Below are positions 1 through 64,000 of a stretch of 64,000 nt of DNA, piece by piece. The stretch comes from Patescibacteria group bacterium. Lineage in GTDB: Bacteria > Patescibacteriota > Patescibacteriia > XYB2-FULL-38-15. The position numbers and the translations under genes were made by a program. The notes under the pieces were generated by a model, which saw only the letters and a list, made by a program, of their open reading frames with translations, did no database searches and was not told where the DNA came from. The stretch is taken from positions 191,061 through 255,060 of the forward strand of contig JBGSRW010000008.1 of NCBI GenBank assembly GCA_041737355.1, given 5' to 3'. How positions within the stretch are numbered: the stretch's first letter is position 1; each line of letters starts with the position of its first letter.

Positions 1-67
1 TCCTTTTTTCTACTGTAATTTTTATTAATTTTTAACGTTATACGAACAAAGGCTAACAAATACCAAT

Positions 68-640
68 ATGGACCGCGAATTAGAAAGACAATTGATCAAA
101 AAGGCCCAGGAGAATATCGCCGCCTTCGAAGAGCTGTATAACCACTATCTACCGAGAATTTACGGATTTCTTCTGAACAGAACCGGCCAAAAAGAACTCG
201 CCGAGGACCTGACTTCGGAAGTTTTTGCCAAGGCCCTGGCCAATCTCCCCCGATACGACGACCGAGGTATAACTTTTGCCGCTTGGCTTTTCAAAATTGC
301 CCGAAACTCCTTGATTGACTTTTCAAGAAAGAAAAAGGAAATACTTGTTGACTCTACCGAAATTTACGAACCGGAAAACAGCCGCCACGAACAGAGCGCG
401 ATCGGCAGCCTCGAACAGGACGAAAAAAATGTTTTGATCAGAAAAACACTCGGCCATCTCCCGGAAAAATATCAGACCGTTCTGTCGCTCAAATTTTTTG
501 AAGAACTTTCCAACGATGAAATCGCCGAAATTGTCGGATGCGGCAAAAGCGCCGTAGCCGTCCGAGTCCATCGCGCCCTAAAAATGATGCAAAAATACCT
601 CCTCAACAATCCTGAATTCATGGAAATAAATCTCCAATAA
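68..640 (+). CDS. ECF-type RNA polymerase sigma-70 family factor
   Basis: 190 aa. Sigma-70 region 2 (ELYNHYLPRIYGFL, AAWLFKIARN) and region 4 HTH (LSNDEIAEIVGCGKSAVAVRVHRAL). ATG at 68 preceded by an A-rich leader. Confidence 0.8.
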   Translation: MDRELERQLIKKAQENIAAFEELYNHYLPRIYGFLLNRTGQKELAEDLTSEVFAKALANLPRYDDRGITFAAWLFKIARNSLIDFSRKKKEILVDSTEIYEPENSRHEQSAIGSLEQDEKNVLIRKTLGHLPEKYQTVLSLKFFEELSNDEIAEIVGCGKSAVAVRVHRALKMMQKYLLNNPEFMEINLQ

Positions 641-644
641 AAAT

Positions 645-2510
645 ATGTTTAATTTTTTTAGAAAAAAATCCGACGCCCTGGATAAAGCATGGGAAGACAA
701 AAAACCGGAAACTCTCGGCGCCCGGGAAAAATTGCTGTATTCCTTGGCGAACGGACTCCGAAAAACAAGAATTATGCCGCCGGAGAAAGCTACTATCCCT
801 TCCGACGCGCAAAACCGCATCAAGGAAAATTTTTATTTAAAATATTTTAATCTTATTGGCTCCCGCCAAACCGCCCAGAATCTTCTCGAAAAGGAAGACT
901 CAAGGCTGGCGGAACCAAAAGAAAAAGAAACTATGACCATTCAACCAAAAATGAAAATGGCCCTTCTTTACGCCGGAGTAGCTGTGATCGTCCTGGCTTT
1001 AGCTTTGGGTTACTATTTCACCCGCGGTCCGGCGGAGGATAACGGAAATTTGGCTTTAGCGGCGCACCTTTCAGTTGCCGACGGCTCCGTTGAAACGTGG
1101 GACGGCAGCGGATGGAAAGCTGTCGTCTCAGGGGAAACTTTGGGCAGCCAATCTCAACTTAGAACCGGCAAGGATGCCAAAGCGGTTTTGGAATTTGACG
1201 AAGGAAGCGCCCTGCGTCTCGACGAAAACACTCACGTTATTCTTGAAGAAATCAACAACCAAAAAATCACCGTTCTTCAGGTTGCCGGAGAAACTTATAG
1301 CCGAGTCAACAAAACATCAAACCTGACTTATAACGTAAAAACGGGAAATACCGAAACGGTCGCCGTGGGAACCGCCTTTGGAGTAGCCACCGAAGCTTCC
1401 AACTGGGTCAAAAAAGGCGAAAAAAAAGTAATAGTCAAGGTTGTTGAAAGTAAAGTTAAAGTAAAAATTATCAAAAACGAAGAAGCTCTTGAAAAAGAAG
1501 TCAGCGAAGGCGAGGAACTCATAGTCGATATGGCCAAACCAATCGAAGATTCCGCGAAAAAAATACCGCTTCCTAAAGAGGAAACGGTGCAAGACGGATT
1601 TTTCGCATGGAACCGCGACGAGGATAATAAGGAATCCTACCCCCTGGGAATTTTAAGTGACATGACTCCCCCGGAAATAAAAATCTCCGAGCCCCTCGAC
1701 GGAATCAAAACCGAACTCTACAAAGTCGCCGTTAAAGGTACAACTGAGTCCGACGCAAAAATATGGGTCGGCGGAATGGAAACAAAAAATGCCGAGGGAA
1801 ATTTTGAAAAAATTATAACTTTAAAAACCGGAGAAAATAAAATCACGGTTAAGACAAAAGACGACTCCGGCAATACCGCCGAGAAAACGATTACCGTAAT
1901 AAAAGAAGGACCGACGGTTCAGGTGTCGCCTCTCTATCTGAAGGGATGGACCGGAACGGACGGGATCCATTTATCTTGGACTCTCTCGGGAATAACGGCG
2001 CCAAAAGGATTCAAGCTTGTTAAGTCTCTGGACGCTTACCCGGCATACCCCGGCGATTCGGCGGTTTATCTCAATCCTGAAACTAGAAGTTATCTCTGGC
2101 AAATCAACGACGGCAAGACTTGGCATTTCAGGGTTTGCATTTACGAAGGCGGTTCTTGCGGTGCCTACAGCAACGACATTAGGGTAACATCAAAATCATC
2201 AAAAGAAACCGGTAACAGCGATGTTTATGGCACCCTTGCTCTTACCGGATGGGTTAAAACCGAAAGAATTATTTATCTTTCTTGGGCTCTCTCCGGCAAC
2301 GCCCCTTATGGGTACAAACTCGTAAAATCAACTATTGCCAATCCATCTTATCCCGGCAATGAAGCCATATATATTTCCTCAACCGACCTGAAAGGCGGCT
2401 ACGCTTGGGATGTCAAGAATCCCGGAACATACCATTTCCGCGTCTGCGCCTACAACGGCGGTGGCGGATGCGTCTTCTACAGCAACGACTACTCGATAAC
2501 AGTTCAATAA
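645..2510 (+). CDS. Putative membrane anti-sigma factor (FecR-like domain) with tandem duplicated extracytoplasmic Cys-containing domain
   Basis: 621 aa, starts 4 nt after the sigma gene. Single TM segment (LLYAGVAVIVLALALGYYF). FecR-like segment (GKDAKAVLEFDEGSALRLDENTHVIL). Two about 95-aa tandem repeats, each ending WHFRVC.Y.GG.CG.YSND. Confidence 0.55.
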   Translation: MFNFFRKKSDALDKAWEDKKPETLGAREKLLYSLANGLRKTRIMPPEKATIPSDAQNRIKENFYLKYFNLIGSRQTAQNLLEKEDSRLAEPKEKETMTIQPKMKMALLYAGVAVIVLALALGYYFTRGPAEDNGNLALAAHLSVADGSVETWDGSGWKAVVSGETLGSQSQLRTGKDAKAVLEFDEGSALRLDENTHVILEEINNQKITVLQVAGETYSRVNKTSNLTYNVKTGNTETVAVGTAFGVATEASNWVKKGEKKVIVKVVESKVKVKIIKNEEALEKEVSEGEELIVDMAKPIEDSAKKIPLPKEETVQDGFFAWNRDEDNKESYPLGILSDMTPPEIKISEPLDGIKTELYKVAVKGTTESDAKIWVGGMETKNAEGNFEKIITLKTGENKITVKTKDDSGNTAEKTITVIKEGPTVQVSPLYLKGWTGTDGIHLSWTLSGITAPKGFKLVKSLDAYPAYPGDSAVYLNPETRSYLWQINDGKTWHFRVCIYEGGSCGAYSNDIRVTSKSSKETGNSDVYGTLALTGWVKTERIIYLSWALSGNAPYGYKLVKSTIANPSYPGNEAIYISSTDLKGGYAWDVKNPGTYHFRVCAYNGGGGCVFYSNDYSITVQ

Positions 2511-2520
2511 GAGTATAAAA

Positions 2521-2552
2521 AACACGGCCCAGCCAAGGGCCGTGTTTTTTAT
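2521..2552. terminator. Bidirectional rho-independent terminator between convergent genes
   Basis: acacggccc-agccaa-gggccgtgt hairpin, flanked by an A-run upstream and a T-run downstream. Confidence 0.6.
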
Positions 2553-2563
2553 ACTTTCTATTT

Positions 2564-2830
2564 TTATTTTTTCCAAAACGCTTCAGCCTCTTTTTCCATT
2601 GCTTCAAGGCGGGTGTAATAATCGGAAAACTCCTTCAGATGTGCCAGAGCTATCTTCCCAGTTGTAAGAGGATCGTCGTTTGTCACGTTGGTATGCGGAT
2701 CGCGCGTGCCGTGCTCCAATTCCACGTCCATTCCCATTCTGAATTGTTCAACATCGAATTTGCTCCAATCGATTCCCAGCTCCTCGCCGATTTTTTTAGC
2801 TTCTTCAGCGGTAAAAGTTTCTTTTGGCAT
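2564..2830 (-). CDS. Small conserved hypothetical protein
   Basis: 88-aa ORF with RBS-like ttattaaatt upstream. Compact acidic protein (VELEHGTRDPHTNVTNDDP). No assignable function. Confidence 0.45.
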   Translation of the reverse strand: MPKETFTAEEAKKIGEELGIDWSKFDVEQFRMGMDVELEHGTRDPHTNVTNDDPLTTGKIALAHLKEFSDYYTRLEAMEKEAEAFWKK

Positions 2831-2846
2831 AAAATTTAATAAATTA

Positions 2847-4601
2847 TTATTTAACGCTTTTGATTGATATATCTTCAGCTATCACTTCTGGCTCTTTCGC
2901 GGCGGAAAAATCAAAAAGATCGGTTTGTTTTTTTTCGTAACCGTCCTTAGTCACGGTAAGATAAAATTTGCTCTTACCCACCATAAAATTATACCGTCCA
3001 CGGCCGTCGGCCACCTTTGAATCGAGAAGTTTATCATAGGGCATAGCGAAAATCCGGAGAACCGCTCCCGGGACCGGTTCGTTTTCTTTTTCCGCGCGGA
3101 CCAGCCCCCAATTTTTTGGAGCTTTTACCGTAGCGAAGCGGCGGAAAAAAAGATAGACGGCAATTCCTAAAAAAAGCAAAAGACCGACGAACCAAGACGG
3201 TTTTATTATATAAGAAATAAATCCGAGGGCAGGACCGGCTAAAGCTACATATCCTTGAATTCTATGCCAGCGGTCTTTTTTAACGATCGCGGAATTTTCC
3301 AAATCTTTCGCAGTCGGATCAAGCGGGATATTCGGAGTAATCACGGCTCCTTCGGCCCCGACTTCAATCGTTTCCCCATGATATAAATCTAAATATTGAC
3401 CTTCTTCTTTTTTGCCTTTCGTGAAAACGCTTGGAAAATTAAAATTATTCTTAGCAGCTTCCAGGCGGTATTTTCCGGCAGGAACCAAAAAGGAAAAACT
3501 CCCCGCCTTGTCGGTTACTTCGCTTGCTAAAATCCTTCCGCTTTCCGCTTCGCGCAATCTGACAATAGCCAAATCCTCGGGAAGGCGCGAGAGGGAATTG
3601 TAAACCGTTCCCCAGGCTTTCCTCTTCCGTCTCCTGAATAAAAGCAGCGGCTGGCTGATAAAAAACAAAAGGTACCGCAAAAAATCGACGGAAAGAGTGG
3701 CTTGGGCGGCGAACGCCGAATTGGCTACCGCAACGGCGGCGGCGGCCGGAGCGACGCCTTTTTCGGCTATAGCTTCAACAGTCGGATTATCCAAAAAAGA
3801 ATTTCCACCGGAAGCCGAGATTCTTATTGCTACCGTTTCCCATTTTCCGGAACCTCCGGCCGAGGCGACTTTGACAAGGCCGATTCCCCTGACCCACCAC
3901 TCGTCCATAACTACACTCGTCGATGAGGCGGGAAAATTTATTGAAGGGTCTGACGTGCCGGCAGACCCTCTCCCCGACGCCGTCGGGAATTTTATCCCCG
4001 GCATAGACATATCAATGGAACTTTCTACCCTTATCTTCAGGGCCACGTAAGTGCCGGCGGGAACAGTTATTTTTTCTTCCTTGACCACCTTGTTTGTGGA
4101 TTTAACGGTCATTTTAATTCCGCCGAAACCGCCGGGCATTTCCGCTCCTTCAAATTTAGATGACATGGTATATTTAGTGGTCCAGACCGAACCAACTTTG
4201 ACGTCTTTCGGCATTAAATCCCCTTCCACACCTTCCGTATCGCTTCTCATCTCCACTCCTCCCGTTCCCGAAGTCAAATTCATGTATGTATCGGTTGTTA
4301 TACGACCGTTCTCGCAAAATAGATTTTGCGTCATTGTCATGCCTTTTTTTGTGCCGAAAATATATTCTATTTTGGCCGAGCCGGTAGCCGTTTCAAGAAC
4401 TTTCATGGTGTATGAACTTTCCCCGCCGGCTCCGGAATTTCTATATTCAATTTCGTCCCCCGCCCGGAGCGGAAAATAAGGATTATCGCACATATCTCCA
4501 GCCGCCCTGATTTTTTGAAAGGGAAAAACGAAACCGCAACAGGTAATTAGAATCACCCCCGCCAGGAAATGAAGACTTGTCTTAAGGTTCTCTTTTTTCA
4601 T
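2847..4601 (-). CDS. Secreted/membrane-anchored protein with two carboxypeptidase-regulatory-like beta-sandwich segments
   Basis: 584 aa. N-terminal signal/TM (LHFLAGVILITCCGFVF), internal TM helices. Segments like LAIVRLREAESGRILASEVTDKAGSFSFLVPAGKYRLEA and AVLRIFAMPYDKLLDSKVADGRGRYNF resemble CarbopepD_reg folds. Confidence 0.45.
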   Translation of the reverse strand: MKKENLKTSLHFLAGVILITCCGFVFPFQKIRAAGDMCDNPYFPLRAGDEIEYRNSGAGGESSYTMKVLETATGSAKIEYIFGTKKGMTMTQNLFCENGRITTDTYMNLTSGTGGVEMRSDTEGVEGDLMPKDVKVGSVWTTKYTMSSKFEGAEMPGGFGGIKMTVKSTNKVVKEEKITVPAGTYVALKIRVESSIDMSMPGIKFPTASGRGSAGTSDPSINFPASSTSVVMDEWWVRGIGLVKVASAGGSGKWETVAIRISASGGNSFLDNPTVEAIAEKGVAPAAAAVAVANSAFAAQATLSVDFLRYLLFFISQPLLLFRRRKRKAWGTVYNSLSRLPEDLAIVRLREAESGRILASEVTDKAGSFSFLVPAGKYRLEAAKNNFNFPSVFTKGKKEEGQYLDLYHGETIEVGAEGAVITPNIPLDPTAKDLENSAIVKKDRWHRIQGYVALAGPALGFISYIIKPSWFVGLLLFLGIAVYLFFRRFATVKAPKNWGLVRAEKENEPVPGAVLRIFAMPYDKLLDSKVADGRGRYNFMVGKSKFYLTVTKDGYEKKQTDLFDFSAAKEPEVIAEDISIKSVK

Positions 4602-4605
4602 AAAA

Positions 4606-5256
4606 TTATTTTTTTTCTTTTTTAAAAACCAGGTAGCTGTAAATTACTGTAATGGCGGCAGCCGATAAAACGCTTGATATTAAAACGATGAAACTTGCCA
4701 CTCCGCCAAAAAATGCGGCTAAAAAACTGATAACCCCGGCAACAGTAAAAATCTTTCCGCCGAAATAGTGCGTCTTTTTCCAATTTTCGTCGGAGACAAG
4801 CGTCCATGGGGTTCGGATACCGATGAAAAAATTCCTTTTAAGTTGCGGCAAAATCCAGCCGATAAAGCAAAAGAGCAAGGAAAGCGGGATGGCGAATACC
4901 AAATTTATTCCGGGCGGTGCGGATCGCATCGAGGCGTAAACCAAAAAGGCGTGAATGTAAATAAAGAAAAAAATCAAAAAAATCTTGAAATATCCGTACG
5001 GTTTGGCAAATGATTCATAGTTTTTCCGGAGAGGATCAACCGCCGGCAAAAAAGACATCAGAAGATAGAAGAATAAAGCTATGCCGGGCGTCAGGAATAA
5101 ATTGATATATTTCGAACCCCACCCGTCAACTTCCCCTTTAATATTCCAATGAGTGGGAACCTTGTCCGGCAAAGACGGGATAAGGACAAAACTGGAAACA
5201 AGAACGAGAAGGAGGAGGGCCAGTATCAGCCAGTCAATTTTTTTCCAAAATTTCAT
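4606..5256 (-). CDS. SdpI/YhfL-like (DUF1648) integral membrane protein
   Basis: 216 aa, 5-6 TM helices. N-terminal motif PSLPDKVPTHWNIKGEVDGWGSK is typical of the SdpI immunity-protein family. Confidence 0.55.
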   Translation of the reverse strand: MKFWKKIDWLILALLLLVLVSSFVLIPSLPDKVPTHWNIKGEVDGWGSKYINLFLTPGIALFFYLLMSFLPAVDPLRKNYESFAKPYGYFKIFLIFFFIYIHAFLVYASMRSAPPGINLVFAIPLSLLFCFIGWILPQLKRNFFIGIRTPWTLVSDENWKKTHYFGGKIFTVAGVISFLAAFFGGVASFIVLISSVLSAAAITVIYSYLVFKKEKK

Positions 5257-5312
5257 AGTTTTATAACTTAAAATTGATTAAACTATTCAGCTATTATATC
5301 ACCAAATACGCC

Positions 5313-5341
5313 TTGACAAAAACGGCTCCGGGGAATAAGTT
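5313..5341 (+). promoter_or_regulatory. Candidate sigma-70-like promoter (TTGACA-N17-TAAGTT) at left edge of GC-rich cassette A
   Basis: TTGACA at 5313-5318, 17-nt spacer, TAAGTT at 5336-5341. GGAGGAGAGG RBS and ATG follow at 5370. Confidence 0.35.
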
Positions 5342-5369
5342 TAATCTTGGAAAGATAAGGAGGAGAGGC

Positions 5370-5795
5370 ATGGAAGAGAACGGACATGAAGGCGAAGGCC
5401 TTTTCAATTTTGCCTTCGAACAGTTTGAGTACCACCGGAAAAACAACCCGGAAATTACCAAGGCTATCGACGAATTTTGCTGCGGCGCCGGACGAAACGA
5501 ATCGGCGCGGGTGATGTTCCCGGTCTTCTACGCCTTGAGGAGTATCGGTGAGGACGGCGCGTCTGTTCCCCGCGTCTCGGCTGATTCGGCCCAAAAGGCC
5601 AAGGACGAACTTCGCGGAGCCGGAGAAGACGTTCTCGAGCTTCCGATATTCGATGAATTCCGCGGATCAGTCCGCCACTTCACCTTTTTCCTTGATGTTT
5701 CGGTAAGGGAAGAAGAACCGAACCGGAAGGCGAAGCTGCTCTTCGCCACCATCCTACGCATGATCCAAACCGAAAAAATGAGACGATCCGGCTAG
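5370..5795 (+). CDS. Hypothetical protein (GC-rich cassette A, gene 1)
   Basis: ATG at 5370 with strong RBS aaggaggagagg. The ORF-track start at 5274 lies in AT-rich sequence upstream of the promoter, so 5370 is preferred. About 141 aa, GC-rich codon usage unlike neighbours. Confidence 0.5.
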   Translation: MEENGHEGEGLFNFAFEQFEYHRKNNPEITKAIDEFCCGAGRNESARVMFPVFYALRSIGEDGASVPRVSADSAQKAKDELRGAGEDVLELPIFDEFRGSVRHFTFFLDVSVREEEPNRKAKLLFATILRMIQTEKMRRSG

Positions 5796-5817
5796 AAAAA
5801 CGGGAGGACCGCCGCTA

Positions 5818-5851
5818 CGAGAGGCGCCCTTTGGGGAAGGCCTCTTTTTTA
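5818..5851 (+). terminator. Rho-independent terminator
   Basis: gaggc-gccctttggggaag-gcctc followed by TTTTTT. Confidence 0.45.
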
Positions 5852-5859
5852 TTTGCCTA

Positions 5860-5888
5860 TTGACAAAACAAACAAAATGTCCTAAGGT
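5860..5888 (+). promoter_or_regulatory. Candidate promoter TTGACA-N17-TAAGGT
   Basis: TTGACA 5860-5865, 17-nt spacer, TAAGGT 5883-5888. RBS gaaaggaggg and ATG at 5917. Confidence 0.35.
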
Positions 5889-5916
5889 TTAGTGTCCATT
5901 CCGAAAGGAGGGCGAA

Positions 5917-6384
5917 ATGGCAAGTCCAAGCGCCGAAAGGCGCGAACACTGGCTCATGAACAGGTTCTACGAGAAGGTGACTGTCCTAAGGGACACGAAG
6001 TCTTGCGCAGCCAACTGGCTTGATGACTTCAGGGACAGTTTCGCGAAAATCTTCGGGGCCGACCCGACCAAGCTTTGGGATATCATGGCTTTCGACGCGG
6101 GTATTTACCTCATGCTTGAAACGGTCGGTAAGATGGAGGCCGAACGCCTCCTCCCGATGATCAGCAAATATGCCTATGAACAGGCCAAGCGTGAATGGGA
6201 CGGATCCGACGCGCGCGTCATGGTTCAGCGCGAAATGACCTTCGCTATGAACACTTCGCTGTGCGGAATCCTCGAATTCTTCAGCGCAACCCTGGATGGG
6301 CTGCCGCTCGAGAACGAAGGCGGCCGCGCCCACTGCTACAACGAGCTGGCGAAACTTTTCAGGATGATCCGGCTCTCGCGCTAG
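5917..6384 (+). CDS. Hypothetical protein (GC-rich cassette A, gene 2)
   Basis: 155-aa ORF with strong RBS. Followed by hairpin gcatcccctcgcgaggatgc plus a T-run at about 6413-6445. Confidence 0.5.
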   Translation: MASPSAERREHWLMNRFYEKVTVLRDTKSCAANWLDDFRDSFAKIFGADPTKLWDIMAFDAGIYLMLETVGKMEAERLLPMISKYAYEQAKREWDGSDARVMVQREMTFAMNTSLCGILEFFSATLDGLPLENEGGRAHCYNELAKLFRMIRLSR

Positions 6385-6456
6385 AGCCGCTACTAAAAGG
6401 AGGCAAAACAAAAAAAGCATCCCCTCGCGAGGATGCTTTCTTTTATTTTCTAAAAT

Positions 6457-6915
6457 TTACGCCGCTCTTTTGCCGGTTATCCTTTCCAGTGTCGCTTTGT
6501 GAGCCGCTTCCCTGGCTTTCTCTTTTTCTGTTAGGCCTTCCCTTTTCTTCAACATTTTCATCGCCGACTTATAAACCCCCTCGTTGAATTCTTCGGGCGA
6601 TACCCCTATTTTTGGACCAATTTTACCACTCTTTTCCCACTTAATATATTCCTCCAGTTCATTAACCCAAAACTTTCTTATGCTGTCCGCAGCCTGTTCG
6701 GCTCTTGCCGGATCCCCGCCTTCGCGGGCCAAAACCGATTTTACAAACTGCTCAGGAGTTATGGACCCCGTCTGCAGACCGCCAACATCCAAATTTTTTT
6801 CTTCCTCTTTTGAGCCGACGACTTCTAATTTTAGCTCATTATCCATATTTTTAGTTTTCTCCATTTTGTTATATTCCGCCATGACCTCTGACGGAACTTC
6901 GTCTTCGAAACCCAT
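6457..6915 (-). CDS. Hypothetical charged protein
   Basis: 152-aa ORF rich in E/K. No recognisable domain. Confidence 0.4.
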   Translation of the reverse strand: MGFEDEVPSEVMAEYNKMEKTKNMDNELKLEVVGSKEEEKNLDVGGLQTGSITPEQFVKSVLAREGGDPARAEQAADSIRKFWVNELEEYIKWEKSGKIGPKIGVSPEEFNEGVYKSAMKMLKKREGLTEKEKAREAAHKATLERITGKRAA

Positions 6916-6978
6916 ATTTTATAAGTTAATACTTAGAAACATTCTATAATAACACAAAATCAAGGTTTTGGCAAGACC

Positions 6979-8184
6979 CTAAGCAACTCTCCTTCCCGGC
7001 GCCTTCTTTTTAGCCGATTTTTTTAATTCTATAACTTTAGCCGGCTTCGCTTTTTCCGGCTCCGCGCTGATAATTTCGGTCGCCCCCTTTGTTTCGGCAA
7101 TCCATTTTTTCAACGCTTTTTCGTCTTGAGGAGAAATTTCTTTAGCCGCCGTTTGCGCCGCATAAGCCTCTCTCACTCTTTCCAATGATTTAGCCATACG
7201 GTTCAATTGCAATTTGCTCCCCTTCTCCCCCTTGGCGAAGAAAGCCTCTTCCATTATTCCCGCGAGTTCCGGCAAACGCGCCTTAAATCCGGAAGAAATT
7301 TTTGGTTCAAACTTTCCGGCTTTTACCGCTTTCTCTAATTCTTTTGATTTTATCGGTTCAATGTCGTCCCAGGAAGCCACAGCCCTAACCTCGCCCGTCT
7401 TTTTAATTTTTTTCAAAGACACCGGTTCAACTTTTGCTTTCTCCATTTCTTCTTCGCCCGGCTCAATTACTTCCTCGGAAATAACTTCAACCGGCTTGAC
7501 CTCACCAATCGACGGTGGGGCTTCCGCTTCTTCCACTTCCTCGTCCAAGACTTCAACCGCTTTAATTTTTTCAATTGAAGGCGGCTGTTTTGCTTCATGC
7601 TCTTTAGCTATAGCTTCAAATTCCTCAACCGGGGGAAGTTTTTCCCCTTTGCCCGATTCATGAGCGCGAATAATCTCTTCCGTGGATGGAAGATTCAAGC
7701 TTGCCGGTTCGGCAACAAAAACTTTTATCTCCTCGTCCAGGTCGGCTTTTGCCGCTTCCGCTTCCTGCTCAATTTTCGCCTCCTCCGCTTTTGCTTCGGC
7801 CACAACCGGGGCCGCCTCGGCGCTTCCCGCCCCGGCCCGCGTCGCGCTCTCTTCAATCTTGGCCGGAATTTCGGCGCCCTTGTTTTTGATATAAATTATT
7901 TCTTCCTTGGCAACGCTTTCCATCCCTTCCGCGGTTTCCTTGGCCGCTTCCTTTTCCGCCGCGGCCGCTTCCATTTTTTCTTCGTGTTCAAAATAATCGT
8001 TCAAGCGCTCCCAATATTTGCCTATCCCGAATTGGTTAAAAAATCTTGAAACGGCGCCCGGCTTCTTCGGCGGCTTTTCCAATTTCGCCGGTTTTTCCTC
8101 TTCGGCCCTAGTTTTTTCTTGCGGTTCGGCGGCCTCTCCAACCCCGATTTTTTTCTCGTCCATAGTATTAAAATTAATAAACAA
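6979..8184 (-). CDS. Ala/Glu/Lys-rich low-complexity protein
   Basis: 401 aa, extended AEK-rich coiled-coil-like composition (AAAEKEAAKETAEG, EEAKIEQEAEAAKADLDEE). The antisense ORFs at 7214-8049 are treated as shadows of it. Confidence 0.45.
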   Translation of the reverse strand: MFINFNTMDEKKIGVGEAAEPQEKTRAEEEKPAKLEKPPKKPGAVSRFFNQFGIGKYWERLNDYFEHEEKMEAAAAEKEAAKETAEGMESVAKEEIIYIKNKGAEIPAKIEESATRAGAGSAEAAPVVAEAKAEEAKIEQEAEAAKADLDEEIKVFVAEPASLNLPSTEEIIRAHESGKGEKLPPVEEFEAIAKEHEAKQPPSIEKIKAVEVLDEEVEEAEAPPSIGEVKPVEVISEEVIEPGEEEMEKAKVEPVSLKKIKKTGEVRAVASWDDIEPIKSKELEKAVKAGKFEPKISSGFKARLPELAGIMEEAFFAKGEKGSKLQLNRMAKSLERVREAYAAQTAAKEISPQDEKALKKWIAETKGATEIISAEPEKAKPAKVIELKKSAKKKAPGRRVA

Positions 8185-8195
8185 TTAAAAAAATA

Positions 8196-8378
8196 TTAAC
8201 TCAGATTGAGTTTTTTACGTATTTTTTCCATCTGCTGTTTTTCTATTTTCCTGATTGCCCCTTCAATAACCTCCTTTTGCCGCGCGGTAAGACCGGCCAT
8301 AATCTCGGAAAACTTTTTATATGCTTTTTCGGCCCGGATTAATTTTTCCTCCCGGGCGATACCTTCTTTTGAAACCAT
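8196..8378 (-). CDS. Small hypothetical protein
   Basis: 60-aa ORF. Weak evidence. Confidence 0.25.
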   Translation of the reverse strand: MVSKEGIAREEKLIRAEKAYKKFSEIMAGLTARQKEVIEGAIRKIEKQQMEKIRKKLNLS

Positions 8379-8464
8379 AAAGATGGCATTTATTTGCCTG
8401 TTTTTTAATTTTAACAGAAAAAAAACATGAAGTCAAAATAAAAACTCCTTACTCGCGTAAGGAG

Positions 8465-8824
8465 TCATTCTCTCGGCGGAAGACCGTTCTTAAGCATCTT
8501 CAATTTCATTCTGGCCCAACCGTGCCCTCCGCCCTGCTCGTCAATAAGCCAGAGATGGCAAAGTATCGGGACTCTTTCCCCTGAAGCCAAATCGCTTGCC
8601 AGCAAAAAAATAACAATTTTTCTCAAGAATTCCAGGTCTTGCTTGGCGGCAGCAAATTCAGCTACCGTTAACCTGACGCTCCTCTCGTGCCATTTCACAA
8701 TTTCGACATAGATGGATATGGCCGCGAGAAGAAGGTCGTCAGGAGCATCGTTGAACCTAGCCCGGATTTTTTGCCGAAGATCCGGGGTCTCTCCTTCTTT
8801 CATTTCCGTCCTCCTCTCGGTCAA
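8465..8824 (-). CDS. Hypothetical protein
   Basis: 119-aa ORF. Internal RBS gagaggagg before the second Met suggests the true start is at about 8803. Moderately GC-rich. Confidence 0.4.
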   Translation of the reverse strand: MTERRTEMKEGETPDLRQKIRARFNDAPDDLLLAAISIYVEIVKWHERSVRLTVAEFAAAKQDLEFLRKIVIFLLASDLASGERVPILCHLWLIDEQGGGHGWARMKLKMLKNGLPPRE

Positions 8825-8879
8825 ATTATTATAACAAAAAAGAGGTTGTCGTCAACCCCTTTTTCACTAAGTTAAAAAT

Positions 8880-9914
8880 TTATTGCAGGTATTTCACCTT
8901 ATTGGCCTTGTGTTCTTCAAAATTCCTGCTGTAAATTGTCTGGCCGTCCTTCGCATGCAAGAAATACCAATAATTATTTGCCTTGGGATAAATTGCCGCC
9001 TTAATCGCCAAAAGACCGGGATTACCAATCGGTCCCTCAGGCAAACCTCTGTATTTATAAGTATTGTATGGAGAATCTATTTTCAAATCGTCCAAACTGG
9101 GCTGAGTTTCGTATTTTCCCGTCGCATAATTTACCGTGGCATCAGATTGTAAGGCAATCCCCTCGTCTATTCTCCTCCAAAAAATATCCGAAACCATTGC
9201 CATGTCGTTACCTACGGCTTCTTTTTCCAAAATAGAAGCCATGGTAATTATTTCAAAAATTGTTTTTTTCTGTTTTATAATCTCTTCTTTCAATTCAGCC
9301 GATAATTTCTCACCAAAATTATTCAGCATTTTTTTTATTATGTGTTTAGCCAAATCATTTTCTTCACCAGCCTCGGACCGAAGCTCGGGCGGCAGTTTGG
9401 CATAAATTCTATAAGTATCCGGAAAAAGAAAACCTTCAAGCCCAGCCCCGCCCGGCCTATCTTTCAGAAAATCATAATCCGTCTCGCTCGCCTTAAAATT
9501 TTCTAATCCTTTAAGAAAAATTTCTTCACTTAAAATATTTTCCTTTTCCAGATATTTCCCTATCTCCCCGTTATTCCACCCTTCAAGTATTTTTATATCC
9601 CTCTCGTCGGGGCCGCTTGTTTTCGTCAAAACGTCCGCAATTTCCCAAAGGCGCATATTTTTGCGGAGATTATGCTCACCGGCCTGAAAATTGCTTTGAA
9701 TTTTTTTTAGCCAAACGTATGTTTCAAAAAATATTTTGTTCCTGACGAATCCTTCTTTTTCAAGATTTTGACTTATAGTATTAACTCCCTCGCCTTTTGC
9801 TATAACAAAAATTTTCTCGCCAGACTCCCCGCTCGGCGGAGTAAGTAAAAACCAAACGACGGCAGCGACGGCGACTATGATTGCTAAAGAAAAAATTTTT
9901 TTCATATTTATCAA
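8880..9914 (-). CDS. mltG: Endolytic murein transglycosylase MltG (YceG family)
   Basis: 344 aa. N-terminal TM, then the conserved block LQSDATVNYATGKYETQPSLDDLKIDSPYNTYKYRGLPEGPIGNPG. Hairpin terminator ggttgtcgtcaacc plus T-run downstream at about 8835-8865. Confidence 0.8.
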   Translation of the reverse strand: MINMKKIFSLAIIVAVAAVVWFLLTPPSGESGEKIFVIAKGEGVNTISQNLEKEGFVRNKIFFETYVWLKKIQSNFQAGEHNLRKNMRLWEIADVLTKTSGPDERDIKILEGWNNGEIGKYLEKENILSEEIFLKGLENFKASETDYDFLKDRPGGAGLEGFLFPDTYRIYAKLPPELRSEAGEENDLAKHIIKKMLNNFGEKLSAELKEEIIKQKKTIFEIITMASILEKEAVGNDMAMVSDIFWRRIDEGIALQSDATVNYATGKYETQPSLDDLKIDSPYNTYKYRGLPEGPIGNPGLLAIKAAIYPKANNYWYFLHAKDGQTIYSRNFEEHKANKVKYLQ

Positions 9915-10993
9915 ATAAATTTTTTTAATTTTCTTTTTTCCAATTCTTCAACTATGCTTTTTACGTCGGCCGATCTTTCTTTCGGGCAAACCAACAACGC
10001 ATCTTCGGTTAAAACTACGACCATGCCGTCCAGGCCGACTGTCGCGATTAATTTATCTTTCGGGCCGTAAATCAAAGAATTTTTCGTGTCCAACGCGACA
10101 GTTTGCCCCTCAACCACATTGCCGCGGCCGTCCTGCCCGATTATTCCGGCGAGAACGTGCCATTTTCCAAGATCGCTCCATCCAATCTTTTCCGGAACAA
10201 TAACGGCGATTTTAGGAGCTTTTTTTGTGATGGCAGTTTCAATAGTAATTTTCTCCAGATTAGAGTAATTTCTTACGTCTTGTCCAGCCACTATTCCTTC
10301 ACATATCGCATATGTTTTTGGCTGAAATTCTCTGAACAAATCAAGAATCGTCCCGAGTTTCCAGATATACATTCCCGTATGGCAAAAATATTTTTTTGAT
10401 TTAATTATTCTTTTACATCTGGAAACATCCGGCTTCTCAATCCATTCGGCAACCTGAAAAATTTTTCCTTCTCCGTTCCCGGCCATTTTTTTTCCTGCCC
10501 CTATGTAGCTGTACCCCATATCGGGGTAAACTGGTTTTACGGCTGGCGTAATAATATATCCAGAATTTTTTTTCAAAAATTTTTCAGCCGCACGGAGCAT
10601 GCCGTAGAAAGACTTTTTGTTTGAAATATAATCGTCTGACGGCAAACTGGCAACAATAATATCCTCACCGAATCTTTTTGCTAAAACGCAACTTTCCAAG
10701 CAAATTGCCGGACCAGTATTTTTGGCGGCCGGCTCGGAAATAATATTATTATTTTTTATTTCCTTAATTTCTTTTTTTAATTTTCCCGCCATACCACGGC
10801 TCACGGAAATAAAAAGATCGTCTTTCCCAGCCAAGAGCGGCTTTACGCGATCAACCGTATTACGAATTAAGGATTTTTCATTAGTGATCGCCTGAAATTG
10901 TTTTGGATTGTCCTTCCGGGAAATCGGCCAAAGTCTTGTTCCTGTCCCGCCGGCGCGAATAACGATTTTCATAATTAGAATATTTTTTTCCAA
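9911..10993 (-). CDS. Mannose-1-phosphate guanylyltransferase-like nucleotidyltransferase
   Basis: 360 aa. N-terminal IVIRAGGTGTRLWPISRKDNPKQF sugar-nucleotidyltransferase signature. Confidence 0.75.
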   Translation of the reverse strand: MEKNILIMKIVIRAGGTGTRLWPISRKDNPKQFQAITNEKSLIRNTVDRVKPLLAGKDDLFISVSRGMAGKLKKEIKEIKNNNIISEPAAKNTGPAICLESCVLAKRFGEDIIVASLPSDDYISNKKSFYGMLRAAEKFLKKNSGYIITPAVKPVYPDMGYSYIGAGKKMAGNGEGKIFQVAEWIEKPDVSRCKRIIKSKKYFCHTGMYIWKLGTILDLFREFQPKTYAICEGIVAGQDVRNYSNLEKITIETAITKKAPKIAVIVPEKIGWSDLGKWHVLAGIIGQDGRGNVVEGQTVALDTKNSLIYGPKDKLIATVGLDGMVVVLTEDALLVCPKERSADVKSIVEELEKRKLKKFI

Positions 10994-11487
10994 TTAATTT
11001 TTCCGACCGCGTAAACGGCAAGCCAAGCCAATAGCACTCCTCCGAAAATATCCAGGGGGTAATGAACGCCGACATAAATGCGGGAAAGACCGACCAAAGC
11101 CGCCGCCATAAAAAAATAGACGCCGGTTTTTTTATCGTACCCGTACATGGAAAAAGCAATTACAAAAGAAATAAGAGTGTGCATCGACGGGAAAGAGCCG
11201 TCGGTCAATTTACCGACGAGAAGATTTACATCGTGAGCCAGGAACGGCCGCGGCCTGGTTTCAAATAAATTTATAATAATTTTTATTAGATAACCGAGAA
11301 GAGCCGCCAACGCCATTTTAAAAACTGATAAAATATTTTTTATTCCCCTTCCCCGAAAAATCAATATGCCGACCGCCGCAAACCCTATGAAAAAAATCAG
11401 GTATTTTGCGCAAAAAATACCGAACAAATCTAAAATGCTTGACTTACCCGAAAAACCGTTGATGAGTCTAAAAAAATAAAAATCCAT
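10975..11487 (-). CDS. PAP2-family phosphatase (undecaprenyl-diphosphatase-like)
   Basis: 170 aa, membrane. PAP2 motifs PSMHT and GVHYPLDIFGG. Confidence 0.65.
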   Translation of the reverse strand: MDFYFFRLINGFSGKSSILDLFGIFCAKYLIFFIGFAAVGILIFRGRGIKNILSVFKMALAALLGYLIKIIINLFETRPRPFLAHDVNLLVGKLTDGSFPSMHTLISFVIAFSMYGYDKKTGVYFFMAAALVGLSRIYVGVHYPLDIFGGVLLAWLAVYAVGKINWKKIF

Positions 11488-11493
11488 AAAAAA

Positions 11494-12312
11494 TTATTTC
11501 TGGCAAACGGGGCAAAAACTTGTTCCCCGTCCGGCAAGTTTCTCTGTTTTTATTTTCCCCTTGCATGCCAAACAACTCTCCCCTTCCCGTCCGTAAACTT
11601 TAAGCAGGGGGACGTAACCGCCCTTTTCTCCGATTGCGTTGACGTAAGCATCAACCGAGGACCCGCCGCGCTCCAGGGCGGTTTCCAATATTTTTTTCAA
11701 ACAATGATAAATTTTTTCAATCTCTCCGCTTTTTAAGGTAGATACTTTTCTCGTCGGCAAAACCTTCGCGCAAAAACATGCTTCCTGGGCGTAAATATTT
11801 CCTACTCCAGCAACAAAAGTCTGATCCATGAGCAGAGGTTTTATTTTGGAATTCGGTTTTTGTTCTAACAAATCCTTAAAAACAGCTAGGGTAAATTTTT
11901 CGTCAAGGATCTCCGGCCCTAATTTTTCTTTAATAAATATTTTTTCAACCTCTTCGGTTTTTACAAGTTTCGCATAACCAAAAAGGCGGAAATCGTAGTG
12001 TTTTAGTTGATGACCGTCCGAAAAAGTATAAATAATGTGAGGCTTGCCGGTTCCTCCCTTGCCATTGTAAATCAACTGGCCGGACATCTTTAAGTGGACA
12101 ATAATACTCCAACCGTTTGAAAGATTGAAAATCAAAATTTTTGCCCGCCGGTCGATATCTTTTATTATGGCTCCGACTACCGTTTTTTCGAATTGAGCGA
12201 CTGGAACGTTAATCATCCTGGCCAACTTCACTTCGACCGATTCAATTTTTTTATTTTTTATCCTTGCGGCAAGCTGCCTCCTGATTGTCTCGACTTCCGG
12301 TAATTCCGGCAT
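11494..12312 (-). CDS. mutM: Formamidopyrimidine-DNA glycosylase
   Basis: Starts MPELPEVETIRRQL (catalytic Pro2/Glu3). C-terminal zinc finger CLACKGKI...CPVCQK. Confidence 0.85.
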   Translation of the reverse strand: MPELPEVETIRRQLAARIKNKKIESVEVKLARMINVPVAQFEKTVVGAIIKDIDRRAKILIFNLSNGWSIIVHLKMSGQLIYNGKGGTGKPHIIYTFSDGHQLKHYDFRLFGYAKLVKTEEVEKIFIKEKLGPEILDEKFTLAVFKDLLEQKPNSKIKPLLMDQTFVAGVGNIYAQEACFCAKVLPTRKVSTLKSGEIEKIYHCLKKILETALERGGSSVDAYVNAIGEKGGYVPLLKVYGREGESCLACKGKIKTEKLAGRGTSFCPVCQK

Positions 12313-12329
12313 AATTAAAAAATTTCCTT

Positions 12330-14972
12330 TTAAACCGCCTTCCGTTTTTCCCTCGAAAGGGAAAAATATTTAACAACCTCAATTAGCAGTATATTCAAAA
12401 TTCCAAAACAAATCAATATAAACCAGTCAACAAAGCGGAGGGGCGCTAATCTTAAAATATCGCGTAAAAATGGAATGTACAGCGCCGCCAATAAAACCGC
12501 GAAACTGAACACCATACTCATATTAAAAAACTTATTATTGAAAGGATTTTTTTCCCAAACCGCCGAGCGCAAACTCTTCAAACTCCATGCGGAAAAGAGC
12601 GGATATACGGCCAATCCGGCAAATGTCATGGTTCTGGCATAAACCAAATTTTCCGTTGAACTCCAAAAATAATAGAAGAGCGAGAAAAGAGCCAATACGG
12701 TAAAAACTCCTTTTGAAAAAATTATCGCCTTCATTTCCCGATCAAGAAGCGGGGCATTTCTTTTTACCGGTTTTTTTGACATCAATTCTTGTTCCTCCGG
12801 CTCGAGCGCCAGAGCCATTGCCGGAGTGCTGTGCTCTATAAAATTAATCCAAAGGATCTGGGCGGCTAAAACAGGCAAAGGCAACCCCGCCAAAAGACTT
12901 ATCCCAACCAAAACAACCTCGCAGAATCCATCGGAAAAAAAATAAACAAGAATTTTTCTTAAGTTTTCAAAAATCGTCCGTCCTTCCTTTACTGCCCGGA
13001 CGATACCGTTAAAATTATCGTCCAATAAAACAATATCGGCAACTTCCTTGGCAACATCCGTCCCCGTACCAAGCGCCACGCCGACATCAGCTTTCTTCAA
13101 AGCCGAGGCATCATTAACGCCGTCTCCCGTCATGGCTACAACCTCACCTCTTCTTTGCCAGGCGGTTATTATTCTTAGTTTATGTCTTGGTTCAACTCTG
13201 GCATAAATATCAATATTTTTTAAAATTTTATCCAGCTCGTTGTCGCTGATTTTATCGAGATCCTTGCCTTCCAAAATATTTTTTTCTTCGGCCGCCAGTC
13301 CTATTTCCCCGGCAACAGCCTGAGCCGTAAGCATATGGTCGCCCGTTACCAAAATTGGTCTTATCCCGGCGCCAAGGCAAATTTTTATTGCTTCTTTGGC
13401 TTCCGCCCTTACCGGATCCTTAAGGGCAACCAGCCCGACCAAAGTCATGCCATTTAGATTTTTCTCTCCGAATTCCTCGCTCGCACTGTTCAATTTATAA
13501 GCCGTTGCTAAAATTCTAAGCCCCCTTGATGCCAGTTCGTCTATTTTTTTCTTAAATTTTCTTATTCCTTCCGGAGTCAGTTTCTCGATATGGCCGTTGG
13601 CCTCAACTTCTTCGCACATTGAGATTATTTTCTCTGGAGCCCCTTTCAGATAAATAATTTTCTGCCCTGGCGAAAAATTTCTCCCCAAAATTTTTTTCTT
13701 AAATTCATGCAGGGTCGCCATGTATTTTTTTTCTTCGTCGAACGGAACCTCGTCTATTCGGAAAATACTCTTTTCCAGTTCGCTTTTATCCATGCCCGCC
13801 TGAACCGCCGCCAAAAATAAAGCCTGATCTATTGAATCCCCGGAAATAACCCAATCCTTCAGTTCGTTTTCCGGATTTTCTACGATGGCATTATTACAGA
13901 GAAGGCCTATTTCCAAAACTCTCATCCTGGCTTCCTCGCTTTGCGTTTCCGTAAAAATGTGATCTACGAGCATCTTGCCCAGAGTCAATGTCCCCGTTTT
14001 ATCCGAACAAATAACTGAAACGCTTCCCAGGGTTTCCGCGGCTACTAATTTTCTTACCAGCGCATTCGCTTTAAGAATTCTTTGCATCCCAACCGCCAGA
14101 ATCACTGTCATTACGATAGCCAAACCTTCGGGAACCGACGCTACGGCAACGGCCGCTACTATTAAAAACATGTCAACAGGCGATCTTCCCTGAGCCAATC
14201 CCACTAAAAATAAAAAAATCCCCGCTATAAAAAACCAAAAAGCAAGCCATTTGCTGAATTTAACCAATTTTTCCTGAAGCGGAGTTTTTTCCTCTTCTAT
14301 CTCCCTAAGCGTTAATGCTATTCTCCCGAGTTCGGTATCTTCCCCCGTGGAAACAACCATCCCTCTGCCGCGGCCGCGGATAATGCTTGTACCCATGTAA
14401 ACCATATTTTCCCGGTCAGCCAGCACTGTCCCTTTCCCCAAAATTTTTACCGATTTAGCGGAGGGCGAAGACTCTCCGGTTAATGCGGCTTCCTCGGCTT
14501 GCAGATTTTTTGCTTCAACAAGGCGGATATCGGCCGTTACCTTATCTCCGGCCTCAAGTAAAACGATATCTCCGGGAACCAAATCTTCGGAATTAACTTT
14601 GTGCTCTCGCCCGCCCCTTATAACAAGCGCCCTGTATTTCAATACCTTTTTCAAACGCTGGATTGCTTTCTCAGCTTTATTTTCTTCAAAAAAACCAACA
14701 ACGGTATTCAAAAAAACCGTCGCAGTAATCACTCCGGAATCGACAAACTCTTTAAGAAAAAAAGTGATCGCGGCGGCTATAAGCAAAATGTAAATCAGCG
14801 GACTCTTGAACTGGTTAAAAAAAATTTTAAATTTTGTCAGCCTTTTTTCTTCCGGTAATTCGTTCGGGCCGTATTTTGCCAACCTTTTTCCCGCTTCATC
14901 AAAACTCAAACCGCTTTCGGCGGTTTTAAGGCGGGCAAAAATTTCGCGGTTAGAAACGGCGTGCCAGTCCAT
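12330..14972 (-). CDS. P-type cation-transporting ATPase (type IIA, Ca2+/Mg2+-like)
   Basis: 880 aa. ICSDKTGTLT phosphorylation motif, TGDGVNDA hinge, 8-10 TM helices. Confidence 0.9.
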   Translation of the reverse strand: MDWHAVSNREIFARLKTAESGLSFDEAGKRLAKYGPNELPEEKRLTKFKIFFNQFKSPLIYILLIAAAITFFLKEFVDSGVITATVFLNTVVGFFEENKAEKAIQRLKKVLKYRALVIRGGREHKVNSEDLVPGDIVLLEAGDKVTADIRLVEAKNLQAEEAALTGESSPSAKSVKILGKGTVLADRENMVYMGTSIIRGRGRGMVVSTGEDTELGRIALTLREIEEEKTPLQEKLVKFSKWLAFWFFIAGIFLFLVGLAQGRSPVDMFLIVAAVAVASVPEGLAIVMTVILAVGMQRILKANALVRKLVAAETLGSVSVICSDKTGTLTLGKMLVDHIFTETQSEEARMRVLEIGLLCNNAIVENPENELKDWVISGDSIDQALFLAAVQAGMDKSELEKSIFRIDEVPFDEEKKYMATLHEFKKKILGRNFSPGQKIIYLKGAPEKIISMCEEVEANGHIEKLTPEGIRKFKKKIDELASRGLRILATAYKLNSASEEFGEKNLNGMTLVGLVALKDPVRAEAKEAIKICLGAGIRPILVTGDHMLTAQAVAGEIGLAAEEKNILEGKDLDKISDNELDKILKNIDIYARVEPRHKLRIITAWQRRGEVVAMTGDGVNDASALKKADVGVALGTGTDVAKEVADIVLLDDNFNGIVRAVKEGRTIFENLRKILVYFFSDGFCEVVLVGISLLAGLPLPVLAAQILWINFIEHSTPAMALALEPEEQELMSKKPVKRNAPLLDREMKAIIFSKGVFTVLALFSLFYYFWSSTENLVYARTMTFAGLAVYPLFSAWSLKSLRSAVWEKNPFNNKFFNMSMVFSFAVLLAALYIPFLRDILRLAPLRFVDWFILICFGILNILLIEVVKYFSLSREKRKAV

Positions 14973-14974
14973 AT

Positions 14975-16567
14975 TTAAATTAACTCCGTACCGGTCATCT
15001 CTCCCGGTTTCGGTACGCCTATAATTTTTAAAATCGTCGGAGCCACGTCGGCTAAAATTCCGACCGGGGAAACCAAACTCAAATCTCTCCCCGAGGTGCC
15101 TCCGGCCTGCCCTTCAAACCCCCGTCCGGCAATAACCAAAGGAACGGGATTTGTACTGTGCTCTTTGTCAATTTCACCCGTCTGCAAATTGGCTACTTCT
15201 TCGGCGTTACCATGATCGGCGGTCATCATAAGAACTCCCCCGAGAGGCAAAATTATATTTGCTATTTCTCCGACGCAAAAATCGACCGCTTCCGCCGCCT
15301 TGACCGTCGCTTCGATATTCCCGGTATGTCCGACCATATCCGCGTTGGCAAAATTAACGACAATAAAATCGTATTTTTGCGAGCTTATCGCTTTTACCAA
15401 TGAATTTTTGACTTCCGTCGCCGACATCTCGGGTTTCTGGTCGTAAGAAGCGACGCGCGGTGAGGGAATAATAATACGGTCTTCCCCGGGAAATTCCTCT
15501 TCCCTCATACCGTTGAAAAAGAATGTAACATGAGCATATTTTTCCGTTTCGGCGATATGCAGCTGTTTTAATCCCGCCTCGCTCAAAACTTTAGCCAAAC
15601 AAGTCCTGACTTCGTCCGGAGGAAAAACAACCTTGACCGGCAGGCCCTTTTCATATTCCGTCATTGTCGCAAAAAAAAGATTGTGGAATTTTTTTACTTC
15701 CGGAAATTTATCAAAATTATCGCTGACAAAAGCTTTTGTCATTTCCCTGGCGCGGTCGGCGCGATAGTTGAAAAAAACGACCGCATCGTTATCTTCTACG
15801 GTAGCGACCGGTTTTTTACGTTCAGAAATTACGACCGGAACAAATTCTTCGTCATAAACTTTTTTTTCGTAAGAATCCCTGACCGCTTTTTTAGGATCGG
15901 AAAAATAATTATCGCTTTTCCCCAAGACAATAGCCTGATATGCCTTTTCGACTCTGTCCCAACGGTTGTCCCTGTCCATGGCGTAAAAGCGTCCCGAAAG
16001 TGTCGCTATTTTTCCTACCCCGCATTCCTTTATTTTTTCCTCCAATTTTGAAATAAAATCTATGCCGCTGTTAAAAATCGTATCACGTCCGTCTAGAAAC
16101 GCATGGATAAAAACTTTTTTTATTTTTTGATCGGCGGCAAATTTTAAAAGCGCATAAAGATGTTCTATTGTTGTATGGACCTTTCCGCTGCTCACAAGCC
16201 CCATGAGATGCAAATTTGATTTGTTGTATTTCACATGTCTGGCCGCGTCAAGCAAAACCGGGTTATCAAAAAAAGAACCATCACCAATGGATTTGTTTAT
16301 TTTTGGAAGAGTTTGATAAAATATTCTGCCGGTCCCGAGATTAAGGTGGCCGACTTCCGAAGTTCCCATTTCTCCCCAGGAAAGACCTACTTCGCCGCCC
16401 GAAGCCCGGAGGGTCATTGTCGGATAATTGGCAAAAATTCTATCGATATTCGGCGTCTTGGCGAGCATGATGGCATTCCCCGGCCCCGGAGGGGCAACAC
16501 CCCATCCATCCAATATAGCCAACACCACTGGTTTCTGACTCATAGATAAATTTATATCAAAAATCAA
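14975..16567 (-). CDS. gpmI: 2,3-bisphosphoglycerate-independent phosphoglycerate mutase (copy 1)
   Basis: ILDGWGVAPPGPGNAI, TSEVGHLNLG (catalytic Ser), DGRDT. Likely true start at MSQKP (about 16540). Confidence 0.85.
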   Translation of the reverse strand: MIFDINLSMSQKPVVLAILDGWGVAPPGPGNAIMLAKTPNIDRIFANYPTMTLRASGGEVGLSWGEMGTSEVGHLNLGTGRIFYQTLPKINKSIGDGSFFDNPVLLDAARHVKYNKSNLHLMGLVSSGKVHTTIEHLYALLKFAADQKIKKVFIHAFLDGRDTIFNSGIDFISKLEEKIKECGVGKIATLSGRFYAMDRDNRWDRVEKAYQAIVLGKSDNYFSDPKKAVRDSYEKKVYDEEFVPVVISERKKPVATVEDNDAVVFFNYRADRAREMTKAFVSDNFDKFPEVKKFHNLFFATMTEYEKGLPVKVVFPPDEVRTCLAKVLSEAGLKQLHIAETEKYAHVTFFFNGMREEEFPGEDRIIIPSPRVASYDQKPEMSATEVKNSLVKAISSQKYDFIVVNFANADMVGHTGNIEATVKAAEAVDFCVGEIANIILPLGGVLMMTADHGNAEEVANLQTGEIDKEHSTNPVPLVIAGRGFEGQAGGTSGRDLSLVSPVGILADVAPTILKIIGVPKPGEMTGTELI

Positions 16568-16588
16568 AAAATTTTTTGATTTTTATTT

Positions 16589-18151
16589 TTATTCAAAAAG
16601 ACTTTTTCTCGTCATTTCTCTTGGCTGAACGATATCCATTATATCCAAAATAGTCGGGGCTACGTCGGCCAAAACTCCGTGGCGCAGCTTTCTTTTCTTT
16701 TTATTTTTAAAATTTGGCCCGGCTACAATAAGCGGCACGTGGTTAATTGAATGTTCAGTATTTATTTCTCCGGTCTTCGTATTGAGCATTTCTTCTACAT
16801 TGCCGTGGTCGGCCGTGATTATAGCCGTTCCATCCTTGCGAAAAACGCCCCTAATAATTTTCCCAACGCAAGCGTCAACCGCCCGAACCGCCTTGATGCC
16901 GGCGGCAAGGTTACCGGTATGCCCAATCATGTCCGGATTGCAAAAATTAACAGTGACAAAATCATAACGGCCGCTGTCAATACATCTTCTTACTTCGTAG
17001 GTAACGTTTTCCGCATTCATTTCCGGCTTTTCTTCGTAATGCGCCATGGGCGGAGACGGAACCCTTATTCTTTCTTCGCCATAGATAGGATCAGCGTTAC
17101 CTCCGTTAAAGAAATAAGTTATGTGGGCGTACTTTTCCGCTTCGGCAATATAAATTTGTCTCTTGTCGCGAAGCACCGCCGGCAGGGCGCTTAAAATATT
17201 GCGGGCTGGAAAAGCCGTCATAATGTGGGGCAAATCCGGACCAAAATCGGTCATGGCGGCAAAGACAATATTTTTGGCTATTTTTTTTCTTATGAACGAA
17301 CGGCTGTTTTTTTCCGTAAAATCTTTCTGGACAAAAGTTTTCGTAATTTCCCTGGCCCGGTCGGATCTCAAATTGAAAAAAATTATCACATCGTTATCCC
17401 CGATAGTCGCAATCGGCTTATGGTCGTTGGTGATAACTGTCGGAACAATAAATTCATCCGTTTCTCCGCGGTTATAGGCGGAGGCAATCGCGGCCTCGGC
17501 TGACTCGGCAATTACCCCCTGTCCCAAAACCATGGCATTGTATGCCGCCTCAATCCTTTCCCACTTCTTGATACGGTCCATGGCGTAAAAACGCCCCATT
17601 ATTGTCGCGATTTTTTCCGTACCGTGAAAATGGGCCTTTAGTTTCGGTAAAAGTTTGATAGCCGCGAATCTTGAAGAATCACGGCCGTCGGTGAAAAGAT
17701 GCAAAAATACCTTATCCGCCCCTTGCTGATTTATGAGATCGAGAACGGAATAAAGGTGGCTTGGAAAAGCGTGAGCCGACTCGCCGTTCGAAAGCAACCC
17801 CATAAGATGCACTTTTGATTTATTTTTTTGCGCGTGCTTAAGGGCTTCGATAAAAGCCGTATTTTTGAAAAAAGTACCATCTTTGATGCTTTCATTTATA
17901 TAAACCGAATCCTGCTTTACTATCCATCCGGCCGACAAATTCATATGCCCGGCTTCCGAGTTGCCTTCCTGATTCCCGGGCAAACCGGCCGCTCTCCCGT
18001 GAGCCGCGAGAAGCGCGCAGGGAAATTCATTCCAGAGTGCGGTCATCGTCGGAGTTTTCGCAAGAGTTACGGCGTTCCCCGGCCCGGGCGGCGCCACTCC
18101 CCAGCCGTCAAGTATTACAAGTACCGTAGGTTTTTTATGATTTTTGGGCAT
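16589..18151 (-). CDS. gpmI: 2,3-bisphosphoglycerate-independent phosphoglycerate mutase (copy 2, tandem paralog)
   Basis: ILDGWGVAPPGPGNAV, NSEAGHMNLS, DGRDS. About 40-50% identical to copy 1 by eye. Catalytic residues conserved. Confidence 0.85.
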   Translation of the reverse strand: MPKNHKKPTVLVILDGWGVAPPGPGNAVTLAKTPTMTALWNEFPCALLAAHGRAAGLPGNQEGNSEAGHMNLSAGWIVKQDSVYINESIKDGTFFKNTAFIEALKHAQKNKSKVHLMGLLSNGESAHAFPSHLYSVLDLINQQGADKVFLHLFTDGRDSSRFAAIKLLPKLKAHFHGTEKIATIMGRFYAMDRIKKWERIEAAYNAMVLGQGVIAESAEAAIASAYNRGETDEFIVPTVITNDHKPIATIGDNDVIIFFNLRSDRAREITKTFVQKDFTEKNSRSFIRKKIAKNIVFAAMTDFGPDLPHIMTAFPARNILSALPAVLRDKRQIYIAEAEKYAHITYFFNGGNADPIYGEERIRVPSPPMAHYEEKPEMNAENVTYEVRRCIDSGRYDFVTVNFCNPDMIGHTGNLAAGIKAVRAVDACVGKIIRGVFRKDGTAIITADHGNVEEMLNTKTGEINTEHSINHVPLIVAGPNFKNKKKRKLRHGVLADVAPTILDIMDIVQPREMTRKSLFE

Positions 18152-18221
18152 AAAAATTATTAAACTCGAAACTTGTAATCCGACCGAACGAATTACAAGG
18201 CGAGATTATCTTTTTTATTTT

Positions 18222-18995
18222 TTATTTAATCTCGTAACTCACCGTCACATTGACAATAACATCCATACTCCCTTGTTCAACCGATGGTGCCGGCATTTCT
18301 CCGCCTCCGCCCATACCGAGCCCGTCAACCGACTTATAGGCATAGCTTGGAGCTTCCGAATACTCGCTGAAAGAAACGATTTTCCCGAGCTTCACTCCGG
18401 CAACTTTTGCCAAAGCTTCCGCTTTTTCCTTGGCATTGTCAAGCGCCTTGATTCTCGCTTCCTGACGTAACGTCTCCGGATCATCAATGTTAAAGGAAAG
18501 GCCGCTTACCTGGTTTGCGCCATTCTCCCCGGCAGCCGCCAAAACATCGCCAATTTTCGCCAAATTTCTGATCTTTACGGAAACGCCCTGGCTAACCTGG
18601 TAACCGCGCAAAACCTGCTTGCCGTTCGGCCAATCGTACTGCGGATAAATATTGTAATAACTCGTCTGGATATCTTTTGATTCCACGCCTAGAGTTTTGA
18701 GATTCGCGATCAAGCGATTCATCTTATCCGTGTTCTCTTTCTGCGCGCTCTTCACGTCGGCTTTCTCGGTCAGGAGACCGACTTCGATTGAAGCAATGTC
18801 CGGAATACTAGTAATCTTCCCCTGCCCGGAAATCGCGATCGTGTCGCGCTCAGCCGTCGGTTTTCCGATGTACTGATAGCTTTTCATATTTTTTGCCACA
18901 ACTGTGCCGAGCACCGCCAAAATACCGAGCATCACAAAAACGATGACGACGGTAAAAAGTTTATTTGTTTTCCACGATGGCCAAAAATTGTCCAT
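18222..18995 (-). CDS. SIMPL-domain (DUF541) periplasmic protein
   Basis: 257 aa. N-terminal TM anchor. Pattern ISGQGKITSIPDIASIEVGL...ADVKSAQKEN typical of the SIMPL / 26-kDa periplasmic immunogenic protein family. Confidence 0.65.
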   Translation of the reverse strand: MDNFWPSWKTNKLFTVVIVFVMLGILAVLGTVVAKNMKSYQYIGKPTAERDTIAISGQGKITSIPDIASIEVGLLTEKADVKSAQKENTDKMNRLIANLKTLGVESKDIQTSYYNIYPQYDWPNGKQVLRGYQVSQGVSVKIRNLAKIGDVLAAAGENGANQVSGLSFNIDDPETLRQEARIKALDNAKEKAEALAKVAGVKLGKIVSFSEYSEAPSYAYKSVDGLGMGGGGEMPAPSVEQGSMDVIVNVTVSYEIK

Positions 18996-19080
18996 ACATT
19001 TTTGTTAACAGGCAACGGGCAACCTCTAACGCTTTACGTTACAGGCCGTAAGTTGCATGCCAAAAGTTATAAAAAATTAA

Positions 19081-20328
19081 TTATTTTATTAACGGTTTAA
19101 TTCCTGGTAATATTTTCCCTTCCAAAAATTCAAGCATGGCTCCCCCGCCCGTGGAAATATGATCGATATATCCGGCCATACCAGTTTTTTCTATCGCCTC
19201 TATTGTCTCTCCGCCGCCAACAACCCCGAAAACCTTGCCTTTTGACCGCGCCGCGACAAGTTGACCGAGGGCGATTGACCCATGGCTGTATTTAGGAATT
19301 TCAAAATATCCCATCGGACCGTTCCAGACGATGGTCTGGGCGCGTCTTATAATTTCCGCGTACTTCCTTACCGTTTCAGGGCCAACATCCAAAAGAGCGT
19401 AAGGTTTTTTGCAAAGCTCGGCCTTCTTGCCCGGGACTTTGACTACCCAGGCTTTTTTGCCTTTGAAATCTCCGGCGACAAAATCAACCGGCAAAATTAT
19501 TTTTTTGTTGGCCAGCAATTTTTTCGCAGTTTTAATTTCTTTCTCTTCAAAGACCGAACCGCCGATGCCGTATCCGGCCGCTTTGAAAAAATTATTAACC
19601 AGCGCGCCGCCAAGAAGGATATTGTTCACTTTTTTAAGAAGATTTTCTATGACTCCGATTTTTGTGGAAATTTTCGCTCCGCCGATCATCGCCATAAATG
19701 GCTTTTTTGGCTTAGTAAGCAGCCCGCTTAAAACATTGATTTCTTTTTCCATGAGAAATCCGGCGTAGCTCGGCAAGAATTTCGTCACACCGACGATTGA
19801 GGCGTGTGCCCGATGCGCCGCGGCGAAAGCGTCATTAACGTAAATATCGGCTAAGCCCGCAAGCCCCTTGGCGAATTTCAGATCGTTTTTTTCTTCACCC
19901 GGATCAAAACGTAAATTTTCAAGCAAGATCAATTCTCCATTTGCCATGGCGTCAATTTTTTCCAAAGCTTTTTTTCCTTCCCAGTTGGCCGGAGCAATCC
20001 CTTGCATTCTTAAAATCTTGGCAAGCGCCGCGCCGACCGGTCTCAAACTCAAATCCGCTTTTATTTTTCCGCCCGGGTCGCCCAAGTGGCTTATCAAAAT
20101 AATTTTTGCTCCTGCCGCGAGAAGATAGTTTATAGTCGGAACGGCCGCGACAATTCTCGTATCGTCTGCGACAGTAATTTTTCCGCCGGCTTTTCCAAGT
20201 GGCACATTAAAATCAACCCGGAGCAAAACCTTTTTGCCCTTCAGCTCCTTAATCTCCTTTATTGTTTTGAGTTTCATAAACTTAAAATTAATACGTATAA
20301 AAATATTTTTGGTAACATTATTTCTCAC
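19081..20328 (-). CDS. pgk: Phosphoglycerate kinase
   Basis: KKVLLRVDFNVPL N-terminal signature, GGGA hinge motifs. True start probably the internal MKLKTIKE at about 20277. Confidence 0.9.
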   Translation of the reverse strand: MRNNVTKNIFIRINFKFMKLKTIKEIKELKGKKVLLRVDFNVPLGKAGGKITVADDTRIVAAVPTINYLLAAGAKIILISHLGDPGGKIKADLSLRPVGAALAKILRMQGIAPANWEGKKALEKIDAMANGELILLENLRFDPGEEKNDLKFAKGLAGLADIYVNDAFAAAHRAHASIVGVTKFLPSYAGFLMEKEINVLSGLLTKPKKPFMAMIGGAKISTKIGVIENLLKKVNNILLGGALVNNFFKAAGYGIGGSVFEEKEIKTAKKLLANKKIILPVDFVAGDFKGKKAWVVKVPGKKAELCKKPYALLDVGPETVRKYAEIIRRAQTIVWNGPMGYFEIPKYSHGSIALGQLVAARSKGKVFGVVGGGETIEAIEKTGMAGYIDHISTGGGAMLEFLEGKILPGIKPLIK

Positions 20329-20575
20329 CTTCTATTTCTTCGAGTTCCCATGACGGCTTATCAATTTTTTCCACCATGATTTCGGCGTTTTTTGCCAAAC
20401 TATCTTTTGCCAAAAGATGGATGTTAAATTTTAAATTTTCCGGATCGATTTCCGAACCGTGTTCAATAACGCTTCCCAAACCGATTTTAATTTTTGTCAC
20501 TTCCTTGAGGCCGTTCTGCTTGGCATGCTCCAAAACCATTTTTAAAATTCTGTCGGCTTCGTGTAAATCGTGCAT
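20318..20575 (-). CDS. HypA-like hydrogenase maturation protein lacking the zinc-finger
   Basis: 85 aa. N-terminus MHDLHEADRILKMVLEHAK matches the HypA MHE..S nickel-binding N-terminus, but no CxxC...CxxC zinc site is present. Immediately downstream of hydA. Confidence 0.45.
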   Translation of the reverse strand: MHDLHEADRILKMVLEHAKQNGLKEVTKIKIGLGSVIEHGSEIDPENLKFNIHLLAKDSLAKNAEIMVEKIDKPSWELEEIEGEK

Positions 20576-20576
20576 A

Positions 20577-21860
20577 TTAATGTGTCGCGCAGGTCATGCA
20601 AGGATCGTAAGCGCGAACCATCATATTGATTTTCCACTTTCTGTCGCGCTCGTCTTTGACCCTCGCTTCGCTTAAATATTTTTTTAAATCGTTTTCCAAA
20701 TTGTCCAAAAATTGGGCGGTCGGCGTAATGATGTTGCAGGCGCGAATCACCCCGTATTTGTCGATTTTGTAATAATGATAAAGCGTTCCGCGCGGTGCCT
20801 CGGTGGCTGCCAGCCCTTCGCCATTTTTCATTGTATATTTCACGGATAAAATTCTTGATTTTTCCTTAAGATATTCTCCAAGCAGTTTTTTAACTTCCTC
20901 AACGCAGCTAACTAATTCCACCGCCTGGGCGTAAATATTGTGGAAAGTATTATAAGTCAAAACTTTTTCGCCCGCCGATTTTTCAAAAAACGGCAAAAAC
21001 TTTTTTGCTTCGCTGCCGAGATTTTTATGGCTCAAATTAAGCCGGGCAATCGCCCCGAGCATAAAACTTTTTCCCTCGTGGCTGGCGCGTTTTGTCGGGT
21101 CGTCTTCGGATTGTTTTTCTGAAAGTTCTTTATAAAATTCTTCCACTGAAGTTTTCGGCTGAACGCTTGAACCCATTTTCCCGTCGTAAAAAGCGTACTC
21201 GCGCGGCGAAACTAGTCCAGCAAATTCAACCTTGCGTTCGTATTTCGGATAATCAAGGGCGCGGAAAAATTTTGCCACGCTGATTGCCGCCGCCAAAACT
21301 TCATCCGCCTCGTCAATTAACTCCTGCAGCAATTTATCGTCGGGAATTTTCCGGAAACCGCCGATTTCCGTGGCTAGCAAATGCATATCGCGCCCGCCGA
21401 CCACGTCTTTTATTTTATTGCCAAAATCACGGATTAAAATAATCTGTTTGGCGAGATCTGGATATTTTTTAATCAAATCAATATCGCTCTCGTATTTAAA
21501 AAAGTCCGACAAGGACAAAAAGAAAAGATGGGCGGCGTGGCTCTGGATAGGCTCTGCTAAATCTAAAACTTTCCTTAGTCGCTCTGCCTGCGGTGTAATT
21601 TTCACGCCAAAGGCCTGCTCGATCGCCTTGATACTTGTAAGATTATGGGCGACTGAGCAGATTCCGCAGATGCGCGAAGTAACAATCGGCGCTTCGATAA
21701 AATGACGATCGAGAATTATTGACTCGATGAGCCGGGCTCCAATTTTTATTTTAATCTTGGCGCTTGTGATATCGCCCCGGAGCATATCGGCAAAAAAACT
21801 GGCGTGTCCCTCGATTTTCGCAAGATGTGAAATTTTTATTTTCATAATACTATTCCTCAA
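20577..21860 (-). CDS. hydA: [NiFe]-hydrogenase large (alpha) subunit, group 3-like
   Basis: N-terminal RICGICSVAH (RxCGxCxxxH) and C-terminal DPCMTCATH (DPCxxCxxH) Ni-Fe ligand motifs. 427 aa is typical of cytoplasmic group 3 enzymes. Confidence 0.9.
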   Translation of the reverse strand: MRNSIMKIKISHLAKIEGHASFFADMLRGDITSAKIKIKIGARLIESIILDRHFIEAPIVTSRICGICSVAHNLTSIKAIEQAFGVKITPQAERLRKVLDLAEPIQSHAAHLFFLSLSDFFKYESDIDLIKKYPDLAKQIILIRDFGNKIKDVVGGRDMHLLATEIGGFRKIPDDKLLQELIDEADEVLAAAISVAKFFRALDYPKYERKVEFAGLVSPREYAFYDGKMGSSVQPKTSVEEFYKELSEKQSEDDPTKRASHEGKSFMLGAIARLNLSHKNLGSEAKKFLPFFEKSAGEKVLTYNTFHNIYAQAVELVSCVEEVKKLLGEYLKEKSRILSVKYTMKNGEGLAATEAPRGTLYHYYKIDKYGVIRACNIITPTAQFLDNLENDLKKYLSEARVKDERDRKWKINMMVRAYDPCMTCATH

Positions 21861-22608
21861 GTTTCAAAAAATCGTCTTCTGCGCCGTATGTTTCCATCAC
21901 TTCGGCCAGATATTTTTTTCCGACTAATTTTTCCAAATTTTTTATATGCTTCTTAATCTGCGGTCCGGATCCAGGAAGCGGCCCGCGGCAGCCGTAGCAG
22001 AATCTTTTGCTCCTAAGACAAACCGCCTTACATCCGCCAAGCGTAATCGGCCCCAAACATGGTTCACCTTTTTGCAGGAGGCACTCATATCCTAGCGTCT
22101 GGCATTCAAAACAGATTGGGCGGACGGGAATTTTCGGTTTCCGGCCAAAAGCTAAATCAGAAACTATCCGGTAAAATTCGTCCTGGTCAATCGGGCAACC
22201 GGGAACGGCGTAATCAACTTCTACCACCTTCCAGAGCGGCACGACGGCCGGATTTTCAATCCGCTGGTATTTTGGGTAAACATATTTAACTTTTTCTTTT
22301 TTCCCATGTTCGGTATAATTTTTTATTTCCTGAACACCGCCCAAATGGGCACAGGAACCGATCGCTACTAAAATTTTCGATTTCTTCCGCAATTCTTTTA
22401 GATATTTAAAATCTTCATGGGTGAGCGGCGTGCCTTCAACCAACGCCACGTCGTATTTCGGTCTCTCCCGCTTTTCCTCGGCCCAGGCAAAATTTCCCAA
22501 ATCAAAAATCTGAAAAAGATCGAGCATTCTTTTCCCCAAATTCAGGATCTCAACCTGGCATCCCTCGCAGCAAGTCATGCTGGCAATCGCAAGCGTCGGT
22601 TTTTTCAT
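21850..22608 (-). CDS. hydD: [NiFe]-hydrogenase small (delta) subunit
   Basis: Starts MKKPTLAIASMTCCEGCQVE. Cys clusters for proximal/medial FeS clusters. Overlaps hydA by 11 nt. Confidence 0.85.
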   Translation of the reverse strand: MKKPTLAIASMTCCEGCQVEILNLGKRMLDLFQIFDLGNFAWAEEKRERPKYDVALVEGTPLTHEDFKYLKELRKKSKILVAIGSCAHLGGVQEIKNYTEHGKKEKVKYVYPKYQRIENPAVVPLWKVVEVDYAVPGCPIDQDEFYRIVSDLAFGRKPKIPVRPICFECQTLGYECLLQKGEPCLGPITLGGCKAVCLRSKRFCYGCRGPLPGSGPQIKKHIKNLEKLVGKKYLAEVMETYGAEDDFLKLEE

Positions 22609-22611
22609 AAA

Positions 22612-23115
22612 CTATTTTAATAATTCAACTATTTTTTCTCCAAAACTTCGCGCCGCGTCCGGTCCTGAAGCGGTAATAATTTTCCCGTCGGCCTCTACTG
22701 GCGCGCCGGTGTATTCCGCCCCGCCCGCCGCCAGAGTTTCTTCCTCGTCGGGCGTCGAAGTCGCTTTCACCCCCGAGAGAAGGCCGGCTTTGGCCAAAAT
22801 CGCCGGAGCAAGGCAAATTGCCGCGACAATTTTCCCGGCATCAAAAAACTCCCGCGCCAGATCATGAACCCTCTCGTCATCAAGATAAACTTCCGCGCCC
22901 CGTCCGCCAACCAAAACTATCGCCGAAAAATCATCAAGCTCCGCGTCGTCAACCGTCAGATCCGGCATTACTGTTCCGCCGAGCCGCCCTTTTGCCAAAG
23001 TCAATTCCTGGCTCGCGACCTCGACATCAATCCCTTTTTTTATAAAAACATCCCTCGGTTCAAAAAATTCCTCATCACGAAAATCTTTTTGCGCGACAAC
23101 CATTAAAATTTTCAT
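22612..23115 (-). CDS. DJ-1/PfpI family protein
   Basis: 167 aa. AICLAPAILAKAG nucleophile-elbow region typical of DJ-1/PfpI. Confidence 0.75.
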   Translation of the reverse strand: MKILMVVAQKDFRDEEFFEPRDVFIKKGIDVEVASQELTLAKGRLGGTVMPDLTVDDAELDDFSAIVLVGGRGAEVYLDDERVHDLAREFFDAGKIVAAICLAPAILAKAGLLSGVKATSTPDEEETLAAGGAEYTGAPVEADGKIITASGPDAARSFGEKIVELLK

Positions 23116-23121
23116 AAAAAT

Positions 23122-24006
23122 CTATTTTATAAAAATTGAAAACAAAAATCCCAGAACCGAGAAAAAAGCCAAGGGCGGCAGGGCCGGCATGGGCGTTTTT
23201 TGCGGCTGGGTCGTGAAAAGGACATGGAGCACCACCAAACCGACAAGCGATCCGGCAATCGTGAAAACCGCGCTCTCCAAACCGTAGGAAATCGCAGAAA
23301 CCGCCAAAATCAAGGGCAAAATCAAATCCCCTGTTCCCAAAAACATAAACTCGTTGCCCGGCGCGACCTTGGACAAATTAACCGCCCAGCCCCGCCACTT
23401 CATTGGAAAAATCAGAGCCATGATTACTCCCCTCACGACCAGCTCTTTGAACATCATGACCATTTGGGCCGTTTTATAAACCGCGATGTAATCGTAAATG
23501 GAAATCAAAAATAAAATAACAAGAATCGCCGAAATAGGCAGAGACAAGCCAAAGGCGGCCCCAATGCCGGCAACCCCTAAAATAACCGCCAGATTATGGA
23601 ACCAGACGCGAGGCAGGACAAACTGGAGAACGACAAAAATTATTGCCAAGCCAACCGAAAATATTGTCGGCAAAAAAATACTGAAAACCGTCTGGGATCC
23701 TAAAAAAATTATCAAAGCGAAAATTCCCCTGAAAAAAGAACCGCCTTTTATAAATCTCAGGGAAATGATCAGAAGAATCGTGGCAATAACAAAAGAAATC
23801 AAGAATTCCCAAAGAGAGGTGGCTATTTTTATTTCTGCGAATGCCTCATAGCTCATCAAGCGCATGGCGGCCCAAAGCCCGATGATCTGAACCAGGCCGA
23901 AAACAACCAATTCCTGAAATAAAAATTTGCCTTTGAAGACGGGCGAAACGGGCATGATTTTAATCTTAAATTCTGGTTGATTAAACTTAACTTTATTATA
24001 GCACAT
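23122..24006 (-). CDS. Presenilin / signal-peptide-peptidase-like GxGD intramembrane aspartyl protease
   Basis: 294 aa, about 8-9 TM helices. YD motif (ISIYDYIAV), GxGD motif (FLGTGDLILPL) and a C-terminal PAL motif (MPALPPLAFF), in the order characteristic of the A22 family. Confidence 0.55.
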   Translation of the reverse strand: MCYNKVKFNQPEFKIKIMPVSPVFKGKFLFQELVVFGLVQIIGLWAAMRLMSYEAFAEIKIATSLWEFLISFVIATILLIISLRFIKGGSFFRGIFALIIFLGSQTVFSIFLPTIFSVGLAIIFVVLQFVLPRVWFHNLAVILGVAGIGAAFGLSLPISAILVILFLISIYDYIAVYKTAQMVMMFKELVVRGVIMALIFPMKWRGWAVNLSKVAPGNEFMFLGTGDLILPLILAVSAISYGLESAVFTIAGSLVGLVVLHVLFTTQPQKTPMPALPPLAFFSVLGFLFSIFIK

Positions 24007-24042
24007 TTCGGGAACCTCTTAAAACTGGTATAATTTTATCGT

Positions 24043-24669
24043 ATGCTATTAGAAAACAGGGCTGAAGCAGGCCAAAAATTGGCTGAATTGCTGAAACAAT
24101 TCAAAGACGCCAAAGAAACAATAATCATCGCCTTGCCGCGCGGCGGGGTTGTAGTCGGCTTCGAAGTGGCAAAAGAACTAAATCTCCCGCTGGATATTGT
24201 CGTGCCGCGAAAAATCGGCGCGCCGGGCAATCCCGAATTTGCCATCGGCGCCATAACAGAGTCGGGCGAAATGATTTTGAATGAAGAAGTTTTTGGAATT
24301 TCGGAAAGTTATTTGAAAAGCGAGACGGAAAAGGAAAGGGCCGAGGCGGAACGGAGATTAAGACTCTACCGCGGCAGCCGTCTGCCGCTTGATTTAGAAA
24401 ACAAAACCGTTATCCTGATTGACGACGGCCTGGCCACCGGGCTTACCATGCGGGCGGCTATTTCGAGCGTCAAAAAAATGAAGGCGAAAAAAATTATTGT
24501 CGCCGTGCCAATTGCTCCGCCCGAGACAGTGGAATTGATAAAAAAAGAAACTGATGAAATATTTTATCTTGAGGCTCCCCTGCTCTTCGGCGCCGTCGGG
24601 GCGTTTTACAAAGAATTCGGCCAGACGACTGATGAAGAAGTGATTGATTTGTTGAAAAAATCTGAATAG
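24043..24669 (+). CDS. Type I phosphoribosyltransferase-domain protein
   Basis: 208 aa. PRPP-binding loop VILIDDGLATGLTM. Two PRTase-fold halves. Confidence 0.7.
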   Translation: MLLENRAEAGQKLAELLKQFKDAKETIIIALPRGGVVVGFEVAKELNLPLDIVVPRKIGAPGNPEFAIGAITESGEMILNEEVFGISESYLKSETEKERAEAERRLRLYRGSRLPLDLENKTVILIDDGLATGLTMRAAISSVKKMKAKKIIVAVPIAPPETVELIKKETDEIFYLEAPLLFGAVGAFYKEFGQTTDEEVIDLLKKSE

Positions 24670-24721
24670 TTTGGAAAGTAAAAACTCTCTGTCATCCTTC
24701 GCTTCGCTCCTCCAGAATGAC

Positions 24722-24752
24722 AAAAAAACTCCGCCGCTCCGCGGAGTTTTAA
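24722..24752. terminator. Bidirectional terminator hairpin
   Basis: aaaaaaactccgc-cgc-tccgcggagtttt. A-run on one side and T-run on the other, so it can serve both the + strand PRTase gene and the - strand paralog gene. Confidence 0.5.
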
Positions 24753-24878
24753 AGTTTATCCCCCAGACTTGTCCTTGCAGGTGTGGAGGTAAAAAAATCC
24801 CGCATGAAACTTGCGTAACACGCGGGAAAGCAGCAGTTTTGTCCAAGAGACCTAGAAGGGCCTAGGTTTCAAGAACCA

Positions 24879-25487
24879 CTACTTGTGGACGGCCAAGAAC
24901 CGGTAATGATCGCTCCATTCGATGCCGACCCAGAGTACGAAAAGGTGCCGCTCGTTGAGGCGCCAGTCGAGACAGGCGAAGAAGCGGCCGCCGTGCCGAT
25001 CCATGAAGTGCGAGCCGAGAGCCACGATCCCGAACTCCTTCTGGAGCTCGGGACGAGCGGCGCCGAGGGCCAAGAGCTCTTCGATCTTGGCCGGACGGAG
25101 GCCGCGACGGGCGAGTTCCGCGAGAATTTCGTCGGTCGAGGCCATCTTGTTCATGTGAACGAGGACGAGCTCGCGGAGGACCTTGCCCTCGCCCGAGATC
25201 GGGAAGAACCCGGGGGTGATGTCATCGTTCACGAAGTCGTAGCGGCCGGAGGCGATCATTGCCTCGAGGCTCTGACCATAGTCGACCTCGACCTTGAAGG
25301 TCGCGTCGGAAGGGAGGGCCGCCTTCACCATGGCGATTTCCGCCTGGCCCTTGACGAGAGGCAGCAACCGCGCGAGCAGGTCTCCTTCGGAGAGCCGCTT
25401 CACGTCGGCGTTGGTCCAGCCGTTCCGGCCGAAAGCCATTGCCAGCTCATGGGCCTGGCCAGTTGTCATCTTGAACTCGTCACTCAT
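24879..25487 (-). CDS. Hypothetical protein, paralog family member 1 (GC-rich cassette B)
   Basis: 202 aa. Shares the block GRYDFVNDDIT ... RGLRPAKIEELLALGA.RPE.QKEFGIVALGS ... RFLAV with the protein at 42762-43395. Confidence 0.5.
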   Translation of the reverse strand: MSDEFKMTTGQAHELAMAFGRNGWTNADVKRLSEGDLLARLLPLVKGQAEIAMVKAALPSDATFKVEVDYGQSLEAMIASGRYDFVNDDITPGFFPISGEGKVLRELVLVHMNKMASTDEILAELARRGLRPAKIEELLALGAARPELQKEFGIVALGSHFMDRHGGRFFACLDWRLNERHLFVLWVGIEWSDHYRFLAVHK

Positions 25488-25547
25488 GACTTGTTCTCTT
25501 TCTTTCTCGCAACCGATTCAATCCGAACCCCGTTGCTGTCTTTGGCC

Positions 25548-25564
25548 GAGAGAAATTCCCAGCC
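25548..25564 (-). promoter_or_regulatory. Conserved 17-nt leader motif (minus-strand GGCTGGGAATTTCTCTC), copy 1
   Basis: Identical 17-mer also present at 43522-43538, upstream of the paralogous gene. Lies in the 5' leader of 24879-25487. A candidate minus-strand TTGACA sits at 25597-25602. Confidence 0.4.
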
Positions 25565-25659
25565 AACGAATTATTAAATCATTCTTTGGATATTTTGTCA
25601 ACACCTTTTTAAATAAAAAAGAGCTAGCTTCAAAAGCCAGCTCAAGGAAAAGAAAAGAA

Positions 25660-26418
25660 TCAGTTGCGCTTGCCGTTCTCGGCTATCTTCCGGCAGGCGG
25701 TGAGAGTCGCTTCGGTCCAGTGTTCAAGCCGGCGCGCTTCATTGAGCGTGATGACTTCGACTACCCTGCCCCAGTGAAAAGCAACCAAGTCGCCAGCTCT
25801 GATACGCGGAATAATCTGCGGATCGCGCCGGACAAGACGCTTTTTTTCTTTTTCTTCCAGCTCTGCCAGGAATCTGTTACCCTCGTGCTTCAGAGATCTT
25901 GCCGAAACGGTAAGCTCCGGCCCCTTGCCAACCGAGACGACTTTTCCCCAGCCGATGCGACAAAGCTCCCAGCCGACCGATTCGCGATCCACCTGACCAG
26001 AAATTCCGCCGATTGCGAGAACATGAAAACTGTGGTGCGGCCGGTGCTGATAGTGGACGTGGTCCGTGGTTTCTTTCGCTGCCGCCTCGGTCATCCGGCC
26101 CTCGCCGACAAAACCGAATATCAGCTCCCTCAGATCTTCCGGCCGGACACGGCCGAGGAGTTCGTTGCCAATCCAGTAGGCGTCAACCACGCGGTCGTCA
26201 AGCCAGTCTTCGATTCCGTTTGCCGCGGCAATGAGCTTCAGGTAGGCCGTGGCCGCGGTAAACTGCCCCAAGAGCCGCCTTGCATGATTGTCGTCGACCT
26301 TGCTCTTGGTCGTGAGATACTGGTATAGCTTGCCCTTCTCACTGCCCCGCGGCCCGCAAAGGCCGAGTTCGTTCGGGTAAAGCGCGTAACGCGCCGCCCG
26401 CTCGTATTTCTTTCCCAT
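25660..26418 (-). CDS. Hypothetical His-rich protein translationally coupled to hypC (GC-rich)
   Basis: 252 aa. ATG is 1 nt after the hypC stop, and the hypC 3' end (gggggagaggaggaaaaaa) provides its RBS. Contains a His cluster HVHYQHRPHHSFH. GC-rich, unlike hypC. Confidence 0.5.
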   Translation of the reverse strand: MGKKYERAARYALYPNELGLCGPRGSEKGKLYQYLTTKSKVDDNHARRLLGQFTAATAYLKLIAAANGIEDWLDDRVVDAYWIGNELLGRVRPEDLRELIFGFVGEGRMTEAAAKETTDHVHYQHRPHHSFHVLAIGGISGQVDRESVGWELCRIGWGKVVSVGKGPELTVSARSLKHEGNRFLAELEEKEKKRLVRRDPQIIPRIRAGDLVAFHWGRVVEVITLNEARRLEHWTEATLTACRKIAENGKRN

Positions 26419-26652
26419 CTATTTTTTCCTCCTCTCCCCCTGATTTTGGAATTCGTCCAGGACGGCAAGGCAATTTTTCGCCTCCTCTTCGGAAATTTTT
26501 TTCATTCCAATGCTGCCTTGCACCAATATCCAATCACCTTTTGCCGCTTCCGGCAAGAGTGAAGTGTCAATATCAAAAACTTTGCCGCCATTTTTAACGG
26601 CGGCTTTATTTTTCTTGATTTTTTCAATTTTACAAGGAATACCGAAGCACAT
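26419..26652 (-). CDS. hypC: Hydrogenase maturation chaperone HypC/HupF
   Basis: 77 aa starting MCFGIPCKIEKI (the essential N-terminal Cys2 motif MC[LF][GA]IP). Confidence 0.8.
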   Translation of the reverse strand: MCFGIPCKIEKIKKNKAAVKNGGKVFDIDTSLLPEAAKGDWILVQGSIGMKKISEEEAKNCLAVLDEFQNQGERRKK

Positions 26653-26678
26653 GATGTAAAATTTCTAATTCCTGATAT

Positions 26679-27593
26679 CTAATGGCTTGTTGTTATATCT
26701 ATTTCCATCTTTTTAAATTTTGAAAATAAACCCAGAACCGCGGCTACTCCCAAAAACATCAGCAAGCTTCCGCTAAAAATCTGCCAGTCGAAAATTCCTT
26801 TTTGCGCCATTTCTAATAAACTTGTAATCGGCGCGCCGAGCGACAAGATGCAGACAGCCGACGAAACCGGAATATATTTCAGGCCTGCATACCAGGTCAA
26901 AACATAACCTAAAAGAAAAATTGCCGTTATCCAAATCCAGCTTAATTCCGCTGCACCCATGCTTCCGAGCAGCTTCATCTGCCCGGTCGCCGCCCAAAAA
27001 ATCAAAATAAATAAAAATCCGAAAAACATTCTCCCCCAGGCAACAATTTTCGGTGAAATATTTTCCAGGGCTTTTTTTGAAATGATTTGTTCGGCGGACC
27101 AAAATAGTGTGGCAGCCAAGACCAGTAATTCACCGTAGCCGAATTGAAATCCATCAAAAATTTTTAAAAGCAGGGCGCTGCCGATCAAAATAAAAAACGC
27201 CCCGGTCATCAGCTTTTTGCTTACTTTCTCCTTCAAAAATATCGCCTCCAAAACTATCACGTAAATAAAAAGTGTTTTGTGGATAAAAGATGTACTCGCC
27301 CCGCTTGTTAGGGATAAACCTTTGAAAAAAAACAGAAAAGGAATGCTTCCGCCGAACAGACCAATCAAGATTAAAGTCAACCATTCTTTAACCTTAAATT
27401 TCGCCAACAATTTCCACTCCCTGAATAAAAAAATCAAGCAAAGCAAAACAACTGCCACGAGCAAATTTTTCAAACCGGCAAAAATATACGGACTAATAAC
27501 CTTAACCCCGAATTGATTAATAAAAATAGAAACACCGGAAATAACTGCTGTTCCCAGAACCAATAAATATCCTTTTTTGGTATTCATAATCAC
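26679..27593 (-). CDS. EamA/DMT-family transporter
   Basis: 304 aa, 10 TM helices in two 5-TM halves. Confidence 0.7.
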   Translation of the reverse strand: MIMNTKKGYLLVLGTAVISGVSIFINQFGVKVISPYIFAGLKNLLVAVVLLCLIFLFREWKLLAKFKVKEWLTLILIGLFGGSIPFLFFFKGLSLTSGASTSFIHKTLFIYVIVLEAIFLKEKVSKKLMTGAFFILIGSALLLKIFDGFQFGYGELLVLAATLFWSAEQIISKKALENISPKIVAWGRMFFGFLFILIFWAATGQMKLLGSMGAAELSWIWITAIFLLGYVLTWYAGLKYIPVSSAVCILSLGAPITSLLEMAQKGIFDWQIFSGSLLMFLGVAAVLGLFSKFKKMEIDITTSH

Positions 27594-27606
27594 TTGTTAT
27601 TTTTTT

Positions 27607-28425
27607 TTAAATCGCTCCGCGGATATCTTTTATTTGGTCCCAGGAAAAAACCGGACCGTCCTGGCAGACAAAGAAACTTCCGACCGCGCAATGGTTGCAA
27701 ACCCCGACCCCGCAGTGCATCCGCCGTTCGAGTGACATAAAAATATCTTCGTCTTTGAACCCTGCTTTATTTAATTTTTCCAGAACAAATTTATACATAA
27801 CCGGCGGGCCGCAGAGAAACGCGACTGGGTTTTCGGCAAGCGGCGCCTTGTCAAATAAAACCGTAACCAAACCCTGAATTATTGGACAAGATAATTTAAA
27901 TTTATCCGTCGGCTTATCAAGACACAAATGAAAATCAACATCATTTTTCATCCATGAATCGTATTCTTTCCGGAAAAGCAGGTCGTCTTCGGTTTTTGCC
28001 CCGTAAAAAATCTGGACTTTTTTATATTGTTTCCTGTTTTTTACGATTTCAAAAATCGCCGTCCGGACCGTTTCAAGGCCAAGTCCGCCAACAACGATTA
28101 AGAGATTCCTCTTCTTCGCCAGTTCCGCGGGAAACGGCCGGCCGTACGGCCCGCGGACGCCGACTCTGTCCCCCGCCTTGAGGGAATGCATTGCCGCGGT
28201 TACCGTTCCGACATTTCTCGCGCAAACCTGAAATTTATTTTTTTCTGACGCGTCGGAGCAAAGGCAAAAGGGCGCCTCGCCAAATCCCGGCAAAGATATT
28301 TCCACGAACTGACCCGACTGGTATTTGAAATTTTTTGGCGCTTCAAGGGTAAACAATTTTGAATTTGAACCCTCGTCCTCGATTTTCAAAATCCTTACCG
28401 TTTGCGGCGCGTATTGATTTTTCAT
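27607..28425 (-). CDS. hydG: Hydrogenase gamma subunit (FAD/NAD(P)H-binding, [2Fe-2S]; PyrK-like)
   Basis: 272 aa. Ferredoxin-reductase-like FAD/NAD domains. C-terminal CGVGVCNHCAVG [2Fe-2S] motif. Confidence 0.8.
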   Translation of the reverse strand: MKNQYAPQTVRILKIEDEGSNSKLFTLEAPKNFKYQSGQFVEISLPGFGEAPFCLCSDASEKNKFQVCARNVGTVTAAMHSLKAGDRVGVRGPYGRPFPAELAKKRNLLIVVGGLGLETVRTAIFEIVKNRKQYKKVQIFYGAKTEDDLLFRKEYDSWMKNDVDFHLCLDKPTDKFKLSCPIIQGLVTVLFDKAPLAENPVAFLCGPPVMYKFVLEKLNKAGFKDEDIFMSLERRMHCGVGVCNHCAVGSFFVCQDGPVFSWDQIKDIRGAI

Positions 28426-29387
28426 AATTTTGCCAGAACTTTAAAAATATTTATTCCCACCGGACAAACCTTGGCGCAGCGGCCGCAGCCGACGCAGCCC
28501 ATAATTTGCAATTGGTCGGGAATTCGGACGAATTTATGGTAATACCAGAAATGGATCCGGTCGGCGGTAGTTTTTAAAAACTTTTGCCCGCCCCCCACTT
28601 CGGAAAAATCATTGTAAAAACAGGCTCCCCAGCTCCGCTTTCTGACTCCGCCATCGTCTGTCAGATTTGGCTGATCTTTAACATCAAAACAAAAACAGGT
28701 CGGACAAACCATGGTACATTTTCCGCACTCAATACAACGCGCCCCGAGATCGTCTTCCCAAATTTCTTTTTTATAAATCTTTTTCAGGGCGTCGCGGTAT
28801 TTTATCATTTGCGGATCCTTTCCTTCTTCTCTTATCGGCCCGGAAAATTGGATATGCTCGTAATCCTTGTAACCGAATTCATCAAGAATCTTTTGCCCAT
28901 CCTCCGAACCGGTATAAACAAAATAATTTTTCCCTTGGACTTCAAGGAAAATATCAAACTGCAGATGTTCTAAAATATCTTCCTCGTATTTAATATGAAA
29001 AAGATTATGCTCGGCCTCGGCAGGAATCAAACTCTGCCCGACAATCAAAGTATTTTTCATCCGCTCCTGATACCAGAGATCTTTTTCGAAAATATGGTTG
29101 AACAAAACTATTGCTTTGAGATCAATCGGATTTATCCCAAAAATTACCTGCTTCCTCGCTTTCTTCACTTCGATCATCCTGTCTTTTTTGTATTCAAAAA
29201 TAACTTCTTCCGGCGGCAGCAAAAACCGTTTGAAAGAATGAAGCGGCGGTTCTTTAACGAGCTTCACTTTTGAGGCGTCTTCAACTTTGGCGTAAGCCAC
29301 TTCGTCTTTTTGTTTTTCCGGTGCGAAAACATCATATCTCCGCTTCATCAAAAAACTAATAAATTTTTGCAGTTGTCCGTGGGTCAT
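28422..29387 (-). CDS. hydB: Hydrogenase beta subunit (4Fe-4S ferredoxin-type)
   Basis: 321 aa. CIECGKCTMVCPTCFCFD and CVGCGRCAKVCPVG iron-sulfur motifs. Overlaps hydG by 4 nt. Confidence 0.8.
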   Translation of the reverse strand: MTHGQLQKFISFLMKRRYDVFAPEKQKDEVAYAKVEDASKVKLVKEPPLHSFKRFLLPPEEVIFEYKKDRMIEVKKARKQVIFGINPIDLKAIVLFNHIFEKDLWYQERMKNTLIVGQSLIPAEAEHNLFHIKYEEDILEHLQFDIFLEVQGKNYFVYTGSEDGQKILDEFGYKDYEHIQFSGPIREEGKDPQMIKYRDALKKIYKKEIWEDDLGARCIECGKCTMVCPTCFCFDVKDQPNLTDDGGVRKRSWGACFYNDFSEVGGGQKFLKTTADRIHFWYYHKFVRIPDQLQIMGCVGCGRCAKVCPVGINIFKVLAKL

Positions 29388-29459
29388 ATTAAGAGATTAT
29401 AACATAAAAAATAAAACAAAAACAGGCAGCCTTCCGCCGTCTGTTTTTATAGTTTATTC

Positions 29460-30473
29460 TTATTTTATTTTTTTGCCGACCATCTCCGTGAACTCAACCA
29501 GTCTCGTACTGTATCCCCACTCGTTATCGTACCAGGCGATTACTTTTATCAAATTTCCCCCGACTGCCATGGTGAGCTCTGCGTCAACTACCGAGGAGAG
29601 AGGCGATTTTCTGTAATCGACCGAAACGAGCGGTTCGTCGCTTACGCCCAAAATACCTTTCAATTCTTTTCCCGCCGCGGCGCGCAAAGTATTGTTAACC
29701 TGGTCAACCGTCGCGTCTTTTCCGATAACCAAAGAAAAATCTAGAAGTGAAACTGCCGGTGTCGGAACGCGGATTGATAAACCGTTCAATTTTCCCTTCA
29801 GGTCGGGAATAACTTTTTCCACGGCTTTGGTCGCCCCGGTTGTCGTCGGAATCATGGAGAGCGCGGCGGCGCGGGCCCGGCGCAAATCCTTATGCGGAAG
29901 ATCGAGTAGGCGCTGGTCGTTCGTATAGCTATGGCAGGTTGTCATCGTACCTTTCAGTATTTTAAATTTATCGTTCAGGACTTTGGCGATCGGGGCCATG
30001 GCGTTTGTCGTGCAGGAAGCCATGGAAATAACGAAATCCTTTCTCGGATCGTATTTTTCTTCGTTGCAGCCAATAACATAAGTCGGGATGTCTTCGCCCT
30101 TGCACGGCGCGGAAATAATAACTTTTTTGGCGCCGGCTTTGATGTGGGCCGAAGCGCCCTCAAAATCCGTGAAAACGCCGGTTGATTCTACTACTATATC
30201 AACTCCCAGTTTTTTCCAGGGAAGAACCGACGGATCTTTTTCCGCGAAAATTTTTATTTTTTTACCGTCAACTTCTATAAAATCCTTGCCGGCGGAAACT
30301 TTTCCCGAGTGAACCCCGTAAACCGAATCGTATTTGTACAAATGAGCCAGAGTCGCCGGATCGGTCAGATCGTTTACCGCTACGATTTCCAGCGCCGGAT
30401 AATCTTTGGCGATGGCAAAAAATTGGCGGCCGATCCGCCCGAAACCGTTAACCGCGACCTTGATTTTTGGCAT
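29460..30473 (-). CDS. gap: Glyceraldehyde-3-phosphate dehydrogenase, type I
   Basis: KVAVNGFGRIGRQF NAD-binding motif, SCTTNA catalytic Cys region. Start taken as MPKIKVAV (30473) with ggggaggaaat RBS. The track ORF extends to 30545. Confidence 0.9.
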   Translation of the reverse strand: MPKIKVAVNGFGRIGRQFFAIAKDYPALEIVAVNDLTDPATLAHLYKYDSVYGVHSGKVSAGKDFIEVDGKKIKIFAEKDPSVLPWKKLGVDIVVESTGVFTDFEGASAHIKAGAKKVIISAPCKGEDIPTYVIGCNEEKYDPRKDFVISMASCTTNAMAPIAKVLNDKFKILKGTMTTCHSYTNDQRLLDLPHKDLRRARAAALSMIPTTTGATKAVEKVIPDLKGKLNGLSIRVPTPAVSLLDFSLVIGKDATVDQVNNTLRAAAGKELKGILGVSDEPLVSVDYRKSPLSSVVDAELTMAVGGNLIKVIAWYDNEWGYSTRLVEFTEMVGKKIK

Positions 30474-30507
30474 ATTTCCTCCCCTTAAGTTAAATTTTAA
30501 AAAAAAA

Positions 30508-31299
30508 TTATTTTTTAATAGGGACCTCAATAACTGTCCCTTCATCTAATTTTACAACAACCGACTGTTTTAGGGTATGCCAGCCTATAACTTTTCCCCG
30601 GCCATGCTCGGTCCGGACAACCGTTCCGATGGGGGGTAATTTTTTTACCGCCTCCTCGTAATTTTTCTGTTCATAAGCCAGGCAGCACATCAGCCGGCCG
30701 CAAGCGCCGGTCAGCCGGTCGCTCCCGCGATGGGCAATCTGCTGAAGGTCGGCGAGATCGGAAGTAATGCTCCCCAAATCTTTTTTAAATTTCTGACAGC
30801 AAAGATTTCTTCCGCAAGACCCGATGTCTCCGGAAATTTTCGCCTCGTCGCGTATCCCGAGCTGCTGAAGGCGGATTGATTTTTGAAAAGTTTTGGTTAA
30901 ATCCTTAACCAGTTCCCTGAAATCAACCCGGCCGTCGGCGACAAAAGCGAAAGTAACACGTCCTCCGTCAAAAGAAAAATGGGCGTCGATCAGTTTGATC
31001 GGAAGATTATATTTTTTTATAATTTTTTTGCAAACCGAAATCGCTTCCTTTTTTTGGCTGTCCTTTTCCTTCAGTTTTACCAAGTCGGCGGTGTTCGCCT
31101 TTCTGAAGATCGGCTTTATCTCCAATTTGGCCTCGGCGAGTTCTTTCTCGTTCATTTCTTTCATTCCGACAACCCTTCCCATTTCTACCCCGAGATCGGT
31201 TTTAACGATAACAAAATCATCAACACCGACGACCGACTCCCCGGAATTAAAATCATAGATTCTCCCCCATGGCGTAAATTGGATTTCCGCGATCTTCAT
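30508..31299 (-). CDS. PSP1 C-terminal domain protein (RicT/YaaT-like)
   Basis: 263 aa. Cys-rich segment CGRNLCCQKF ... CGRLMCCLAYE typical of the PSP1 domain. Confidence 0.7.
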   Translation of the reverse strand: MKIAEIQFTPWGRIYDFNSGESVVGVDDFVIVKTDLGVEMGRVVGMKEMNEKELAEAKLEIKPIFRKANTADLVKLKEKDSQKKEAISVCKKIIKKYNLPIKLIDAHFSFDGGRVTFAFVADGRVDFRELVKDLTKTFQKSIRLQQLGIRDEAKISGDIGSCGRNLCCQKFKKDLGSITSDLADLQQIAHRGSDRLTGACGRLMCCLAYEQKNYEEAVKKLPPIGTVVRTEHGRGKVIGWHTLKQSVVVKLDEGTVIEVPIKK

Positions 31300-31306
31300 A
31301 ATGAAA

Positions 31307-31909
31307 TTAGCAAACCGCCGGGCTTTCTATCTGAAACCTGACCATTTTTTTTATTTCTATTTTCTCTCCGATCTTGGCAATTTTTTGGTTGATCATTTCT
31401 TCGATCGTAACATCCTCGTCCTTGACAAACGGCTGTTTCAGGAGACAAACCTCGGAATAATATTTGTCGAGTTTTCCGCTCAATATTTTTTCCAAAACGG
31501 CCGGCGGTTTGTCTTTGACCTCTTCCAGATACATCTCCTTTTCTTTCGCGACGATATCGGCGGGAATGTCTTCCGGTCTAATATAGAGCGGGCTTGTCGC
31601 CGCTACCTGCATGGCCAAGTCGTGTGCCAAACCTTGGAATTCCTCGTTCCGCGCAACAAAATCCGTCTCACAGCTTAATTCTATCATTGCTCCGACCTTC
31701 CCATTGGCGTGGATATAGGCATGGATCAATCCTTCCTTCGTTGTTCTCTCGGCCGACTTTTTAGCCGCTTTTATTTCACCTTTTTTTCTTAAAACTTCGA
31801 TTGCTTTTTCGAGATCTCCCCCTGCTTCATCCAGGGCATTTTTGCATTCAACGATGCCCGCGCCGGTTCGTTCACGCAATTGTGAAACGAGTTTTGGATC
31901 AGCGATCAT
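31307..31909 (-). CDS. tsf: Elongation factor Ts
   Basis: LRERTGAGIVECKNAL UBA-like N-terminus, IELSCETDFVARNEEF core. Short (200 aa) form. Confidence 0.85.
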   Translation of the reverse strand: MIADPKLVSQLRERTGAGIVECKNALDEAGGDLEKAIEVLRKKGEIKAAKKSAERTTKEGLIHAYIHANGKVGAMIELSCETDFVARNEEFQGLAHDLAMQVAATSPLYIRPEDIPADIVAKEKEMYLEEVKDKPPAVLEKILSGKLDKYYSEVCLLKQPFVKDEDVTIEEMINQKIAKIGEKIEIKKMVRFQIESPAVC

Positions 31910-31936
31910 AGTATTTTATTTTAGATAATTATTTAA

Positions 31937-32707
31937 TTACTTTCCCGCTTCTTTCTTTTCTTCCGGTTTCACGGCCGGCGCCGGATTTTGGGCGACGGGA
32001 GCCGCGTTTCTTTTTGTATCAAACTCGGCTTTTCCTTCTTTTACCGCGCCTGCCGCCAGACCGACCATCATTTCAATCGCTTTCACCGCGTCATCGTTAG
32101 AAGGAACGGGATAATCAACCTCTTCGGGATTGATATTCGTATCGCAAAGCGCGACGACCGGAATTTTTTTCTTCTTGGCTTCGGCTACGGCGGTTTTTTC
32201 CGCTTTCACGTCAATCACGAAAATCGCTTCCGGAAGTTTTTTTAATGTTTCCACGCCGCCGACCAACTCTTCCAGCTTGATGATTTCTTTTTGGAAACTT
32301 AACTGCTCTTTTTTGGTATACTTTCCAAGAGCGCCGGAGGCCTGTTTGGTTTTGAGATCGATCAGCCTGTCGATCACGCTTTTAATTGTTTTGAAGTTTG
32401 TAAAAGTTCCGCCGAGCCAGCGGGTTGTAACGTACGGCACGCCGGCGTCTTTGGCGTGACGCTTTACAATTTCCTTGGCCTGGTCTTTTGAACCGACAAA
32501 AAGAACAACTCCGCCCGAGGCTGTTGTCTTTTTAATAAACTCCAAGGCTTCTATAAGTTTTTTCGCCGTTTCCTCCAAATTGATGATGTGGATGTCGCTC
32601 CGCTCTCCGAAAATGAATGGCTTCATCTTCGGATGCCACTTCGAGGCCTTGTGCCCAAAATGAACACCGGCCTGGAGCATTTCCAGCATTGACGGAATTT
32701 CTTGCAT
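31937..32707 (-). CDS. rpsB: 30S ribosomal protein S2
   Basis: GVHFGHKASKWHPKMKPFIFGERSDIHIINL signature. Confidence 0.9.
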   Translation of the reverse strand: MQEIPSMLEMLQAGVHFGHKASKWHPKMKPFIFGERSDIHIINLEETAKKLIEALEFIKKTTASGGVVLFVGSKDQAKEIVKRHAKDAGVPYVTTRWLGGTFTNFKTIKSVIDRLIDLKTKQASGALGKYTKKEQLSFQKEIIKLEELVGGVETLKKLPEAIFVIDVKAEKTAVAEAKKKKIPVVALCDTNINPEEVDYPVPSNDDAVKAIEMMVGLAAGAVKEGKAEFDTKRNAAPVAQNPAPAVKPEEKKEAGK

Positions 32708-32937
32708 AATAGTTCCTTTTTTACCTCTGTTTCGCCAAAACTTGCGGGTCCGGCGAGCGCCGGATCAGGAGCAAGTTTTAAAGGCAAAACATGTGGGATA
32801 ACTAATTAATTAACGACTTTAAGCTATTTTTACACAAAACCGAAAAACGCGCAAGCTCACGCCTCCTCCTTGCCAAAGTTATACCCTTATGTTAAATTAA
32901 GACTAACATAAATAAACTGTCTATTAATTATCATTTT

Positions 32938-33195
32938 ATGAAAAAAGAAATCCATCCGGAATACCACCCCAAGGCGAAGGTAACCTGCGCCTGCGGAAAC
33001 TCTTTTGCCGTAGGCTCAACCATGAAAGAAATAAAGGTTGAGTTGTGCTCTGCCTGCCATCCTTTTTATACCGGCAAACAGAAGCTGGTTGATACCGCCC
33101 GCCGCGTTGAAAAGTTCAAAGAAAAAATGGACAAAAAGGCTGCTATTTCCGCGACAAAAAAAGTAAAGAAGCCGAGAGCAAAAAAAACCAAGTAA
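32938..33195 (+). CDS. rpmE: 50S ribosomal protein L31
   Basis: [23 protein letters not shown]...[12 protein letters not shown] zinc-ribbon L31 signature. Confidence 0.85.
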
Positions 33196-33261
33196 CTATT
33201 CAAAATTTCATAAAACATGGTAACGTTTATTGTTATCATGTTTTTATGTTAAAATATTGAT

Positions 33262-34302
33262 ATGATCCCCGAAATTGAAAAAACCGAAAAAAGATTTGCC
33301 GAACTCGAAACGGAACTTGCCCGCCCCGAGGTTGTTTCTAATCCGGAAAAATTAAAAATCGTTTCCCGGGAATACAGCGATTTAAAAGACATTATCTCAA
33401 AAATCAATAAATTACACTGTCTGGAAAAAGCCGAATCAGAAACGGAAATCATGGCCAAACAGGAATCGGATGAAATGGTTGCCATTGCCAGGGAAGAATT
33501 GGAAAAAATAAGAAAAGAAAAGTCGGCACTCGAAGCAAAAATAAAAGAAGAACTCACGCCGAAAGATCCTTTGGACAAAAGAAATATTATCGTGGAAATC
33601 CGGGCCGGGGCCGGCGGAGACGAAGCGGCTCTTTTTGCCGCCCAGCTTTTCCGAATGTATTCGCGTTTTGCCGAACGCCACGGATGGCAGACAAGATTGA
33701 TTTCTTCAAACCGCACCGACTTGGGAGGCTTTAAAGAAATCATTTTTTCCGTTATCGGAAAAAATGCCTGGGGAAATTTAAAATTTGAAAGCGGCGTGCA
33801 CCGCGTCCAACGCGTACCGGACACGGAAAAAAGCGGCCGGGTCCATACTTCAACCGCCTCCGTCGCCGTCTTGCCTGAAGCCGAAGAAATTGACATTAAA
33901 ATTGAACCGAAAGATTTGAGAATCGATACTTTTCTTTCCGGTGGCCACGGCGGGCAAAGCGTCCAGACAACCTATTCGGCCGTCAGAATTACCCATCTTC
34001 CCTCCGGTCTTGTTGTCGCCTGCCAGGACGAACGCTCGCAGCAGCAAAACCGGGAAAAAGCCATGCAGGTTTTGCGCTCACGTCTTTTTGTGATGGAACA
34101 GGAAAAACGCCAAGCAGCTGAAGTCGCCGCCCGTCGTTCTCAAATTGGTTCGGCAATGCGAGCGGAAAAAATCAGAACTTACAATTTTCCCCAGGACCGC
34201 GTCTCCGACCACCGCGTTAAGGAAAGCTGGCATAATATAAATAATGTTATGGACGGCGAACTGGACGGGATTATCGAAACGCTGAAAAAAGAATTGCAAT
34301 AA
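33262..34302 (+). CDS. prfA: Peptide chain release factor 1
   Basis: GGQ motif ([12 protein letters not shown]), RF1-type tripeptide region [25 protein letters not shown]. Confidence 0.85.
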
Positions 34303-34395
34303 CAAATAAAATTAAAAAAGATTCTGTTTGACAGGGTCTTTTTTATTTTATACCCTAATGTGATGCCCAAAAGGGAGGAAAAAGGAGGAGGGTGA

Positions 34396-35364
34396 ATGGA
34401 ACAGGTTATCATATCGGGAAACGCCAACCGGCTACTGGCCGAAAAAGTGTGCGGAATTCTACACGCCAAGCTCGGCGAAGCCTGGGCAGGACGCTTTGCC
34501 GACGGAGAAGTTGATGTCGGCGTGCCCAACGTCCGCGGCAAGCATGTGGTCATCCTACAGCCGACTCCCCCGCCGGCGGAAAACTGGTTCGAAATATTCT
34601 TTATGGCCGACGCGGCCATCAGCGGTTCGGCTGAAGAAGTCACGGTCTTCATGCCCTATATGGGCTACGCCCGGCAGGATCGCAAGGACAAGCCGCACCG
34701 CCCGATTTCCGCCAGAGCCATGATTAGAATGCTTGCGGCAATGGGAGTCGACAGATTGATGACCATGGATCTCCACGCCGCCCAGATCCAGGGCTTCACT
34801 CTGCTTCCCTTTGATAATCTCTATCTCTCCTCCACTCTGCTCGAATTCCATCGGGATCTCCCCTGGAAAACCGGCGCGGTGATTGTCTCGCCCGATGCCG
34901 GCGGCGTCGGGCGGGTTAGGGCAATTGCCAAGATTCTTGGCTGCGAGATTGCCTTCATCGACAAACGCCGCGACGGACCGAACCAGTCCGAAGTGATGCA
35001 TGTCGTCGGCGAAGTCAAAGGCAAGATCGCCGTGATGTTGGACGACATGATCGACACAGCCGGCTCTCTCGTCAAGGGCGCCGAAGCGGTCATGGCCGAA
35101 GGCGCGACCGAGGTCCATGCCGTCGGTTCGCACGGCGTCCTCTCCCGGAACCAGAACCCCGAGAAGGATTCGATTGAACGGCTGAAGAAGTCGCCGCTCA
35201 AAACCCTCGTCATTTCCGATTCGCTTCTGATCCCGGAGGAAAAGCGATTCGACCGCATGCACATCGTTTCTTGCGCACCGCTCGCCGCCGAAATGATCCG
35301 GCGCGTTCACAACCGAGAACCGGTTAGCCCGCTCTTTGAGGAGGCCTTTCGCTGGGTAAAATAA
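34396..35364 (+). CDS. prs: Ribose-phosphate pyrophosphokinase (PRPP synthetase), GC-rich
   Basis: YARQDRK, DLHAAQIQGF, VSPDAGGVGRVRA, DDMIDTAGS motifs. Strong RBS aaaggaggagggtga. About 60% GC versus about 42% in adjacent prfA. Confidence 0.85.
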   Translation: MEQVIISGNANRLLAEKVCGILHAKLGEAWAGRFADGEVDVGVPNVRGKHVVILQPTPPPAENWFEIFFMADAAISGSAEEVTVFMPYMGYARQDRKDKPHRPISARAMIRMLAAMGVDRLMTMDLHAAQIQGFTLLPFDNLYLSSTLLEFHRDLPWKTGAVIVSPDAGGVGRVRAIAKILGCEIAFIDKRRDGPNQSEVMHVVGEVKGKIAVMLDDMIDTAGSLVKGAEAVMAEGATEVHAVGSHGVLSRNQNPEKDSIERLKKSPLKTLVISDSLLIPEEKRFDRMHIVSCAPLAAEMIRRVHNREPVSPLFEEAFRWVK

Positions 35365-35570
35365 CCCGGCAAAAATCAAATAGTCCGCCCGAATTTCCCC
35401 TAAAATTCGGGCTTTATTTATTATTAAGACTTGACAAACCCGCTTTTCTGTAATACCCTGAAAATATCATAAATGGTGGCCATCCCGCCAAAGAGGCGGG
35501 AAGGAAGGTGGCCCTAGACATCTGCCGATAGACGGCGGATTAAAAATAGGGAAGGTTGGAGGAGAGAGAA

Positions 35571-35831
35571 ATGTTTTTGGAGAGCCTCGGCATGGATCCG
35601 GAAACCGGTACGATCGGCGCTTCTTCGCTCGGTGCGATCCACGTCAAGAACCGGATTGACCCGGAAAAACCGCTCCGTCGCTGCCAGGAACCCGGTTGCG
35701 GTACGATTCTCCGCAGCGGCAACCCGGACAACTACTGCTCGCTGCACACCTGCTCCGAAAGGCGCGGCAAGAAGTACACCGACTCCGTCGCCCTCCGGCG
35801 CCGGAAGCGGATGCATCTCGTCCGCGTCTGA
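35571..35831 (+). CDS. Small Cys-containing (zinc-ribbon-like) hypothetical protein
   Basis: ATG at 35571 with RBS ggaggagagagaa. CQEPGCGTILRSGNPDNYCSLHTC Cys pattern. Basic C-terminus. Confidence 0.4.
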   Translation: MFLESLGMDPETGTIGASSLGAIHVKNRIDPEKPLRRCQEPGCGTILRSGNPDNYCSLHTCSERRGKKYTDSVALRRRKRMHLVRV

Positions 35832-35926
35832 CCCGCCAAAAACGTGAGAGCCGCGAGTTCGCTCGCCGGCCCTCCGTTCCCAATTCGCGACCAAGGGCTC
35901 CGTCTCCCCCCGGCCCGGCCGCGAAA

Positions 35927-35985
35927 CCCGCACAGTGTCTTGGACAAGAGTCCCACTCCTTCCAGACACTGTGCGGGTATTTTTT
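35927..35985 (+). terminator. Rho-independent terminator
   Basis: cccgcacagtgtct ... agacactgtgcggg long stem followed by TATTTTTT. Confidence 0.5.
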
Positions 35986-35988
35986 ATC

Positions 35989-36017
35989 TTGACAAATTAA
36001 ATTTTTTAAATTAAGGT
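35989..36017 (+). promoter_or_regulatory. Candidate promoter TTGACA-N17-TAAGGT
   Basis: TTGACA 35989-35994, 17-nt spacer, TAAGGT 36012-36017. Same architecture as 5860-5888. Confidence 0.35.
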
Positions 36018-36083
36018 GCGGATAGAAAGGACTTGCCAAAACAACCCCGCGAATCGCGGGCAAAAGGCAAGCGGGAGGAAGAC

Positions 36084-36584
36084 ATGGCAGACGACAAGAG
36101 GGAGAAGGCAAAGGTACTTCTGGCGGACCGCCTGCGAACCCTGCAGGCCGCCGAATTTCTGGACTTCGAGGACATCGTGCGCCACCTGCAAGGTGGCGAC
36201 AGCCTCGCCCGCACCATCGTGAATCTCGCCAAGGTTGTCGGCTTCGACAGCGTCTACGGCGATCTCTACGCCAGGGCGGTCTTCAAGGACAACGGGAAAG
36301 GAATCGTCCAGACCTGGAAGAAGGCTCTCCTGAACGAGGTCTCTCTGGTCGAGGAGCTGCTTCGCAACATCCCCAACGACGAAATCCCCCTCCTCTTCAA
36401 GTTCTGGCTCACGGAGACGCGTGAACGCGCCACCTGGGAACAGCTCGTCAACGCCACCCCTTACGCCATCCTCCGGGCCTGCGCCTCCGAGGGCGACAAG
36501 CGTGCCGACGAAGCTGCCGCTGATGCGGAAGTCGTCGACGAGGAGGTCATGGAGATCGGAGAACCCTCCGACGACGGGAAGTGA
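36084..36584 (+). CDS. Hypothetical acidic protein (GC-rich cassette C)
   Basis: ATG at 36084 with RBS gcgggaggaag. The track ORF begins at a TTG at 36033. About 166 aa, acidic C-terminal tail. Hairpin plus T-run follows at about 36606-36650. Confidence 0.45.
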   Translation: MADDKREKAKVLLADRLRTLQAAEFLDFEDIVRHLQGGDSLARTIVNLAKVVGFDSVYGDLYARAVFKDNGKGIVQTWKKALLNEVSLVEELLRNIPNDEIPLLFKFWLTETRERATWEQLVNATPYAILRACASEGDKRADEAAADAEVVDEEVMEIGEPSDDGK

Positions 36585-36671
36585 TCCGTCACGGCTATAC
36601 GAGCCGCCTCCGCCATCCGCGCAATGAGCCATTGCTCAAAGTGCGGATTTTTTTATGTTATAATTCCATTG

Positions 36672-37523
36672 ATGACCAACCTCGAAGCCATTAATTGGGC
36701 AACTGGAAAATTAAAGAAAAATAAAATTACCTCTCCAGCTCTCGACGCCGAGATTCTTTTAGCTTTGGCTATAAAGAAACCAAAAGAATTTTTCTTTTCC
36801 CATCCGGAAAGAAAATTAACCGCTAGCCAGTTGGCTAAATTTAAAAAAATAATCGCGCGCCGCGCCAAACATGAACCGACCGCCTATATTATCGGCCAAA
36901 AATGTTTCTACGGCTTAGATTTTTTTGTCGATAAAAATGTCTTAATCCCCCGCCCGGAAACCGAAATGCTGGTTGAAAACATAATAAATCAAAAACTATC
37001 CGCCATTATTGACGTCGGCACGGGCAGCGGCGCCATTGCTATTTCACTCGCCAAAAATATTCCCGGCGCCAAAGTTTTTGCCACGGAAATTTCTCCGAGC
37101 GCGATAAAATTGGCCAAAAAAAATATTAAACACCACAAAGTGGCCGTCGAACTTTTGCGTGGTAATCTACTCGCGCCAATTTTTAAAAAAATCATTAATT
37201 TAAAATCTTTAGTCGTTGCCGCTAACCTCCCCTATTTAACTACCATTCAATGGCGCCGCACCCCGCCGGAAATAAAAAAATACGAGCCGCGGACGGCGCT
37301 TGACGGCGGCAAAGATGGACTTAAATATTATCGCAAACTTTTAGAACAAATCAAAAATTTAAAAAACGAGAATCACGAACTGCAAATCACAATCCTCTTT
37401 GAAATTGATCCCTCGCAAACCAAATCAATTGCTAAATTAATCCGCGCCATCTTTCTGGCGGCAAAAATTGAAATAAAAAAAGACCTCGCCGGACGAGATC
37501 GCTTGGTTATTTTTAAAATATAG
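36672..37523 (+). CDS. prmC: Release-factor glutamine N5-methyltransferase PrmC (HemK)
   Basis: IIDVGTGSGAIAISLA SAM-binding motif and NPPY-type motif (ANLPYL). Start taken at MTNLEAINWA, downstream of a TATAAT at about 36655. The track ORF start at 36624 spans the terminator. Confidence 0.8.
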   Translation: MTNLEAINWATGKLKKNKITSPALDAEILLALAIKKPKEFFFSHPERKLTASQLAKFKKIIARRAKHEPTAYIIGQKCFYGLDFFVDKNVLIPRPETEMLVENIINQKLSAIIDVGTGSGAIAISLAKNIPGAKVFATEISPSAIKLAKKNIKHHKVAVELLRGNLLAPIFKKIINLKSLVVAANLPYLTTIQWRRTPPEIKKYEPRTALDGGKDGLKYYRKLLEQIKNLKNENHELQITILFEIDPSQTKSIAKLIRAIFLAAKIEIKKDLAGRDRLVIFKI

Positions 37524-37527
37524 AAAA

Positions 37528-38628
37528 CTAAAATTCTATTTCCGCAACGACCGGTACAACTTCAACCCAGCTTACTCCCGGGTTGAATTTTATTTCTACC
37601 CCGGCTGAATCGTAAAATTTTGTCCGGCCGCCTTTTTCTTCCTTGCGCCATGTTCCGTCAACCCTGATTCCGTCCTGAAAAACAATTGCCTCGCCGTCTC
37701 CGACCGTATCAATTCTTTCCCGCCCGATCGCGTCTATAACCGTCATTTTGGCGAACTGGACGGCAATGTTTTTCGCCTTTACTTCCTGGCCGTCCCTGTC
37801 CTGCTGGATAACGCCGGCCTGGTATCTCAAATAGTCGTTGGCTTCGCGGTCGTATTGCCAGCCAACCTCGTACGTCTTTGTTGAAAAATAAATTTTTACA
37901 CGCCGCATATCGCTCGGCCGACCGTCAAGTTCGGTTTCAGCCTTAAATTGCCAGGCATCAAAATCTTTTTTAATCTCCCCGCTCTTATCGCCAAAAGCTT
38001 TGGCGAGCCGGTCAACCGAAGTATAAAGATTATGCGGAGCATATCTTGTTTTTGATCTCCAAAAATAGCCGCCGTTCGAAAATTCGTTTAAATCCAAAAT
38101 GTCATACTTTGAAATAGACGCAAGGGCTTCCGGACTCCCGCCCGAGTGAGCGTAGACCGCGCCGTATTCTCCAGCCCAGTCCAAAAAATATGGCCTGGCG
38201 CTGCGGACCGGACCGATTTCTGAGGCCTCGGCAGCCGCCGAATACAGGGCGAGAATTCTCGTTATGCCGCCTTCGGCCAAAGTTTCATAAACAATATTCG
38301 CCCGGGAAATTCCGGAAAGAGGCCTCGCGTCAACCATGTTTTCAATCTGAACTGCAAAAATCGGAGGATTGACTTCTTCTTCCGTATCGACTCCGACTCC
38401 GTCCAAAAGACGGTAAAAATTGAAAATCGGTTCTTGTTCCCGAATCTCGGCTTGTTTTTCATTTTCCGCCGGCTCGCGGGAAAACAAATCGAGAAACGAA
38501 GTTTTGGTCAGAAGAAAATATCCGCCGACCATGACTACGCAAATCAAAATCAAAAACAAAGAAACAACCAGCCAAACCCGGGGTTGTTTCTTAATAAAAT
38601 CAACAATTTTCTGTATTGGTGCGTACAT
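37528..38628 (-). CDS. DUF3048-domain protein (YerB-like) with N-terminal TM
   Basis: IFAVQIENMVDARPLSGISRANIVYETLAEGGITRILALY block. Start taken at MYAPIQKIV. The track ORF extends to 38760 through a K/R-rich stretch overlapping the L25 3' end. Confidence 0.55.
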   Translation of the reverse strand: MYAPIQKIVDFIKKQPRVWLVVSLFLILICVVMVGGYFLLTKTSFLDLFSREPAENEKQAEIREQEPIFNFYRLLDGVGVDTEEEVNPPIFAVQIENMVDARPLSGISRANIVYETLAEGGITRILALYSAAAEASEIGPVRSARPYFLDWAGEYGAVYAHSGGSPEALASISKYDILDLNEFSNGGYFWRSKTRYAPHNLYTSVDRLAKAFGDKSGEIKKDFDAWQFKAETELDGRPSDMRRVKIYFSTKTYEVGWQYDREANDYLRYQAGVIQQDRDGQEVKAKNIAVQFAKMTVIDAIGRERIDTVGDGEAIVFQDGIRVDGTWRKEEKGGRTKFYDSAGVEIKFNPGVSWVEVVPVVAEIEF

Positions 38629-38647
38629 TCTATTATCAATTTTCCGA

Positions 38648-39349
38648 CTATTTTTTCTCTTCTTTTTTCTCTTCTTTCTTTTCTCCCGGGGCCGCGGCTT
38701 CTTCCTCCCCTTCTTTCTTTTCTTTTTCAACAACACCGACCGCATCAACCTTCTCTTCAATCGGGGTCTCGAGTTCCGCTTTCAATTGTTCCTCGGTGAG
38801 CGGAGCTTCCGCGCTTGCTACCGTCGCGTTCATATCGGAAAGAACCTTAATACCGGCGGGAATTTTCAAATCTTTAAGATGAATTCTATTTTCAAAAGTC
38901 TTGAGAACTGAAAGATCAACTTCAATCTCGTGAACCAAATCGCCCGGCAAACATTCAATTTCTATTTTGTCGACGCCTTTAATCAAAGTACCGCCAAGCT
39001 CCTTAATGGCCGGCGCCTCACCGATAAATTTGAGCAAAACTTCGGCCTTAATTTTTTCGGTCATCTTAATCTGGCGGAAATCTACATGCGACAAGTTGCC
39101 GGTCAAGGGATCGGCCTGGACCTCCTGAATCAAAACCTTTACCGGAGCGGCGCTGTCAACTTTCAAATCGATCAAAGTGCTTTCGCCGGCCTCCTTGTAA
39201 AGCTTGACAAAAGGCATGGCCTGCACGCTTAAATTCTGCGGTTTGACGTCTTTTCCGTAAACCACGGCGGGAATAAGGCCGCCCTTGCGGAGATCCTTCA
39301 CCTTTTTACCGATAATTTTTCTTGTTTGAGCTTCCAGATTTAAGGTCAT
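38648..39349 (-). CDS. rplY: 50S ribosomal protein L25 / general stress protein Ctc
   Basis: LRKGGLIPAVVYGK N-terminus, two-domain Ctc form with a K/E-rich C-terminal tail. Confidence 0.8.
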   Translation of the reverse strand: MTLNLEAQTRKIIGKKVKDLRKGGLIPAVVYGKDVKPQNLSVQAMPFVKLYKEAGESTLIDLKVDSAAPVKVLIQEVQADPLTGNLSHVDFRQIKMTEKIKAEVLLKFIGEAPAIKELGGTLIKGVDKIEIECLPGDLVHEIEVDLSVLKTFENRIHLKDLKIPAGIKVLSDMNATVASAEAPLTEEQLKAELETPIEEKVDAVGVVEKEKKEGEEEAAAPGEKKEEKKEEKK

Positions 39350-39435
39350 AAAAAATAAAAAAAATAAAGCTTAAAAACTTATGTGATTAGATTTTACCAA
39401 TAAACCGCCCCGGAAGTCAAGGCGCCGCCCCGATT

Positions 39436-40530
39436 TCAGGATCTTATGGCCACGCTTTCAAGAATACCTATCATCGCGAGATTAATAACCAGAGCGCTGC
39501 CGCCGTAGCTTAAAAAGGGCAAAGAAATCCCCGTGACCGGCGCGACTCCCACGGTCATTCCGATATTCACAAAAATTTGGATTAGAAAAACAATCGCCGT
39601 CCCGACCACGAGAAAAAGAGCGAAATTATCGCGGGTTTTTTTCGCCAGATGGACTATCCGCCAGAAAATAACGCCCCATAAACCCAATATCAGGCATGAC
39701 CCCAAAAACCCGAGCTCTTCGGCCAAAACGGCGAAAATAAAATCCGTCTGGCTTTCCGGGATAAACCTCAACTGGCTTTGCGGGCCAAAACCGATTCCTC
39801 TGCCGAAAAATTCTCCGGACCCGACGGCAATCTGTGCCTGGCTGATATTATATCCCCGGCCGAGCGGATCCCGCGACGGATCGAAAAAACTCAAAATTCT
39901 GTCCTTCTGGTAATCCTGAAAAACAAAAAACCATGACCCGGCAAGAAGCACCGCGATAACAAGAACTATAAGCGCGACATGGGACCGTTTCATTCCTATC
40001 AAAAAAAGCATGGCAAGCCAAAGGGCAAAAAGGACGAGCGCCGACCCGAAATCCGGCTGCAACAGAACCAGGACAACCAACACCGCGGAAAAAAATCCGC
40101 TGATGACAATGTGCCTGAAACGAAAAATTTCGTAAGCCCCGCGGACAAAATATCTGCTCAAAAATACTATCAGGGCGATTTTGGCGAATTCGACCGGCTG
40201 GAAATTAAACCATGAAAAACCGAACCATCCCTTGGTCCCGCGGATTACGTTTCCAAAAATCAAAACGCCAACCAAAAGCAAGGCGGCCAGACCGTAAATA
40301 AACCAGCTGTAAAACCGGAGCCATTTGTAATCCAAAACGCTCGAAGCAAAAAAAGCGATAAGGCCTATCCCGATAAAAATAAGCTGTTTTTTAAAATTCA
40401 AAAAATCCGGCACGCTCTTGTTCAGCGAGATGCTGTAAAGAGCGACCGAACTCAAAACCAAAAGAAGGAAAACGGCCCCGGCCATTACCCAGTCAAAGCG
40501 TTTTAAAAAATAAAAATATCTTGAAAACAT
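39436..40530 (-). CDS. FtsW/RodA/SpoVE-family peptidoglycan glycosyltransferase
   Basis: 364 aa, about 10 TM helices. GSGEFFGRGIGFGPQSQLRFIPESQTDFIFAVLAEELGFLG signature. Confidence 0.8.
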   Translation of the reverse strand: MFSRYFYFLKRFDWVMAGAVFLLLVLSSVALYSISLNKSVPDFLNFKKQLIFIGIGLIAFFASSVLDYKWLRFYSWFIYGLAALLLVGVLIFGNVIRGTKGWFGFSWFNFQPVEFAKIALIVFLSRYFVRGAYEIFRFRHIVISGFFSAVLVVLVLLQPDFGSALVLFALWLAMLFLIGMKRSHVALIVLVIAVLLAGSWFFVFQDYQKDRILSFFDPSRDPLGRGYNISQAQIAVGSGEFFGRGIGFGPQSQLRFIPESQTDFIFAVLAEELGFLGSCLILGLWGVIFWRIVHLAKKTRDNFALFLVVGTAIVFLIQIFVNIGMTVGVAPVTGISLPFLSYGGSALVINLAMIGILESVAIRS

Positions 40531-40602
40531 TGGATTTAAAAGCGAATTAGGAACCGAGCGGCCCGCTAATTCGCAAAATTTAATTACCCGACAATGGCCG
40601 GA

Positions 40603-41472
40603 TTAATTGACCGGCATATAAACTTTTTCGTCAAAAATATTGACTTCGGGAGTAATTTTTACGCTTGTTACGGACGGCAACGGCTCAAACCAGCTTACTT
40701 CAACCGGACGGGTTTGTCCAGAAGAAAATTCCTCAAGCGTTACATAGGTTACGCCCGCGAGCGAACTCCCCCGGTAAAGCAAAATATAGAACCCCACATC
40801 CCAAAAACCGAAGGCCGTGGCGTTCTTGGCGTTGAAAGAGGCCCGGCTTACGGTAATCGAATCGCGGACAACAGCCGGAGAAAATTTTACGTCTTCAAAA
40901 ACAAAATTAAGCCGTTCACTCTGCCAAGCGGCATAATCGGGAATTTTATGAGCGTCCACTCTTTGCCAGCGCAAATTATTTATTTCAATTTCGGCCCGGC
41001 GCGGCTTGGCCTTTGAATCGACCGCCAAATTCAGCAAAAACTTCTCTTCGTTCGGCAAAAGAAATCCGCTCTTCGTATCGAGCGCCTGGCCGTCAAGCAC
41101 GAAATTATAATCAAATTCAACGCGCCAGTTCAGATTGGTATTGGAAATTTTCGCGACCAAATCGTACTTTTCTTTTCCGCCGGAAATTATCGAGGTCTGG
41201 CCAAGACTCAAACTTGCCGGCTGGAGCTTATTTATTGCCGAGCCTCCCGATTGGGTAAGCGCCCGGAGCTCCGCTTCGAATTTCGGACCTTCTATGAAAT
41301 AATAATTTACCAGACCGTAAAGCCCATACCCTAAAAGGCCGGCGCTGATCGCGATCAAAAATCCTATTAGAATTTTCTTAAGTAATACCTTATGGGAGAC
41401 GTACCAGCTGGCGGCCTTAAGCTGCTCGTCGGAAAGATTACTAAAATTTGAGGAAGAATCCTGTGGAGCCAT
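40603..41472 (-). CDS. Hypothetical membrane-anchored protein
   Basis: 289 aa. Single N-terminal TM (LLKKILIGFLIAISAGLLGYGLYGL). Extracytoplasmic body. Confidence 0.4.
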   Translation of the reverse strand: MAPQDSSSNFSNLSDEQLKAASWYVSHKVLLKKILIGFLIAISAGLLGYGLYGLVNYYFIEGPKFEAELRALTQSGGSAINKLQPASLSLGQTSIISGGKEKYDLVAKISNTNLNWRVEFDYNFVLDGQALDTKSGFLLPNEEKFLLNLAVDSKAKPRRAEIEINNLRWQRVDAHKIPDYAAWQSERLNFVFEDVKFSPAVVRDSITVSRASFNAKNATAFGFWDVGFYILLYRGSSLAGVTYVTLEEFSSGQTRPVEVSWFEPLPSVTSVKITPEVNIFDEKVYMPVN

Positions 41473-41540
41473 AAAATTTTATAAAATTATTTTTAAACCG
41501 ACGTCTTGACAAAAAAGTTTATTTGTATTAACTTAGCCTG

Positions 41541-41738
41541 TTGGAGGTGAAAATCATGGCGCATGAAGAAAAGCCCGAGACGGGCAAAGTAGTCGTAATT
41601 CCGACGATTCCCCTGCTGCCTTCCGGCGTCTACGATATGGGAACAATCACCCGCCTTATTTCCGAAGCCGAACTCGCCAACAATCCGCCCGCGTCCGAGG
41701 AATCCAGCTCCGCCGTGCCGAAGCCAGAGGAGGACTAA
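41541..41738 (+). CDS. Small hypothetical protein
   Basis: 65-aa ORF with ggaggtgaaaatc RBS. Followed by hairpin acccgc...gcgggt plus T-run. Confidence 0.3.
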   Translation: MEVKIMAHEEKPETGKVVVIPTIPLLPSGVYDMGTITRLISEAELANNPPASEESSSAVPKPEED

Positions 41739-42625
41739 TTCGAACCCGCCTGAAAATCTCGAGCGGGTTTTTTTCTTTTTCCGGCCTGAGAAATAAAATT
41801 TAAAACTTCCATATGTTTTCTGACAATTTCTCCAATTCTCCCGCCCATCTCGTCTTCATGGTCTCCCAAAAATCTTGAAACATCGTCAAAATTCTTCAGC
41901 TTTCTGCCCTCCCCTAATAATCTGGCGCGGACTAAAACATAATTAATAAATTCCAGCAACTGTTCTTCCGCCGAGGCGAGAAAATCATATTTTTCGCCTG
42001 CGTCGCGCGCCCAATCGGATTTTTCCGCCATCAGTTTTTGCAAAGCAACCGTTTTTTCCGGCCCCAAGGCCAAAACTACGCGCGGCATCTCCGCCTTTCC
42101 CGCCTTGCCGTCCGGATCCTCAAGGTATTTTATTTCAACCATTTTCGCCTGGCTCAATTTTTCAAAAACTTTTCCGGCTTTTCTGTGTAAAACCGAAGGG
42201 TCCGCCGAAGTTGTCGCGTCAACTGCCAAATAAACGAACTTGTCAGTATCTTCGTCCAAGAAAGCCACCACGAAATCGGTGCCATTCGTAATATCGTCGT
42301 ACTCCGCGGTTTTTCGCACCGATTCAACGTTTTCGCCAAACCAGCCGCTAACTTTTATTCCTTCCATCAAAACATACTCCAAATCAACCGCCTCGCTGCT
42401 TTTTTCATGGATATAATCCGGTGATTTTTTTATCCGCCTGATTTTCTCCTCATCCTCACGAACTTCCTCGCGCGGATAAACTTTTCCGATGAAATCTTCC
42501 GGGCGAAAAGCCGAATCTCTATGGGGCCTCGCGATTTTACGGTTAAACTCTTCGTTGTTTCCAAGACCAAAAATCTTTCGCGCCTCGAGTCCGGCGAGCA
42601 TATTTCTCTCCACACTCATAATCAA
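41735..42625 (-). CDS. Hypothetical protein
   Basis: 296-aa ORF. No recognisable motifs. Confidence 0.4.
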   Translation of the reverse strand: MIMSVERNMLAGLEARKIFGLGNNEEFNRKIARPHRDSAFRPEDFIGKVYPREEVREDEEKIRRIKKSPDYIHEKSSEAVDLEYVLMEGIKVSGWFGENVESVRKTAEYDDITNGTDFVVAFLDEDTDKFVYLAVDATTSADPSVLHRKAGKVFEKLSQAKMVEIKYLEDPDGKAGKAEMPRVVLALGPEKTVALQKLMAEKSDWARDAGEKYDFLASAEEQLLEFINYVLVRARLLGEGRKLKNFDDVSRFLGDHEDEMGGRIGEIVRKHMEVLNFISQAGKRKKPARDFQAGSN

Positions 42626-42761
42626 ATATCCTTAATAATTTACGCTTTTATTATAGCAAAAAATTGAAAATAAAAAAACGGCCCCGCTTCATTTCCTTTG
42701 CCTTTTGAGCATTAGATTTGAAACGGGGCCAAGAGACCGAAAGACCAAGAGGCCGCGGAGT

Positions 42762-43395
42762 TTAGTCAGAGGGCCAAACTTCGCAGAGCCTAAGGGTCTT
42801 TTTGGGAACAGCCAGAAATCGCTCTTCCTGATCCCATCCCCCGAAGCCCGAGTGCAGGACCAAAAACCGCTTTCCCTCACCGTTCCCGCAGAGGCCCGCG
42901 AATTTGCTGCTAATGTCCGGTTTTCCTCGGCACGAACCGAGGGCCACGATCGGAAACTTCTTCTGCTCCTCCGGGAACCTCGCCCCGAGAGCAAGAAGCT
43001 CCTCAATCCTGGCGGGCCGAAGACCGCGATGCTCCATCTCCGCGAGAACCTCGTCGGTTCTCACCATCTTATCCGGCCCCGGGTAGACAAGGATGAGCTT
43101 GCGCTCGGCCTTGCCCTCGCCTGTGATGTCAAATTGGGAGAAGAGGTCTTCGCACGTGGGCTTCTCCTCGTTACAAACTGGACAGATTTCGTCGGTGATC
43201 TCCTTGTCCACCAAGTCGTAGTGGCCAGCGGCGATCATCTCAGGAAGATCGATGAAGTAATTCACTACCACCTTGAAGCTCCGGTCGGCGAACTGACCCG
43301 GATTCCGCAAGAAGACCTGAAAGGCCTCACGCGTCACCCGGCCGGACTCGATCTGGTGGTGGAGTTCGGAAATCTGCTCGATCGTCGGCTTTGCC
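42762..43395 (-). CDS. Hypothetical protein, paralog family member 2 (GC-rich cassette D)
   Basis: Start taken at MAKPTIEQ with RBS gcaaggagaaaagaaa. GHYDLVDKEIT ... RGLRPARIEELLALGARFPEEQKKFPIVALGS ... RFLAV, paralogous to 24879-25487. Confidence 0.5.
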
Positions 43396-43521
43396 ATTTT
43401 CTTTTCTCCTTGCATCTTTCGGTATTCGCCAGGGCATCCCCACATTATTGTTGGGACAGCCTTTTGATAAACCGACGAGACGCTTGCTCCGCACTCCTGG
43501 CAAAGAGTGAAGAACCTAGCT

Positions 43522-43538
43522 GAGAGAAATTCCCAGCC
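43522..43538 (-). promoter_or_regulatory. Conserved 17-nt leader motif (minus-strand GGCTGGGAATTTCTCTC), copy 2
   Basis: Identical to 25548-25564. A candidate minus-strand promoter TTGACA (43637-43642) -N17- TATTAT (43614-43619) lies upstream. Confidence 0.4.
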
Positions 43539-43658
43539 TTGTTTTGAAGGTCATAAAACCGTCAAAATAAGGCTAGAAATTCAACTTTAAAAGAACCATT
43601 TTACTAACGTTTTATAATAACAAATTTTCAATGTTTTGTCAATAGTAATTCTCGATAA

Positions 43659-45794
<2,136 letters not shown>

Positions 45795-45801
45795 AAAAAC
45801 A

Positions 45802-45853
45802 CCCCTCGCCGTATTTACCGGACGAGGGGGTTGCGCTATTTTTGCCCTATGCT
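45802..45853 (+). terminator. Candidate terminator after gyrB
   Basis: cccctcgccgtatttaccggacgagggg hairpin, T-run a few nt downstream. A tatact -10-like element follows. Confidence 0.35.
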
Positions 45854-45929
45854 ATACTATCTGTAAATAGCCCCAAGGGCTGTTTTAAAAACTCAAAAAA
45901 ACCTTTAATTACCTTTAAATACAGCTAAA

Positions 45930-46130
45930 ATGACTGTTTCCCTTACCAACAACAAACTGACAAATTATCTGCGTGAATCCTACCAGGAATTAAAAAAAGT
46001 CGTCTGGCCGACAAAGCAGGAAACCACTAACCATACTCTTCTTGTTATCGGCATCAGCCTTGGCGTCGCCGCATTTTTGGGCGCGCTCGATTTTCTCTTT
46101 ACTTGGCTTTTCACAAGCTTTGTGAAATAA
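45930..46130 (+). CDS. secE: Preprotein translocase subunit SecE
   Basis: 66 aa. LKKVVWPTKQETTNHTLLVIGISLGVAAFLGALD single-TM SecE pattern. Sits upstream of nusG, the canonical order. Confidence 0.75.
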   Translation: MTVSLTNNKLTNYLRESYQELKKVVWPTKQETTNHTLLVIGISLGVAAFLGALDFLFTWLFTSFVK

Positions 46131-46176
46131 ATCCGAAACCTTTCCGCCAAAGGCGGAAATTATATATTTTTAAACT

Positions 46177-46722
46177 ATGCCTAAACAAATAGCCCAAAGA
46201 GGAAGACTCTGGTACGCGATCCATACCTATTCCGGCTACGAGGAAAACGTCGCCCACAATTTGAAACAGAGAATCGAATCAATGGGCATGCAGGACAAAA
46301 TTTTCAGCGTCTTAATCCCGACTGAAAAGAAAATAAAAATTAAAAACGGAAAACGCCGGACGGTAATCGAGAAAATCTTCCCCGGCTATGTTCTCGTGGA
46401 AATGTTTGTCACCGACGATTCATGGTATGTCGTGCGGAACACTCCGAACGTTACCGGCTTCATCGGCACGGGAACGATTCCCACTCCCCTTTCCGAGGGA
46501 GAAATAAAACAGCTCCAGAAAAGAATGGGAGAAGAAGAACCCCAATATAAAATTGACGTCACGGTCGGCGCGCCGGTCAAAATCAACGACGGACCGTTCA
46601 AGGGTTTCGAAGGAAAAATTTCGGCTATTGATGAGGCCCGCGGCAAGGTTAAAGTACTGGTAAGCATGTTCGGCCGGGAAACCCCGGTAGAATTGGACTT
46701 TTTGCAAGTTAAAAAAATATAA
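46177..46722 (+). CDS. nusG: Transcription termination/antitermination factor NusG
   Basis: WYAIHTYSGYEENV NGN domain, C-terminal KOW (GAPVKINDGPFKGFEGKI). Confidence 0.85.
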   Translation: MPKQIAQRGRLWYAIHTYSGYEENVAHNLKQRIESMGMQDKIFSVLIPTEKKIKIKNGKRRTVIEKIFPGYVLVEMFVTDDSWYVVRNTPNVTGFIGTGTIPTPLSEGEIKQLQKRMGEEEPQYKIDVTVGAPVKINDGPFKGFEGKISAIDEARGKVKVLVSMFGRETPVELDFLQVKKI

Positions 46723-46788
46723 AATAAAATTACATTGTTATATTGCTAAATGCTTCTAGTTTAGCTCTTAACCATGTAGCGTAAAAGT

Positions 46789-47217
46789 ATGGCAAAAAAA
46801 ATTAAGACAGTAATAAAATTACAAATTCCGGCCGGTAAGGCCAACCCGGCGCCGCCGATCGGTCCGGCGCTCGGCCAGCACGGTTTGAATATCGCCGAAT
46901 TCTGTTCCAAGTTCAACGCGGCCACTTCGAAAATGGCCGGCGACATTATCCCGGCGGAAATCACCGTTTACGAAGACCGCACCTACACCTTTGTTTTAAA
47001 AACCCCTCCGGCGGCCGAACTTTTAAAAAAAGCCGCGGGGATTGAAAAAGGTTCAGGAAAACCCTTGCAGGAAAAAGTTGGCAAAGTCACCCGGGCGCAA
47101 ATCCGGGAAATTGCCGAGAAAAAAATGCCGGACCTGAACGCGAACGATATTGAAGCGGCTATGAGGATTATCGAAGGCACAGCGCGGCAAATGGGTGTGG
47201 AGGTAGTTGAAAAATAA
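46789..47217 (+). CDS. rplK: 50S ribosomal protein L11
   Basis: [26 protein letters not shown] signature. Confidence 0.9.
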
Positions 47218-47229
47218 TTTTATATTCAC

Positions 47230-47670
47230 ATGGCATTCAAACTAAATTCGGTCCGGACAGTTTATTTCTACCTGATCGCCCTGATTGCCCTTATGATGAT
47301 TGTCTGGGGAACCGTTGATCTTGCGAACCTCGGCCTTACAACCTGGGTTTTTAAAAAAGCCGATAAAGCCGACGATTGGGCTCCGCCGGTTCCTTACATG
47401 GTAACCGAAGTAAAGCTTGGGGAAACTGCCGCCCGCTGCGCGGAAAAGTGCGATTTAACTGCCGACGAAAAGCTGCAGATTCAAAATTGGCTAGTTGACT
47501 ACAAAAACTGGCAGGATCAGCAAGGAGTTTTGAAGGTCGCGAGAAAACAAAAAAACGCCGTCCGGGATATTTCCATGCTCGTTGTCGCCATTCCCCTGTT
47601 CTTGTGGCATTGGAAAATGATCAGCAAGGAAATAAAAGAAGCGAAGGAAAATACTAATAAAGAAGTTTAA
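47230..47670 (+). CDS. Hypothetical small membrane protein inserted between rplK and rplA
   Basis: 146 aa. N-terminal TM (VYFYLIALIALMMIVWG) and C-terminal TM (MLVVAIPLFLW). Starts 13 nt after rplK. Confidence 0.45.
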   Translation: MAFKLNSVRTVYFYLIALIALMMIVWGTVDLANLGLTTWVFKKADKADDWAPPVPYMVTEVKLGETAARCAEKCDLTADEKLQIQNWLVDYKNWQDQQGVLKVARKQKNAVRDISMLVVAIPLFLWHWKMISKEIKEAKENTNKEV

Positions 47671-47725
47671 ATTTTAATTTCGTGGGAGACCAAATTAAAT
47701 AAGGTCGTCATTACCACAAAAACTT

Positions 47726-48403
47726 ATGCGCGGAAAACGCTATCAGGAGGCGAAAAAATCCATCGACCCTAAAAAGAGTTACTCTCTCGACGAGGCTTTG
47801 GACATGATTAAAAACGGACCTAAAGAAAAATTCGATGCCGGAGTTGAAATCCATATCAAGCTCGGCATTGATCCTAAAAAGGGCGATCAATTGGTGCGCG
47901 GCATGCTCGTTTTGCCCCATGGCATCGGCAAGACGAAAAAAATTGCCGCTTTTGTCGAACCGGCTCTGGAAAAAGAGGCAAAAGAGGCCGGCGCGGAAAT
48001 CGTCGGCGGAGAAGAATTGATTAAGGAAATCAAATCCTCGGAAAAGGCCAATTTTGAAATTGCAGTGGCAACTCCGACCATGATGCCTAAACTCGCCCAG
48101 ATCGCGAAAATCCTAGGTCCCAAAGGCTTGATGCCGAACCCGAAAACCGAAACGGTCAACCCGAATATCAAAAAAATTATCGGGGAATTAAAGAAAGGAA
48201 AAATCAACTTCAAAAACGACGACGGCGGAAACATCCATCAATTGCTTGGAAAAGTTTCCTACGATAAGGAAAAACTTCTGGCGAACCTGACCGCTTTCAT
48301 CGAAGCCGTCCGCAAGGCCAAACCGGCCGCGGCCAAGGGCGTTTACATCCAAACCGCCGTTATCTGCTCGACCATGGGTCCGGCGATTAAAATAAACTTC
48401 TAA
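47726..48403 (+). CDS. rplA: 50S ribosomal protein L1
   Basis: KRYQEAKKSIDPKKSYSLDEAL ... GPKGLMPNPKTETV signature. Confidence 0.85.
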   Translation: MRGKRYQEAKKSIDPKKSYSLDEALDMIKNGPKEKFDAGVEIHIKLGIDPKKGDQLVRGMLVLPHGIGKTKKIAAFVEPALEKEAKEAGAEIVGGEELIKEIKSSEKANFEIAVATPTMMPKLAQIAKILGPKGLMPNPKTETVNPNIKKIIGELKKGKINFKNDDGGNIHQLLGKVSYDKEKLLANLTAFIEAVRKAKPAAAKGVYIQTAVICSTMGPAIKINF

Positions 48404-48416
48404 TCTCAAAATAAAT

Positions 48417-48950
48417 ATGGAAGAAAAATGTTATCGTCCGAATTGGGACGATTACTTTATGGCGATTACCAGAATTGTCGCTACCCGCGGCACTTGCGAC
48501 AGATTGCGGGCCGGCGCGGTTCTTGTAAAGAAGAATCGGATAATCTCCACGGGCTACAACGGTTCGCCTCCGGGGCTTCCTCACTGCGATGACGTTGGTC
48601 ATTTGATGGAAGAAGGGCATTGCATCAGAACAATCCACGCGGAACATAATGTTATTTTGCAGGCGGCTGTTATCAGCGGAGCAAACACAGAAGGCTCAAC
48701 CATGTATACGAAATTCAACCCCTGTATGCATTGCGCGAAATATGTCGTGGCTGCCGGAATAAAAAGAGTTGTTATCGGCAAACTATATCGTGGAGAAAAA
48801 GCCGTGGAATATTTGAAAGAGGCCGGAGTGCAAGTTGACATTTACCAGGAAAATCCCGAGTGGAATAAATCCGTCCGGGAACTTTTTAACCAGGAAATTG
48901 AACAAACATTAGCTAAAGAAGGCGATGTTCAATTGCAGGTCGCAAAATAA
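48417..48950 (+). CDS. dCMP deaminase (ComEB/cytidine-deoxycytidylate deaminase family)
   Basis: HAEHNVI zinc-binding motif and PCMHCAKYVVAAG (PCxxC). Confidence 0.8.
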   Translation: MEEKCYRPNWDDYFMAITRIVATRGTCDRLRAGAVLVKKNRIISTGYNGSPPGLPHCDDVGHLMEEGHCIRTIHAEHNVILQAAVISGANTEGSTMYTKFNPCMHCAKYVVAAGIKRVVIGKLYRGEKAVEYLKEAGVQVDIYQENPEWNKSVRELFNQEIEQTLAKEGDVQLQVAK

Positions 48951-48955
48951 ATACT

Positions 48956-49531
48956 ATGGCCGATCCGCAAAATAAAATAATCGTCGGTCTTGCCGGGAAA
49001 ATTGCCTCTGGGAAAGAAACTGTCGGAAAATATTTGGTGGAGAAAATGGACGGAAAAAAAATAAAATTTTCCGATCCCCTGCGCCAGATCCTTGATATCC
49101 TCGACCTTCCCGACAGCCGACAAAACATGCAGACGCTTTCCACCGTTGTCAGACAAAATTTCGGGGGAAACGTTCTGGCTCAGGCGATGATGAAATTGGT
49201 TGCACGCTTGGAAAATAAACTTGTAGTAATCGACGGCGTCCGGCGCGTAACCGACATTGAAAACTTCCGGCAATTAAAAAACTTTTTTCTTGTCTATATT
49301 GACGCCTCCTCAAAAAAAAGATTTGAAAGGTGCGTGCAGAGAAAGGAAAACCCCGGAGACGGCGAGATGACCCGCGGAGAATTCGACCGGAAAGACAATG
49401 CCGAAGCCGAAGAGCAGATTGAATCGTTAAAAAAAGAAGCGGATTTTGTGGTGAAAAACGACGGGACCATGGAAGAGCTATACCTGGAGATAGAAAATCT
49501 TTTGGAAAAAATCCATGCAACTCAAAATTAA
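48956..49531 (+). CDS. P-loop nucleotide/nucleoside kinase-like protein
   Basis: 191 aa. Walker A GLAGKIASGKET near the N-terminus. Embedded in the thymidylate gene cluster. Confidence 0.5.
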   Translation: MADPQNKIIVGLAGKIASGKETVGKYLVEKMDGKKIKFSDPLRQILDILDLPDSRQNMQTLSTVVRQNFGGNVLAQAMMKLVARLENKLVVIDGVRRVTDIENFRQLKNFFLVYIDASSKKRFERCVQRKENPGDGEMTRGEFDRKDNAEAEEQIESLKKEADFVVKNDGTMEELYLEIENLLEKIHATQN

Positions 49532-49949
49532 ACGCATTGATAAATCATTGCCACTGCCCGAATACAAAACCAACGGGGCGGTGGCTTTTGATTTAACGGC
49601 GAGAATCGATATTGAAATAGAACCGCACGCCATTGCCCTTATTCCATTGAACGTCATTATTGAAATTCCAAAAGGCTATACAATAATTCTGGCGCCGCGG
49701 AGCAGCTTGCCTATTAAAAAGGGCCTGCTTATTCCGAACGGCCTGGGAATTTTTGACCAGGATTATTGCGGACCGGAAGACGAATGGCGCCTCGAAGTTT
49801 TGAACTTTACCGATAAAAAAGTTAAAATTGAAAAAGGAGAAAGGATCGGTCAGGGTTTGATTTTACCGATAGAAAAAGCCGAATGGCTTGAAGTGGAAAA
49901 AATTGATAAGCCGAACCGCGGCGGCTTTGGCAGCACGGGTCAGAAATAA
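49515..49949 (+). CDS. dut: dUTP diphosphatase (dCTP deaminase/dUTPase superfamily)
   Basis: 144 aa. Jelly-roll dUTPase motifs (GAVAFDL, RSSL, GLGIFDQDY, GERIGQG). Confidence 0.8.
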   Translation: MQLKIKRIDKSLPLPEYKTNGAVAFDLTARIDIEIEPHAIALIPLNVIIEIPKGYTIILAPRSSLPIKKGLLIPNGLGIFDQDYCGPEDEWRLEVLNFTDKKVKIEKGERIGQGLILPIEKAEWLEVEKIDKPNRGGFGSTGQK

Positions 49950-49982
49950 ATTTATAATTTTCAATTTCTAATTCCAAAAAAT

Positions 49983-51371
49983 ATGGAAGAAAAATACAAA
50001 CGAAAGATTTATACCCTGGAAGGATTGTCCCCGGAAGTCCGGGCCGTTACTTTTGCCAAATGCAGCCGCTCGCCGGAATCATTCGCCGACATCGCCAAGG
50101 AACTGACCGAACAAAAATCCAGCGAGTTTCACGAGAAATGGGTTGTCGGCTACGGCCATTCTTCGGTCGCCGAGCACGCCATTTTATCATTGGCACTGGA
50201 AAACGTTTCGATTCTGGCCACCAAAGTAATCGAAGACAACCGTCTGGCCTCCTACACGGAAAAATCGACACGCTACCAGGTTTTTGATCGCGAAAAGTAT
50301 TACAAACCGAAAAAAATAATGGATTCTTCGTTCGGCAAACTCTACGAAGAAACGGCGAATTTTCTTTTTGATACCTACACCGATCTTACCGCCAAGGTAA
50401 TGAATTACGTAAAAAACAAAATTCCAAAAACCGAAGAGATGACGGATAAAATGTATGAAACTGTCTGCAAGGCAAAGGCCTGCGATATTGTCCGCTATAT
50501 TTTACCGACCGCCACTCTTACCAATCTCGGTATGACAATAAACGCCCGGAACCTCGAACACGCTATCGCGAAATTGCTGTCGCATCCGCTCGAAGAAATG
50601 CAGGATATCGGGCGGGAACTGAAAGAAGCGGCGGAAAAAGCGACCCCGACCCTTATCAAATACGCCAACGCGAATAATTATCTTCGCGAAACAAATCTTT
50701 CTCTCGAAAAAACGACCAAGAAAATTTTGGGCGGAGAAAATGTCGCCCCCGAAGAAAACCAAGCCAAACTTGTCGCCTACGACGAAGACGCACTTGACCG
50801 CGTCGTCGCTCCCCTGCTCTACAAATATTCAAACTCTTCATACGGGGATATCAAGGAAAAAGTTAAAAATTTGCCGCGAGAAGAAAAAGAAAAAATCCTT
50901 GAGGAATCACTGGAAGGAATGAGCCAATTCGACCGGCCGCTCCGCGAACTTGAACACACCTATTACACTTTCGATATTTTGATCGACTACGGCGCCTTCC
51001 GCGACGTCCAGCGGCATAGAATCTGCACCCAAACCAACCAGGAAATCACCCCGGCTTACGGTTACTCGACCCACGAAGACATTGTCGCCGCCGGATTTCA
51101 AAAAGAATACGAAGAGTGTATGAAGCGGGCTGCCGAAATTTACCAAAAAATTGCCGCGGAATTTCCCAAGGAAGCCCAATATATCCTGCCGCTCGCCTTC
51201 CGTAAACGGGTCCTTATCACCTGGAACCTCCGCGAACTTTTCCATTTTATTCCGCTCCGGAGCAGCAAGAAAGGCCATATTTCCTACCGCCGGATCGCCG
51301 GACAAATCTGGGACGAAATAAATCGCGTCCATCCGTATTTTGCTAAATATATTAAAGTCGATAAATCTTAA
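49983..51371 (+). CDS. thyX: Flavin-dependent thymidylate synthase ThyX, tandem-duplicated (pseudo-dimeric) form
   Basis: 462 aa. C-terminal half carries the RHRxxxxxxxS ThyX motif (RHRICTQTNQ...S). N-terminal half is ThyX-like (HSSVAEHAILSLALENVS...STRYQ) but lacks RHR. Confidence 0.7.
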   Translation: MEEKYKRKIYTLEGLSPEVRAVTFAKCSRSPESFADIAKELTEQKSSEFHEKWVVGYGHSSVAEHAILSLALENVSILATKVIEDNRLASYTEKSTRYQVFDREKYYKPKKIMDSSFGKLYEETANFLFDTYTDLTAKVMNYVKNKIPKTEEMTDKMYETVCKAKACDIVRYILPTATLTNLGMTINARNLEHAIAKLLSHPLEEMQDIGRELKEAAEKATPTLIKYANANNYLRETNLSLEKTTKKILGGENVAPEENQAKLVAYDEDALDRVVAPLLYKYSNSSYGDIKEKVKNLPREEKEKILEESLEGMSQFDRPLRELEHTYYTFDILIDYGAFRDVQRHRICTQTNQEITPAYGYSTHEDIVAAGFQKEYEECMKRAAEIYQKIAAEFPKEAQYILPLAFRKRVLITWNLRELFHFIPLRSSKKGHISYRRIAGQIWDEINRVHPYFAKYIKVDKS

Positions 51372-51375
51372 GAAT

Positions 51376-52113
51376 ATGGAAGAAAAAAATAAAAAAGGAA
51401 TTTTGGTCATGGCCGACGGAATCGACGGATCCGGCAAGGGCACAATCGTAAAAGCTCTGGCCGATTGGGCGGCAACGAAACAAATGAAAGTTCTGGACTT
51501 GAAAGATTACTGGAAAACGAAACACAATTTTCCCGAACCCGAGGAAATCAAGGAATACGACGTAATCATCTCCGCCGAACCGACTTTTTCCATGGTCGGC
51601 CAGGCAATCCGGGAAGAAATTGTCCGCGACAACAACCGCCATTATTCCGCCTGGACAACGGCCGAAGCGTTTTCTCTGGACCGGGAAATTCTTTACCGCC
51701 GGGTAATTATCCCCGCCTTGGAGCAGGGAAAAATTATTTTTCAGGAAAGGGGCGTTACGACTTCGATGATTTACCAGCCCGTGCAAAAAGAGCCCCTGGA
51801 ACTCGAAAAAATACTTGAACTTTCCGGAAACCGGCTGGCCCTGGAATACCGCCCGGATCTTTTGATCATCACTTTGGTCGATCCGAAAGAAGCCGTCCGG
51901 CGCCTTGCCGAACGCGACAAAAAAGACAACGTTATTTTTGAAAAACTTCCATTTTTGGAAAAAATTGCCGAAAGGTTTGCCGCGCCATGGTTCCGGGAGG
52001 TTATGGAAAAACAAGGCAGCAAATTCTTTTATTTAAAGACAAATAAGACCGTTTGTGATACAATAGAGGAGTCAGTAAAACTTTGGGAAGATTTTATAAA
52101 AGAAGTTAAATAA
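51376..52113 (+). CDS. Thymidylate kinase-like (dNMP kinase) protein
   Basis: Start at MEEKNKK (51376; the track ORF from 51340 overlaps thyX). P-loop GIDGSGKGT resembles the dTMP kinase GxDGxGK[ST]T. Confidence 0.55.
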   Translation: MEEKNKKGILVMADGIDGSGKGTIVKALADWAATKQMKVLDLKDYWKTKHNFPEPEEIKEYDVIISAEPTFSMVGQAIREEIVRDNNRHYSAWTTAEAFSLDREILYRRVIIPALEQGKIIFQERGVTTSMIYQPVQKEPLELEKILELSGNRLALEYRPDLLIITLVDPKEAVRRLAERDKKDNVIFEKLPFLEKIAERFAAPWFREVMEKQGSKFFYLKTNKTVCDTIEESVKLWEDFIKEVK

Positions 52114-52147
52114 TAAAAAAATTGCGGTAAAATGGATATTCCAAAAT

Positions 52148-52972
52148 TTGTCCGTTTTCCGTAAATCAAAAAATATGCTTATAGGAATCAAGTCCATCGC
52201 CCGGGAAAGCTGGAATCTTTACCGCAATAATTTCAAGCTTTTTGCCAAAATCGTTCTCTGGCTTCTTATCCCGGCGACTATTTATTCCCTGATTCCCTAT
52301 CTCGGCCTTACTCCTTTCATCCTAACCCCGATTAATTCCCTGCTCTATTTCGCATCGGCCCTTCTTGGGCTTTTCATTTCGATAGCCCTGACTCTCGTTG
52401 CCCTCGGCTTATTCAAAAAAGAAGAAATCAACTTAAAAAATATTTACAGCCTGAGCTACTCAAAAATTATCTCCTGTCTCTGGGTTTCCGTGCTTTCTTT
52501 TCTCGTTGCCGTTGCCGCCATGTTCGTAAGCGCCCTGCCCGCCCTTATCGCTTTTTTCGCCAGGTCTTGGCTGCCGGCGCAAAACATCGTCTTGGCAATT
52601 TTTTTCGTAATTTCCGGAATTCTCCTTGTTGTTTCAAGCGTTATTCTGGCCGTGTGGCTTTCCTTCAGTTTTTATGTCGTTGTTTTCGACAATATAAAAG
52701 GAAGAGCCGCCCTTTGGTACAGCAAGGCAATCGTAACCGGATACTTTTGGCCGGTTCTCTGGAGACTTTTCGTTGTCATGGTTCTCCCGGTTAATTTAAT
52801 GGGATGGCTTCTAGGAAAATTGCCGCCGAATTTCGAATCCCTGTCCCCTCTCTGGCTCATTTCGGTTCTGGCCTCAAACGCAATTTACGCTTTTACCGTT
52901 CCCCTTTTCTCCATCGCCGGAGTGCTTCTCTACAACAGTTTGCGAAAAGAAAAATCAACAGCCAAAAAATAA
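52148..52972 (+). CDS. Hypothetical polytopic membrane protein
   Basis: 274 aa, about 6 TM helices. No catalytic motifs seen. Confidence 0.4.
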   Translation: MSVFRKSKNMLIGIKSIARESWNLYRNNFKLFAKIVLWLLIPATIYSLIPYLGLTPFILTPINSLLYFASALLGLFISIALTLVALGLFKKEEINLKNIYSLSYSKIISCLWVSVLSFLVAVAAMFVSALPALIAFFARSWLPAQNIVLAIFFVISGILLVVSSVILAVWLSFSFYVVVFDNIKGRAALWYSKAIVTGYFWPVLWRLFVVMVLPVNLMGWLLGKLPPNFESLSPLWLISVLASNAIYAFTVPLFSIAGVLLYNSLRKEKSTAKK

Positions 52973-53006
52973 ACGGACAACCAATTTAGTTTTTTAGACT
53001 AATCTT

Positions 53007-54551
53007 ATGCATCTTGTTCCGGTCATCGGCCTGGAAATCCATATCCAGCTCAAAACAAAATCAAAAATGTTCTGCGGCTGCGACAATACCGGGGAAAACC
53101 AGCCGCCGAATACGACTGTCTGCCCGGTATGCATGGGCCATCCCGGTACTTTGCCGGTTATAAACGGGCAGGCGGTGGAATGGGCGGGCCTCGCGGCTCT
53201 GGCTTTAAATTGCAAAATCCAGGATTACTCAAAATTCGACCGGAAACAATATTTTTATCCCGATCTCCCGAAAGGATATCAAATTTCCCAATACGACAAG
53301 CCTGTCTGTCAGGACGGCCATCTTGAAATAGATATCCCAACGAAAGACGAAACGAAACAACCGGCTTCCGCGAAAATAAGGATAAAAAGAATTCATCTCG
53401 AAGAAGACGCGGCAAAATTAACCCATTCTGATGACGGAAAAAACAGCCTCGTCGATTACAACCGTTCCGGAACACCCCTTTTGGAAATTGTTACCGAGCC
53501 TGATTTGCATTCGCCGCTTGAAGCAAAAATTTTCGTCCAGGAAATACAACAAATCGCCCGCTATCTCGGGATATCCGAAGCGGATATGGAAAAAGGGCAT
53601 TTGCGCTGCGACGCCAACATTTCTCTGAAAGAAGTCTTGGATAATCCGGCTAAAGAAAAGGGGTTCCCTAAACTTAATCCCAAAACTGAAATAAAAAATT
53701 TGAACTCTTTCCGCGCCGTTGAGAGGGCTCTTGAATACGAAATAAAAAGACAAATCGAACTTTGGGGAAAGGGAAAACCGCCGGAAATAGAAACAACCCG
53801 CGGCTGGAACGACGTAAAACAAATTACCGAGGAGCAACGGACAAAAGAAGCGGAAAACGATTACCGTTATTTCCCGGAACCGGATCTTCCGCCGCTTGAT
53901 CTCTCCAGACTGCGCGATAAAGTTATTCCGTCCCTTCCCGAACTTCCCCGCGCCAAAAGAATAAGATTTATAACCCAATACGAGTTTACTCCGGAAGAAG
54001 CGAAAATTTTAACCGAAGACAAAAAATGGGCCAATTATACTGAAAATGTTATTTCCGAATTACAATCATGGCTTATTTCGCTTCAAGAGGTGGAGGGCAC
54101 GGAAAAAGAAATATGGGAAAAACACAAACATAAAATAACCCGCCTCCTTGCCGGATGGCTTGTAACTAAACTCGGTGGCCTGATGGCCGATAATAAAATA
54201 GATATCCGCCGCCTGAAAATAACTCCGGAAAATTTCGCGGAATTTATTACCCTGATTTACCAGAACAAAATTTCCGGGCCAACAGCAATGAAAATTTTGG
54301 AAGAGATGCTTCTTACCGGCGGTGACCCGTCCCAGATCATGGAAAGTAAAAACCTCGGCCAGATCAGCGATACTGACGAAATGGAAAAAATAATAGACGG
54401 AATTATCGCGGAAAATCCAGACGAAGTAAAAAGTTACAAAGCTGGCAAAACCAACCTGATACAATTCTTCATAGGCCAAACCATGAAAAAAACCCAGGGA
54501 AAGGCCAACCCAAAAATTGCTGAAGAAATCATTAAAAAGAAACTCGGATAA
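53007..54551 (+). CDS. gatB: Asp/Glu-tRNA(Asn/Gln) amidotransferase subunit B
   Basis: VIGLEIHIQL, CGCDN...CPVCMGHPGTLPV, C-terminal YqeY-like domain. Confidence 0.9.
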   Translation: MHLVPVIGLEIHIQLKTKSKMFCGCDNTGENQPPNTTVCPVCMGHPGTLPVINGQAVEWAGLAALALNCKIQDYSKFDRKQYFYPDLPKGYQISQYDKPVCQDGHLEIDIPTKDETKQPASAKIRIKRIHLEEDAAKLTHSDDGKNSLVDYNRSGTPLLEIVTEPDLHSPLEAKIFVQEIQQIARYLGISEADMEKGHLRCDANISLKEVLDNPAKEKGFPKLNPKTEIKNLNSFRAVERALEYEIKRQIELWGKGKPPEIETTRGWNDVKQITEEQRTKEAENDYRYFPEPDLPPLDLSRLRDKVIPSLPELPRAKRIRFITQYEFTPEEAKILTEDKKWANYTENVISELQSWLISLQEVEGTEKEIWEKHKHKITRLLAGWLVTKLGGLMADNKIDIRRLKITPENFAEFITLIYQNKISGPTAMKILEEMLLTGGDPSQIMESKNLGQISDTDEMEKIIDGIIAENPDEVKSYKAGKTNLIQFFIGQTMKKTQGKANPKIAEEIIKKKLG

Positions 54552-54656
54552 AAAAATCAAAAACTGCTCTTTTCGGGGGCAGTTTTTGGTCTTGCTATCC
54601 CCTTCCGTGATTTCCACGGAGGGTCCGAGCCCATGGCAAAAGAAAGGAGGAACGCC

Positions 54657-54887
54657 ATGACTCGACATACTGAAACACAGGAAGAGAGCGGTCTGAGGTG
54701 CATTCACAAGAAGATCTGGGGCCAATGTGCCTGCTGCCGGGGAAAATTCGGTATGCTGGCGATCGAGTTTGACATCATACTCGGTCGGAACCAGCCGCCG
54801 GAAGTCGTCGGCAACTTGGTGGCAGAGGCCATCCGAAAGATGCGCCGAGGAAAGGAGGAAATGGAAAGACGTGGGTTCAGTCCCTAG
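54657..54887 (+). CDS. Small Cys-rich hypothetical protein (GC-rich cassette E)
   Basis: ATG at 54657 with RBS aaaggaggaacgcc. About 76 aa with a WGQCACCRGKFG Cys cluster. GC-rich. Confidence 0.35.
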   Translation: MTRHTETQEESGLRCIHKKIWGQCACCRGKFGMLAIEFDIILGRNQPPEVVGNLVAEAIRKMRRGKEEMERRGFSP

Positions 54888-54913
54888 TGACGTAGAACGC
54901 GCAAGATCGAAAA

Positions 54914-54954
54914 GGGCGTGAATGCTAACTGCATCACGCCCACTTTTTTATTTT
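54914..54954. terminator. Hairpin terminator (overlaps miaA 3' end; possibly bidirectional)
   Basis: gggcgtga-atgctaactgca-tcacgccc followed by ACTTTTTTATTTT. Confidence 0.45.
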
Positions 54955-55872
54955 ACCTTCCGCTTCCTTATAATTTCTTATCCATTTTATTCTTTTATCA
55001 CGTCTGAACCAAGTCATTTGCCGCCGGGCGTAAGCGTGTGTTCTAAACTTTATCCTCTGTGCCGCCTCACTTATGCCGTACACCCCATTCAAATAATCCT
55101 CCGCCTCCTTATAGCCAATTCCACTCATTGATGGAAGGTCTGGTTTGTATTTTTTTAATAATTTTTTAGTTTCTCCGACTAAATCATCTTTTATCATTTG
55201 CTCCACGCGCTGATCGATATTTTCATAAAGTTTTTCCCGTGGTAAAGTTATTCCGATTTGTAAAACATTGAACAGCGGCTCGCCCTTTTCCCGCAACTTT
55301 GAAAACGGCCGGCCGGTGGCAAGGCATACTTCAAGCGCCCGGATAATCCGCCGAGGATTATTTTTATCAACTACATCAACCGCGCCCGGATCAAGTTTCA
55401 ACAATTTTTTATACCATTTTGCGAGCGCTCCCGGCTTTTTAATTTCTTTTTCAAATTGCACCCTTAGTTTTTTATTCGGCGGCACAGCCGGAATTTCCAA
55501 ATTGTCCACCACGGATTGAATATATAAACCTGTTCCCCCAACTAAAAACGGCACCTTGCCGCGCTTTAAAATATTCTTAATCGCCGCTACGGCTTTCTTT
55601 TTATAATAAGCCAAAGTGAATTCTTTATCTGGGCTAACGATGTCCAATAAATGGTGCACTACACCGCCGGCTGTTATCTGCGTTAATCCGCGTTTATATC
55701 TGCGTTTATCTGCTTCTATTTTTCCGGTGCCAATATCCATTCCCTTGTAGATCTGCCTGCTGTCCGCGTTAACCACCTCACCGCTAAATTTTTTTGCTAA
55801 TTTCAAAGACAGACCCGTCTTTCCCGACGCCGTCGGACCTAAAATTATAATCAGTTTTGGCAGCGTTGACAT
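54934..55872 (-). CDS. miaA: tRNA dimethylallyltransferase
   Basis: IILGPTASGKTGLSLKLAKKF P-loop, DSRQIYKGMDIGTGK. Confidence 0.85.
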   Translation of the reverse strand: MSTLPKLIIILGPTASGKTGLSLKLAKKFSGEVVNADSRQIYKGMDIGTGKIEADKRRYKRGLTQITAGGVVHHLLDIVSPDKEFTLAYYKKKAVAAIKNILKRGKVPFLVGGTGLYIQSVVDNLEIPAVPPNKKLRVQFEKEIKKPGALAKWYKKLLKLDPGAVDVVDKNNPRRIIRALEVCLATGRPFSKLREKGEPLFNVLQIGITLPREKLYENIDQRVEQMIKDDLVGETKKLLKKYKPDLPSMSGIGYKEAEDYLNGVYGISEAAQRIKFRTHAYARRQMTWFRRDKRIKWIRNYKEAEGKIKKWA

Positions 55873-55876
55873 TTTT

Positions 55877-57154
55877 TTATCCTTCTAGAATCCACTCAAA
55901 GGATTTTTTTATTTTGACATTAAAAATCTTGCCGACCATATTTTTCTTGCCAGGGAACCGAGCCATTTTCATTTCCCGGGAATTGCCAATGCATTTTCCG
56001 TCTTTATACTTATCCACGAGCACCGACACGGTTTTTCCGACATATTGCTGATTTTTCTCTAAAACAATTTTTTCCATTAAATCCTGAAGCACCCGCCAGC
56101 GCCGCTTTTTTTCAATTCGCGGAACATCGTCTTTCATTTTCGCCGCCGCTGTCCCCTGCCGCGGCGAATATACTGCGAGATATGCAATATCAAAATTGGC
56201 TTTTTTATAAAGTTCCACCGTGTTTTGAAAAGCTTTTTTTGTCTCGCCGGGAAACCCGACAATAATATCCGTGCCGAGCGCCATCCCCGGCTTTTTTTTA
56301 TTTATTTTGGCGACAAGCTTTAGGTAATCGGCAGCGGTATAACTGCGATTCATCCGTTTTAAAACTTTGTCATCCCCTGCCTGAAGCGGCAGATGGAGAT
56401 AATTCACCATCTTTGGCAAAGTCAGAGCGTCAATTACCTCATCTTTCATGTCGCGCGGATGAGGCGCGGTAAAATGAATCCGCTTGATTCCCGTAATCCG
56501 GTTTGCTTCCCAAAGCAAGGCGGCAAAAGGATGTTTATATGGATTTTTTTTGGAAAAATTTTTTATATCGGCCGGCCGGTAGGCATTAACATTCTGCCCC
56601 AAAAAAGTTATTTCCAAACAGCCGTTTTTTGCTAAATTTTTCACTTCGGCGAGGATCTCGGAAACGTCGCGGCTCGTTTCCCTTCCCCGGACATAAGGCA
56701 CGGCGCAGTACGAACAAAAATTATTGCAGCCGGTCATAATCGGAATAAAAGCGGAATACTGCGTTGAATATCTCGGCTCGATTTTAAAATAATGAGTATT
56801 CCAATCGCGGCATTCGGCCTGAAAGGCTTTGATATTGGTAATCTGTTTGATATCCAAAACCGCGTCAAATTTTCCCAAAAACTTTTTCTTGTCCGCAGGC
56901 AAAAGGCAGCCGGTCAGAATCGTGAAAAGCCCGGGCTTTGTCCGTTTCATTTTGGCAAAAATCCGGGCCTGGCCGTAGATCCTGTCAACCGCCGCCTGGC
57001 GCACGGAACAGGCCACCACAACGATTAAATCGGCCTCAGAGGCCTCACTGACCGACCCATAGCCCATTTTCTCCAAAACCGTCGCCACCCGCTCAGAGTC
57101 GCTTTTATTCATTTGGCAGCCGTAGGTGATAATGTGGTATTTTTTCTTAGCCAT
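55877..57154 (-). CDS. miaB: tRNA-i6A37 methylthiotransferase (radical SAM)
   Basis: YHIITYGCQMNKSDSE UPF0004 N-terminal domain, CNNFCSYCAVPYVRG radical-SAM CxxxCxxC, C-terminal TRAM. Confidence 0.85.
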   Translation of the reverse strand: MAKKKYHIITYGCQMNKSDSERVATVLEKMGYGSVSEASEADLIVVVACSVRQAAVDRIYGQARIFAKMKRTKPGLFTILTGCLLPADKKKFLGKFDAVLDIKQITNIKAFQAECRDWNTHYFKIEPRYSTQYSAFIPIMTGCNNFCSYCAVPYVRGRETSRDVSEILAEVKNLAKNGCLEITFLGQNVNAYRPADIKNFSKKNPYKHPFAALLWEANRITGIKRIHFTAPHPRDMKDEVIDALTLPKMVNYLHLPLQAGDDKVLKRMNRSYTAADYLKLVAKINKKKPGMALGTDIIVGFPGETKKAFQNTVELYKKANFDIAYLAVYSPRQGTAAAKMKDDVPRIEKKRRWRVLQDLMEKIVLEKNQQYVGKTVSVLVDKYKDGKCIGNSREMKMARFPGKKNMVGKIFNVKIKKSFEWILEG

Positions 57155-57192
57155 GAAAATATTTTAACAAAAAAATGTTTTTTCTTCAACCC

Positions 57193-57220
57193 TTGACAAA
57201 TTAGCATTATCATGTAAAAT
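57193..57220 (+). promoter_or_regulatory. Candidate promoter TTGACA-N16-TAAAAT
   Basis: TTGACA 57193-57198, TAAAAT 57215-57220. RBS gaaaggagtg and ATG at 57247. Confidence 0.4.
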
Positions 57221-57246
57221 AGAGAGTTCCCGAAAGGAGTGTTCCG

Positions 57247-57627
57247 ATGGGCGAAGTTCACGGGCTCTTCCAGGACGCCCGTTACAACCGGGCGATGTTC
57301 GAGAGAATCGCTGCCGTGAGCCTTACCGAAATCAACGGCAGAATGGCTCTGCGGCTCGACCTTTCAACTGGCGATCTGCATCTTGACTGGCTGAACAGCG
57401 TACCAACTTACCGCTTCGTCATTGACAATGGCGCGCGGATTCTCGAAGGAAAGCACTGGCATATCTTCCGGCACGAACCGGAACCGCCTTACTTCGTTGA
57501 AGTTAGACTGCAAAATCTCTCTACGAGGGCCAAGGAGGAAACCCTCGGAGACTGGACCACGCTGCAAGTCGTGATCCAAGCTGATGGAAACGTCGAAAAG
57601 CATTTCGAGGTCAAGAAGGCCTCGTAG
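57247..57627 (+). CDS. Hypothetical protein (GC-rich cassette F)
   Basis: 126-aa ORF. GC-rich. No recognisable motif. Confidence 0.45.
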   Translation: MGEVHGLFQDARYNRAMFERIAAVSLTEINGRMALRLDLSTGDLHLDWLNSVPTYRFVIDNGARILEGKHWHIFRHEPEPPYFVEVRLQNLSTRAKEETLGDWTTLQVVIQADGNVEKHFEVKKAS

Positions 57628-57632
57628 ACTCC

Positions 57633-57674
57633 GGGACCAACTGCGCAAGACCGCTTTTGGTCCCGTTTTATTTT
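57633..57674 (+). terminator. Rho-independent terminator
   Basis: gggaccaa-ctgcgcaagaccgct-ttggtccc followed by GTTTTATTTT. Confidence 0.55.
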
Positions 57675-57751
57675 ATCCTTGACTTTTCGGCTTAAATATG
57701 GTATATTTATATGTTATAATTTAATAAACTTTATTATAAAAAATAATTATT

Positions 57752-58996
57752 ATGCGCGCTGAAATGAGTCCAGATTTACAAAAACAAATTACGCCCGAAG
57801 CCAAAGAAGCCGTTGCGCAAATCGACGGAGCAACCGAATCTTCGGAAAGCCATCCCGACCATAATGAAGATCGGGCCTTTTTCAATCAAGAAAAAAAGAC
57901 GATTGGCGTTCTGGACGGCGCCGGCGGCGGCATGGCCGGTGAAAAAGCCAGCGATTTAGCCGCTAAAATTGTTTCGCGGGAATTAAAAAAAATACCCGAT
58001 GGCGCCAGCGCAATCGATTGCCGTAAGGCCATCTCCTCGATTCTTGAGAGCGCCCACCAGTCCGTACTGAATCTTGGTAATAATGAGTTTTTCCAATATT
58101 TGGACCGCGATGCCTGGAAGCAGGACACCGGCAACCTCTTGTGGGATGACCCCGCTCAAATAGACGCGGAAATAGCAAAAACCGGATGGAAACCAAAAAT
58201 TTCAGCAGCCGATAAATTCAAGGGGAAACCGCAGGATGAAATTTTTAAAGCGCAAGAAGCGGCGGGATTTACTACGCCCACTGCAACAACTGCTTCAATA
58301 GCAAAATTATTTGAACGTCCCGGCGGCAAAACCGAGATGGTTTACGGGCATATCGGCGACAGCCGTATTTACGTCCTAAAAAAAGACGGGAAAATAAAAC
58401 AAATTACCCAGGATCAGGGCGGATTCGAGGAGGCCATAAAACATAAAATTATAACAAAAGACGAGGCTGAAGTTCTCGATCAATCTTCCGACCAAAAAAT
58501 TCTGGAAAAAAAATTCGGCAAAGACAGGGCCGAAGTTTTGCAGGCCTATTTTCCGCAACTCAGACGGTCGGTTACTCAAGAACTTGGCTTAACAAAGGAA
58601 ATCACCCCCCAAATCGGTACGGTTGATCTGGAGCCGGGCGACCGGGTTCTTTTCACTTCCGACGGAATCCACGACAACCTGACCAACCAGGAAATAGAAC
58701 AACTCCTGAAAAGCGGCAGCTCGACCGAAGCGGCGCAAAAAATTGTCGATTCGGCAAAAAAACGGGTAGCGGAAGGGACGATGCGATCGAAAAGAGACGA
58801 CAAAACGGCTATTGTCATGGATGTTCCTGAGGCAATAGAGGAAATTTCTGCCGAGGATATAACCGAAGAACCGGAAGAGATTGTTGAATTAGGAGAGGAA
58901 GACGTTGAGGCCGTCCCGATTGAAGTTATGGAAGCCGAGGACAAAAGAAAAAGCGAGAAAAAAATAAAAGAAATAAGAAAAGCAATTGGACTATAA
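57752..58996 (+). CDS. PP2C-family Ser/Thr protein phosphatase with large insertion and acidic C-terminal tail
   Basis: GVLDGAGGGMAGEKAS (PP2C motif 2-like), GHIGDSRIYVL, FTSDGIHDNL. About 120-aa insertion between motifs. E-rich tail. Confidence 0.65.
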   Translation: MRAEMSPDLQKQITPEAKEAVAQIDGATESSESHPDHNEDRAFFNQEKKTIGVLDGAGGGMAGEKASDLAAKIVSRELKKIPDGASAIDCRKAISSILESAHQSVLNLGNNEFFQYLDRDAWKQDTGNLLWDDPAQIDAEIAKTGWKPKISAADKFKGKPQDEIFKAQEAAGFTTPTATTASIAKLFERPGGKTEMVYGHIGDSRIYVLKKDGKIKQITQDQGGFEEAIKHKIITKDEAEVLDQSSDQKILEKKFGKDRAEVLQAYFPQLRRSVTQELGLTKEITPQIGTVDLEPGDRVLFTSDGIHDNLTNQEIEQLLKSGSSTEAAQKIVDSAKKRVAEGTMRSKRDDKTAIVMDVPEAIEEISAEDITEEPEEIVELGEEDVEAVPIEVMEAEDKRKSEKKIKEIRKAIGL

Positions 58997-59041
58997 AGAT
59001 AACTAAAAATCCCGCCTTCTGGCGGGATTTTTTTATTTTAC

Positions 59042-60835
59042 CTATTTTCTTTTTTCAATTTCCTTTTTTAATTTTTCAATAAATTTCTTCAAGGTCATGG
59101 ACACCGTTTTCTGTTTACCGCGGATTCTGACGTTCAAGTTTTTCCCGCCCATTTCCTTGTCCCCTATTACAAGTATGTAAGGAGTTTTGTTCTTCTCCGC
59201 TTTTCTTATTTTATATCCGACGGTTTCGTTGAAATCGTCGACATGAACCCGCAAGCCTTCTTCCTTTAAAATTTTAGCCAGCTTGAAGGACGGCTTAACG
59301 TGCCGCTTACCGACGGGTATAACATCGACCTGGACCGGGGCGAGCCAAGCTGGAAACGCTCCGGCGTAATGTTCAATCAAAAATCCGATTAATCTTTCGT
59401 GGGTTGAAAGAGGCGCCCGGTGAATGCAAATCGGGGTTTTATCTTTATTGTCAGCATCTTTGTATTTTAGTCCGAATCTTTCCGGCACAGCGAAGTCGAC
59501 CTGGTTAGTTGCCAAGGTAAATTCCCGGCCGATGGCACTCCAGATTTGCACATCAATTTTAGGGCCATAAAAAGCGGCTTCGTCGGCAACTTCTACAAAT
59601 GGAATTTTTCCCTTTTTCATCGCCCCGCGGACCATATTTTCCGTCTTTTCCCACAACTCGGGATTGTTAATATATTTCTTTCCCAATCCTTCTTTGCTAT
59701 GGAGAGAAAGACGCATGACATATTTCTTGATGCCAAAAATCTTAAAATACTTTACGTATAATTTTATAACTCCCATAAACTCATCTGCAAACTGCTCTTC
59801 GGTGCAATAAATATGGGCGTCGTTCATTGAAAGCATCCTGACGCGCATCAAGCCAAAAAGTTCTCCGCTCTTCTCGTATCGGTAGCAGGTTCCATATTCC
59901 GCGAGGCGTAAGGGGAGATCGCGGTAGCTCTTCGGATCGGCCGCATAAATCTGATGATGATGCGGGCAATTCATTGCTTTAAGGTAATAAGTTGATTTTT
60001 GTCCACCCTCTTCGGTCATCACCATCGGGGGAAACATGCTTTCTTTATAATAAGGAAGGTGCCCAGAAGTAAGATACATCTCTTCTTTCGCCAAGTGTGG
60101 CGTCCGGACTTGCACATAGCCGGCCTCGGTCTCAGCTTCATGGGCCAATTTTTCAAGCTGCTCAATGATTACCGCGCCATTCGGCAACCAAAGCGGCAAT
60201 CCAGGACCGACCAGATCGCTAAAAGCAAAAATTTTCAGATCCTTTCCGATTTTCCGATGGTCTCTTTTTTCCGCTTCCTCGCGCATTTTTAAATATTCAT
60301 CCAGCTCTGATTGCTTCAGGAAAGCTACACCATAAACGCGCTGAAGCATCGGGCGTTTCTCGTCGCCGCGCCAATAGGCTCCCGCAACGGAAGTCAATTT
60401 AAAAATACCCAGTTCCTTCGTCGAGGAAACGTGAGGCCCCCGACAAAGATCTGTAAATTTTCCCGTTTTATAAATCGTGACAACCTCTCCCATTTTTTCC
60501 ATATCCCCGCCCTCTCCTTTTGTCCCCTCTCTCAATAATTCAAGTTTATAATCCTGCTTGTATTGCTCAAACATTTTTATTGCTTCGTCCTTCGAAATTT
60601 CCATTTTTTCAAATGGCAGATTCTTTTCCGCGATCGCCTTCATCTTGGCCTCAATTTTTGGCAAATCGGTTGCGATTAACGGTTTATCAAGTTCAAAATC
60701 GTAATAAAAACCGTTTTCAACGGCCGGCCCCACTCCGAATTTAGCCCGGGGAAACATTTCCAAAATAGCCGCCGCTAAAAGATGCGCCGTTCCGTGCCTA
60801 ATAATTTCTAATTTTTCTTTATCCATATAAAACAA
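59042..60835 (-). CDS. thrS: Threonyl-tRNA synthetase
   Basis: HRDLPLRLAEYGTCYRYEKSGELFGLMRVR class II motif 2 region, C-terminal anticodon-binding domain. Lacks the long N-terminal TGS/editing extension (597 aa). Confidence 0.9.
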   Translation of the reverse strand: MFYMDKEKLEIIRHGTAHLLAAAILEMFPRAKFGVGPAVENGFYYDFELDKPLIATDLPKIEAKMKAIAEKNLPFEKMEISKDEAIKMFEQYKQDYKLELLREGTKGEGGDMEKMGEVVTIYKTGKFTDLCRGPHVSSTKELGIFKLTSVAGAYWRGDEKRPMLQRVYGVAFLKQSELDEYLKMREEAEKRDHRKIGKDLKIFAFSDLVGPGLPLWLPNGAVIIEQLEKLAHEAETEAGYVQVRTPHLAKEEMYLTSGHLPYYKESMFPPMVMTEEGGQKSTYYLKAMNCPHHHQIYAADPKSYRDLPLRLAEYGTCYRYEKSGELFGLMRVRMLSMNDAHIYCTEEQFADEFMGVIKLYVKYFKIFGIKKYVMRLSLHSKEGLGKKYINNPELWEKTENMVRGAMKKGKIPFVEVADEAAFYGPKIDVQIWSAIGREFTLATNQVDFAVPERFGLKYKDADNKDKTPICIHRAPLSTHERLIGFLIEHYAGAFPAWLAPVQVDVIPVGKRHVKPSFKLAKILKEEGLRVHVDDFNETVGYKIRKAEKNKTPYILVIGDKEMGGKNLNVRIRGKQKTVSMTLKKFIEKLKKEIEKRK

Positions 60836-60919
60836 ATCGCGGGCGGAGGGAATAAAATTTTCAAAATCATTTTTTCAATAAGAAAATTTTATATCCTCCG
60901 CCCCCTTAAAATTTACTAT

Positions 60920-62101
60920 TTATTTTTTAATTATTACCGTAACGTTATTTTTCAGTTGCGGAACTTTTTTAACCCAGAACGGAGAAAATTTTATAGTTAT
61001 TCTTTCTATTTCCGGATAAGTGGAAAGGTACTGGATAATCTGTTCCCTGTCGAGGCCAATAAATTTTTCCGTATCGAAAATCGAATTATTGGTTTTGAGG
61101 GACATCTCTCCTTCGAGGTGAACCATAATATTCGCTTCATTGGTAGCCAGATCGTATTTTTCAACTACGAAAGTAAGGGCGTTGTAATCGACATCCGCCA
61201 ATTCCTTACCGGTCGGAACTTTCGCCTGTATTTGACTCGCGGCCAGACCTTCCAGATCCCGCCTGTAAAAAGCTATTCCTACCACTTTTAATTTCATGAT
61301 GACGGTAAAAGTATCCCCTTCCTCCCCCGCTCCGAGACTGCTGCGCTTTTCATTTATCTCCTTAATCATAACTTTGCCAAAAACTTCGCCTGCAGCTTTC
61401 ATTTCTTTTTTCAGACCGTCTATAACTTGGGCTGAAAGAGCTTGAGTCAAATCGTTATACGCGTTATCCAGATCGGCTTCGGTAACAAACTTAACTTCCT
61501 TGCTCCCTCCGCTCATCGAAACCGAACTTTGGGCATAAATTTTATCCTGGAGACCGGACCATAGGCCGGGGATTGTGAAACTTGTCGGCCCGAGTTTCAT
61601 TGCTTCCTCGCTGGGTTGGTCGGCATAGACCTCTCCTTCAACCCTTCCTCCTGCCGGCACGGTAACCGATTTTTTCAAACGGTAAAGAATCCCTTCTTTG
61701 GAAAGAAAACGGGTTGTGGCAACCAACGGCTGATCCTTGCTGTAATTATTTATGATTGTAATTTTTCCCCCAACCTGGCTCTCAATCGTCTTTTTCCCGC
61801 TCGCCGGATATTCCTTGCTCCCGGAAACGGTTGTCTCGACTAACTGGCCGTCGATTGAAACAGAGCCGGGGGTTCTTACCGCCGGGATGCCGGCCTCGCC
61901 CCCCGTCTTTTTGAGATCAGCAATAAAATCGACGCTAACCGGTTCTTTCGCCAGGGAAATTGTTATTTCCGCCTTGCTTAAAACAAAATAAACCGCCAGT
62001 ACGACCAAAACTCCCGTCAGGGCTATAAATCCAAAAGCTATTTTTCTGTAAAATTTCACCGGCGCCTCCGATTTTGGCGGAGTCTTCGTTTTAGTTACCA
62101 T
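60920..62101 (-). CDS. Hypothetical membrane-anchored extracytoplasmic protein
   Basis: 393 aa. N-terminal TM (IAFGFIALTGVLVVLAVYFVL). No recognisable domain. Confidence 0.4.
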   Translation of the reverse strand: MVTKTKTPPKSEAPVKFYRKIAFGFIALTGVLVVLAVYFVLSKAEITISLAKEPVSVDFIADLKKTGGEAGIPAVRTPGSVSIDGQLVETTVSGSKEYPASGKKTIESQVGGKITIINNYSKDQPLVATTRFLSKEGILYRLKKSVTVPAGGRVEGEVYADQPSEEAMKLGPTSFTIPGLWSGLQDKIYAQSSVSMSGGSKEVKFVTEADLDNAYNDLTQALSAQVIDGLKKEMKAAGEVFGKVMIKEINEKRSSLGAGEEGDTFTVIMKLKVVGIAFYRRDLEGLAASQIQAKVPTGKELADVDYNALTFVVEKYDLATNEANIMVHLEGEMSLKTNNSIFDTEKFIGLDREQIIQYLSTYPEIERITIKFSPFWVKKVPQLKNNVTVIIKK

Positions 62102-62133
62102 ACTTCCTCCTTAAAATTATTATCTTATGATGA

Positions 62134-63615
62134 TTAAATGTCGTTGATATTCTCGTCCCTTTTCTTAAGCCATTTCCTCGTTCCCCAAATAATAGTCAAA
62201 CCGACCAACGCGCCGATAGGAAAAGAGAAAAACGGATTTTGCGCGCTTAAAAAACTGACGCGGACGGTCGTTGCGTATTTTTTAGTATAGCCATTTTCGT
62301 TTTTCGCCTCCATGGTTACGATGTAGCTGCCCGATCTGCCGTAAGAATGCTTTACCTGGTTGCCGCTGACTTTCGTACCGTCACCCAAAGTCCACGTATA
62401 GTTCAATTGGCTGACCGCCGAACCGCCGTTAACTTTAAAAATAAAAGTATTCCAGCTTATCTTGGCCGACTCAACAAAAATATTTTTAAAAGCATCATCC
62501 CCCGACAGATCTCCGTTTCCGGGTTCCTCTTCAAAAATTCCTTCGCTCCCCCCGGATGTCCCGGTGTCAGCCCCGTCTGATGCAACAACATCTTGGCCGT
62601 TTACCGCATCGCAAACATCGCCCTTCCCGTTTTTATCATTATCGGCCTGGTCTGAATTGGCTACCAGGGGGCAATTATCCTTTCCGTCAAGAACGCCATC
62701 GTTATCGGTATCCGCGTCGAGAGGATCAGTACCGATATCGCCCTCGTTGGTATCCGAAGAAGAATCATTGTCGTCATCCGTATCGCAGGCGTCGCCCTTG
62801 CCGTCCCGGTCGGTATCGGTCTGGGAAGCGTTCGCTATTGAACGACAATTGTCACGGCTGTCGGGAACTCCGTCTCCGTCGCTGTCAGATGAAGGAGGCG
62901 GGCTGCTGTTGTCAACCGTATCGCAGGCGTCGCCCTTGCCGTCCCGGTCGGTATCGGTCTGGCTTGGATTAGAAATTAGAGGACAGTTATCCTGACCATC
63001 CTTTATGCCATCATCATCGGTATCGGGATCAACCGGATTGGTTCCTATTGTGCCTTCATCGGTATCCGGCAACCCGTCGTTATCATCGTCGGAATCGCAG
63101 ACATTACCGACACCGTCGCCATCCGTGTCGGCCTGATCCGGGTTGGACGCGTTGGGACAATTATCATTTTTATCGATTATCCCGTCACCGTCACCGTCTT
63201 TTTCCGGATAAAAAAACCCTGTCAGCGCCGAATCATTTGCCGAATTATCGTCCCTCGGCTGCTGACCGAGAATATCAACTCTAATATTGAAACTCCCCTC
63301 GGGGACAACCCAGTCAACAAAAACTTCGTCGCTCAAACCGCCCGCCCTGACAGAAATAATCTGAGATGTTCCGATCAAAGTCGGACCGGCAAAAAATTGC
63401 GCTGAGCCAAGAACGTCTTTTGTTCCATAGTTTCTGATGGCCGCGTAAAGTCTTACAGGCTGACCGACGATCAGGGGTGATCCGGCGAAAAAAATATCAC
63501 CGGAACTTATTCCCAAATCATAAGTCAGCGTTTGGGCGCCGGCAGCTTGTCCACAAACCGCCAAAACTAAAATCAAGGTACCGGAAAAAATGACTTTTGT
63601 TGAGAATTTTCCCAT
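62134..63615 (-). CDS. Cell-surface protein with thrombospondin type-3 (Ca-binding) repeats and a PKD-like domain, C-terminal TM anchor
   Basis: Signal peptide, six or more DxDxDGxxDxxDNCPxxxNxxQxDxD repeats, PKD-like segment (WTLGDGTKVSGNQVKHSYGRSGSYIVT), C-terminal TM. Confidence 0.6.
   Translation of the reverse strand: MGKFSTKVIFSGTLILVLAVCGQAAGAQTLTYDLGISSGDIFFAGSPLIVGQPVRLYAAIRNYGTKDVLGSAQFFAGPTLIGTSQIISVRAGGLSDEVFVDWVVPEGSFNIRVDILGQQPRDDNSANDSALTGFFYPEKDGDGDGIIDKNDNCPNASNPDQADTDGDGVGNVCDSDDDNDGLPDTDEGTIGTNPVDPDTDDDGIKDGQDNCPLISNPSQTDTDRDGKGDACDTVDNSSPPPSSDSDGDGVPDSRDNCRSIANASQTDTDRDGKGDACDTDDDNDSSSDTNEGDIGTDPLDADTDNDGVLDGKDNCPLVANSDQADNDKNGKGDVCDAVNGQDVVASDGADTGTSGGSEGIFEEEPGNGDLSGDDAFKNIFVESAKISWNTFIFKVNGGSAVSQLNYTWTLGDGTKVSGNQVKHSYGRSGSYIVTMEAKNENGYTKKYATTVRVSFLSAQNPFFSFPIGALVGLTIIWGTRKWLKKRDENINDI
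62779..62963. repeat. Exact about 47-bp direct repeat (two copies) within TSP3-repeat gene
   Basis: ccgtatcgcaggcgtcgcccttgccgtcccggtcggtatcggtctgg occurs at about 62779-62825 and about 62917-62963. Confidence 0.6.
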
Positions 63616-63735
63616 ATTTTTGAGGAATTTTAATAAATTCCTCTCTTATTTTATTAAAACATTACACTTAAATTATAAAAGAAAACGGATTTTTTAGCAA
63701 ATCCGCTTTGTCCACAAAAATTATTTATATACAAA

Positions 63736-64000
63736 TTATTGCATTTCAACATTTCCTTCGCCGACAATCTGCTCGAGATCCTTTTTGCAGCTTTCATCGG
63801 CAACGACCGAGTAATTGGTTTCTATCTTTTTACGGCCGTTGACGCTCAAAACCGAAAGCAGAACCCTCCTGTCCCCCTTATGCTGAAAAAAAATTTCCTT
63901 TAAGCGCTGGACCTTGTCCGGGGCCAAAGAATTAAGGCGTACGCATACTGCGTTGCAGACTGGAACCCCCGCTCCGCCTGCTACATCCCCCGTTCTTCCC
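63736..64000 (-). CDS. Partial ORF (3' end; continues beyond window), function unclear
   Basis: ORF open to the window edge. Faint resemblance of ...HKGDRRVLLSVLSVNGRKK... to the IF-3 C-terminal domain. Not reliable. Confidence 0.25.
   Translation of the reverse strand, partial: GRTGDVAGGAGVPVCNAVCVRLNSLAPDKVQRLKEIFFQHKGDRRVLLSVLSVNGRKKIETNYSVVADESCKKDLEQIVGEGNVEMQ

Follow-up and report, generated by a model that had tools for sequence, protein, structure and literature searches.

The gene described here very probably encodes a 277-aa, nine-helix A22 intramembrane aspartyl protease of the prokaryotic PSH type (PF06550), carried by a Falkowbacteria-like CPR bacterium and expected to work by the di-aspartyl mechanism outlined below. 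It lies in a 64,000-nucleotide stretch of DNA, called the window hereafter, and the preliminary description of it proved essentially right, both in what was observed and in how it was interpreted. By analogy with its relatives, the protein would most likely function as a stand-alone di-aspartyl intramembrane protease. Presenilin, to which it is related, is an Alzheimer's-linked protease that cleaves within membranes, and presenilin-type proteases are medically central. The gene is a further, uncharacterised example of the already recognised prokaryotic PSH-type A22 proteases in CPR, a group of very small uncultured bacteria, and not a new system.

The coding potential of the locus consists of an uninterrupted open reading frame of 294 codons (294 aa), located at 23122-24006 on the reverse strand, exactly as in the preliminary description. 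The true start is probably M18 of this frame (ATG at 23955), which would yield a protein of 277 aa. This start is favoured because the close homologues are all 277 aa long and begin with 'MP..' at the equivalent of M18, because the upstream ATG is overlapped by a promoter-like element (24022-23995), and because the first residues of the long frame are modelled at very low confidence. The extension ahead of M18 (23956-24006) is probably untranslated. The putative promoter (23995-24022) is a candidate driver of the whole string of genes that runs from PSH through DJ1, HydD, HydA and HypA to PGK. Neither the tRNA nor the Rfam scan of the 64-kb window returned a match. The features at this end of the gene are the following:

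23122-23955, reverse strand: predicted coding sequence (probable) of a PSH-type presenilin/SPP-family intramembrane aspartyl protease homologue, 277 aa, with M18 as the start.
23956-24006, reverse strand: 17-codon N-terminal extension of the longest reading frame, missing in all homologues, with a pLDDT below 50 at residues 1-5 and an upstream ATG lying within the promoter-like element.
23995-24022, reverse strand: sigma-70-like promoter candidate, TTAAGA-16 nt-TGcTATAAT, retrieved by a consensus scan (10/12 matches plus an extended -10 TG; a consensus match only).

The preliminary description had proposed a presenilin/SPP (A22) identity, and this clan is indicated alike by the sequence, the profiles, and the fold. 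In Pfam, the protein matches PF06550 ('Signal-peptide peptidase, presenilin aspartyl protease', SPP), which is the archaeal PSH family, at 64.3 bits (E 1.7e-17), where the gathering cut-off is 23.9. The match is nearly full-length, residues 41-291 being aligned with positions 11-278 of a 283-position model, and the sole other Pfam match (EssA, E 0.24) is noise. The NCBIfam search yielded a single match, NF041679 ('presenilin family intramembrane aspartyl protease PSH'), with 71.2 bits, a score that does not reach the equivalog cut-off of 125 bits. The protein would, therefore, belong to a divergent subfamily rather than being an equivalog of archaeal PSH, and functional equivalence with the latter is an extrapolation. 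When all PDB sequences were searched with phmmer, the only significant match was PSH/MCMJR1 (4HYC, E 1.2e-11), in an alignment that pairs the YD, the GxGD, and the proline-rich P-x-L-P region. A profile of the clade matches PSH with an E-value of 8.5e-35 and human presenilin-1 with an E-value of 8.9e-5, and in the latter alignment YD falls on Y256-D257, GTGD on GLGD, and PALP on PALP 433-436.

The preliminary description had looked to the Peptidase_A22B and presenilin models for confirmation, which was obtained from the archaeal PSH-type model PF06550 and not from the two eukaryotic models, Presenilin (PF01080) and Peptidase_A22B (PF04258), neither of which gave a match at E<=10. A stronger match to an unrelated transporter family, one of the two outcomes that it had set against its own proposal, did not occur; no other family outscores presenilin/SPP. 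The type IV prepilin peptidases and FlaK (MEROPS A24) are the other GxGD proteases, and the usual ones in bacteria. They have in common with the present protein the GxGD di-aspartyl mechanism and a polytopic membrane architecture, but their fold and family differ and they are devoid of the PAL motif; no match to them was found in the Pfam, PDB-sequence, or fold searches. Taken together, the scores indicate that the family match is not due to chance.

The claimed motif order, YD ... GTGD ... PAL, can be read directly from the sequence, at the following positions:

23491-23496, reverse strand: codons of Y171-D172, the first catalytic Asp motif, in TM6; aligned with the YD of PSH and with Y256-D257 of presenilin-1.
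23326-23337, reverse strand: codons of G224-T225-G226-D227, the GxGD motif, which supplies the second catalytic Asp and sits where TM7 starts; aligned with the GMGD of PSH and the GLGD of presenilin-1.
23176-23187, reverse strand: codons of P274-A275-L276-P277, the PAL(P) motif before TM9; aligned with PALP 433-436 of presenilin-1.

Conservation was assessed with an alignment of 45 homologues, in which the mean column identity is 36%. Nine residues, namely Y171, D172, A175, P201, G224, G226, D227, P231, and P277, are invariant in this sample, and P274 and A275 are conserved at a level of at least 90%. Such a pattern indicates selection on the catalytic apparatus, and speaks against the copy being decayed or having a structural role only. 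It also bears on a non-proteolytic role (channel or scaffold), which has been proposed for presenilins and for MCMJR1. A protein that has kept the presenilin fold while acting mainly as, for example, a cation leak channel or a scaffold is conceivable from the water-filled cavity of this fold, with nothing specific in favour of such a role. Both catalytic aspartates, like the glycines of GxGD, are, however, invariant amid this overall divergence, as catalytic selection predicts, and a mainly non-proteolytic action is considered very improbable. A widely conserved KTKHM stretch follows the YD motif; the present protein and the relative closest to it have KTAQM/KTSQM there.

The AlphaFold2 model, built from the 45-sequence alignment, has a mean pLDDT of 90.7 and a pTM of 0.88. 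It contains nine long helices (residues 26-51, 65-85, 89-108, 114-130, 134-155, 158-179, 225-241, 243-266, and 276-293), in agreement with the nine-TM architecture and with the location of YD and GxGD in TM6 and TM7 that the preliminary description had put forward. YD lies inside helix 158-179 (TM6), GTGD opens helix 225-241 (TM7), and PAL stands just before helix 276-293 (TM9). As modelled, this placement of the motifs on nine helices is the defining arrangement of the presenilin/SPP family, and motifs outside the predicted helices, the other outcome that would have counted against the proposal, are not what the model shows. A Foldseek comparison of the model with the PDB gave a consistent picture, the top 23 matches (23/23) being PSH, SPPL2a, or presenilin-1/2.

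Membrane orientation was estimated with the positive-inside rule, by counting Lys and Arg on alternate loops, as delimited by the model helices, throughout the 45-sequence alignment. On average, 17.1 such residues are found on the N-terminus and loops 2, 4, 6, and 8, vs. 3.5 on loops 1, 3, 5, and 7 and the C-terminus, and the sign of this bias is identical in all of the sequences (45/45). Because of this charge distribution, the rule predicts an N-in/C-out orientation with a cytoplasmic 45-residue TM6-TM7 loop, which is presenilin-like and not the inverted arrangement of SPP. The orientation of SPP is opposite to that of presenilin and correlates with the type of substrate, type II vs. type I, respectively (PMC2947513). 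This link between enzyme and substrate orientation is a correlation among eukaryotic enzymes and not a rule established for prokaryotes.

The closest characterised relative is PSH/MCMJR1 from Methanoculleus marisnigri (PDB 4HYC, 4HYG, and 4Y6K; PF06550), with an overall identity of ~22-27%. The present protein differs from it by its bacterial host, by a Thr instead of a Met as the X of GxGD, and by a shorter TM6-TM7 loop. Its motif is a genuine P-A-L-P, at a place where PSH reads A-G-L-P-P-L in the alignment, and it has a conserved H-N pair in TM5 that is peculiar to the CPR clade. With human SPPL2a and the signal peptide peptidases (MEROPS A22B; PDB 9K92 and 9K93), the identity is 16%, PF04258 is not matched, the luminal PA domain is absent, and the predicted membrane orientation is opposite (PMC2947513). 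Compared with presenilin-1/-2, the catalytic subunit of gamma-secretase (MEROPS A22A), the protein does not match PF01080 and has neither the long cytoplasmic loop nor the endoproteolysis site, while the partners nicastrin, APH-1, and PEN-2 are not expected in a bacterium.

A mechanism can be proposed from these relatives. As in MCMJR1/PSH and presenilin/SPP, D172 (TM6) and D227 (TM7) would be opposed across a water-accessible cavity within the bilayer. As judged from MCMJR1/PSH and the eukaryotic enzymes, this aspartate pair would hydrolyse a peptide bond within the TM helix of a substrate that spans the membrane once and comes in from the side. By analogy, the enzyme would work alone, with no need for nicastrin, APH-1, or PEN-2, and with no endoproteolysis of the short 45-aa TM6-TM7 loop. 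MCMJR1 itself is an active stand-alone GxGD protease that is inhibited by a transition-state analogue (PMC2947513). The N-in orientation suggested by the charge distribution would, in turn, make N-out/C-in (type I) membrane stubs, rather than signal peptides, the preferred substrates. Natural substrates have not been established even for the archaeal enzymes (PMC2947513, PMC9263693).

The same enzyme could alternatively act as a signal-peptide peptidase, as the name of the Pfam family would suggest, clearing the membrane of signal peptides (N-in/C-out, type II) that remain after secretion and replacing SppA or RseP in a reduced genome. The positive-inside analysis bears directly on this role, as it gives the presenilin orientation (N-in), opposite to that of SPP (PMC2947513). 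In addition, the premise that SppA/RseP have been lost is seen against 64 kb of genome only, and signal-peptide processing by prokaryotic PSH is not reported in either of two papers on these enzymes (PMC2947513, PMC9263693). A signal-peptide role is, thus, regarded as rather unlikely.

The gene was said to be located inside a split hydrogenase locus, which is indeed the case. PSH leads a compact string of genes, followed in order by a DJ-1/PfpI gene, the hydrogenase small subunit, the hydrogenase large subunit, a short HypA, and PGK; adjoining genes are separated by, or share, no more than 11 nt. The second half of the hydrogenase lies about 3.6 kb further on, past a hypothetical ORF, DUF6390, HypC, and an EamA transporter. 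The main neighbours are listed below:

20318-20575, reverse strand: short HypA (Pfam PF01155).
20577-21860, reverse strand: [NiFe]-hydrogenase large subunit (Pfam PF00374).
21850-22608, reverse strand: [NiFe]-hydrogenase small subunit (Pfam PF01058); together with the large subunit, it forms the 20577-22608 half of the locus.
22612-23115, reverse strand: DJ-1/PfpI-family gene, 6 nt downstream of PSH (Pfam PF01965, E 2.9e-41).
24043-24669, forward strand: phosphoribosyltransferase (PRT), divergent from PSH (Pfam PF00156); the commonest retained neighbour of PSH in CPR loci (13/40).
27607-29387, reverse strand: FAD/NAD-binding and 4Fe-4S hydrogenase subunits, constituting the other half of the locus (Pfam PF10418/PF00175/PF00970 and PF17179).

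The DJ-1/PfpI gene is probably co-transcribed with PSH. This tight packing, at the head of a PSH-DJ1-HydD-HydA-HypA string in which no gap exceeds 6 nt and which is kept in four Falkowbacteria-type loci (L001-L004), could suggest that PSH is tied to the [NiFe]-hydrogenase, through maturation, membrane tethering, or turnover of its components, possibly together with the DJ-1/PfpI protein. Such a tie is largely refuted by about 35 more distant CPR loci, which have PSH but lack both hydrogenase and DJ-1 genes in the +/-8 kb around it; their neighbours are PRT, archease/RtcB, YkuD, and DnaE instead. Other observations go in the same direction: the large subunit ends in ...DPCMTCATH and offers a protease no C-terminal extension to cut off, the subunit composition is that of a soluble-type hydrogenase, and the DJ-1 homologue has Cys-Leu (AAICLAP) in place of the Cys-His of the PfpI proteases. 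A function tied to the hydrogenase is, consequently, deemed extremely improbable. Because the split-locus arrangement and the PSH/DJ-1 adjacency are kept only in the close Falkowbacteria-type relatives, the hydrogenase context offers no functional clue, and the place of PSH in this string looks incidental: the genome is compact, and the order of these genes is particular to the lineage. A two-step protease made of PSH and the DJ-1/PfpI protein was also considered, and rejected, as the DJ-1 homologue is devoid of the Cys-His pair and the pairing is found only in close relatives.

For a wider view of the neighbourhood, the ORFs located within +/-6 kb of PSH were clustered across 40 CPR loci. Recurrent neighbours are PRT (13 loci), RtcB (12 loci, most of them with archease), DnaE (11 loci), PRPP synthetase (9 loci), YkuD L,D-transpeptidase (9 loci), and an unannotated membrane ORF of 117 aa (9 loci). 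No neighbour is universal and none points to a substrate or partner; the deduction of a function from the gene neighbourhood was, therefore, abandoned and the recurrent neighbours were treated as lineage synteny. An apparent tandem duplication of PSH turned out to be an artefact of single-linkage clustering, the extra ORFs being archease.

The bacterium that carries the gene is Falkowbacteria-like and belongs to the CPR (Patescibacteria). The genes of the window are bacterial (EF-Ts, ribosomal proteins S2, L1, and L25, PSP1, Fpg, GyrB, NusG, RF-1, PrmC, FtsW, GatB, MiaA, MiaB, and ThrRS), and the nearest genomic relatives are Candidatus Falkowbacteria MAGs (Patescibacteria/CPR), in which the surrounding genes occur in the same order, with 58-87% amino-acid identity. 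Given that the family is mainly archaeal and that two genuine DPANN contigs have a copy with 40% identity, the gene could in principle belong to an archaeon and have been placed in a bacterial contig by an assembly or binning error. It lies, however, midway in a 64-kb window of normally spaced bacterial genes, and the PRT-PSH-DJ1-HydD order is repeated in independent Falkowbacteria assemblies. Moreover, the locus is found unchanged in an independent Logan assembly, and between 22 and 24 kb the GC content is in the usual range of the window. The probability of an archaeal contaminant is, thus, practically nil.

The preliminary description had called the family rare and patchily distributed in bacteria. 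This holds for bacteria overall but not within CPR/Patescibacteria, where a large and recurrent clade is found (652 clusters at E<=1e-30). A word-indexed search retrieved 50 homologues, and an exhaustive profile search retrieved 2137 clusters (50% identity) at E<=1e-3, including the 652 that pass the stricter threshold. In species-representative genomes, about 40 bacterial loci have a homologue, with 33-78% identity and nearly all in Patescibacteria, in a sample that is biased to CPR-like sequences by the scan itself, which used peptide patterns of the CPR clade (close homologues). The CPR carriers comprise Falkow-, Azam-, Uhr-, and Buchananbacteria, Paceibacterota, and Parcubacteria; two of the bacterial loci lie on contigs of 65% GC whose labels read Binatia and Vicinamibacterales. 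The archaeal copies are mostly 21-28% identical to the present protein.

Annotation of these proteins varies. Several members of the clade are named 'presenilin-like A22 family membrane protease' at JGI, while a close Falkowbacteria homologue is labelled 'hypothetical protein' at NCBI, probably due to the clade scoring under the PSH equivalog cut-off. Among the papers searched, presenilin and CPR/Patescibacteria were jointly mentioned only in gut-microbiome studies. The 2021 survey by Raut, Glass, and Lieberman is said to report IAP orthologues in uncultivated CPR bacteria and to propose their transfer from DPANN archaea. To our knowledge, that survey describes neither the present protein nor the hydrogenase locus in which it lies in Falkowbacteria.

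Two archaeal copies stand out by their proximity to the bacterial ones. Those of loci L008 and L012, labelled Undinarchaeota/UBA543, are the copies with 40% identity, and they are located on genuinely archaeal contigs, which encode MCM, aIF2-beta, and Topo VI-B. In a neighbour-joining (NJ) tree, a split uniting the bacterial sequences with L008 and L012 is recovered in 72/100 bootstraps, and the bacteria alone in 4/100. The next archaeal sequences out are L047, L052, and the Micrarchaeota sequence L051. An MCM gene is found directly upstream of PSH in L008, L012, L047, L051, and L052, and this shared MCM-PSH order implies that the archaeal copies occupy a conserved DPANN locus. According to the tree, the nearest archaeal relatives of the CPR clade are DPANN archaea. 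The tree and the shared gene order favour a DPANN-to-CPR transfer, with deep branch supports that are weak as to the direction and the number of transfers. Co-transfer of PSH with archease/RtcB from archaea was rejected, since the archaeal PSH loci have MCM as the adjoining gene, and not RtcB or archease. As a separate observation, a DPANN-to-CPR transfer agrees with the proposal attributed above to Raut, Glass, and Lieberman.

A bolder reading would combine origin, orientation, and substrate. The CPR clade could represent a 'bacterial presenilin' in its own right, reduced to a minimum and obtained by transfer from an Undinarchaeota-like DPANN archaeon. It would be oriented N-in and act alone on type I stubs and not on signal peptides, a candidate class being the C-terminal anchor remnants that result from sortase-type processing in these monoderm, surface-protein-rich episymbionts. 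In this complete form, the reading is speculative, and it is considered unlikely to a marked degree.

The gene is one more instance and brings no new principle, given that the family and its motifs are documented, and that its presence in CPR reportedly is as well. It illustrates the sharing of genes between ultra-small symbionts, the CPR bacteria and the DPANN archaea. Many annotations would be mended by a model built specifically for the CPR clade. With 277 aa, a short loop, and an intact predicted active site, this bacterial enzyme could serve as a convenient minimal model of presenilin-type proteases. If the type I stub reading were true, such stubs would represent the first physiological substrate class for any prokaryotic presenilin homologue, and the protein would be the smallest tractable model enzyme with the presenilin orientation.

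The genes flanking the presenilin/SPP-type protease homologue (PSH) differ between Patescibacteria (CPR) and archaea. In one CPR sub-lineage, PSH, archease, and the RNA ligase RtcB are encoded directly one after the other, an order that was not found in the archaeal PSH loci. In DPANN-type archaeal contigs, by contrast, the gene directly upstream of PSH encodes an MCM helicase, and those archaeal sequences that are nearest to the bacterial PSH clade share this conserved pairing.

Conserved neighbourhoods of PSH homologues in other genomes (L, locus handle)
PSH-archease-RtcB, CPR loci L013, L017, L018, L022-L024, L030, L032, and L033: at about 8.7-10.8 kb in each locus
MCM helicase-PSH, Undinarchaeota-type archaeal contig L008: 5924-8819
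MCM helicase-PSH, Undinarchaeota-type archaeal contig L012: 5996-8891
MCM helicase-PSH, also in L047, L051, and L052

Members of this bacterial PSH clade (34-43% identity) are also carried by two contigs of 65% GC, L036 and L037, labelled Binatia and Vicinamibacterales, the PSH gene of L037 adjoining an adenylate kinase gene. Either the clade occurs sporadically outside CPR too, or these contigs are mis-binned. In the Falkowbacteria MAG ETS170220_bin_59, two contigs (L002 and L004) each bear a block of phosphoribosyltransferase, PSH, DJ-1/PfpI-family, and hydrogenase small subunit (HydD) genes. Their PSH products share 63% (L002) and 59% (L004) identity with the window protein, and either the locus is duplicated in this genome or two populations are mixed in the bin.

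Between the two halves of the window's split hydrogenase locus, positions 24850-25500 form an island of 62-64% GC in a genome of about 45% GC, which contains two long antiparallel ORFs, neither of which has a Pfam match.

Long ORFs of the GC-rich island
24879-25487, minus strand: antiparallel to the following ORF
24885-25577, plus strand: antiparallel to the preceding ORF, and the one chosen by the public assembly's gene caller

A piece of about 60 aa of the minus-strand ORF is found again between HydD and the large subunit gene (HydA) in two close Falkowbacteria-type loci, L003 and L004, with 62-73% identity. This recurrence, together with the GC-rich composition, suggests that the island is a mobile or horizontally acquired element.

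Within the hydrogenase locus, a DUF6390 gene (25660-26652, about 60% GC) directly adjoins HypC, an adjacency also present in L002, and may encode a hydrogenase-maturation accessory. The [NiFe]-hydrogenase large subunit (within 20318-21860) ends exactly in ...DPCMTCATH, without a C-terminal extension, and a maturation endopeptidase is therefore not needed. The adjoining HypA has only 85 aa, matching model positions 1-68 of 112, and contains none of the cysteines for the usual zinc site. PGK and GAPDH genes are also interspersed among the hydrogenase genes, and two cofactor-independent phosphoglycerate mutase genes stand in tandem at 14975-18151 (530 and 520 aa), these paralogues being only about 45% identical, as judged from cross-hits to L003.

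Elsewhere in the window, ThyX (49983-51371) has 462 aa, about twice the usual length, and two stretches matching Thy1, which points to an internal duplication or a fusion in this flavin-dependent thymidylate synthase. At 68-2510, an ECF-type sigma factor gene is followed by one for a FecR-domain protein of 621 aa that also has a glucodextranase-B-like domain. The two are a sigma/anti-sigma pair, with no site-2 protease observed in the 64-kb window; pairs of this kind are normally controlled by regulated intramembrane proteolysis.

Follow-up and report, generated by a model that had tools for sequence, protein, structure and literature searches.

Diversity-generating retroelements (DGRs) of the canonical kind combine a variable region (VR) with a template repeat (TR), Avd and a reverse transcriptase (RT), and act by adenine mutagenesis (PMC5758913). 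DGR targets of Patescibacteria (CPR) were first surveyed by Paul et al. 2017, as cited in PMC8144416, and Roux et al. 2021 described a DGR clade that is restricted to Patescibacteria and whose targets have no recognisable TM or other conserved domains. The same study predicts novel C-type-lectin folds among the CPR targets (PMC8144416). Here we report on two genes, ORF A and ORF B, that lie in a 64-kb stretch of DNA from a Patescibacteria group bacterium (hereafter the window). Sequence comparisons lead us to believe, with a probability of roughly 0.85, that both genes encode variable (target) proteins of CPR DGRs and that only the target halves of such elements are present in the window. DGR targets in CPR are already established, and the present finding is a classification, not a discovery.

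The family to which the two genes belong is like the Patescibacteria 'clade 2' targets (PMC8144416) in its host group, in comprising small proteins without a recognisable TM or Pfam domain, in a C-terminal VR on a presumed C-type-lectin fold, and in a cassette that holds a target, TR, Avd and RT and shows adenine-specific mismatches, the likeness being one of description. ORF A and ORF B differ from 'clade 2' in that neither has a TR, Avd or RT within 64 kb. Mtd of Bordetella phage BPP-1 shares with the family the adenine mutagenesis of AAC codons, the C-terminal VR on a lectin fold and a constant 3' end (IMH) beyond which, downstream of the VR, lies a cis element (PMC5758913). However, Mtd is a trimeric phage tail-fibre tip protein and its gene order differs. 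The downstream cis element of BPP-1 is moreover a GC-rich inverted repeat, whereas here an array of 8-nt CTTGG units is found, and then a terminator. TvpA of Treponema denticola (PDB 2y3c; Wu et al. 2018, PMC5758913) comes from a system in which one DGR has several dispersed paralogous targets, as is the case in a Falkowbacteria MAG described below, but the 277-residue PDB chain has an FGE-type domain and a sequence identity of only 7%. Other FGE-like domains (SUMF2, EgtB, OvoA and SenA) and the C-terminal domains of Bdellovibrio Bd2740 and Legionella Lcl fall within an identity range of 2-13%, and DGR linkage is absent in those entries. These domains are structural analogues or remote homologs only.

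Both genes were confirmed as open reading frames on the minus strand of the window, ORF A at 24879-25487 (202 aa) and ORF B at 42762-43397 (211 aa from a MAKPT start). The longest reading of ORF B is 42762-43445, which gives 227 aa if the ATG at 43445 is used. We consider 43397 the most likely start because an AAGGAG Shine-Dalgarno sequence stands 9 nt before it and the N-termini of homologs agree with it. An earlier note on this DNA had the strand, the 42762 end and the length of about 211 aa of ORF B right, with a start (43395) that is 2 nt off. The same note held the two proteins to be paralogs with shared collinear blocks, and this is borne out. BLASTP aligns them with 45% identity over 163 aa (12% gaps, E=3e-33), and the blocks RGLRPAKIEELLALGA, IVALGS and RFLAV were verified in both. 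Similarity is not confined to low-complexity segments, as the match spans the entire C-terminal domain, that is the C-terminal two-thirds of both proteins. Additional copies were sought by running a family profile against a six-frame translation of the window, which recovered exactly two, ORF A with E=1.7e-81 and ORF B with E=2.4e-61.

Sequence and profile searches with ORF A and ORF B against Pfam, NCBIfam, PHROGs and PDB gave nothing significant, only sub-threshold noise, and by-eye inspection showed neither a signal peptide nor a membrane helix in either protein, which fits the account that Roux et al. give of CPR targets (PMC8144416). The earlier description of both as proteins of unknown function therefore stands insofar as they match no curated sequence family, but their kind can now be recognised, namely CPR DGR targets with a predicted C-type-lectin fold. 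A homology search returned 83 hypothetical proteins of ~180-250 aa, with several copies in some genomes; the named sources of these 83 homologs are Patescibacteria, among them Falkowbacteria, Magasanikbacteria and Uhrbacteria. When the profile search was made exhaustive it yielded 10,921 representatives (50% identity) at E<=1e-3, of which 1,833 remained at E<=1e-30. A family of this size, spread across many Patescibacteria lineages, is not cassette-specific, and the proposal of a duplicated family peculiar to two GC-rich cassettes has to be given up.

The GC content is 0.63 for ORF A and 0.57 for ORF B compared with 0.46 for the window, so both genes are indeed GC-rich. What does not hold is the idea of a GC-rich island common to them, since GC-richness is a trait of the gene family. 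In 61 of 62 related loci the family gene has a higher GC content than its flanks (mean 0.55 versus 0.42), and the excess extends over the whole gene and not over the VR alone. The local GC anomaly is thereby explained as a family trait. The cause of the trait could be frequent transfer or a compositional requirement of retrohoming. Another GC-rich stretch of the window, at 34396-36632 (GC 0.52-0.62), holds no family copy; it contains a ribose-phosphate pyrophosphokinase-like gene at 34396-35364 (+), identified by eye, and overlapping ORFs of ambiguous coding strand at 35514-36632.

AF2 models of the two proteins have a pLDDT of 93 for ORF A and 85.5 for ORF B and share a common topology, from which a C-type-lectin fold is predicted for both, with the VR making up the C-terminal strands. 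Foldseek, which the earlier note had suggested as a check, agreed weakly with a lectin fold. ORF A is modeled as a three-helix N-terminal module (residues 9-45) that is followed by a linker and by the C-terminal lectin-fold domain (residues 63-201). The last four strands of the lectin domain hold ~13 hypervariable positions, the VR being the last ~45 residues. ORF B has the same lectin-fold domain and a different N-terminal helical module. Relative to the family it also carries an insertion of ~17 aa by BLASTP, which includes ICPVCNEEKPTCEDLF (CxxC...C) and may form a small metal-binding loop. A low-confidence stretch of the ORF B model (pLDDT ~60) lies at about residues 70-95 (window ~43113-43190).

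The N- and C-terminal modules appear to have been shuffled among relatives, judging from which N-module is joined to which C-domain. The N-module of ORF B is like the one in P0003 and unlike the one in ORF A, even though the C-domain of P0003 is A-like, and the ORF A N-module is found on proteins with another C-domain. The latter module (MSDEFKMTTGQAHELAMAFGRNGWTNADVK..., residues 1-50, window 25338-25487) recurs at 61-77% identity on P0050, P0051, P0053, P0059, P0070-P0075 and P0080-P0083, whose C-terminal domain is different and shorter and also ends in ...W....W....R.L.RRK. Some family members of 320-550 aa (P0084-P0094, P0097, P0100 and P0102) have two or three lectin-fold domains in tandem.

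A lectin fold together with a patterned variable C-terminus (GS.W....G.R.....L......R.L.L.W....W....RFLAVRK) made us suspect a DGR target, and the genomic context of relatives shows that this is what the family consists of. We took 80 related loci from reference genomes, nearly all of them Patescibacteria MAGs. A second copy of the 3' end of the gene is present elsewhere in 36 of the 80 loci, and in 26 of these 36 it is a copy of 125-170 nt that lies ~290-410 nt downstream and has 75-90% identity. Across the 26 pairs, 456 of 533 mismatches (86%) fall where the downstream copy has an A, and several loci are 100% adenine-specific. Translation of these TRs gives ...GSVWQN.NGNRN...RNLNLNW.DNDWNDN.RF.AVR, and the gene copies are diverse at the Asn positions. 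In 27 of the 80 loci an RT homolog is encoded no more than ~2.5 kb downstream, and 26 of these 27 also have a PF05635-like Avd homolog on the opposite strand. TR, Avd and RT come after the target gene in 29 related loci; in L024 the order is VP, TR, Avd, RT and the RT carries a YADD motif. Because the concentration of VR/TR mismatches on template adenines is the hallmark of DGRs, we conclude that the family genes are targets of canonical VR/TR/Avd/RT DGRs with adenine mutagenesis. By full-domain similarity, with the profile scores given above, both ORF A and ORF B are members of this CPR DGR target-protein family.

The TR in these loci is preceded by a conserved non-coding leader of ~250 nt, which lies between the terminator of the target gene and the TR (L010 10530-10878; L024 10475-10832; L044; L027; L085 7480-7714) and contains the motifs GGATAGTAGAC and AAAAT(N3-4)ATACTTGGTRCA.AATAT..GGA. 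A hairpin and T-run stand directly 3' of the TR, with Avd encoded on the other strand. The leader has no Rfam match and may be the part of this clade's DGR RNA that is structured.

A target gene in this family need not have an RT beside it. Among loci with at least 3 kb of downstream sequence, 33 are without an RT, so copies lacking one are the majority state. L019 (CAYRHW010000001, 9908-11008), L007 and L077 have a target gene and a TR, but their available flanks contain neither an RT nor an Avd homolog. In L019 every one of the 18 mismatches lies at a TR adenine, and a serine hydroxymethyltransferase-like gene comes next. Loci of this type imply that the RT acting on a TR can be encoded elsewhere. 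Remote VRs whose mismatches to a single TR are mainly at adenines were found in two genomes. In Falkowbacteria JAFGMD01, two VRs on other contigs were compared with the TR of L010, and 20 of 27 substitution mismatches (plus a 6-nt indel) are at adenines for L006 and 17 of 26 for L008. In H43-bin053_1, 25 of 33 mismatches of L016 to the TR of L041 are at TR adenines. In a shared-TR pair of this remote kind, similarity is higher in the VR (78%) than across the remainder of the gene (69%).

We aligned ORF A with 18 TR/VR pairs of related loci, which places its VR equivalent at 24882-25019 (-), residues L157-K202. Its residues at the 13 hypervariable sites are D163, H165, G167, F169, D174, R176, E179, H181, F183, L185, I189, S192 and H194. 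The codons at 12 of these 13 sites are NNC or NNT and none encodes Asn, while the E179 codon is GAG, which is consistent with AAG>GAG. These codons appear to be the imprint of past AAC mutagenesis, and not necessarily of current activity.

The closest relatives of ORF A are P0003 and P0004 (loci L085 and L086), both of which belong to complete DGRs, where 14 of 15 and 26 of 27 VR/TR mismatches, respectively, are at TR adenines. DNA identity between ORF A and L085 changes along the gene. It is ~50-60% in the N-terminal module, which is a different module, mostly 79-82% in the lectin core (with one 60-nt block at 70%), 68-77% in the variable region, and 87-88% in the constant 3' end, the short-repeat array and the terminator. 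Aligned without gaps to the TRs of L085 and L086, the VR of ORF A (VR_A) has 72-74% identity, with 21 mismatches at template adenines and 15-17 elsewhere; the two TRs (TR85 and TR86) differ from each other by 6%. The constant 3' end of ORF A has a G>A substitution in the last Arg codon (CGC>CAC). Directly after the stop codon is a short-repeat array at 24843-24878 (-), made of about four ~8-nt units with the cores CTTGA, CTAGG, CTAGG and CTTGG, which is homologous to the arrays of L085 and L086 but one 8-nt unit short. A terminator-like hairpin (CCCGC...GCGGG) with a T-run follows at 24791-24826 (-). A three-way alignment shows that the homology ends exactly after the T-run of the terminator. 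Past this point L085 and L086 continue with the conserved leader, TR, Avd and RT, whereas the window continues with unrelated sequence, and a convergent housekeeping-type gene begins ~210 nt downstream.

ORF B is the more eroded copy. Its VR equivalent (VR_B) is at 42798-42941 (-), LGSCRGK...RFLAVPKK, and has NNC or NNT codons at roughly 9 of ~12 template-Asn sites in an alignment read by eye. This VR is more drifted than that of ORF A, with several K, E and Q codons. In place of the usual RK-stop it ends with PKK and read-through, and loss of the usual stop accounts for a 13-aa C-terminal extension. A degenerate short-repeat array at 42729-42797 (-), with CCTCTTGG, TCTTTCGG and TCTCTTGG as its clearest units, is consequently partly translated (13 codons), the stop codon having moved to 42762-42764. 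Reading of the sequence also reveals a terminator-like hairpin (GGCCCCG...CGGGGCC) with a T-run at 42672-42730 (-).

None of the remaining DGR parts is present in the window. A repeat search, blastn with settings that detected TRs in the related loci, and a degenerate A-or-N regex all failed to find a TR for VR_A or VR_B in the 64 kb. A tblastn search of the window with the RT and Avd of L024 gave a best value of only E=0.33, and ten mid-size ORFs of the window inspected for RT or Avd all have other Pfam identities or none. The TR leader motif was likewise not found in the window. A DGR hidden within it is therefore ruled out, which leaves the two genes as DGR targets that are orphaned locally. 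The degenerate A-or-N pattern of VR_A gave 0 matches in metagenome contigs, among which the window itself was also unmatched. A phage origin was considered and ruled out, as there are no PHROG or viral-fold matches and the neighbours are housekeeping-type and other cellular genes.

In the complete elements, by homology, the TR RNA is reverse-transcribed and random bases are placed opposite template adenines, mostly those of AAC codons; the mutated cDNA then replaces the VR, so that ~13 surface positions of a ligand-binding face are rewritten. ORF A has kept the VR, constant 3' end, array and terminator of such an element, with the TR, Avd and RT cut off exactly past the terminator, and ORF B is a more drifted target copy with a displaced stop codon. 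We infer that both VRs bear the imprint of past adenine mutagenesis and that the two proteins are presumably binding proteins whose specificity resides in the positions set by a DGR. We have little doubt that the two genes belong to the DGR target family and were targets in the past. Whether either is still a target is where the alternatives diverge.

The account that survives best, to which we give about an even chance, is that ORF A and ORF B were once diversified, then split from TR, Avd and RT, whether through a deletion or because only the target module was transferred, and are now ordinary binding proteins of fixed specificity. The exact break in homology past the terminator of ORF A is what such a separation would leave, and the convergent gene ~210 nt downstream leaves no space for a TR. 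The non-adenine mismatches of VR_A to its nearest TRs (15-17) point in the same direction, although they may reflect a different cognate TR, given that TR85 and TR86 themselves differ. For ORF B, drift at third codon positions of its VR, the K, E and Q codons and the displaced stop all argue for fixation. Furthermore, the VRs of the window pair are less similar to each other (51%) than the adjacent core (64%), which is the opposite of what is seen in TR-sharing pairs. Harder to reconcile with this account are the intact frames and confident AF2 folds of both ORFs, and the 3' non-coding flank of ORF A, which is better conserved than its coding sequence and so suggests continuing constraint on cis elements.

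Less probable, and in our view doubtful, is that the two are live targets in trans, with a DGR elsewhere in the genome rewriting ORF A and, less likely still, ORF B via a second TR. Precedents for this exist within the family, namely the remote VRs of JAFGMD01 and H43-bin053_1, the excess similarity of the VR in the remote pair, and the prevalence of copies that lack an RT. ORF A itself has an intact frame, no Asn at any of its 12 template-Asn sites, and a constant 3' end, array and terminator that are 87-88% identical to those of DGR-linked relatives, but its constant 3' end bears a substitution and one array unit is missing. The extent to which the two VRs differ is a further constraint. VR_A and VR_B differ at 68 of 138 bases (49%), at all codon positions (25, 17 and 26), whereas the TRs of the family contain 19-28% A. 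Sharing of one TR by ORF A and ORF B is therefore ruled out, and any single TR could serve at most one of them. Taken gene by gene, continued rewriting of ORF A is a minority possibility, not a negligible one, whereas for ORF B, with its stop codon lost and its NNC signature eroded, it is improbable, and ORF B is probably fixed.

That the genes are lectin-like paralogs with a coincidental resemblance to DGR targets, or that the longer antisense ORFs (24885-25577 (+), 230 aa, over ORF A; 42705-43523 (+), 272 aa, over ORF B) are the real genes, might seem to be favored by the lack of DGR components in the window, but is effectively refuted by the ~80% DNA identity of ORF A to genes of complete DGRs, VR and 3' flank included, by thousands of homologs in the minus-strand frame and by the confident AF2 models of the two proteins, long antisense ORFs being expected in GC-rich coding DNA.

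Returning to the reading of both genes as targets of CPR DGRs, the short-repeat array behind them is a candidate for a cis element in DGR targeting. Over the 70 nt that follow the stop codons of target genes, the CTTGG 5-mer is enriched 17.6-fold (103 observed versus 5.9 expected). Cores are CTTGG or the variants CTCGG, CCTGG and CTAGG, with a modal spacing of 8 nt, and at least three of them are present in 53% of loci compared with 1.7% of random 70-nt windows. The array is located between the VR stop codon and the terminator, in the related loci (L005-L086) as in ORF A and ORF B. It follows RT-linked and RT-less copies alike and is absent after all 14 TRs that were examined. Within the window the ORF A array is the sole one with at least four cores on either strand, and it is better conserved than the ORF A coding sequence. 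No description of the CTTGG array was found in the literature searched, a search that Paul et al. 2017 fell outside. We tentatively suggest, as an idea that is rather unlikely to prove right as it stands, that the array of 8-nt NNNCTTGG units could be a target-recognition signal of CPR DGRs, akin to the IMH-proximal inverted repeat of BPP-1. If so, dispersed genes such as ORF A would be labelled by the array for diversification in trans, and a single RT could sustain a repertoire of hypervariable binders encoded by several genes in a small CPR genome.

Two genes annotated as "hypothetical" thus become interpretable as DGR-type hypervariable binding proteins, and orphan or remote targets of this sort bear on how ultra-small symbionts vary their partner-binding proteins. 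The family has neither a Pfam nor an NCBIfam model, and most of its members have no RT next to them. Surveys for DGRs in which an RT beside the VR is a requirement will consequently miss most of them, and the missing of RT-distant targets is a limitation that Roux et al. 2021 acknowledge (PMC8144416). A very large family without a curated model, its RT-less majority and the conserved CTTGG array after the VR may be of further use.

Several other features of the window were recorded. Directly upstream of ORF A is a gene for a DUF6390 protein (E=1.2e-45) that is GC-rich as well (25660-26652 region), with a small ORF beside it at 26419-26652 that is HypC-like by eye. A hydrogenase small subunit-like gene, again by eye, is at 21850-22608, and an Fe-S (4Fe-4S dicluster) protein is encoded at 28422-29387. 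Among the other loci with gene content listed, no link was seen between these neighbours (DUF6390, HypC-like, hydrogenase and Fe-S) and the family. An Rfam scan of the whole 64 kb found no family at the gathering score, and no tRNA or other known RNA gene. Near the end of the window, 62134-63615 (-) encodes a protein of 493 aa that has a PKD domain and five matches to the thrombospondin type-3 repeat, and the direct repeats of family D1, detected at the DNA level at 62595-62991, sit inside this gene.

Follow-up and report, generated by a model that had tools for sequence, protein, structure and literature searches.

What is the significance of an identical 17-nt sequence that stands in front of two paralogous genes? 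The sequence, GAGAGAAATTCCCAGCC on the + strand and GGCTGGGAATTTCTCTC on the coding strand, had been noted in a preliminary description as a motif conserved in otherwise divergent leaders, and had been taken there to suggest a regulatory RNA element or a protein-binding operator specific to this gene family. Exact matches were confirmed at 25548-25564 and 43522-43538. These are the only two occurrences in the window (the whole 64-kb stretch of DNA that was analysed), and no further copy was found there even when up to 3 mismatches were allowed. Both copies are located on the template side of minus-strand genes, one upstream of each paralog, which are referred to as W1 and W2. The ATG of W1 lies 60 nt downstream of the end of the 17-mer. 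In W2 there are 124 nt between the end of the 17-mer and the ATG at 43397, which is the start common to homologs beginning with MAKPT or MAKVT. Identity between the two sites reaches 19 of 21 nt (repeat family D13), and outside the site the flanks of the two leaders could not be aligned to each other.

The repeat alone carries little weight. Exact repeats of 16-21 nt were also found at unrelated places in the window (D9, D14, I4, I18-I20 and I23-I25), so a 17-nt exact repeat by itself does not exceed the chance level in 64 kb. A weak third copy at 59511-59530 (80% identity) is situated inside a 597-aa ORF and forms no hairpin, and was taken as a chance match. The significance of the 17-mer lies in the equivalent position and strand of its copies upstream of paralogs and in the fact that the same hairpin is kept in other genomes.

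The two genes are paralogs as described, with 45% identity over 163 aa (E = 3e-33). A Pfam search gave no match for either of them. In a large protein collection 83 relatives were found, none with a domain annotation, and their source taxa were Patescibacteria lineages (Falkowbacteria, Magasanikbacteria, Uhrbacteria) or had unspecific names. The family has variable N-terminal modules followed by a conserved core, RGLRPAKIEELLALGA..PELQ..FPIVALGS, and a hypervariable C-terminus comprising the last ~45 residues and ending in RFLAVRK. An AlphaFold model of W1 (mean pLDDT 80.8) matched FGE-type and C-type lectin folds, including TvpA, a variable protein of a diversity-generating retroelement (DGR), and the variable region is at the C-terminus of this fold. 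In the homologous locus L164 the final 137 nt of the gene have a second copy with 89% identity, which lies 479 nt further downstream. Mismatches between the two copies affect 14 of the 35 template adenines and a single one of the 102 non-A positions, and an RVT_1 reverse transcriptase (RT) gene follows, so that the L164 locus is a DGR. A homologous RT was found ~1 kb downstream of the family gene in at least 50 of 164 homologous loci. W1 and W2 are therefore assigned to the C-type-lectin-fold variable proteins of DGRs.

Neither an RT (tblastn) nor a template repeat was found in the 64-kb window. When the VR-like end of W1 was compared with the L164 template repeat, mismatches were seen at 21 of 35 A sites and 17 of 102 non-A sites; W2 showed no relation to that repeat, with 58 mismatches at the 102 non-A sites. 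The 3′ flank of W1 is nearly identical to the flanks of L164, L161, L165 and L166 in a side-by-side comparison, and an IMH-like end and a hairpin follow its variable region. The 3′ flank of W2 is decayed and its canonical stop has been lost. Because W1 keeps the 3′ elements and shows A-biased differences from the L164 template, it looks, by sequence comparison, like a remote or former DGR target, and W2 looks like a decayed paralog. In the earlier reading of this DNA the two genes had not been recognised as DGR variable proteins.

Table 1. Positions of the genes, leader elements and hairpins discussed in the text, and H2 variants from homologous loci.
Feature	Position	Strand	Description
Paralog W1	24879..25487	-	202 aa, C-type-lectin-fold DGR variable-protein homolog; last ~137 nt VR-like
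Conserved 3′ flank of W1	24791..24878	-	Common to active DGR targets; TGGTTCTTG..CCTAGG hairpin..GGACAAAACTGCTGC.., then terminator hairpin with T-run
P3 hairpin of W1-type leader	25509..25536	-	GCAAC...GUUGC closing a variable inner stem, then purine-rich ribosome-binding region
H2 of W1 leader	25542..25566	-	10 bp, UUGGCUGGGA-AUUUC-UCUCGGCCAA; in MFE and centroid fold; model R1 match 41.4 bits
17-mer copy 1	25548..25564	-	Exact match
Predicted W1 promoter	25573..25601	-	-35 TTGACA at 25596-25601, 17-nt spacer, -10 TTTAAT at 25573-25578
Paralog W2	42762..43397	-	211 aa from ATG, same family; VR-like end and canonical stop decayed
Downstream part of W2 leader	43398..43517	-	Two further helical domains, conserved unpaired stretches; ends at AAGGAG ribosome-binding site
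H2 of W2 leader	43518..43538	-	8 bp, GGCUGGGA-AUUUC-UCUCAGCU; model R1 match 44.2 bits
H1 of W2 leader	43518..43586	-	Long hairpin; 3′ arm UUCAAAACAAGGCUGGGAAU with outer UCAGCU, includes 17-mer
17-mer copy 2	43522..43538	-	Exact match
BoxA-like element of W2 leader	43585..43596	-	GTTCTTTTAAAG, near the transcript 5′ end; sole pattern match in the window
W2 promoter	43614..43642	-	TTGACA, 17 nt, TATTAT with TG extension; 11 of 12 consensus matches
H2 variant L162			Loop/3′ arm UGG / UUCCUGGCC
H2 variant L165			Loop/3′ arm AUAGG / UCCCGGCC
H2 variant L008			GGCUGGAG-AUUUC-CUCCAGUC
H2 variant L037			GGCCGGAA-AGG-UUCCGGCU
H2 variant L010			GGCCAAAGG-AUACC-CCUUAGGCC

In the leaders of 80 homologous loci no match to the 17-mer was found with up to 4 mismatches, and conservation of the whole 17-mer at the sequence level was rejected on that account. 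A search of IMG/VR returned 10 matches, 9 of them in one unrelated phage gene family and 1 elsewhere; these represent two independent unrelated contexts, which is approximately the chance rate. What is kept in homologous and syntenic loci is the 5′ arm of a stem-loop, GGCUGGGA(A), together with its pairing, and the loop and 3′ arm vary. The full 17-nt identity is a within-genome feature, and the 17-mer is a genome-specific version of a broader motif.

The stem-loop, designated H2, is formed on the coding strand by the 17-mer and the next 4 nt and comprises 8-10 bp. Folding placed it in both leaders of the window. In W1 the arms read (UU)GGCUGGGA-AUUUC-UCUCGGCC(AA). The two copies have two differences in the 3′ arm, U.G to U-A and G-C to G.U, and both preserve the pair. 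The 17-mer thus probably spans H2, in the 5′ leader RNA of the sense strand, from its 5′ arm across the loop to the middle of the 3′ arm. The identity of loop and 3′ arm between the window copies probably reflects homogenisation within the genome, by gene conversion or through a shared genome-specific partner, and not a sequence constraint acting on the whole family.

A covariance model of H2 was built from 4 sequences and ~840 kb were searched with it. All 12 matches at E<0.02 were located in leaders of family genes, and those in the window were the two known sites only. The proposed specificity for the gene family holds at this threshold, with weaker matches elsewhere, at 22772-22801 in the window (E=0.043-0.23) and on the minus strand of L161 (E=0.026). 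Among related genes of other Patescibacteria, at least 12 distinct leaders contain H2, and the 5′ arm is usually preceded there by an A-rich tract (variants in Table 1). The distinct instances number ~12-15 in all, several of them related, and ~90% of the family loci have other leaders. In the H2 alignment (n=12), which was model-guided and so fitted to a model that favours pairing, 96.9% of cells were paired and double-sided changes were seen in 4 of 8 pairs; a plain MAFFT alignment was out of structural register, and the model-guided one was taken instead. The covariation score was 0.498 as compared with 0.345 in shuffles and was reached by 0 of 500 shuffles. Pairing collapsed when the partner was slid by one to three columns. 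H2 folded more stably on the sense than on the antisense strand in 11 of the 12 cases (-13.6 versus -5.7 kcal/mol in W1, -11.0 versus -5.5 kcal/mol in W2), and this asymmetry therefore favours an RNA over a DNA palindrome. The 5′ arm is kept as GGCUGGGA in most instances, as would also be expected if a protein or another RNA recognised it. A role of H2 as an intrinsic terminator was rejected, since no U-tract follows it and no terminator-like site was found there. Rfam 15 gave no match in the window at the gathering score. The best matches in permissive E-value scans of the two leaders reached 21.8 and 19.7 bits, where the thresholds are 70 and 81, and on 18 homologous loci Rfam matched only tRNA and rRNA.

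H2 is overlapped by a longer hairpin, H1. A consensus of 21 pairs was obtained for H1 by RNAalifold from a plain MAFFT alignment of 8 compact leaders; 90.2% of cells were paired and 12 pairs had double-sided changes. The 3′ arm of H1 covers AAGGCUGGGAAU and so takes in the 17-mer, read on the coding strand, up to its tenth nucleotide. In the folding model H1 and H2 are mutually exclusive: they cannot coexist because the 5′ arm of H2 is part of the 3′ base of H1, so that one pivot strand is common to both. The pivot strand of L166 has C in place of U, and G stands opposite this C in each of the two partner strands. Calculated duplex energies ranged from -17 to -25 kcal/mol for H1 (-20.9 kcal/mol in W2) and from -7 to -15 kcal/mol for H2, and H1 was always the stronger. 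The whole W2 leader had an MFE of -77.5 kcal/mol, with z = -5.07 against shuffled controls. These alignments show that conserved, covarying and, as modelled, mutually exclusive helices lie in front of this gene family.

Both helices are parts of an ordered leader. Full-length leaders, that of W2 among them, consist of a promoter, a boxA-like element, H1, H2, a variable structured segment and the ribosome-binding site. The consensus of their promoters is TTGACAAA...TGnTATAAT. The predicted W1 promoter was missed by a strict consensus scan, as it has T at position 2 of the -10 sequence, and the transcription starts of W1 (~25565-25567) and W2 (~43607) are predictions from the promoter consensus only. 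Of 78 leaders, 18 contain the boxA-like pattern; its density is 0.77 per kb in leaders versus 0.037 per kb elsewhere, a ~20-fold enrichment. We presume the likeness of GTTCTTTTAAAG to boxA, which was judged by eye against consensus sequences and one rRNA spacer. Downstream of H2, ~130 nt of the W2 leader are homologous to the leaders of L161 and L166, and the consensus with these two contains 44 predicted pairs, 6 of them with compensatory change. In the W1-type leader the P3 consensus with L162 and L165 has 2 compensatory pairs in the inner stem. Homology extends over the whole length of the leaders, from W1 to L162 and L165 and from W2 to L161 and L166. The leaders were thus correctly described as divergent from each other, but each has full-length homologs in other genomes.

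The promoters of W1, W2, L161, L164, L165, L166 and L011 are collinear base for base from TTGACA to GTT at positions 35-37. After GTT the other leaders continue with AGTAAA, the boxA-like element and H1, and W1 continues directly with GGCTGGG, without a boxA-like element. L162 and L165, the closest homologs of W1, retain full H1 and have the P3 and ribosome-binding region of W1. By this alignment the W1 leader appears to be a clean deletion of the boxA-like element and H1 that fused the promoter to H2. H2 would therefore lie at the predicted 5′ end of the W1 mRNA, at most ~1-3 nt from it.

The object is larger than the 17-mer: it is a conserved modular leader of DGR variable-protein genes, whose structure is well supported and whose function we infer. 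Our best reading, to which we give a probability of about 0.6, is that the element is a cis-acting bistable leader RNA for mRNA processing, stability or expression control. It would act in cis on the mRNA through its pivot strand, the 5′ arm GGCUGGGA(A), which may pair either upstream in H1 or downstream in H2. H1 is much more stable and is transcribed first, and would form initially. It would then be removed or opened, presumably by RNase III-type double-strand-specific processing, and the pivot strand would refold with the downstream strand into H2. H2 may then cap the 5′ end of the mature mRNA and set its stability or expression, and W1 may be a natural constitutive mimic of the processed form. 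H2 might never form in full-length leaders, because H1 is always far more stable.

Syntenic loci were also compared. Relatives whose GyrB is 93% and 90% identical agree with W2 at the corresponding site, divergent from gyrB, in promoter, boxA-like element, H1 and pivot strand (AAAAGAAGGCTGGGAA). Past the pivot strand they have a different hairpin remainder and a different, shorter gene, and the C-terminus of this gene could be matched to the variable region of the family only by profile comparison (80% probability). In a relative whose GyrB is 86% identical, the W2 site is without a cassette. The W1 site of relatives consists of HypC-DUF6390-PRTase with no insert; in the window, two terminator hairpins enclose the W1 cassette, and TTTAAAA is present on both sides of it. 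L037 and L056, paralogs in one MAG, have 86-98% identity upstream, 100% in H2 and noise directly after it. L015 contains two target genes with a leader before each. The downstream part of the leader changes together with the N-terminal module of the protein. H2 thus appears, from these comparisons, to separate a conserved module upstream of it from exchangeable cassettes downstream, and the sharp break of identity at the hairpin suggests how variable-protein cassettes may move between loci. Saccharibacteria are reportedly naturally competent.

These observations speak for a recombination junction or portable module, in which H2 is the crossover edge for cassette exchange and the 17-nt identity is a gene-conversion tract and not a functional RNA. 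The L037/L056 pair, the upstream module that W2 and its syntenic counterparts have in common through GGCTGGGAA, the W1 insertion that is missing from syntenic loci, and the switching of the downstream leader with the N-terminal module all agree with it. It leaves unexplained the compensatory changes in H2 and H1, the G.U pairs and the sense-strand bias. No recombinase domain was found among the scanned neighbouring genes of either copy. Recombination between the window copies would be deleterious, since they are directly repeated at a distance of 18 kb, on either side of housekeeping genes (prfA, prs, ftsW). We consider it unlikely as a replacement for the leader RNA, with which it is compatible. 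About equally improbable is a riboswitch-like or attenuator platform, in which H1 and H2 are switched by a ligand, a protein or Nus factors so as to control translation, with the downstream strand as an anti-Shine-Dalgarno sequence, or elongation by boxA-dependent antitermination. Mutually exclusive and covarying helices are what such a platform would have, the 3′ arm is pyrimidine-rich and the pivot strand Shine-Dalgarno-like, the boxA-like element is enriched at the 5′ end, and the W2-type downstream leader has conserved unpaired stretches. However, duplexes of the downstream strand with the ribosome-binding region were no better than shuffled ones in 11 of 15 leaders, and an anti-Shine-Dalgarno role was not supported. 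The platform is also at odds with the missing U-tract after H2, with the retention of H2 in W1, which has neither the boxA-like element nor H1, and with the lack of a ligand candidate. One reason considered for a boxA was that transcription from the target promoter continues into the template repeat and RT; in homologous DGR loci that part has an apparent -10-like sequence of its own (read by eye), which weakens the idea and would make read-through control unnecessary. A Nus/boxA antitermination role is possible by resemblance.

The preliminary description left the choice between RNA and operator open, and the element, tied to this family, is best read as RNA from the covariance-model matches, the covariation and the sense-strand specificity. 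An operator in double-stranded DNA, bound by a transcription factor dedicated to these genes, would be consistent with the imperfect palindrome, with the overlap of the W1 site and the predicted transcription start, and with identity within the genome but difference between genomes, as expected for co-evolution with a genome-specific regulator. As DNA, however, the arms match at only 6 of 8 positions, and between genomes it is the pairing, including G.U, and not the sequence of the 3′ half that is kept. The same strand also pairs, with covariation, to a distant upstream strand. Such an operator is very unlikely because the position relative to the predicted promoter differs (~+1 in W1, ~+70 in W2), because G.U pairs are used and because the structure is strand-asymmetric, the antisense hairpin being much weaker. 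Chance repetition without function would account for the other exact repeats of similar length in the window and for the exact 17-mer in phage contigs. It is essentially refuted by a hairpin that covaries in at least 12 independent leaders, and it would leave the common strand and equivalent position upstream of paralogs to coincidence.

We know of no proteins that are diversified more rapidly than DGR variable proteins, and these are especially common in Patescibacteria. DGR genes have been described essentially as a variable repeat, a template repeat, an RT and accessory genes. With a conserved, covarying and apparently bistable leader in front of its gene, the diversified protein would itself be subject to expression control, and the three-strand architecture of the leader would be a concrete, testable handle on the expression of DGR targets. 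For annotation, GC-rich small DGR-target genes and their leaders are easily mis-called. Other family members have a second, commoner leader motif, CCUGGGG-hairpin-UGAGGGG. A wider proposal, which we hold to be tentative and rather doubtful, is that promoter, boxA-like element, H1 and H2 form an undescribed dedicated bistable regulatory module for DGR variable-protein genes across Patescibacteria, the 3′ edge of which is also the 5′ homology boundary for cassette swaps between loci and genomes, and that the CCUGGGG-hairpin-UGAGGGG leaders are a sister class. If so, the timing or the amount of diversified-receptor synthesis would be set by the module. No promoter, leader or non-coding element of target genes is mentioned in a large DGR survey, which has 126 DGRs of candidate-phyla-radiation bacteria, now Patescibacteria, among its entries (PMC5758913). 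Full-text literature searches found no description of such a leader of a DGR target gene.

Among known systems, the leaders resemble the antitermination leaders with boxA and hairpins (rrn operon leaders, nut sites of phage lambda) in that a strong promoter is followed within a few nt by the boxA-like GGUUCUUUUAAAG in W2 and then by stem-loops; for comparison, GUUCAUUAACAAUUG is the boxA in the spacer upstream of the 23S gene of a related genome. They differ from these in that AUUUC, the loop of H2, does not belong to the GNRA-like pentaloops of boxB type, that W1 has no boxA-like element and that the leader precedes a single small protein-coding gene. Stabilisers at the 5′ terminus and leaders processed by RNase III are represented by the ompA 5′ UTR of E. 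coli and the aprE leader of B. subtilis. The W1 hairpin, preceded at the predicted 5′ end by no more than a few unpaired nt, is similar to the stabiliser stem-loops, and the long, nearly perfect duplex before H2 in the other leaders is similar to the RNase III-processed ones. There is no sequence relationship to either, and processing is a step that we infer here. With riboswitch and attenuator platforms the leaders share a pivot strand common to two exclusive, covarying helices; unlike them, they have no terminator U-tract, no supported anti-Shine-Dalgarno pairing and no assigned aptamer or ligand. A short identical leader sequence in paralogous variable-protein genes with a sharp break of identity is also known from the 5′-UTR recombination sites of the Mycoplasma vpma/vsa type. 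Such phase-variable sites have inverted copies, a single promoter and an adjacent recombinase. The window copies are direct and on the same strand, each has its own promoter, they flank housekeeping genes, no adjacent recombinase was seen, and the covariation is of RNA type. The DGR-associated RNA motifs of Rfam (RT-10 and other RT motifs; Weinberg et al. 2017, PMC5737381) are likewise structured non-coding RNAs in DGR loci. They adjoin the RT gene, in the interval from the template repeat to the RT, and a role in cDNA priming is presumed for them (PMC5737381), whereas the present element lies in the 5′ leader of the target gene and no Rfam model matches it. The element is accordingly filed as a structured cis-acting 5′ leader with alternative helices, which is a known kind, placed before a gene of a known kind, the DGR variable protein.

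The two paralogous minus-strand genes W1 and W2 are members of a Patescibacteria family of C-type-lectin-fold variable proteins of diversity-generating retroelements (DGRs). A template repeat and a reverse transcriptase (RT) gene were present in many loci homologous to W1 and W2 in other genomes, and neither was found in the 64 kb window. W1 retained the 3' target elements and its variable end was adenine-biased. W2 was decayed and had lost its stop codon.

Coordinates of the features described, in the window and in comparison loci (L-numbers) from other genomes
Feature	Locus	Positions
W1	window	24879-25487
W1 cassette, from promoter through leader with H2 and gene to 3' elements	window	~24735-25611
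W2	window	42762-43397
Loci syntenic to window 42762-43763	L180	2829-4000
	L182	3014-4000
DGR	L164	3426-3562 / 3905-4041 / 4538-5572
Second leader motif	L020	3788-3850
	L021	3729-3790
	L023	3862-3924
	L038	3690-3752
	L064	3732-3794
Palindromic inserts	L011	
	L161	
	L164	2800-2876 and 4473-4548
	L165	
	L180	
	L186	

The W2 site was compared with syntenic loci of two close relatives (L180 and L182) with GyrB identities of 93% and 90%. Both carried a different, shorter gene of the variable repeat (VR) type at this site, encoding 146 and 156 aa, preceded by the same module of promoter, boxA-like element, long upstream hairpin (H1) and pivot strand, which is the 3' base of H1 and the 5' arm of the small leader stem-loop (H2). 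In a further relative (L184, 86% identical in GyrB) the cassette was absent. The fact that the same upstream module precedes a different gene in relatives, together with the locus devoid of the cassette, suggests that the cassette has been swapped at one fixed site.

W1 lies among NiFe-hydrogenase genes (window 20577-27593), namely those for the NiFeSe large subunit, Oxidored_q6, DJ-1/PfpI, PRTase, DUF6390, HypC and EamA, which were assigned by synteny to the annotated loci L186 and L188. Relative to the syntenic HypC-DUF6390-PRTase loci of these related genomes, the W1 cassette was inserted. It was enclosed by two terminator hairpins, and TTTAAAA was located on either side of it; this flanking pair may be a target-site duplication.

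The GC content of the family genes was 10-20 points higher than that of their own genomes at nearly all loci (W1, W2 and L001-L080), with the excess mainly in third codon positions. GC3 was 0.84 in W1 and 0.74 in W2 versus about 0.5 in gyrB, prfA and nusG. Because the first ~25 nt of the L164 RT gene, which adjoins the target gene, looked AT-rich when read by eye, the high-GC bias may be restricted to the target gene. Gene callers had placed wrong-strand ORFs in the GC-rich regions of L186 (6204-6770), where the real gene is on the plus strand and preceded by a type-A leader, and of L164 (3660-4049), where the ORF that was called, on the minus strand, overlaps with the template repeat. A further small GC-rich ORF (155 aa, GC3 0.74) was located at window 5857-6384. 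It had no match in Pfam and was preceded by a CTATTGACAAAAC promoter, closely similar to that of W2, and by a short leader without H2.

Two other repeats were noted in the window. The exact 19-nt direct repeat TACCGTTATTTCCCGGAAC (45330-45348 and 53862-53880) had one copy within gyrB and the other within a 514-aa ORF (53007-54551), and may be a coding motif common to two related enzymes. Three diverged 85-nt direct repeats (62595-62991) fell within the gene for a protein of 493 aa in which thrombospondin type 3 repeats and a PKD domain occur.

Other family members carried a second, commoner leader motif immediately 5' of the ribosome-binding site, found in the five loci tabulated and more than 15 others. 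Its layout is GCCUGGGG-hairpin-UGAGGGGC, in which the helices are stacked and an internal loop, GGG/UGA, is conserved, and compensatory change was seen in 10 of the 13 predicted pairs. No match to this motif was found in Rfam. Several leaders contained GC-rich palindromic inserts (..CGAGCGGAGCGAAGCGAAGTCGAGAAG.. and related sequences) at the apex of H1, and in L164 a 96% complementary copy of the insert was located immediately 5' of the RT gene. These H1-apex palindromes resemble a small hairpin element of a mobile or repeated kind.

Follow-up and report, generated by a model that had tools for sequence, protein, structure and literature searches.

Maturation of [NiFe] hydrogenases is usually presented as the business of a closed set, consisting of six Hyp proteins and a protease, and the question raised by the patescibacterial locus described here is what a further gene, lying directly behind hypC and encoding a protein with a dense run of histidines, contributes to a hydrogenase operon, and whether it is native to that operon at all. 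The window analysed is a stretch of 64,000 nucleotides, in which a preliminary description had picked out a 252-aa ORF as a candidate nickel metallochaperone, translationally coupled to hypC. The ORF list places this gene, named here after the Pfam family DUF6390 to which its product belongs, at 25660..26418 on the minus strand. As that description held, the gene begins right after the hypC stop, with its ATG (26418-26416) abutting the TAG (26421-26419) at a spacer of 0, and the final hypC codons do supply its ribosome-binding site, a Shine-Dalgarno sequence (GGAGAGGAGG at 26437-26428) situated 9 nt upstream of the ATG. The reported 7 histidines in 13 residues are likewise present in the segment HVHYQHRPHHSFH (residues 120-132; 26061-26023), which holds 7 of the 10 histidines of the whole protein. 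The gene is the last in an operon of order beta (Fer4_22)-gamma (FAD/NAD/Fe-S)-EamA-hypC-DUF6390, with intergenic gaps of -4, 13, 26 and 0 nt, and translational coupling would make the DUF6390 protein together with HypC in the window. The features of the locus are as follows.

25660..26418, minus strand: DUF6390 gene, last in the operon (ORF; PF19927; homologues; AlphaFold)
25966..26418, minus strand: predicted N-terminal all-alpha domain, residues 1-151, with C21 (26356-26358) and PHHSFH
26023..26061, minus strand: His cluster HVHYQHRPHHSFH, residues 120-132, in which the family motif is PHHSFH alone (26023-26040)
25717..25965, minus strand: predicted HypC-like OB-barrel, residues 152-234, with C153 (25960-25962) and H215 (25774-25776)
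After the OB-barrel, up to residue 251: predicted C-terminal helix of the DUF6390 protein
26428..26437, minus strand: Shine-Dalgarno sequence GGAGAGGAGG in the hypC 3' end, read from the sequence
26419..26652, minus strand: hypC, 77 aa, begins MC (PF01455 E 2e-16; TIGR00074 above cutoff)
26679..27593, minus strand: EamA/DMT permease, of all neighbours the one most constantly found with DUF6390 (PF00892 E 3e-34)
27607..29387, minus strand: hydrogenase gamma (FAD/NAD/Fe-S) and beta (Fer4_22) genes, operon start (Pfam)
25621..25643, minus strand: intrinsic-terminator-like hairpin and T-run, GAGCTGGCTTTTGAAGCTAGCTC TTTTTTATTT, 17 nt past the DUF6390 stop
20318..22608, minus strand: second hydrogenase unit, with small subunit, large subunit and a short hypA (Pfam, translations)
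21850-22608, minus strand: hydrogenase small subunit (Oxidored_q6; Pfam)
20577-21860, minus strand: hydrogenase large subunit (NiFeSe_Hases), terminus DPCMTCATH* (Pfam, translation)
20318-20575, minus strand: short hypA (Pfam, translation)

The [NiFe]-hydrogenase context recognised earlier is confirmed by Pfam matches to beta, gamma, small and large subunit genes in the window. Searches of the 64 kb by tblastn with E. coli queries gave no match to HypB, HypD, HypE or HypF, as had been stated, and a query search for Mrp-type HypB was likewise negative in the window; the hypA gene at 20318-20575 had been overlooked. The product of this hypA is only 85 aa long, begins MHD (compare the MHE nickel motif), and contains zero cysteines, hence it is without the zinc-finger domain of canonical HypA. 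The large subunit carries RICGIC near its N-terminus and stops exactly at DPCMTCATH*, with no cleavable C-terminal extension, which fits the absence of a maturation protease gene from the hydrogenase cluster and its flanks (tblastn of the window with HycI queries gave no match).

The hydrogenase genes are divided into two units by unrelated genes at 22612-25487, namely the 202-aa ORF, a phosphoribosyltransferase gene on the opposite strand, and genes for a signal-peptide-peptidase-like protein and a DJ-1/PfpI protein; in one relative (L002), the phosphoribosyltransferase gene is the sole gene between the two hydrogenase units. The 202-aa ORF (24879-25487, minus strand) lies just past the terminator, is very GC-rich (GC 0.63, GC3 0.84), belongs to no Pfam family, and is missing from the corresponding position in L002. 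Its 83 homologues, the named ones all from Patescibacteria and some present as two copies in a genome, led to the overlapping plus-strand ORF at 24885-25577, a gene call of a public assembly, being dropped.

The protein encoded behind hypC matches PF19927 (DUF6390) with an E value of 1.2e-45 and 156.4 bits against a cutoff of 25, over profile positions 9-239 of 244, and it contains all of the family motifs, namely C-G-P near the N-terminus, AYWIGN, PHHSFH, C-R-x-x-W-G and F-H-W-G, which are invariant or nearly so in the family alignments and in 151 representatives. The 221 homologues found for the window protein belong to a family that accounts for about 1,650 clusters (50% identity) in a set of 1.84 billion representatives and is carried by at least 580 GTDB species genomes of Patescibacteria, Chloroflexota, Actinomycetota, Bacillota, Desulfobacterota, DPANN archaea, Thermoplasmata and Methanosarcinales. 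None of the NCBIfam models matches the window protein. The ORF is a real gene, and its family is catalogued in Pfam with no assigned function. Literature searches found no paper on DUF6390 or on the combination of EamA, HypC and hydrogenase, nothing informative on hyp gene content in CPR bacteria, and no sign of a DUF6390 gene in published accounts of the Mycobacterium smegmatis Hyd3 cluster (msmeg_3931-3927). The HypC-like domain, invariant site and transporter and regulator coupling set out below are, as far as these searches show, previously undescribed.

The kinship with HypB, SlyD, UreE or Hpn that the preliminary description had proposed to look for did not materialise. The window protein has no Pfam or NCBIfam match to a P-loop NTPase and no GxxxxGK[ST] motif, and no Pfam match to an FKBP or UreE domain. 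What emerged instead was a HypC-like domain. An AlphaFold model built from 94 sequences (pLDDT 94, pTM 0.92) runs from nine helices (residues 6-153) through a beta barrel (156-223) to a long helix at the C-terminus, and the N-terminal all-alpha domain has no solved structural relative. A jackhmmer search seeded with the window HypC recruited DUF6390 proteins, the DUF6390 profile had notable matches in the PDB only to Thermococcus kodakarensis HypC (E 0.005), and profile-profile comparison with 28 neighbouring HypCs gave a probability of 91.6% (E 8e-7), aligning DUF6390 residues 152-234 with HypC residues 1-64, C153 with Cys2, and H215 with the His51 column. Sub-threshold matches to PF01455 were found in 56 of 94 DUF6390 members, the best with an E value of 1.6e-4; no other family came up nearly as often, the runners-up being DUF3701 in 7 and TOBE_2 in 4. 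Foldseek against the PDB returned nothing at E <= 0.001, with uS17-type OB folds (E ~3e-3) ranking above HypC, and the modelled fold by itself thus indicates an OB barrel, no more; assignment of the C-terminal domain to HypC draws on the combined sequence evidence, to which Foldseek adds no independent support.

Proteins of the HypC/HybG/HupF family (PF01455) are chaperones that carry Fe(CN)2CO, and DUF6390 proteins are likewise encoded in hydrogenase clusters, usually adjoining a genuine hypC. The window protein shares with them the HypC-type OB barrel, the C-terminal helix and the conserved histidine that corresponds to E. coli H51. It departs from them in its size of 252 aa, with some 150 additional N-terminal residues, in its PF01455 score of 12.6 bits against a threshold of 28.5, and in the position of the cysteine, which is internal (residue 153) rather than at position 2. 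DUF6390 also differs from HypC in its pairing with transporters and fusion to DNA-binding domains, which are not known for HypC, and in having no hypD in the window or, at the other loci, within 10 kb. DUF6390 is therefore best described, from its predicted domains, as a new architecture that includes a HypC-like domain and falls outside the HypC family proper. In this architecture the helical N-domain would pack onto the HypC-like barrel to form a cytoplasmic two-domain hydrogenase accessory protein.

Conservation of potential ligands was counted in 151 DUF6390 members with pairwise identities of at most 50%. Four residues are essentially invariant, C21 (144/145), H129 (151/151), C153 (151/151) and H215 (149/149), and two more are usually kept, H132 in 137 of 151 and H128 in 127 of 151. 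The conserved part of the His cluster thus amounts to three of its seven histidines (H128, H129 and H132), which lie in a helix of the folded domain; at H120, H122 and H125 the family has mostly K, P and A, and the extra histidines of the window protein are in part common to its own clade only. On this alignment evidence the greater part of the His run is a lineage-specific embellishment of a genuine PHHSFH motif. We infer that C21, H128, H129, H132, C153 and H215 make up one metal site, in which C21, H129, C153 and H215, together with the usually conserved H128 and H132, would most likely bind Ni(II). C153 and H215 coincide with the positions of HypC C2 and H51, the residues implicated in holding iron (PMC12134894).

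The same four invariant cysteines and histidines could instead constitute a structural zinc site of Cys2His2 type, with DUF6390 acting as a scaffold or specificity factor for folding of the large subunit. The hydrogenase context and a rigid two-domain model of pTM 0.92 would suit such a role. C153 and H215, however, match functional rather than structural residues of HypC, and a scaffold leaves the transporter pairing and DNA-binding (HTH) fusions described below unexplained, making this interpretation distinctly improbable.

The GC switch at the hypC boundary is as abrupt as had been reported: GC is 0.415 in hypC and 0.585 in the DUF6390 gene, and GC3 is 0.46 and 0.68. Amino-acid composition accounts for roughly half of this step, and codon usage at two-fold codons for the remainder. 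The share of FYMINK residues in the DUF6390 protein is 0.21, versus 0.28-0.37 in most neighbours (0.20 in DJ-1), and that of GARP residues 0.31, versus 0.19-0.26 in neighbours (0.31 in DJ-1). At non-four-fold codons GC3 is 0.61 compared with 0.29-0.42 in neighbours, whereas GC at four-fold sites is similar, at 0.73 compared with 0.50-0.72. The order EamA-hypC-DUF6390 recurs in four relatives (L002, L004, L005 and L006; 58-73% identity), in which the GC of the DUF6390 gene is 0.54-0.59 against 0.39-0.43 for the locus, and the GC excess is common to at least five related genomes. Other Patescibacteria possess DUF6390 copies of host-like GC, and a neighbour-joining tree places the window clade on a separate long branch and not inside the high-GC lineages. 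On a wider scale, the arrangements hypC-DUF6390 and hypC-EamA-DUF6390 are conserved in Patescibacteria, Chloroflexota, Actinomycetota, Bacillota, DPANN and Thermoplasmata. On the grounds of the separate long branch and the neighbour-like four-fold GC, a recent transfer from high-GC Chloroflexota or Actinomycetota is rejected.

Because gene order is conserved, and given the placement in the tree and the composition and codon basis of the GC step, the DUF6390 gene is regarded as native to the operon and of long standing there; xenologous replacement at an early date may have occurred in the window clade. The proposal that a foreign gene was fused into the hypC unit thus gives way before an order conserved across phyla and a GC excess found in at least five related genomes. 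As a side observation, the GC-biased codons persist among the window and these four relatives despite the divergence of the proteins, and in neighbour genes of the same genomes four-fold sites match at about 40-65%, values uncorrected for base composition.

A horizontally acquired, His-rich nickel storage protein of the Hpn or HypB-tail type, recently inserted behind hypC, is very hard to credit. The 7 histidines in 13 residues and the GC step at the gene boundary are what such an insertion would predict, but four of the seven histidines are unconserved, the protein is a globular, confidently folded member of its family, and its arrangement is conserved across phyla, with the same order in a relative at 65% identity. 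The tree that keeps the window clade outside high-GC lineages, and a four-fold GC near that of the neighbours, point the same way.

How DUF6390 is deployed can be judged from 81 loci other than that of the window, drawn from more than 10 phyla. Of these, 73 contain one or more hydrogenase-related genes, which bears out the co-occurrence with hydrogenase genes that the preliminary description had asked about; the eight loci without are mostly short or incomplete contigs. A [NiFe] large subunit gene is found in 58 of the 81 and hypC in 51, and an EamA permease gene lies directly upstream on the same strand in 57 (one of them fused). In Actinomycetota, Dehalococcoidia and Thermoplasmata the typical order is beta-(cNMP)-gamma-SSU-LSU-HycI-(HypA)-HypC-EamA-DUF6390, in Chloroflexia SSU-LSU-HycI-HypA-(HypB)-HypC-DUF6390, and in Patescibacteria (HypC)-EamA-DUF6390 with a small HycI-like gene behind it, with 4-nt overlaps frequent at the gene junctions. 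Some of these loci pair DUF6390 with hypC alone, with no transporter in between.

Several side observations attach to these clusters. A family of about 129 aa is encoded directly downstream of DUF6390 in 27 loci of Patescibacteria and DPANN clusters (for example L014, L020, L027, L034, L069 and L078), with sub-threshold similarity to HycI protease (E 1e-3 to 6e-3). A gene with a cyclic-nucleotide-binding domain stands between beta and gamma in L026, L032, L033, L040, L058 and L061, and also in L070, L074, L075, L077, L081 and L082. In a Limnocylindria contig (L059), two hypC-DUF6390 pairs (24-910 and 8982-10072) lie on either side of the hydrogenase, a doubling which suggests that the pair is a functional unit.

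The transporters associated with DUF6390 vary. In seven loci without EamA, the DUF6390 gene stands directly before genes for a binding protein of the SBP_bac_5 family that resembles NikA and for permeases resembling NikB/C; nickel_nikA is the best NCBIfam match of these binding proteins, with scores that in every case fall well short of the curated cutoff. Three clusters contain NiCoT (NicO) genes that carry the HX4DH motif, and in two loci (L037 and L057) NiCoT is found alongside EamA; therefore EamA need not carry nickel. P1B-type ATPases were considered as partners and rejected, being close to a few loci but weakly associated. The EamA partners possess two invariant Glu, one invariant Arg and several conserved Lys, from which a substrate is not identifiable, and the best model for the window EamA, a weak match, is that of a carboxylate/amino acid/amine transporter. 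A precedent for an EamA-family permease in metal-chelate traffic is CntI, an EamA/DMT permease of the pathway for pseudopaline, a Zn/Ni metallophore (PMC5719457); the comparison is a precedent and not a test, and, unlike the CntI system, the loci here contain no opine-synthesis genes that could be seen.

A second kind of coupling arises from gene fusion. DUF6390 members with an N-terminal DNA-binding domain include PadR, XRE (two cases), GntR and ArsR fusions, and there is one true EamA-DUF6390 fusion (L027/P0131). The PadR and XRE fusions are directly upstream of SBP_bac_5 ABC importer genes (best NCBIfam match nickel_nikA, sub-threshold). Immediately behind the PadR fusion, in the same orientation, come a gene of unknown function, one for a NikA-like binding protein and two for permeases, and the XRE fusion belongs to a locus of order SBP5-permease-permease-HypC-[XRE-DUF6390]-SBP5-permease-ATPase, beside HycI and the large subunit. 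In the ArsR case the fusion lies between NiCoT and an MFS permease, with LSU, SSU, HycI and HypA adjacent, and the GntR fusion, which lies 7 kb away from a hydrogenase small-subunit gene, precedes a PhnS/FbpA-like, rather than Nik-like, ABC system. The gene between the PadR fusion and the NikA-like binding protein encodes a 394-aa protein (L088, 2466-3650) with no Pfam or NCBIfam match, in an arrangement kept on three contigs.

Varied fusions of a domain to HTH domains are the usual signature of a ligand-sensing domain, and because DUF6390 is fused to PadR, XRE, GntR, ArsR and EamA it is taken to be a ligand-binding module. With a DNA-binding domain attached, it would regulate uptake operons in response to metal. 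The position of the HTH fusions directly upstream of NikA-like importer genes is that of a metal-sensing repressor such as NikR; the sensor domains are unrelated, DUF6390 in the one case and an ACT-like domain in NikR.

The same fusions, typical as they are of sensor domains, raise the prospect that DUF6390 solely senses a ligand and thereby regulates the transporter next to it, by trans-inhibition or gating, with the transported metabolite, not necessarily a metal, as its ligand and with no direct part in maturation. Adjacency to EamA (57 of 81 loci) is tighter than adjacency to hypC, one true fusion joins the two, and characterised EamA/DMT proteins move amino acids and metabolites, with a model of which the window EamA makes its weak match. 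Such a sensor is nonetheless improbable: a set of invariant cysteines and histidines usually points to a metal site, the loci are with few exceptions hydrogenase clusters rather than clusters of general metabolism, and DUF6390 also stands beside hypC with no transporter between them.

The complement of hyp genes around DUF6390 bears on which arm of maturation it might serve. By tblastn of the flanks, hypD, hypE and hypF were found within 10 kb of DUF6390 in none of the loci, and hypB in only four; the Mrp-type HypB query was negative in these flanks too. In four loci HypA and HypB co-occur with DUF6390, which is therefore not simply a HypB substitute. The HypCs adjoining DUF6390 have Cys2 in 53 of 54 cases, and a histidine at the E. 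coli H51 position in 17 of 54, a figure that covers HypCs beside DUF6390 only; the remainder have Q, Y, S, D, N or F, and in the alignment the window HypC has Gln at the canonical His51 position.

These observations lend themselves to an iron-side chaperone, whereby DUF6390 would be a HypC paralogue with an extra domain that carries iron or Fe(CN)2CO, or that holds the apo large subunit. Cys21 of the N-domain would then play opposite the HypC Cys2 the part of HypD Cys41; the roles of this residue and of HypC C2 and H51 have been described (PMC12134894). The HypC-like domain retains its cysteine and histidine in 100% of members, the scarcity of a His51-equivalent in the stand-alone HypCs next door fits complementation within the HypC-DUF6390 pair, and hypD, hypE and hypF are missing from the 10-kb flanks in the loci examined. 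Against this, the last three genes may sit elsewhere in these genomes, the DUF6390 cysteine lies within the chain while HypC depends for its function on a cysteine at the N-terminus, and no Fe-S motif is available to stand in for HypD. Four types of DNA-binding fusion and a constant pairing with transporters, moreover, are more easily reconciled with a diffusible ligand than with an organometallic group bound to protein, and an iron-side role is accordingly considered unlikely, if less so than the alternatives above.

The thread common to these loci is a module placed in [NiFe]-hydrogenase clusters between maturation genes (hypA, hypB, hypC) and a transporter. The reading preferred here, to which we assign a probability of about 50%, is that DUF6390 is a cytoplasmic metal-binding or metal-sensing accessory factor linking metal import to hydrogenase maturation. 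The metal is probably nickel, which we infer to be the likelier one because of the Nik-like and NiCoT neighbours; a nickel role is further favoured because there is no HypB in the window to serve nickel insertion. In outline, DUF6390 would bind the metal moved by the adjacent permease (EamA in the window, and NikA-like ABC, NiCoT or MFS systems elsewhere) and would either hand it towards HypA and the large subunit or report its availability, while the HypC-like barrel may offer HypC or the large subunit a place to dock. A sensor is as plausible here as a chaperone. There are counterpoints to nickel: what is known of the HypC fold concerns iron rather than nickel, and the Cys2His2 set could be structural zinc. 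CooT, an accessory protein of CO dehydrogenase, is a small beta-barrel protein that begins Met-Cys, has an essential Cys2 and binds Ni(II), showing that a HypC-style Cys site can serve nickel.

The earlier proposal of a nickel metallochaperone is thus upheld in part. Linkage to hydrogenase, a conserved Cys/His site and nickel-type transporter neighbours speak for it, whereas the picture of a His-rich protein resembling Hpn, HypB, SlyD or UreE has to be abandoned. Like HypA, HypB and SlyD, DUF6390 is encoded in hydrogenase clusters, has a His/Cys metal site, here a predicted one, and is proposed to supply nickel; it has no sequence or fold relation to them, shows no P-loop GTPase or FKBP domain by Pfam or NCBIfam, and in some loci has HypA and HypB beside it. 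A more far-reaching version can be advanced tentatively, in which DUF6390 is an unrecognised nickel-binding module on the HypC fold that would act as a permease-to-large-subunit chaperone replacing HypB/SlyD in minimal genomes such as the patescibacterial one analysed here, would form a new class of nickel regulators when fused to HTH domains, and would have as its constant partner a novel type of EamA/DMT transporter for nickel or a nickel chelate.

If DUF6390 does handle nickel, this would explain nickel loading in organisms without HypB, and would add a new family of metal sensors and hint at metal-related transport by EamA permeases. Were iron the metal instead, the finding would bear on carriage of the iron cofactor at loci whose HypC is without a His51-equivalent. 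With either metal, a DUF gains a testable function, and hydrogenase clusters in metagenomes may be better annotated. DUF6390 is a seventh conserved family in [NiFe]-hydrogenase operons, including those of symbiotic Patescibacteria and DPANN with very small genomes, and one that appears to reuse the HypC fold in a new architecture tied to transporters and transcription-factor fusions.
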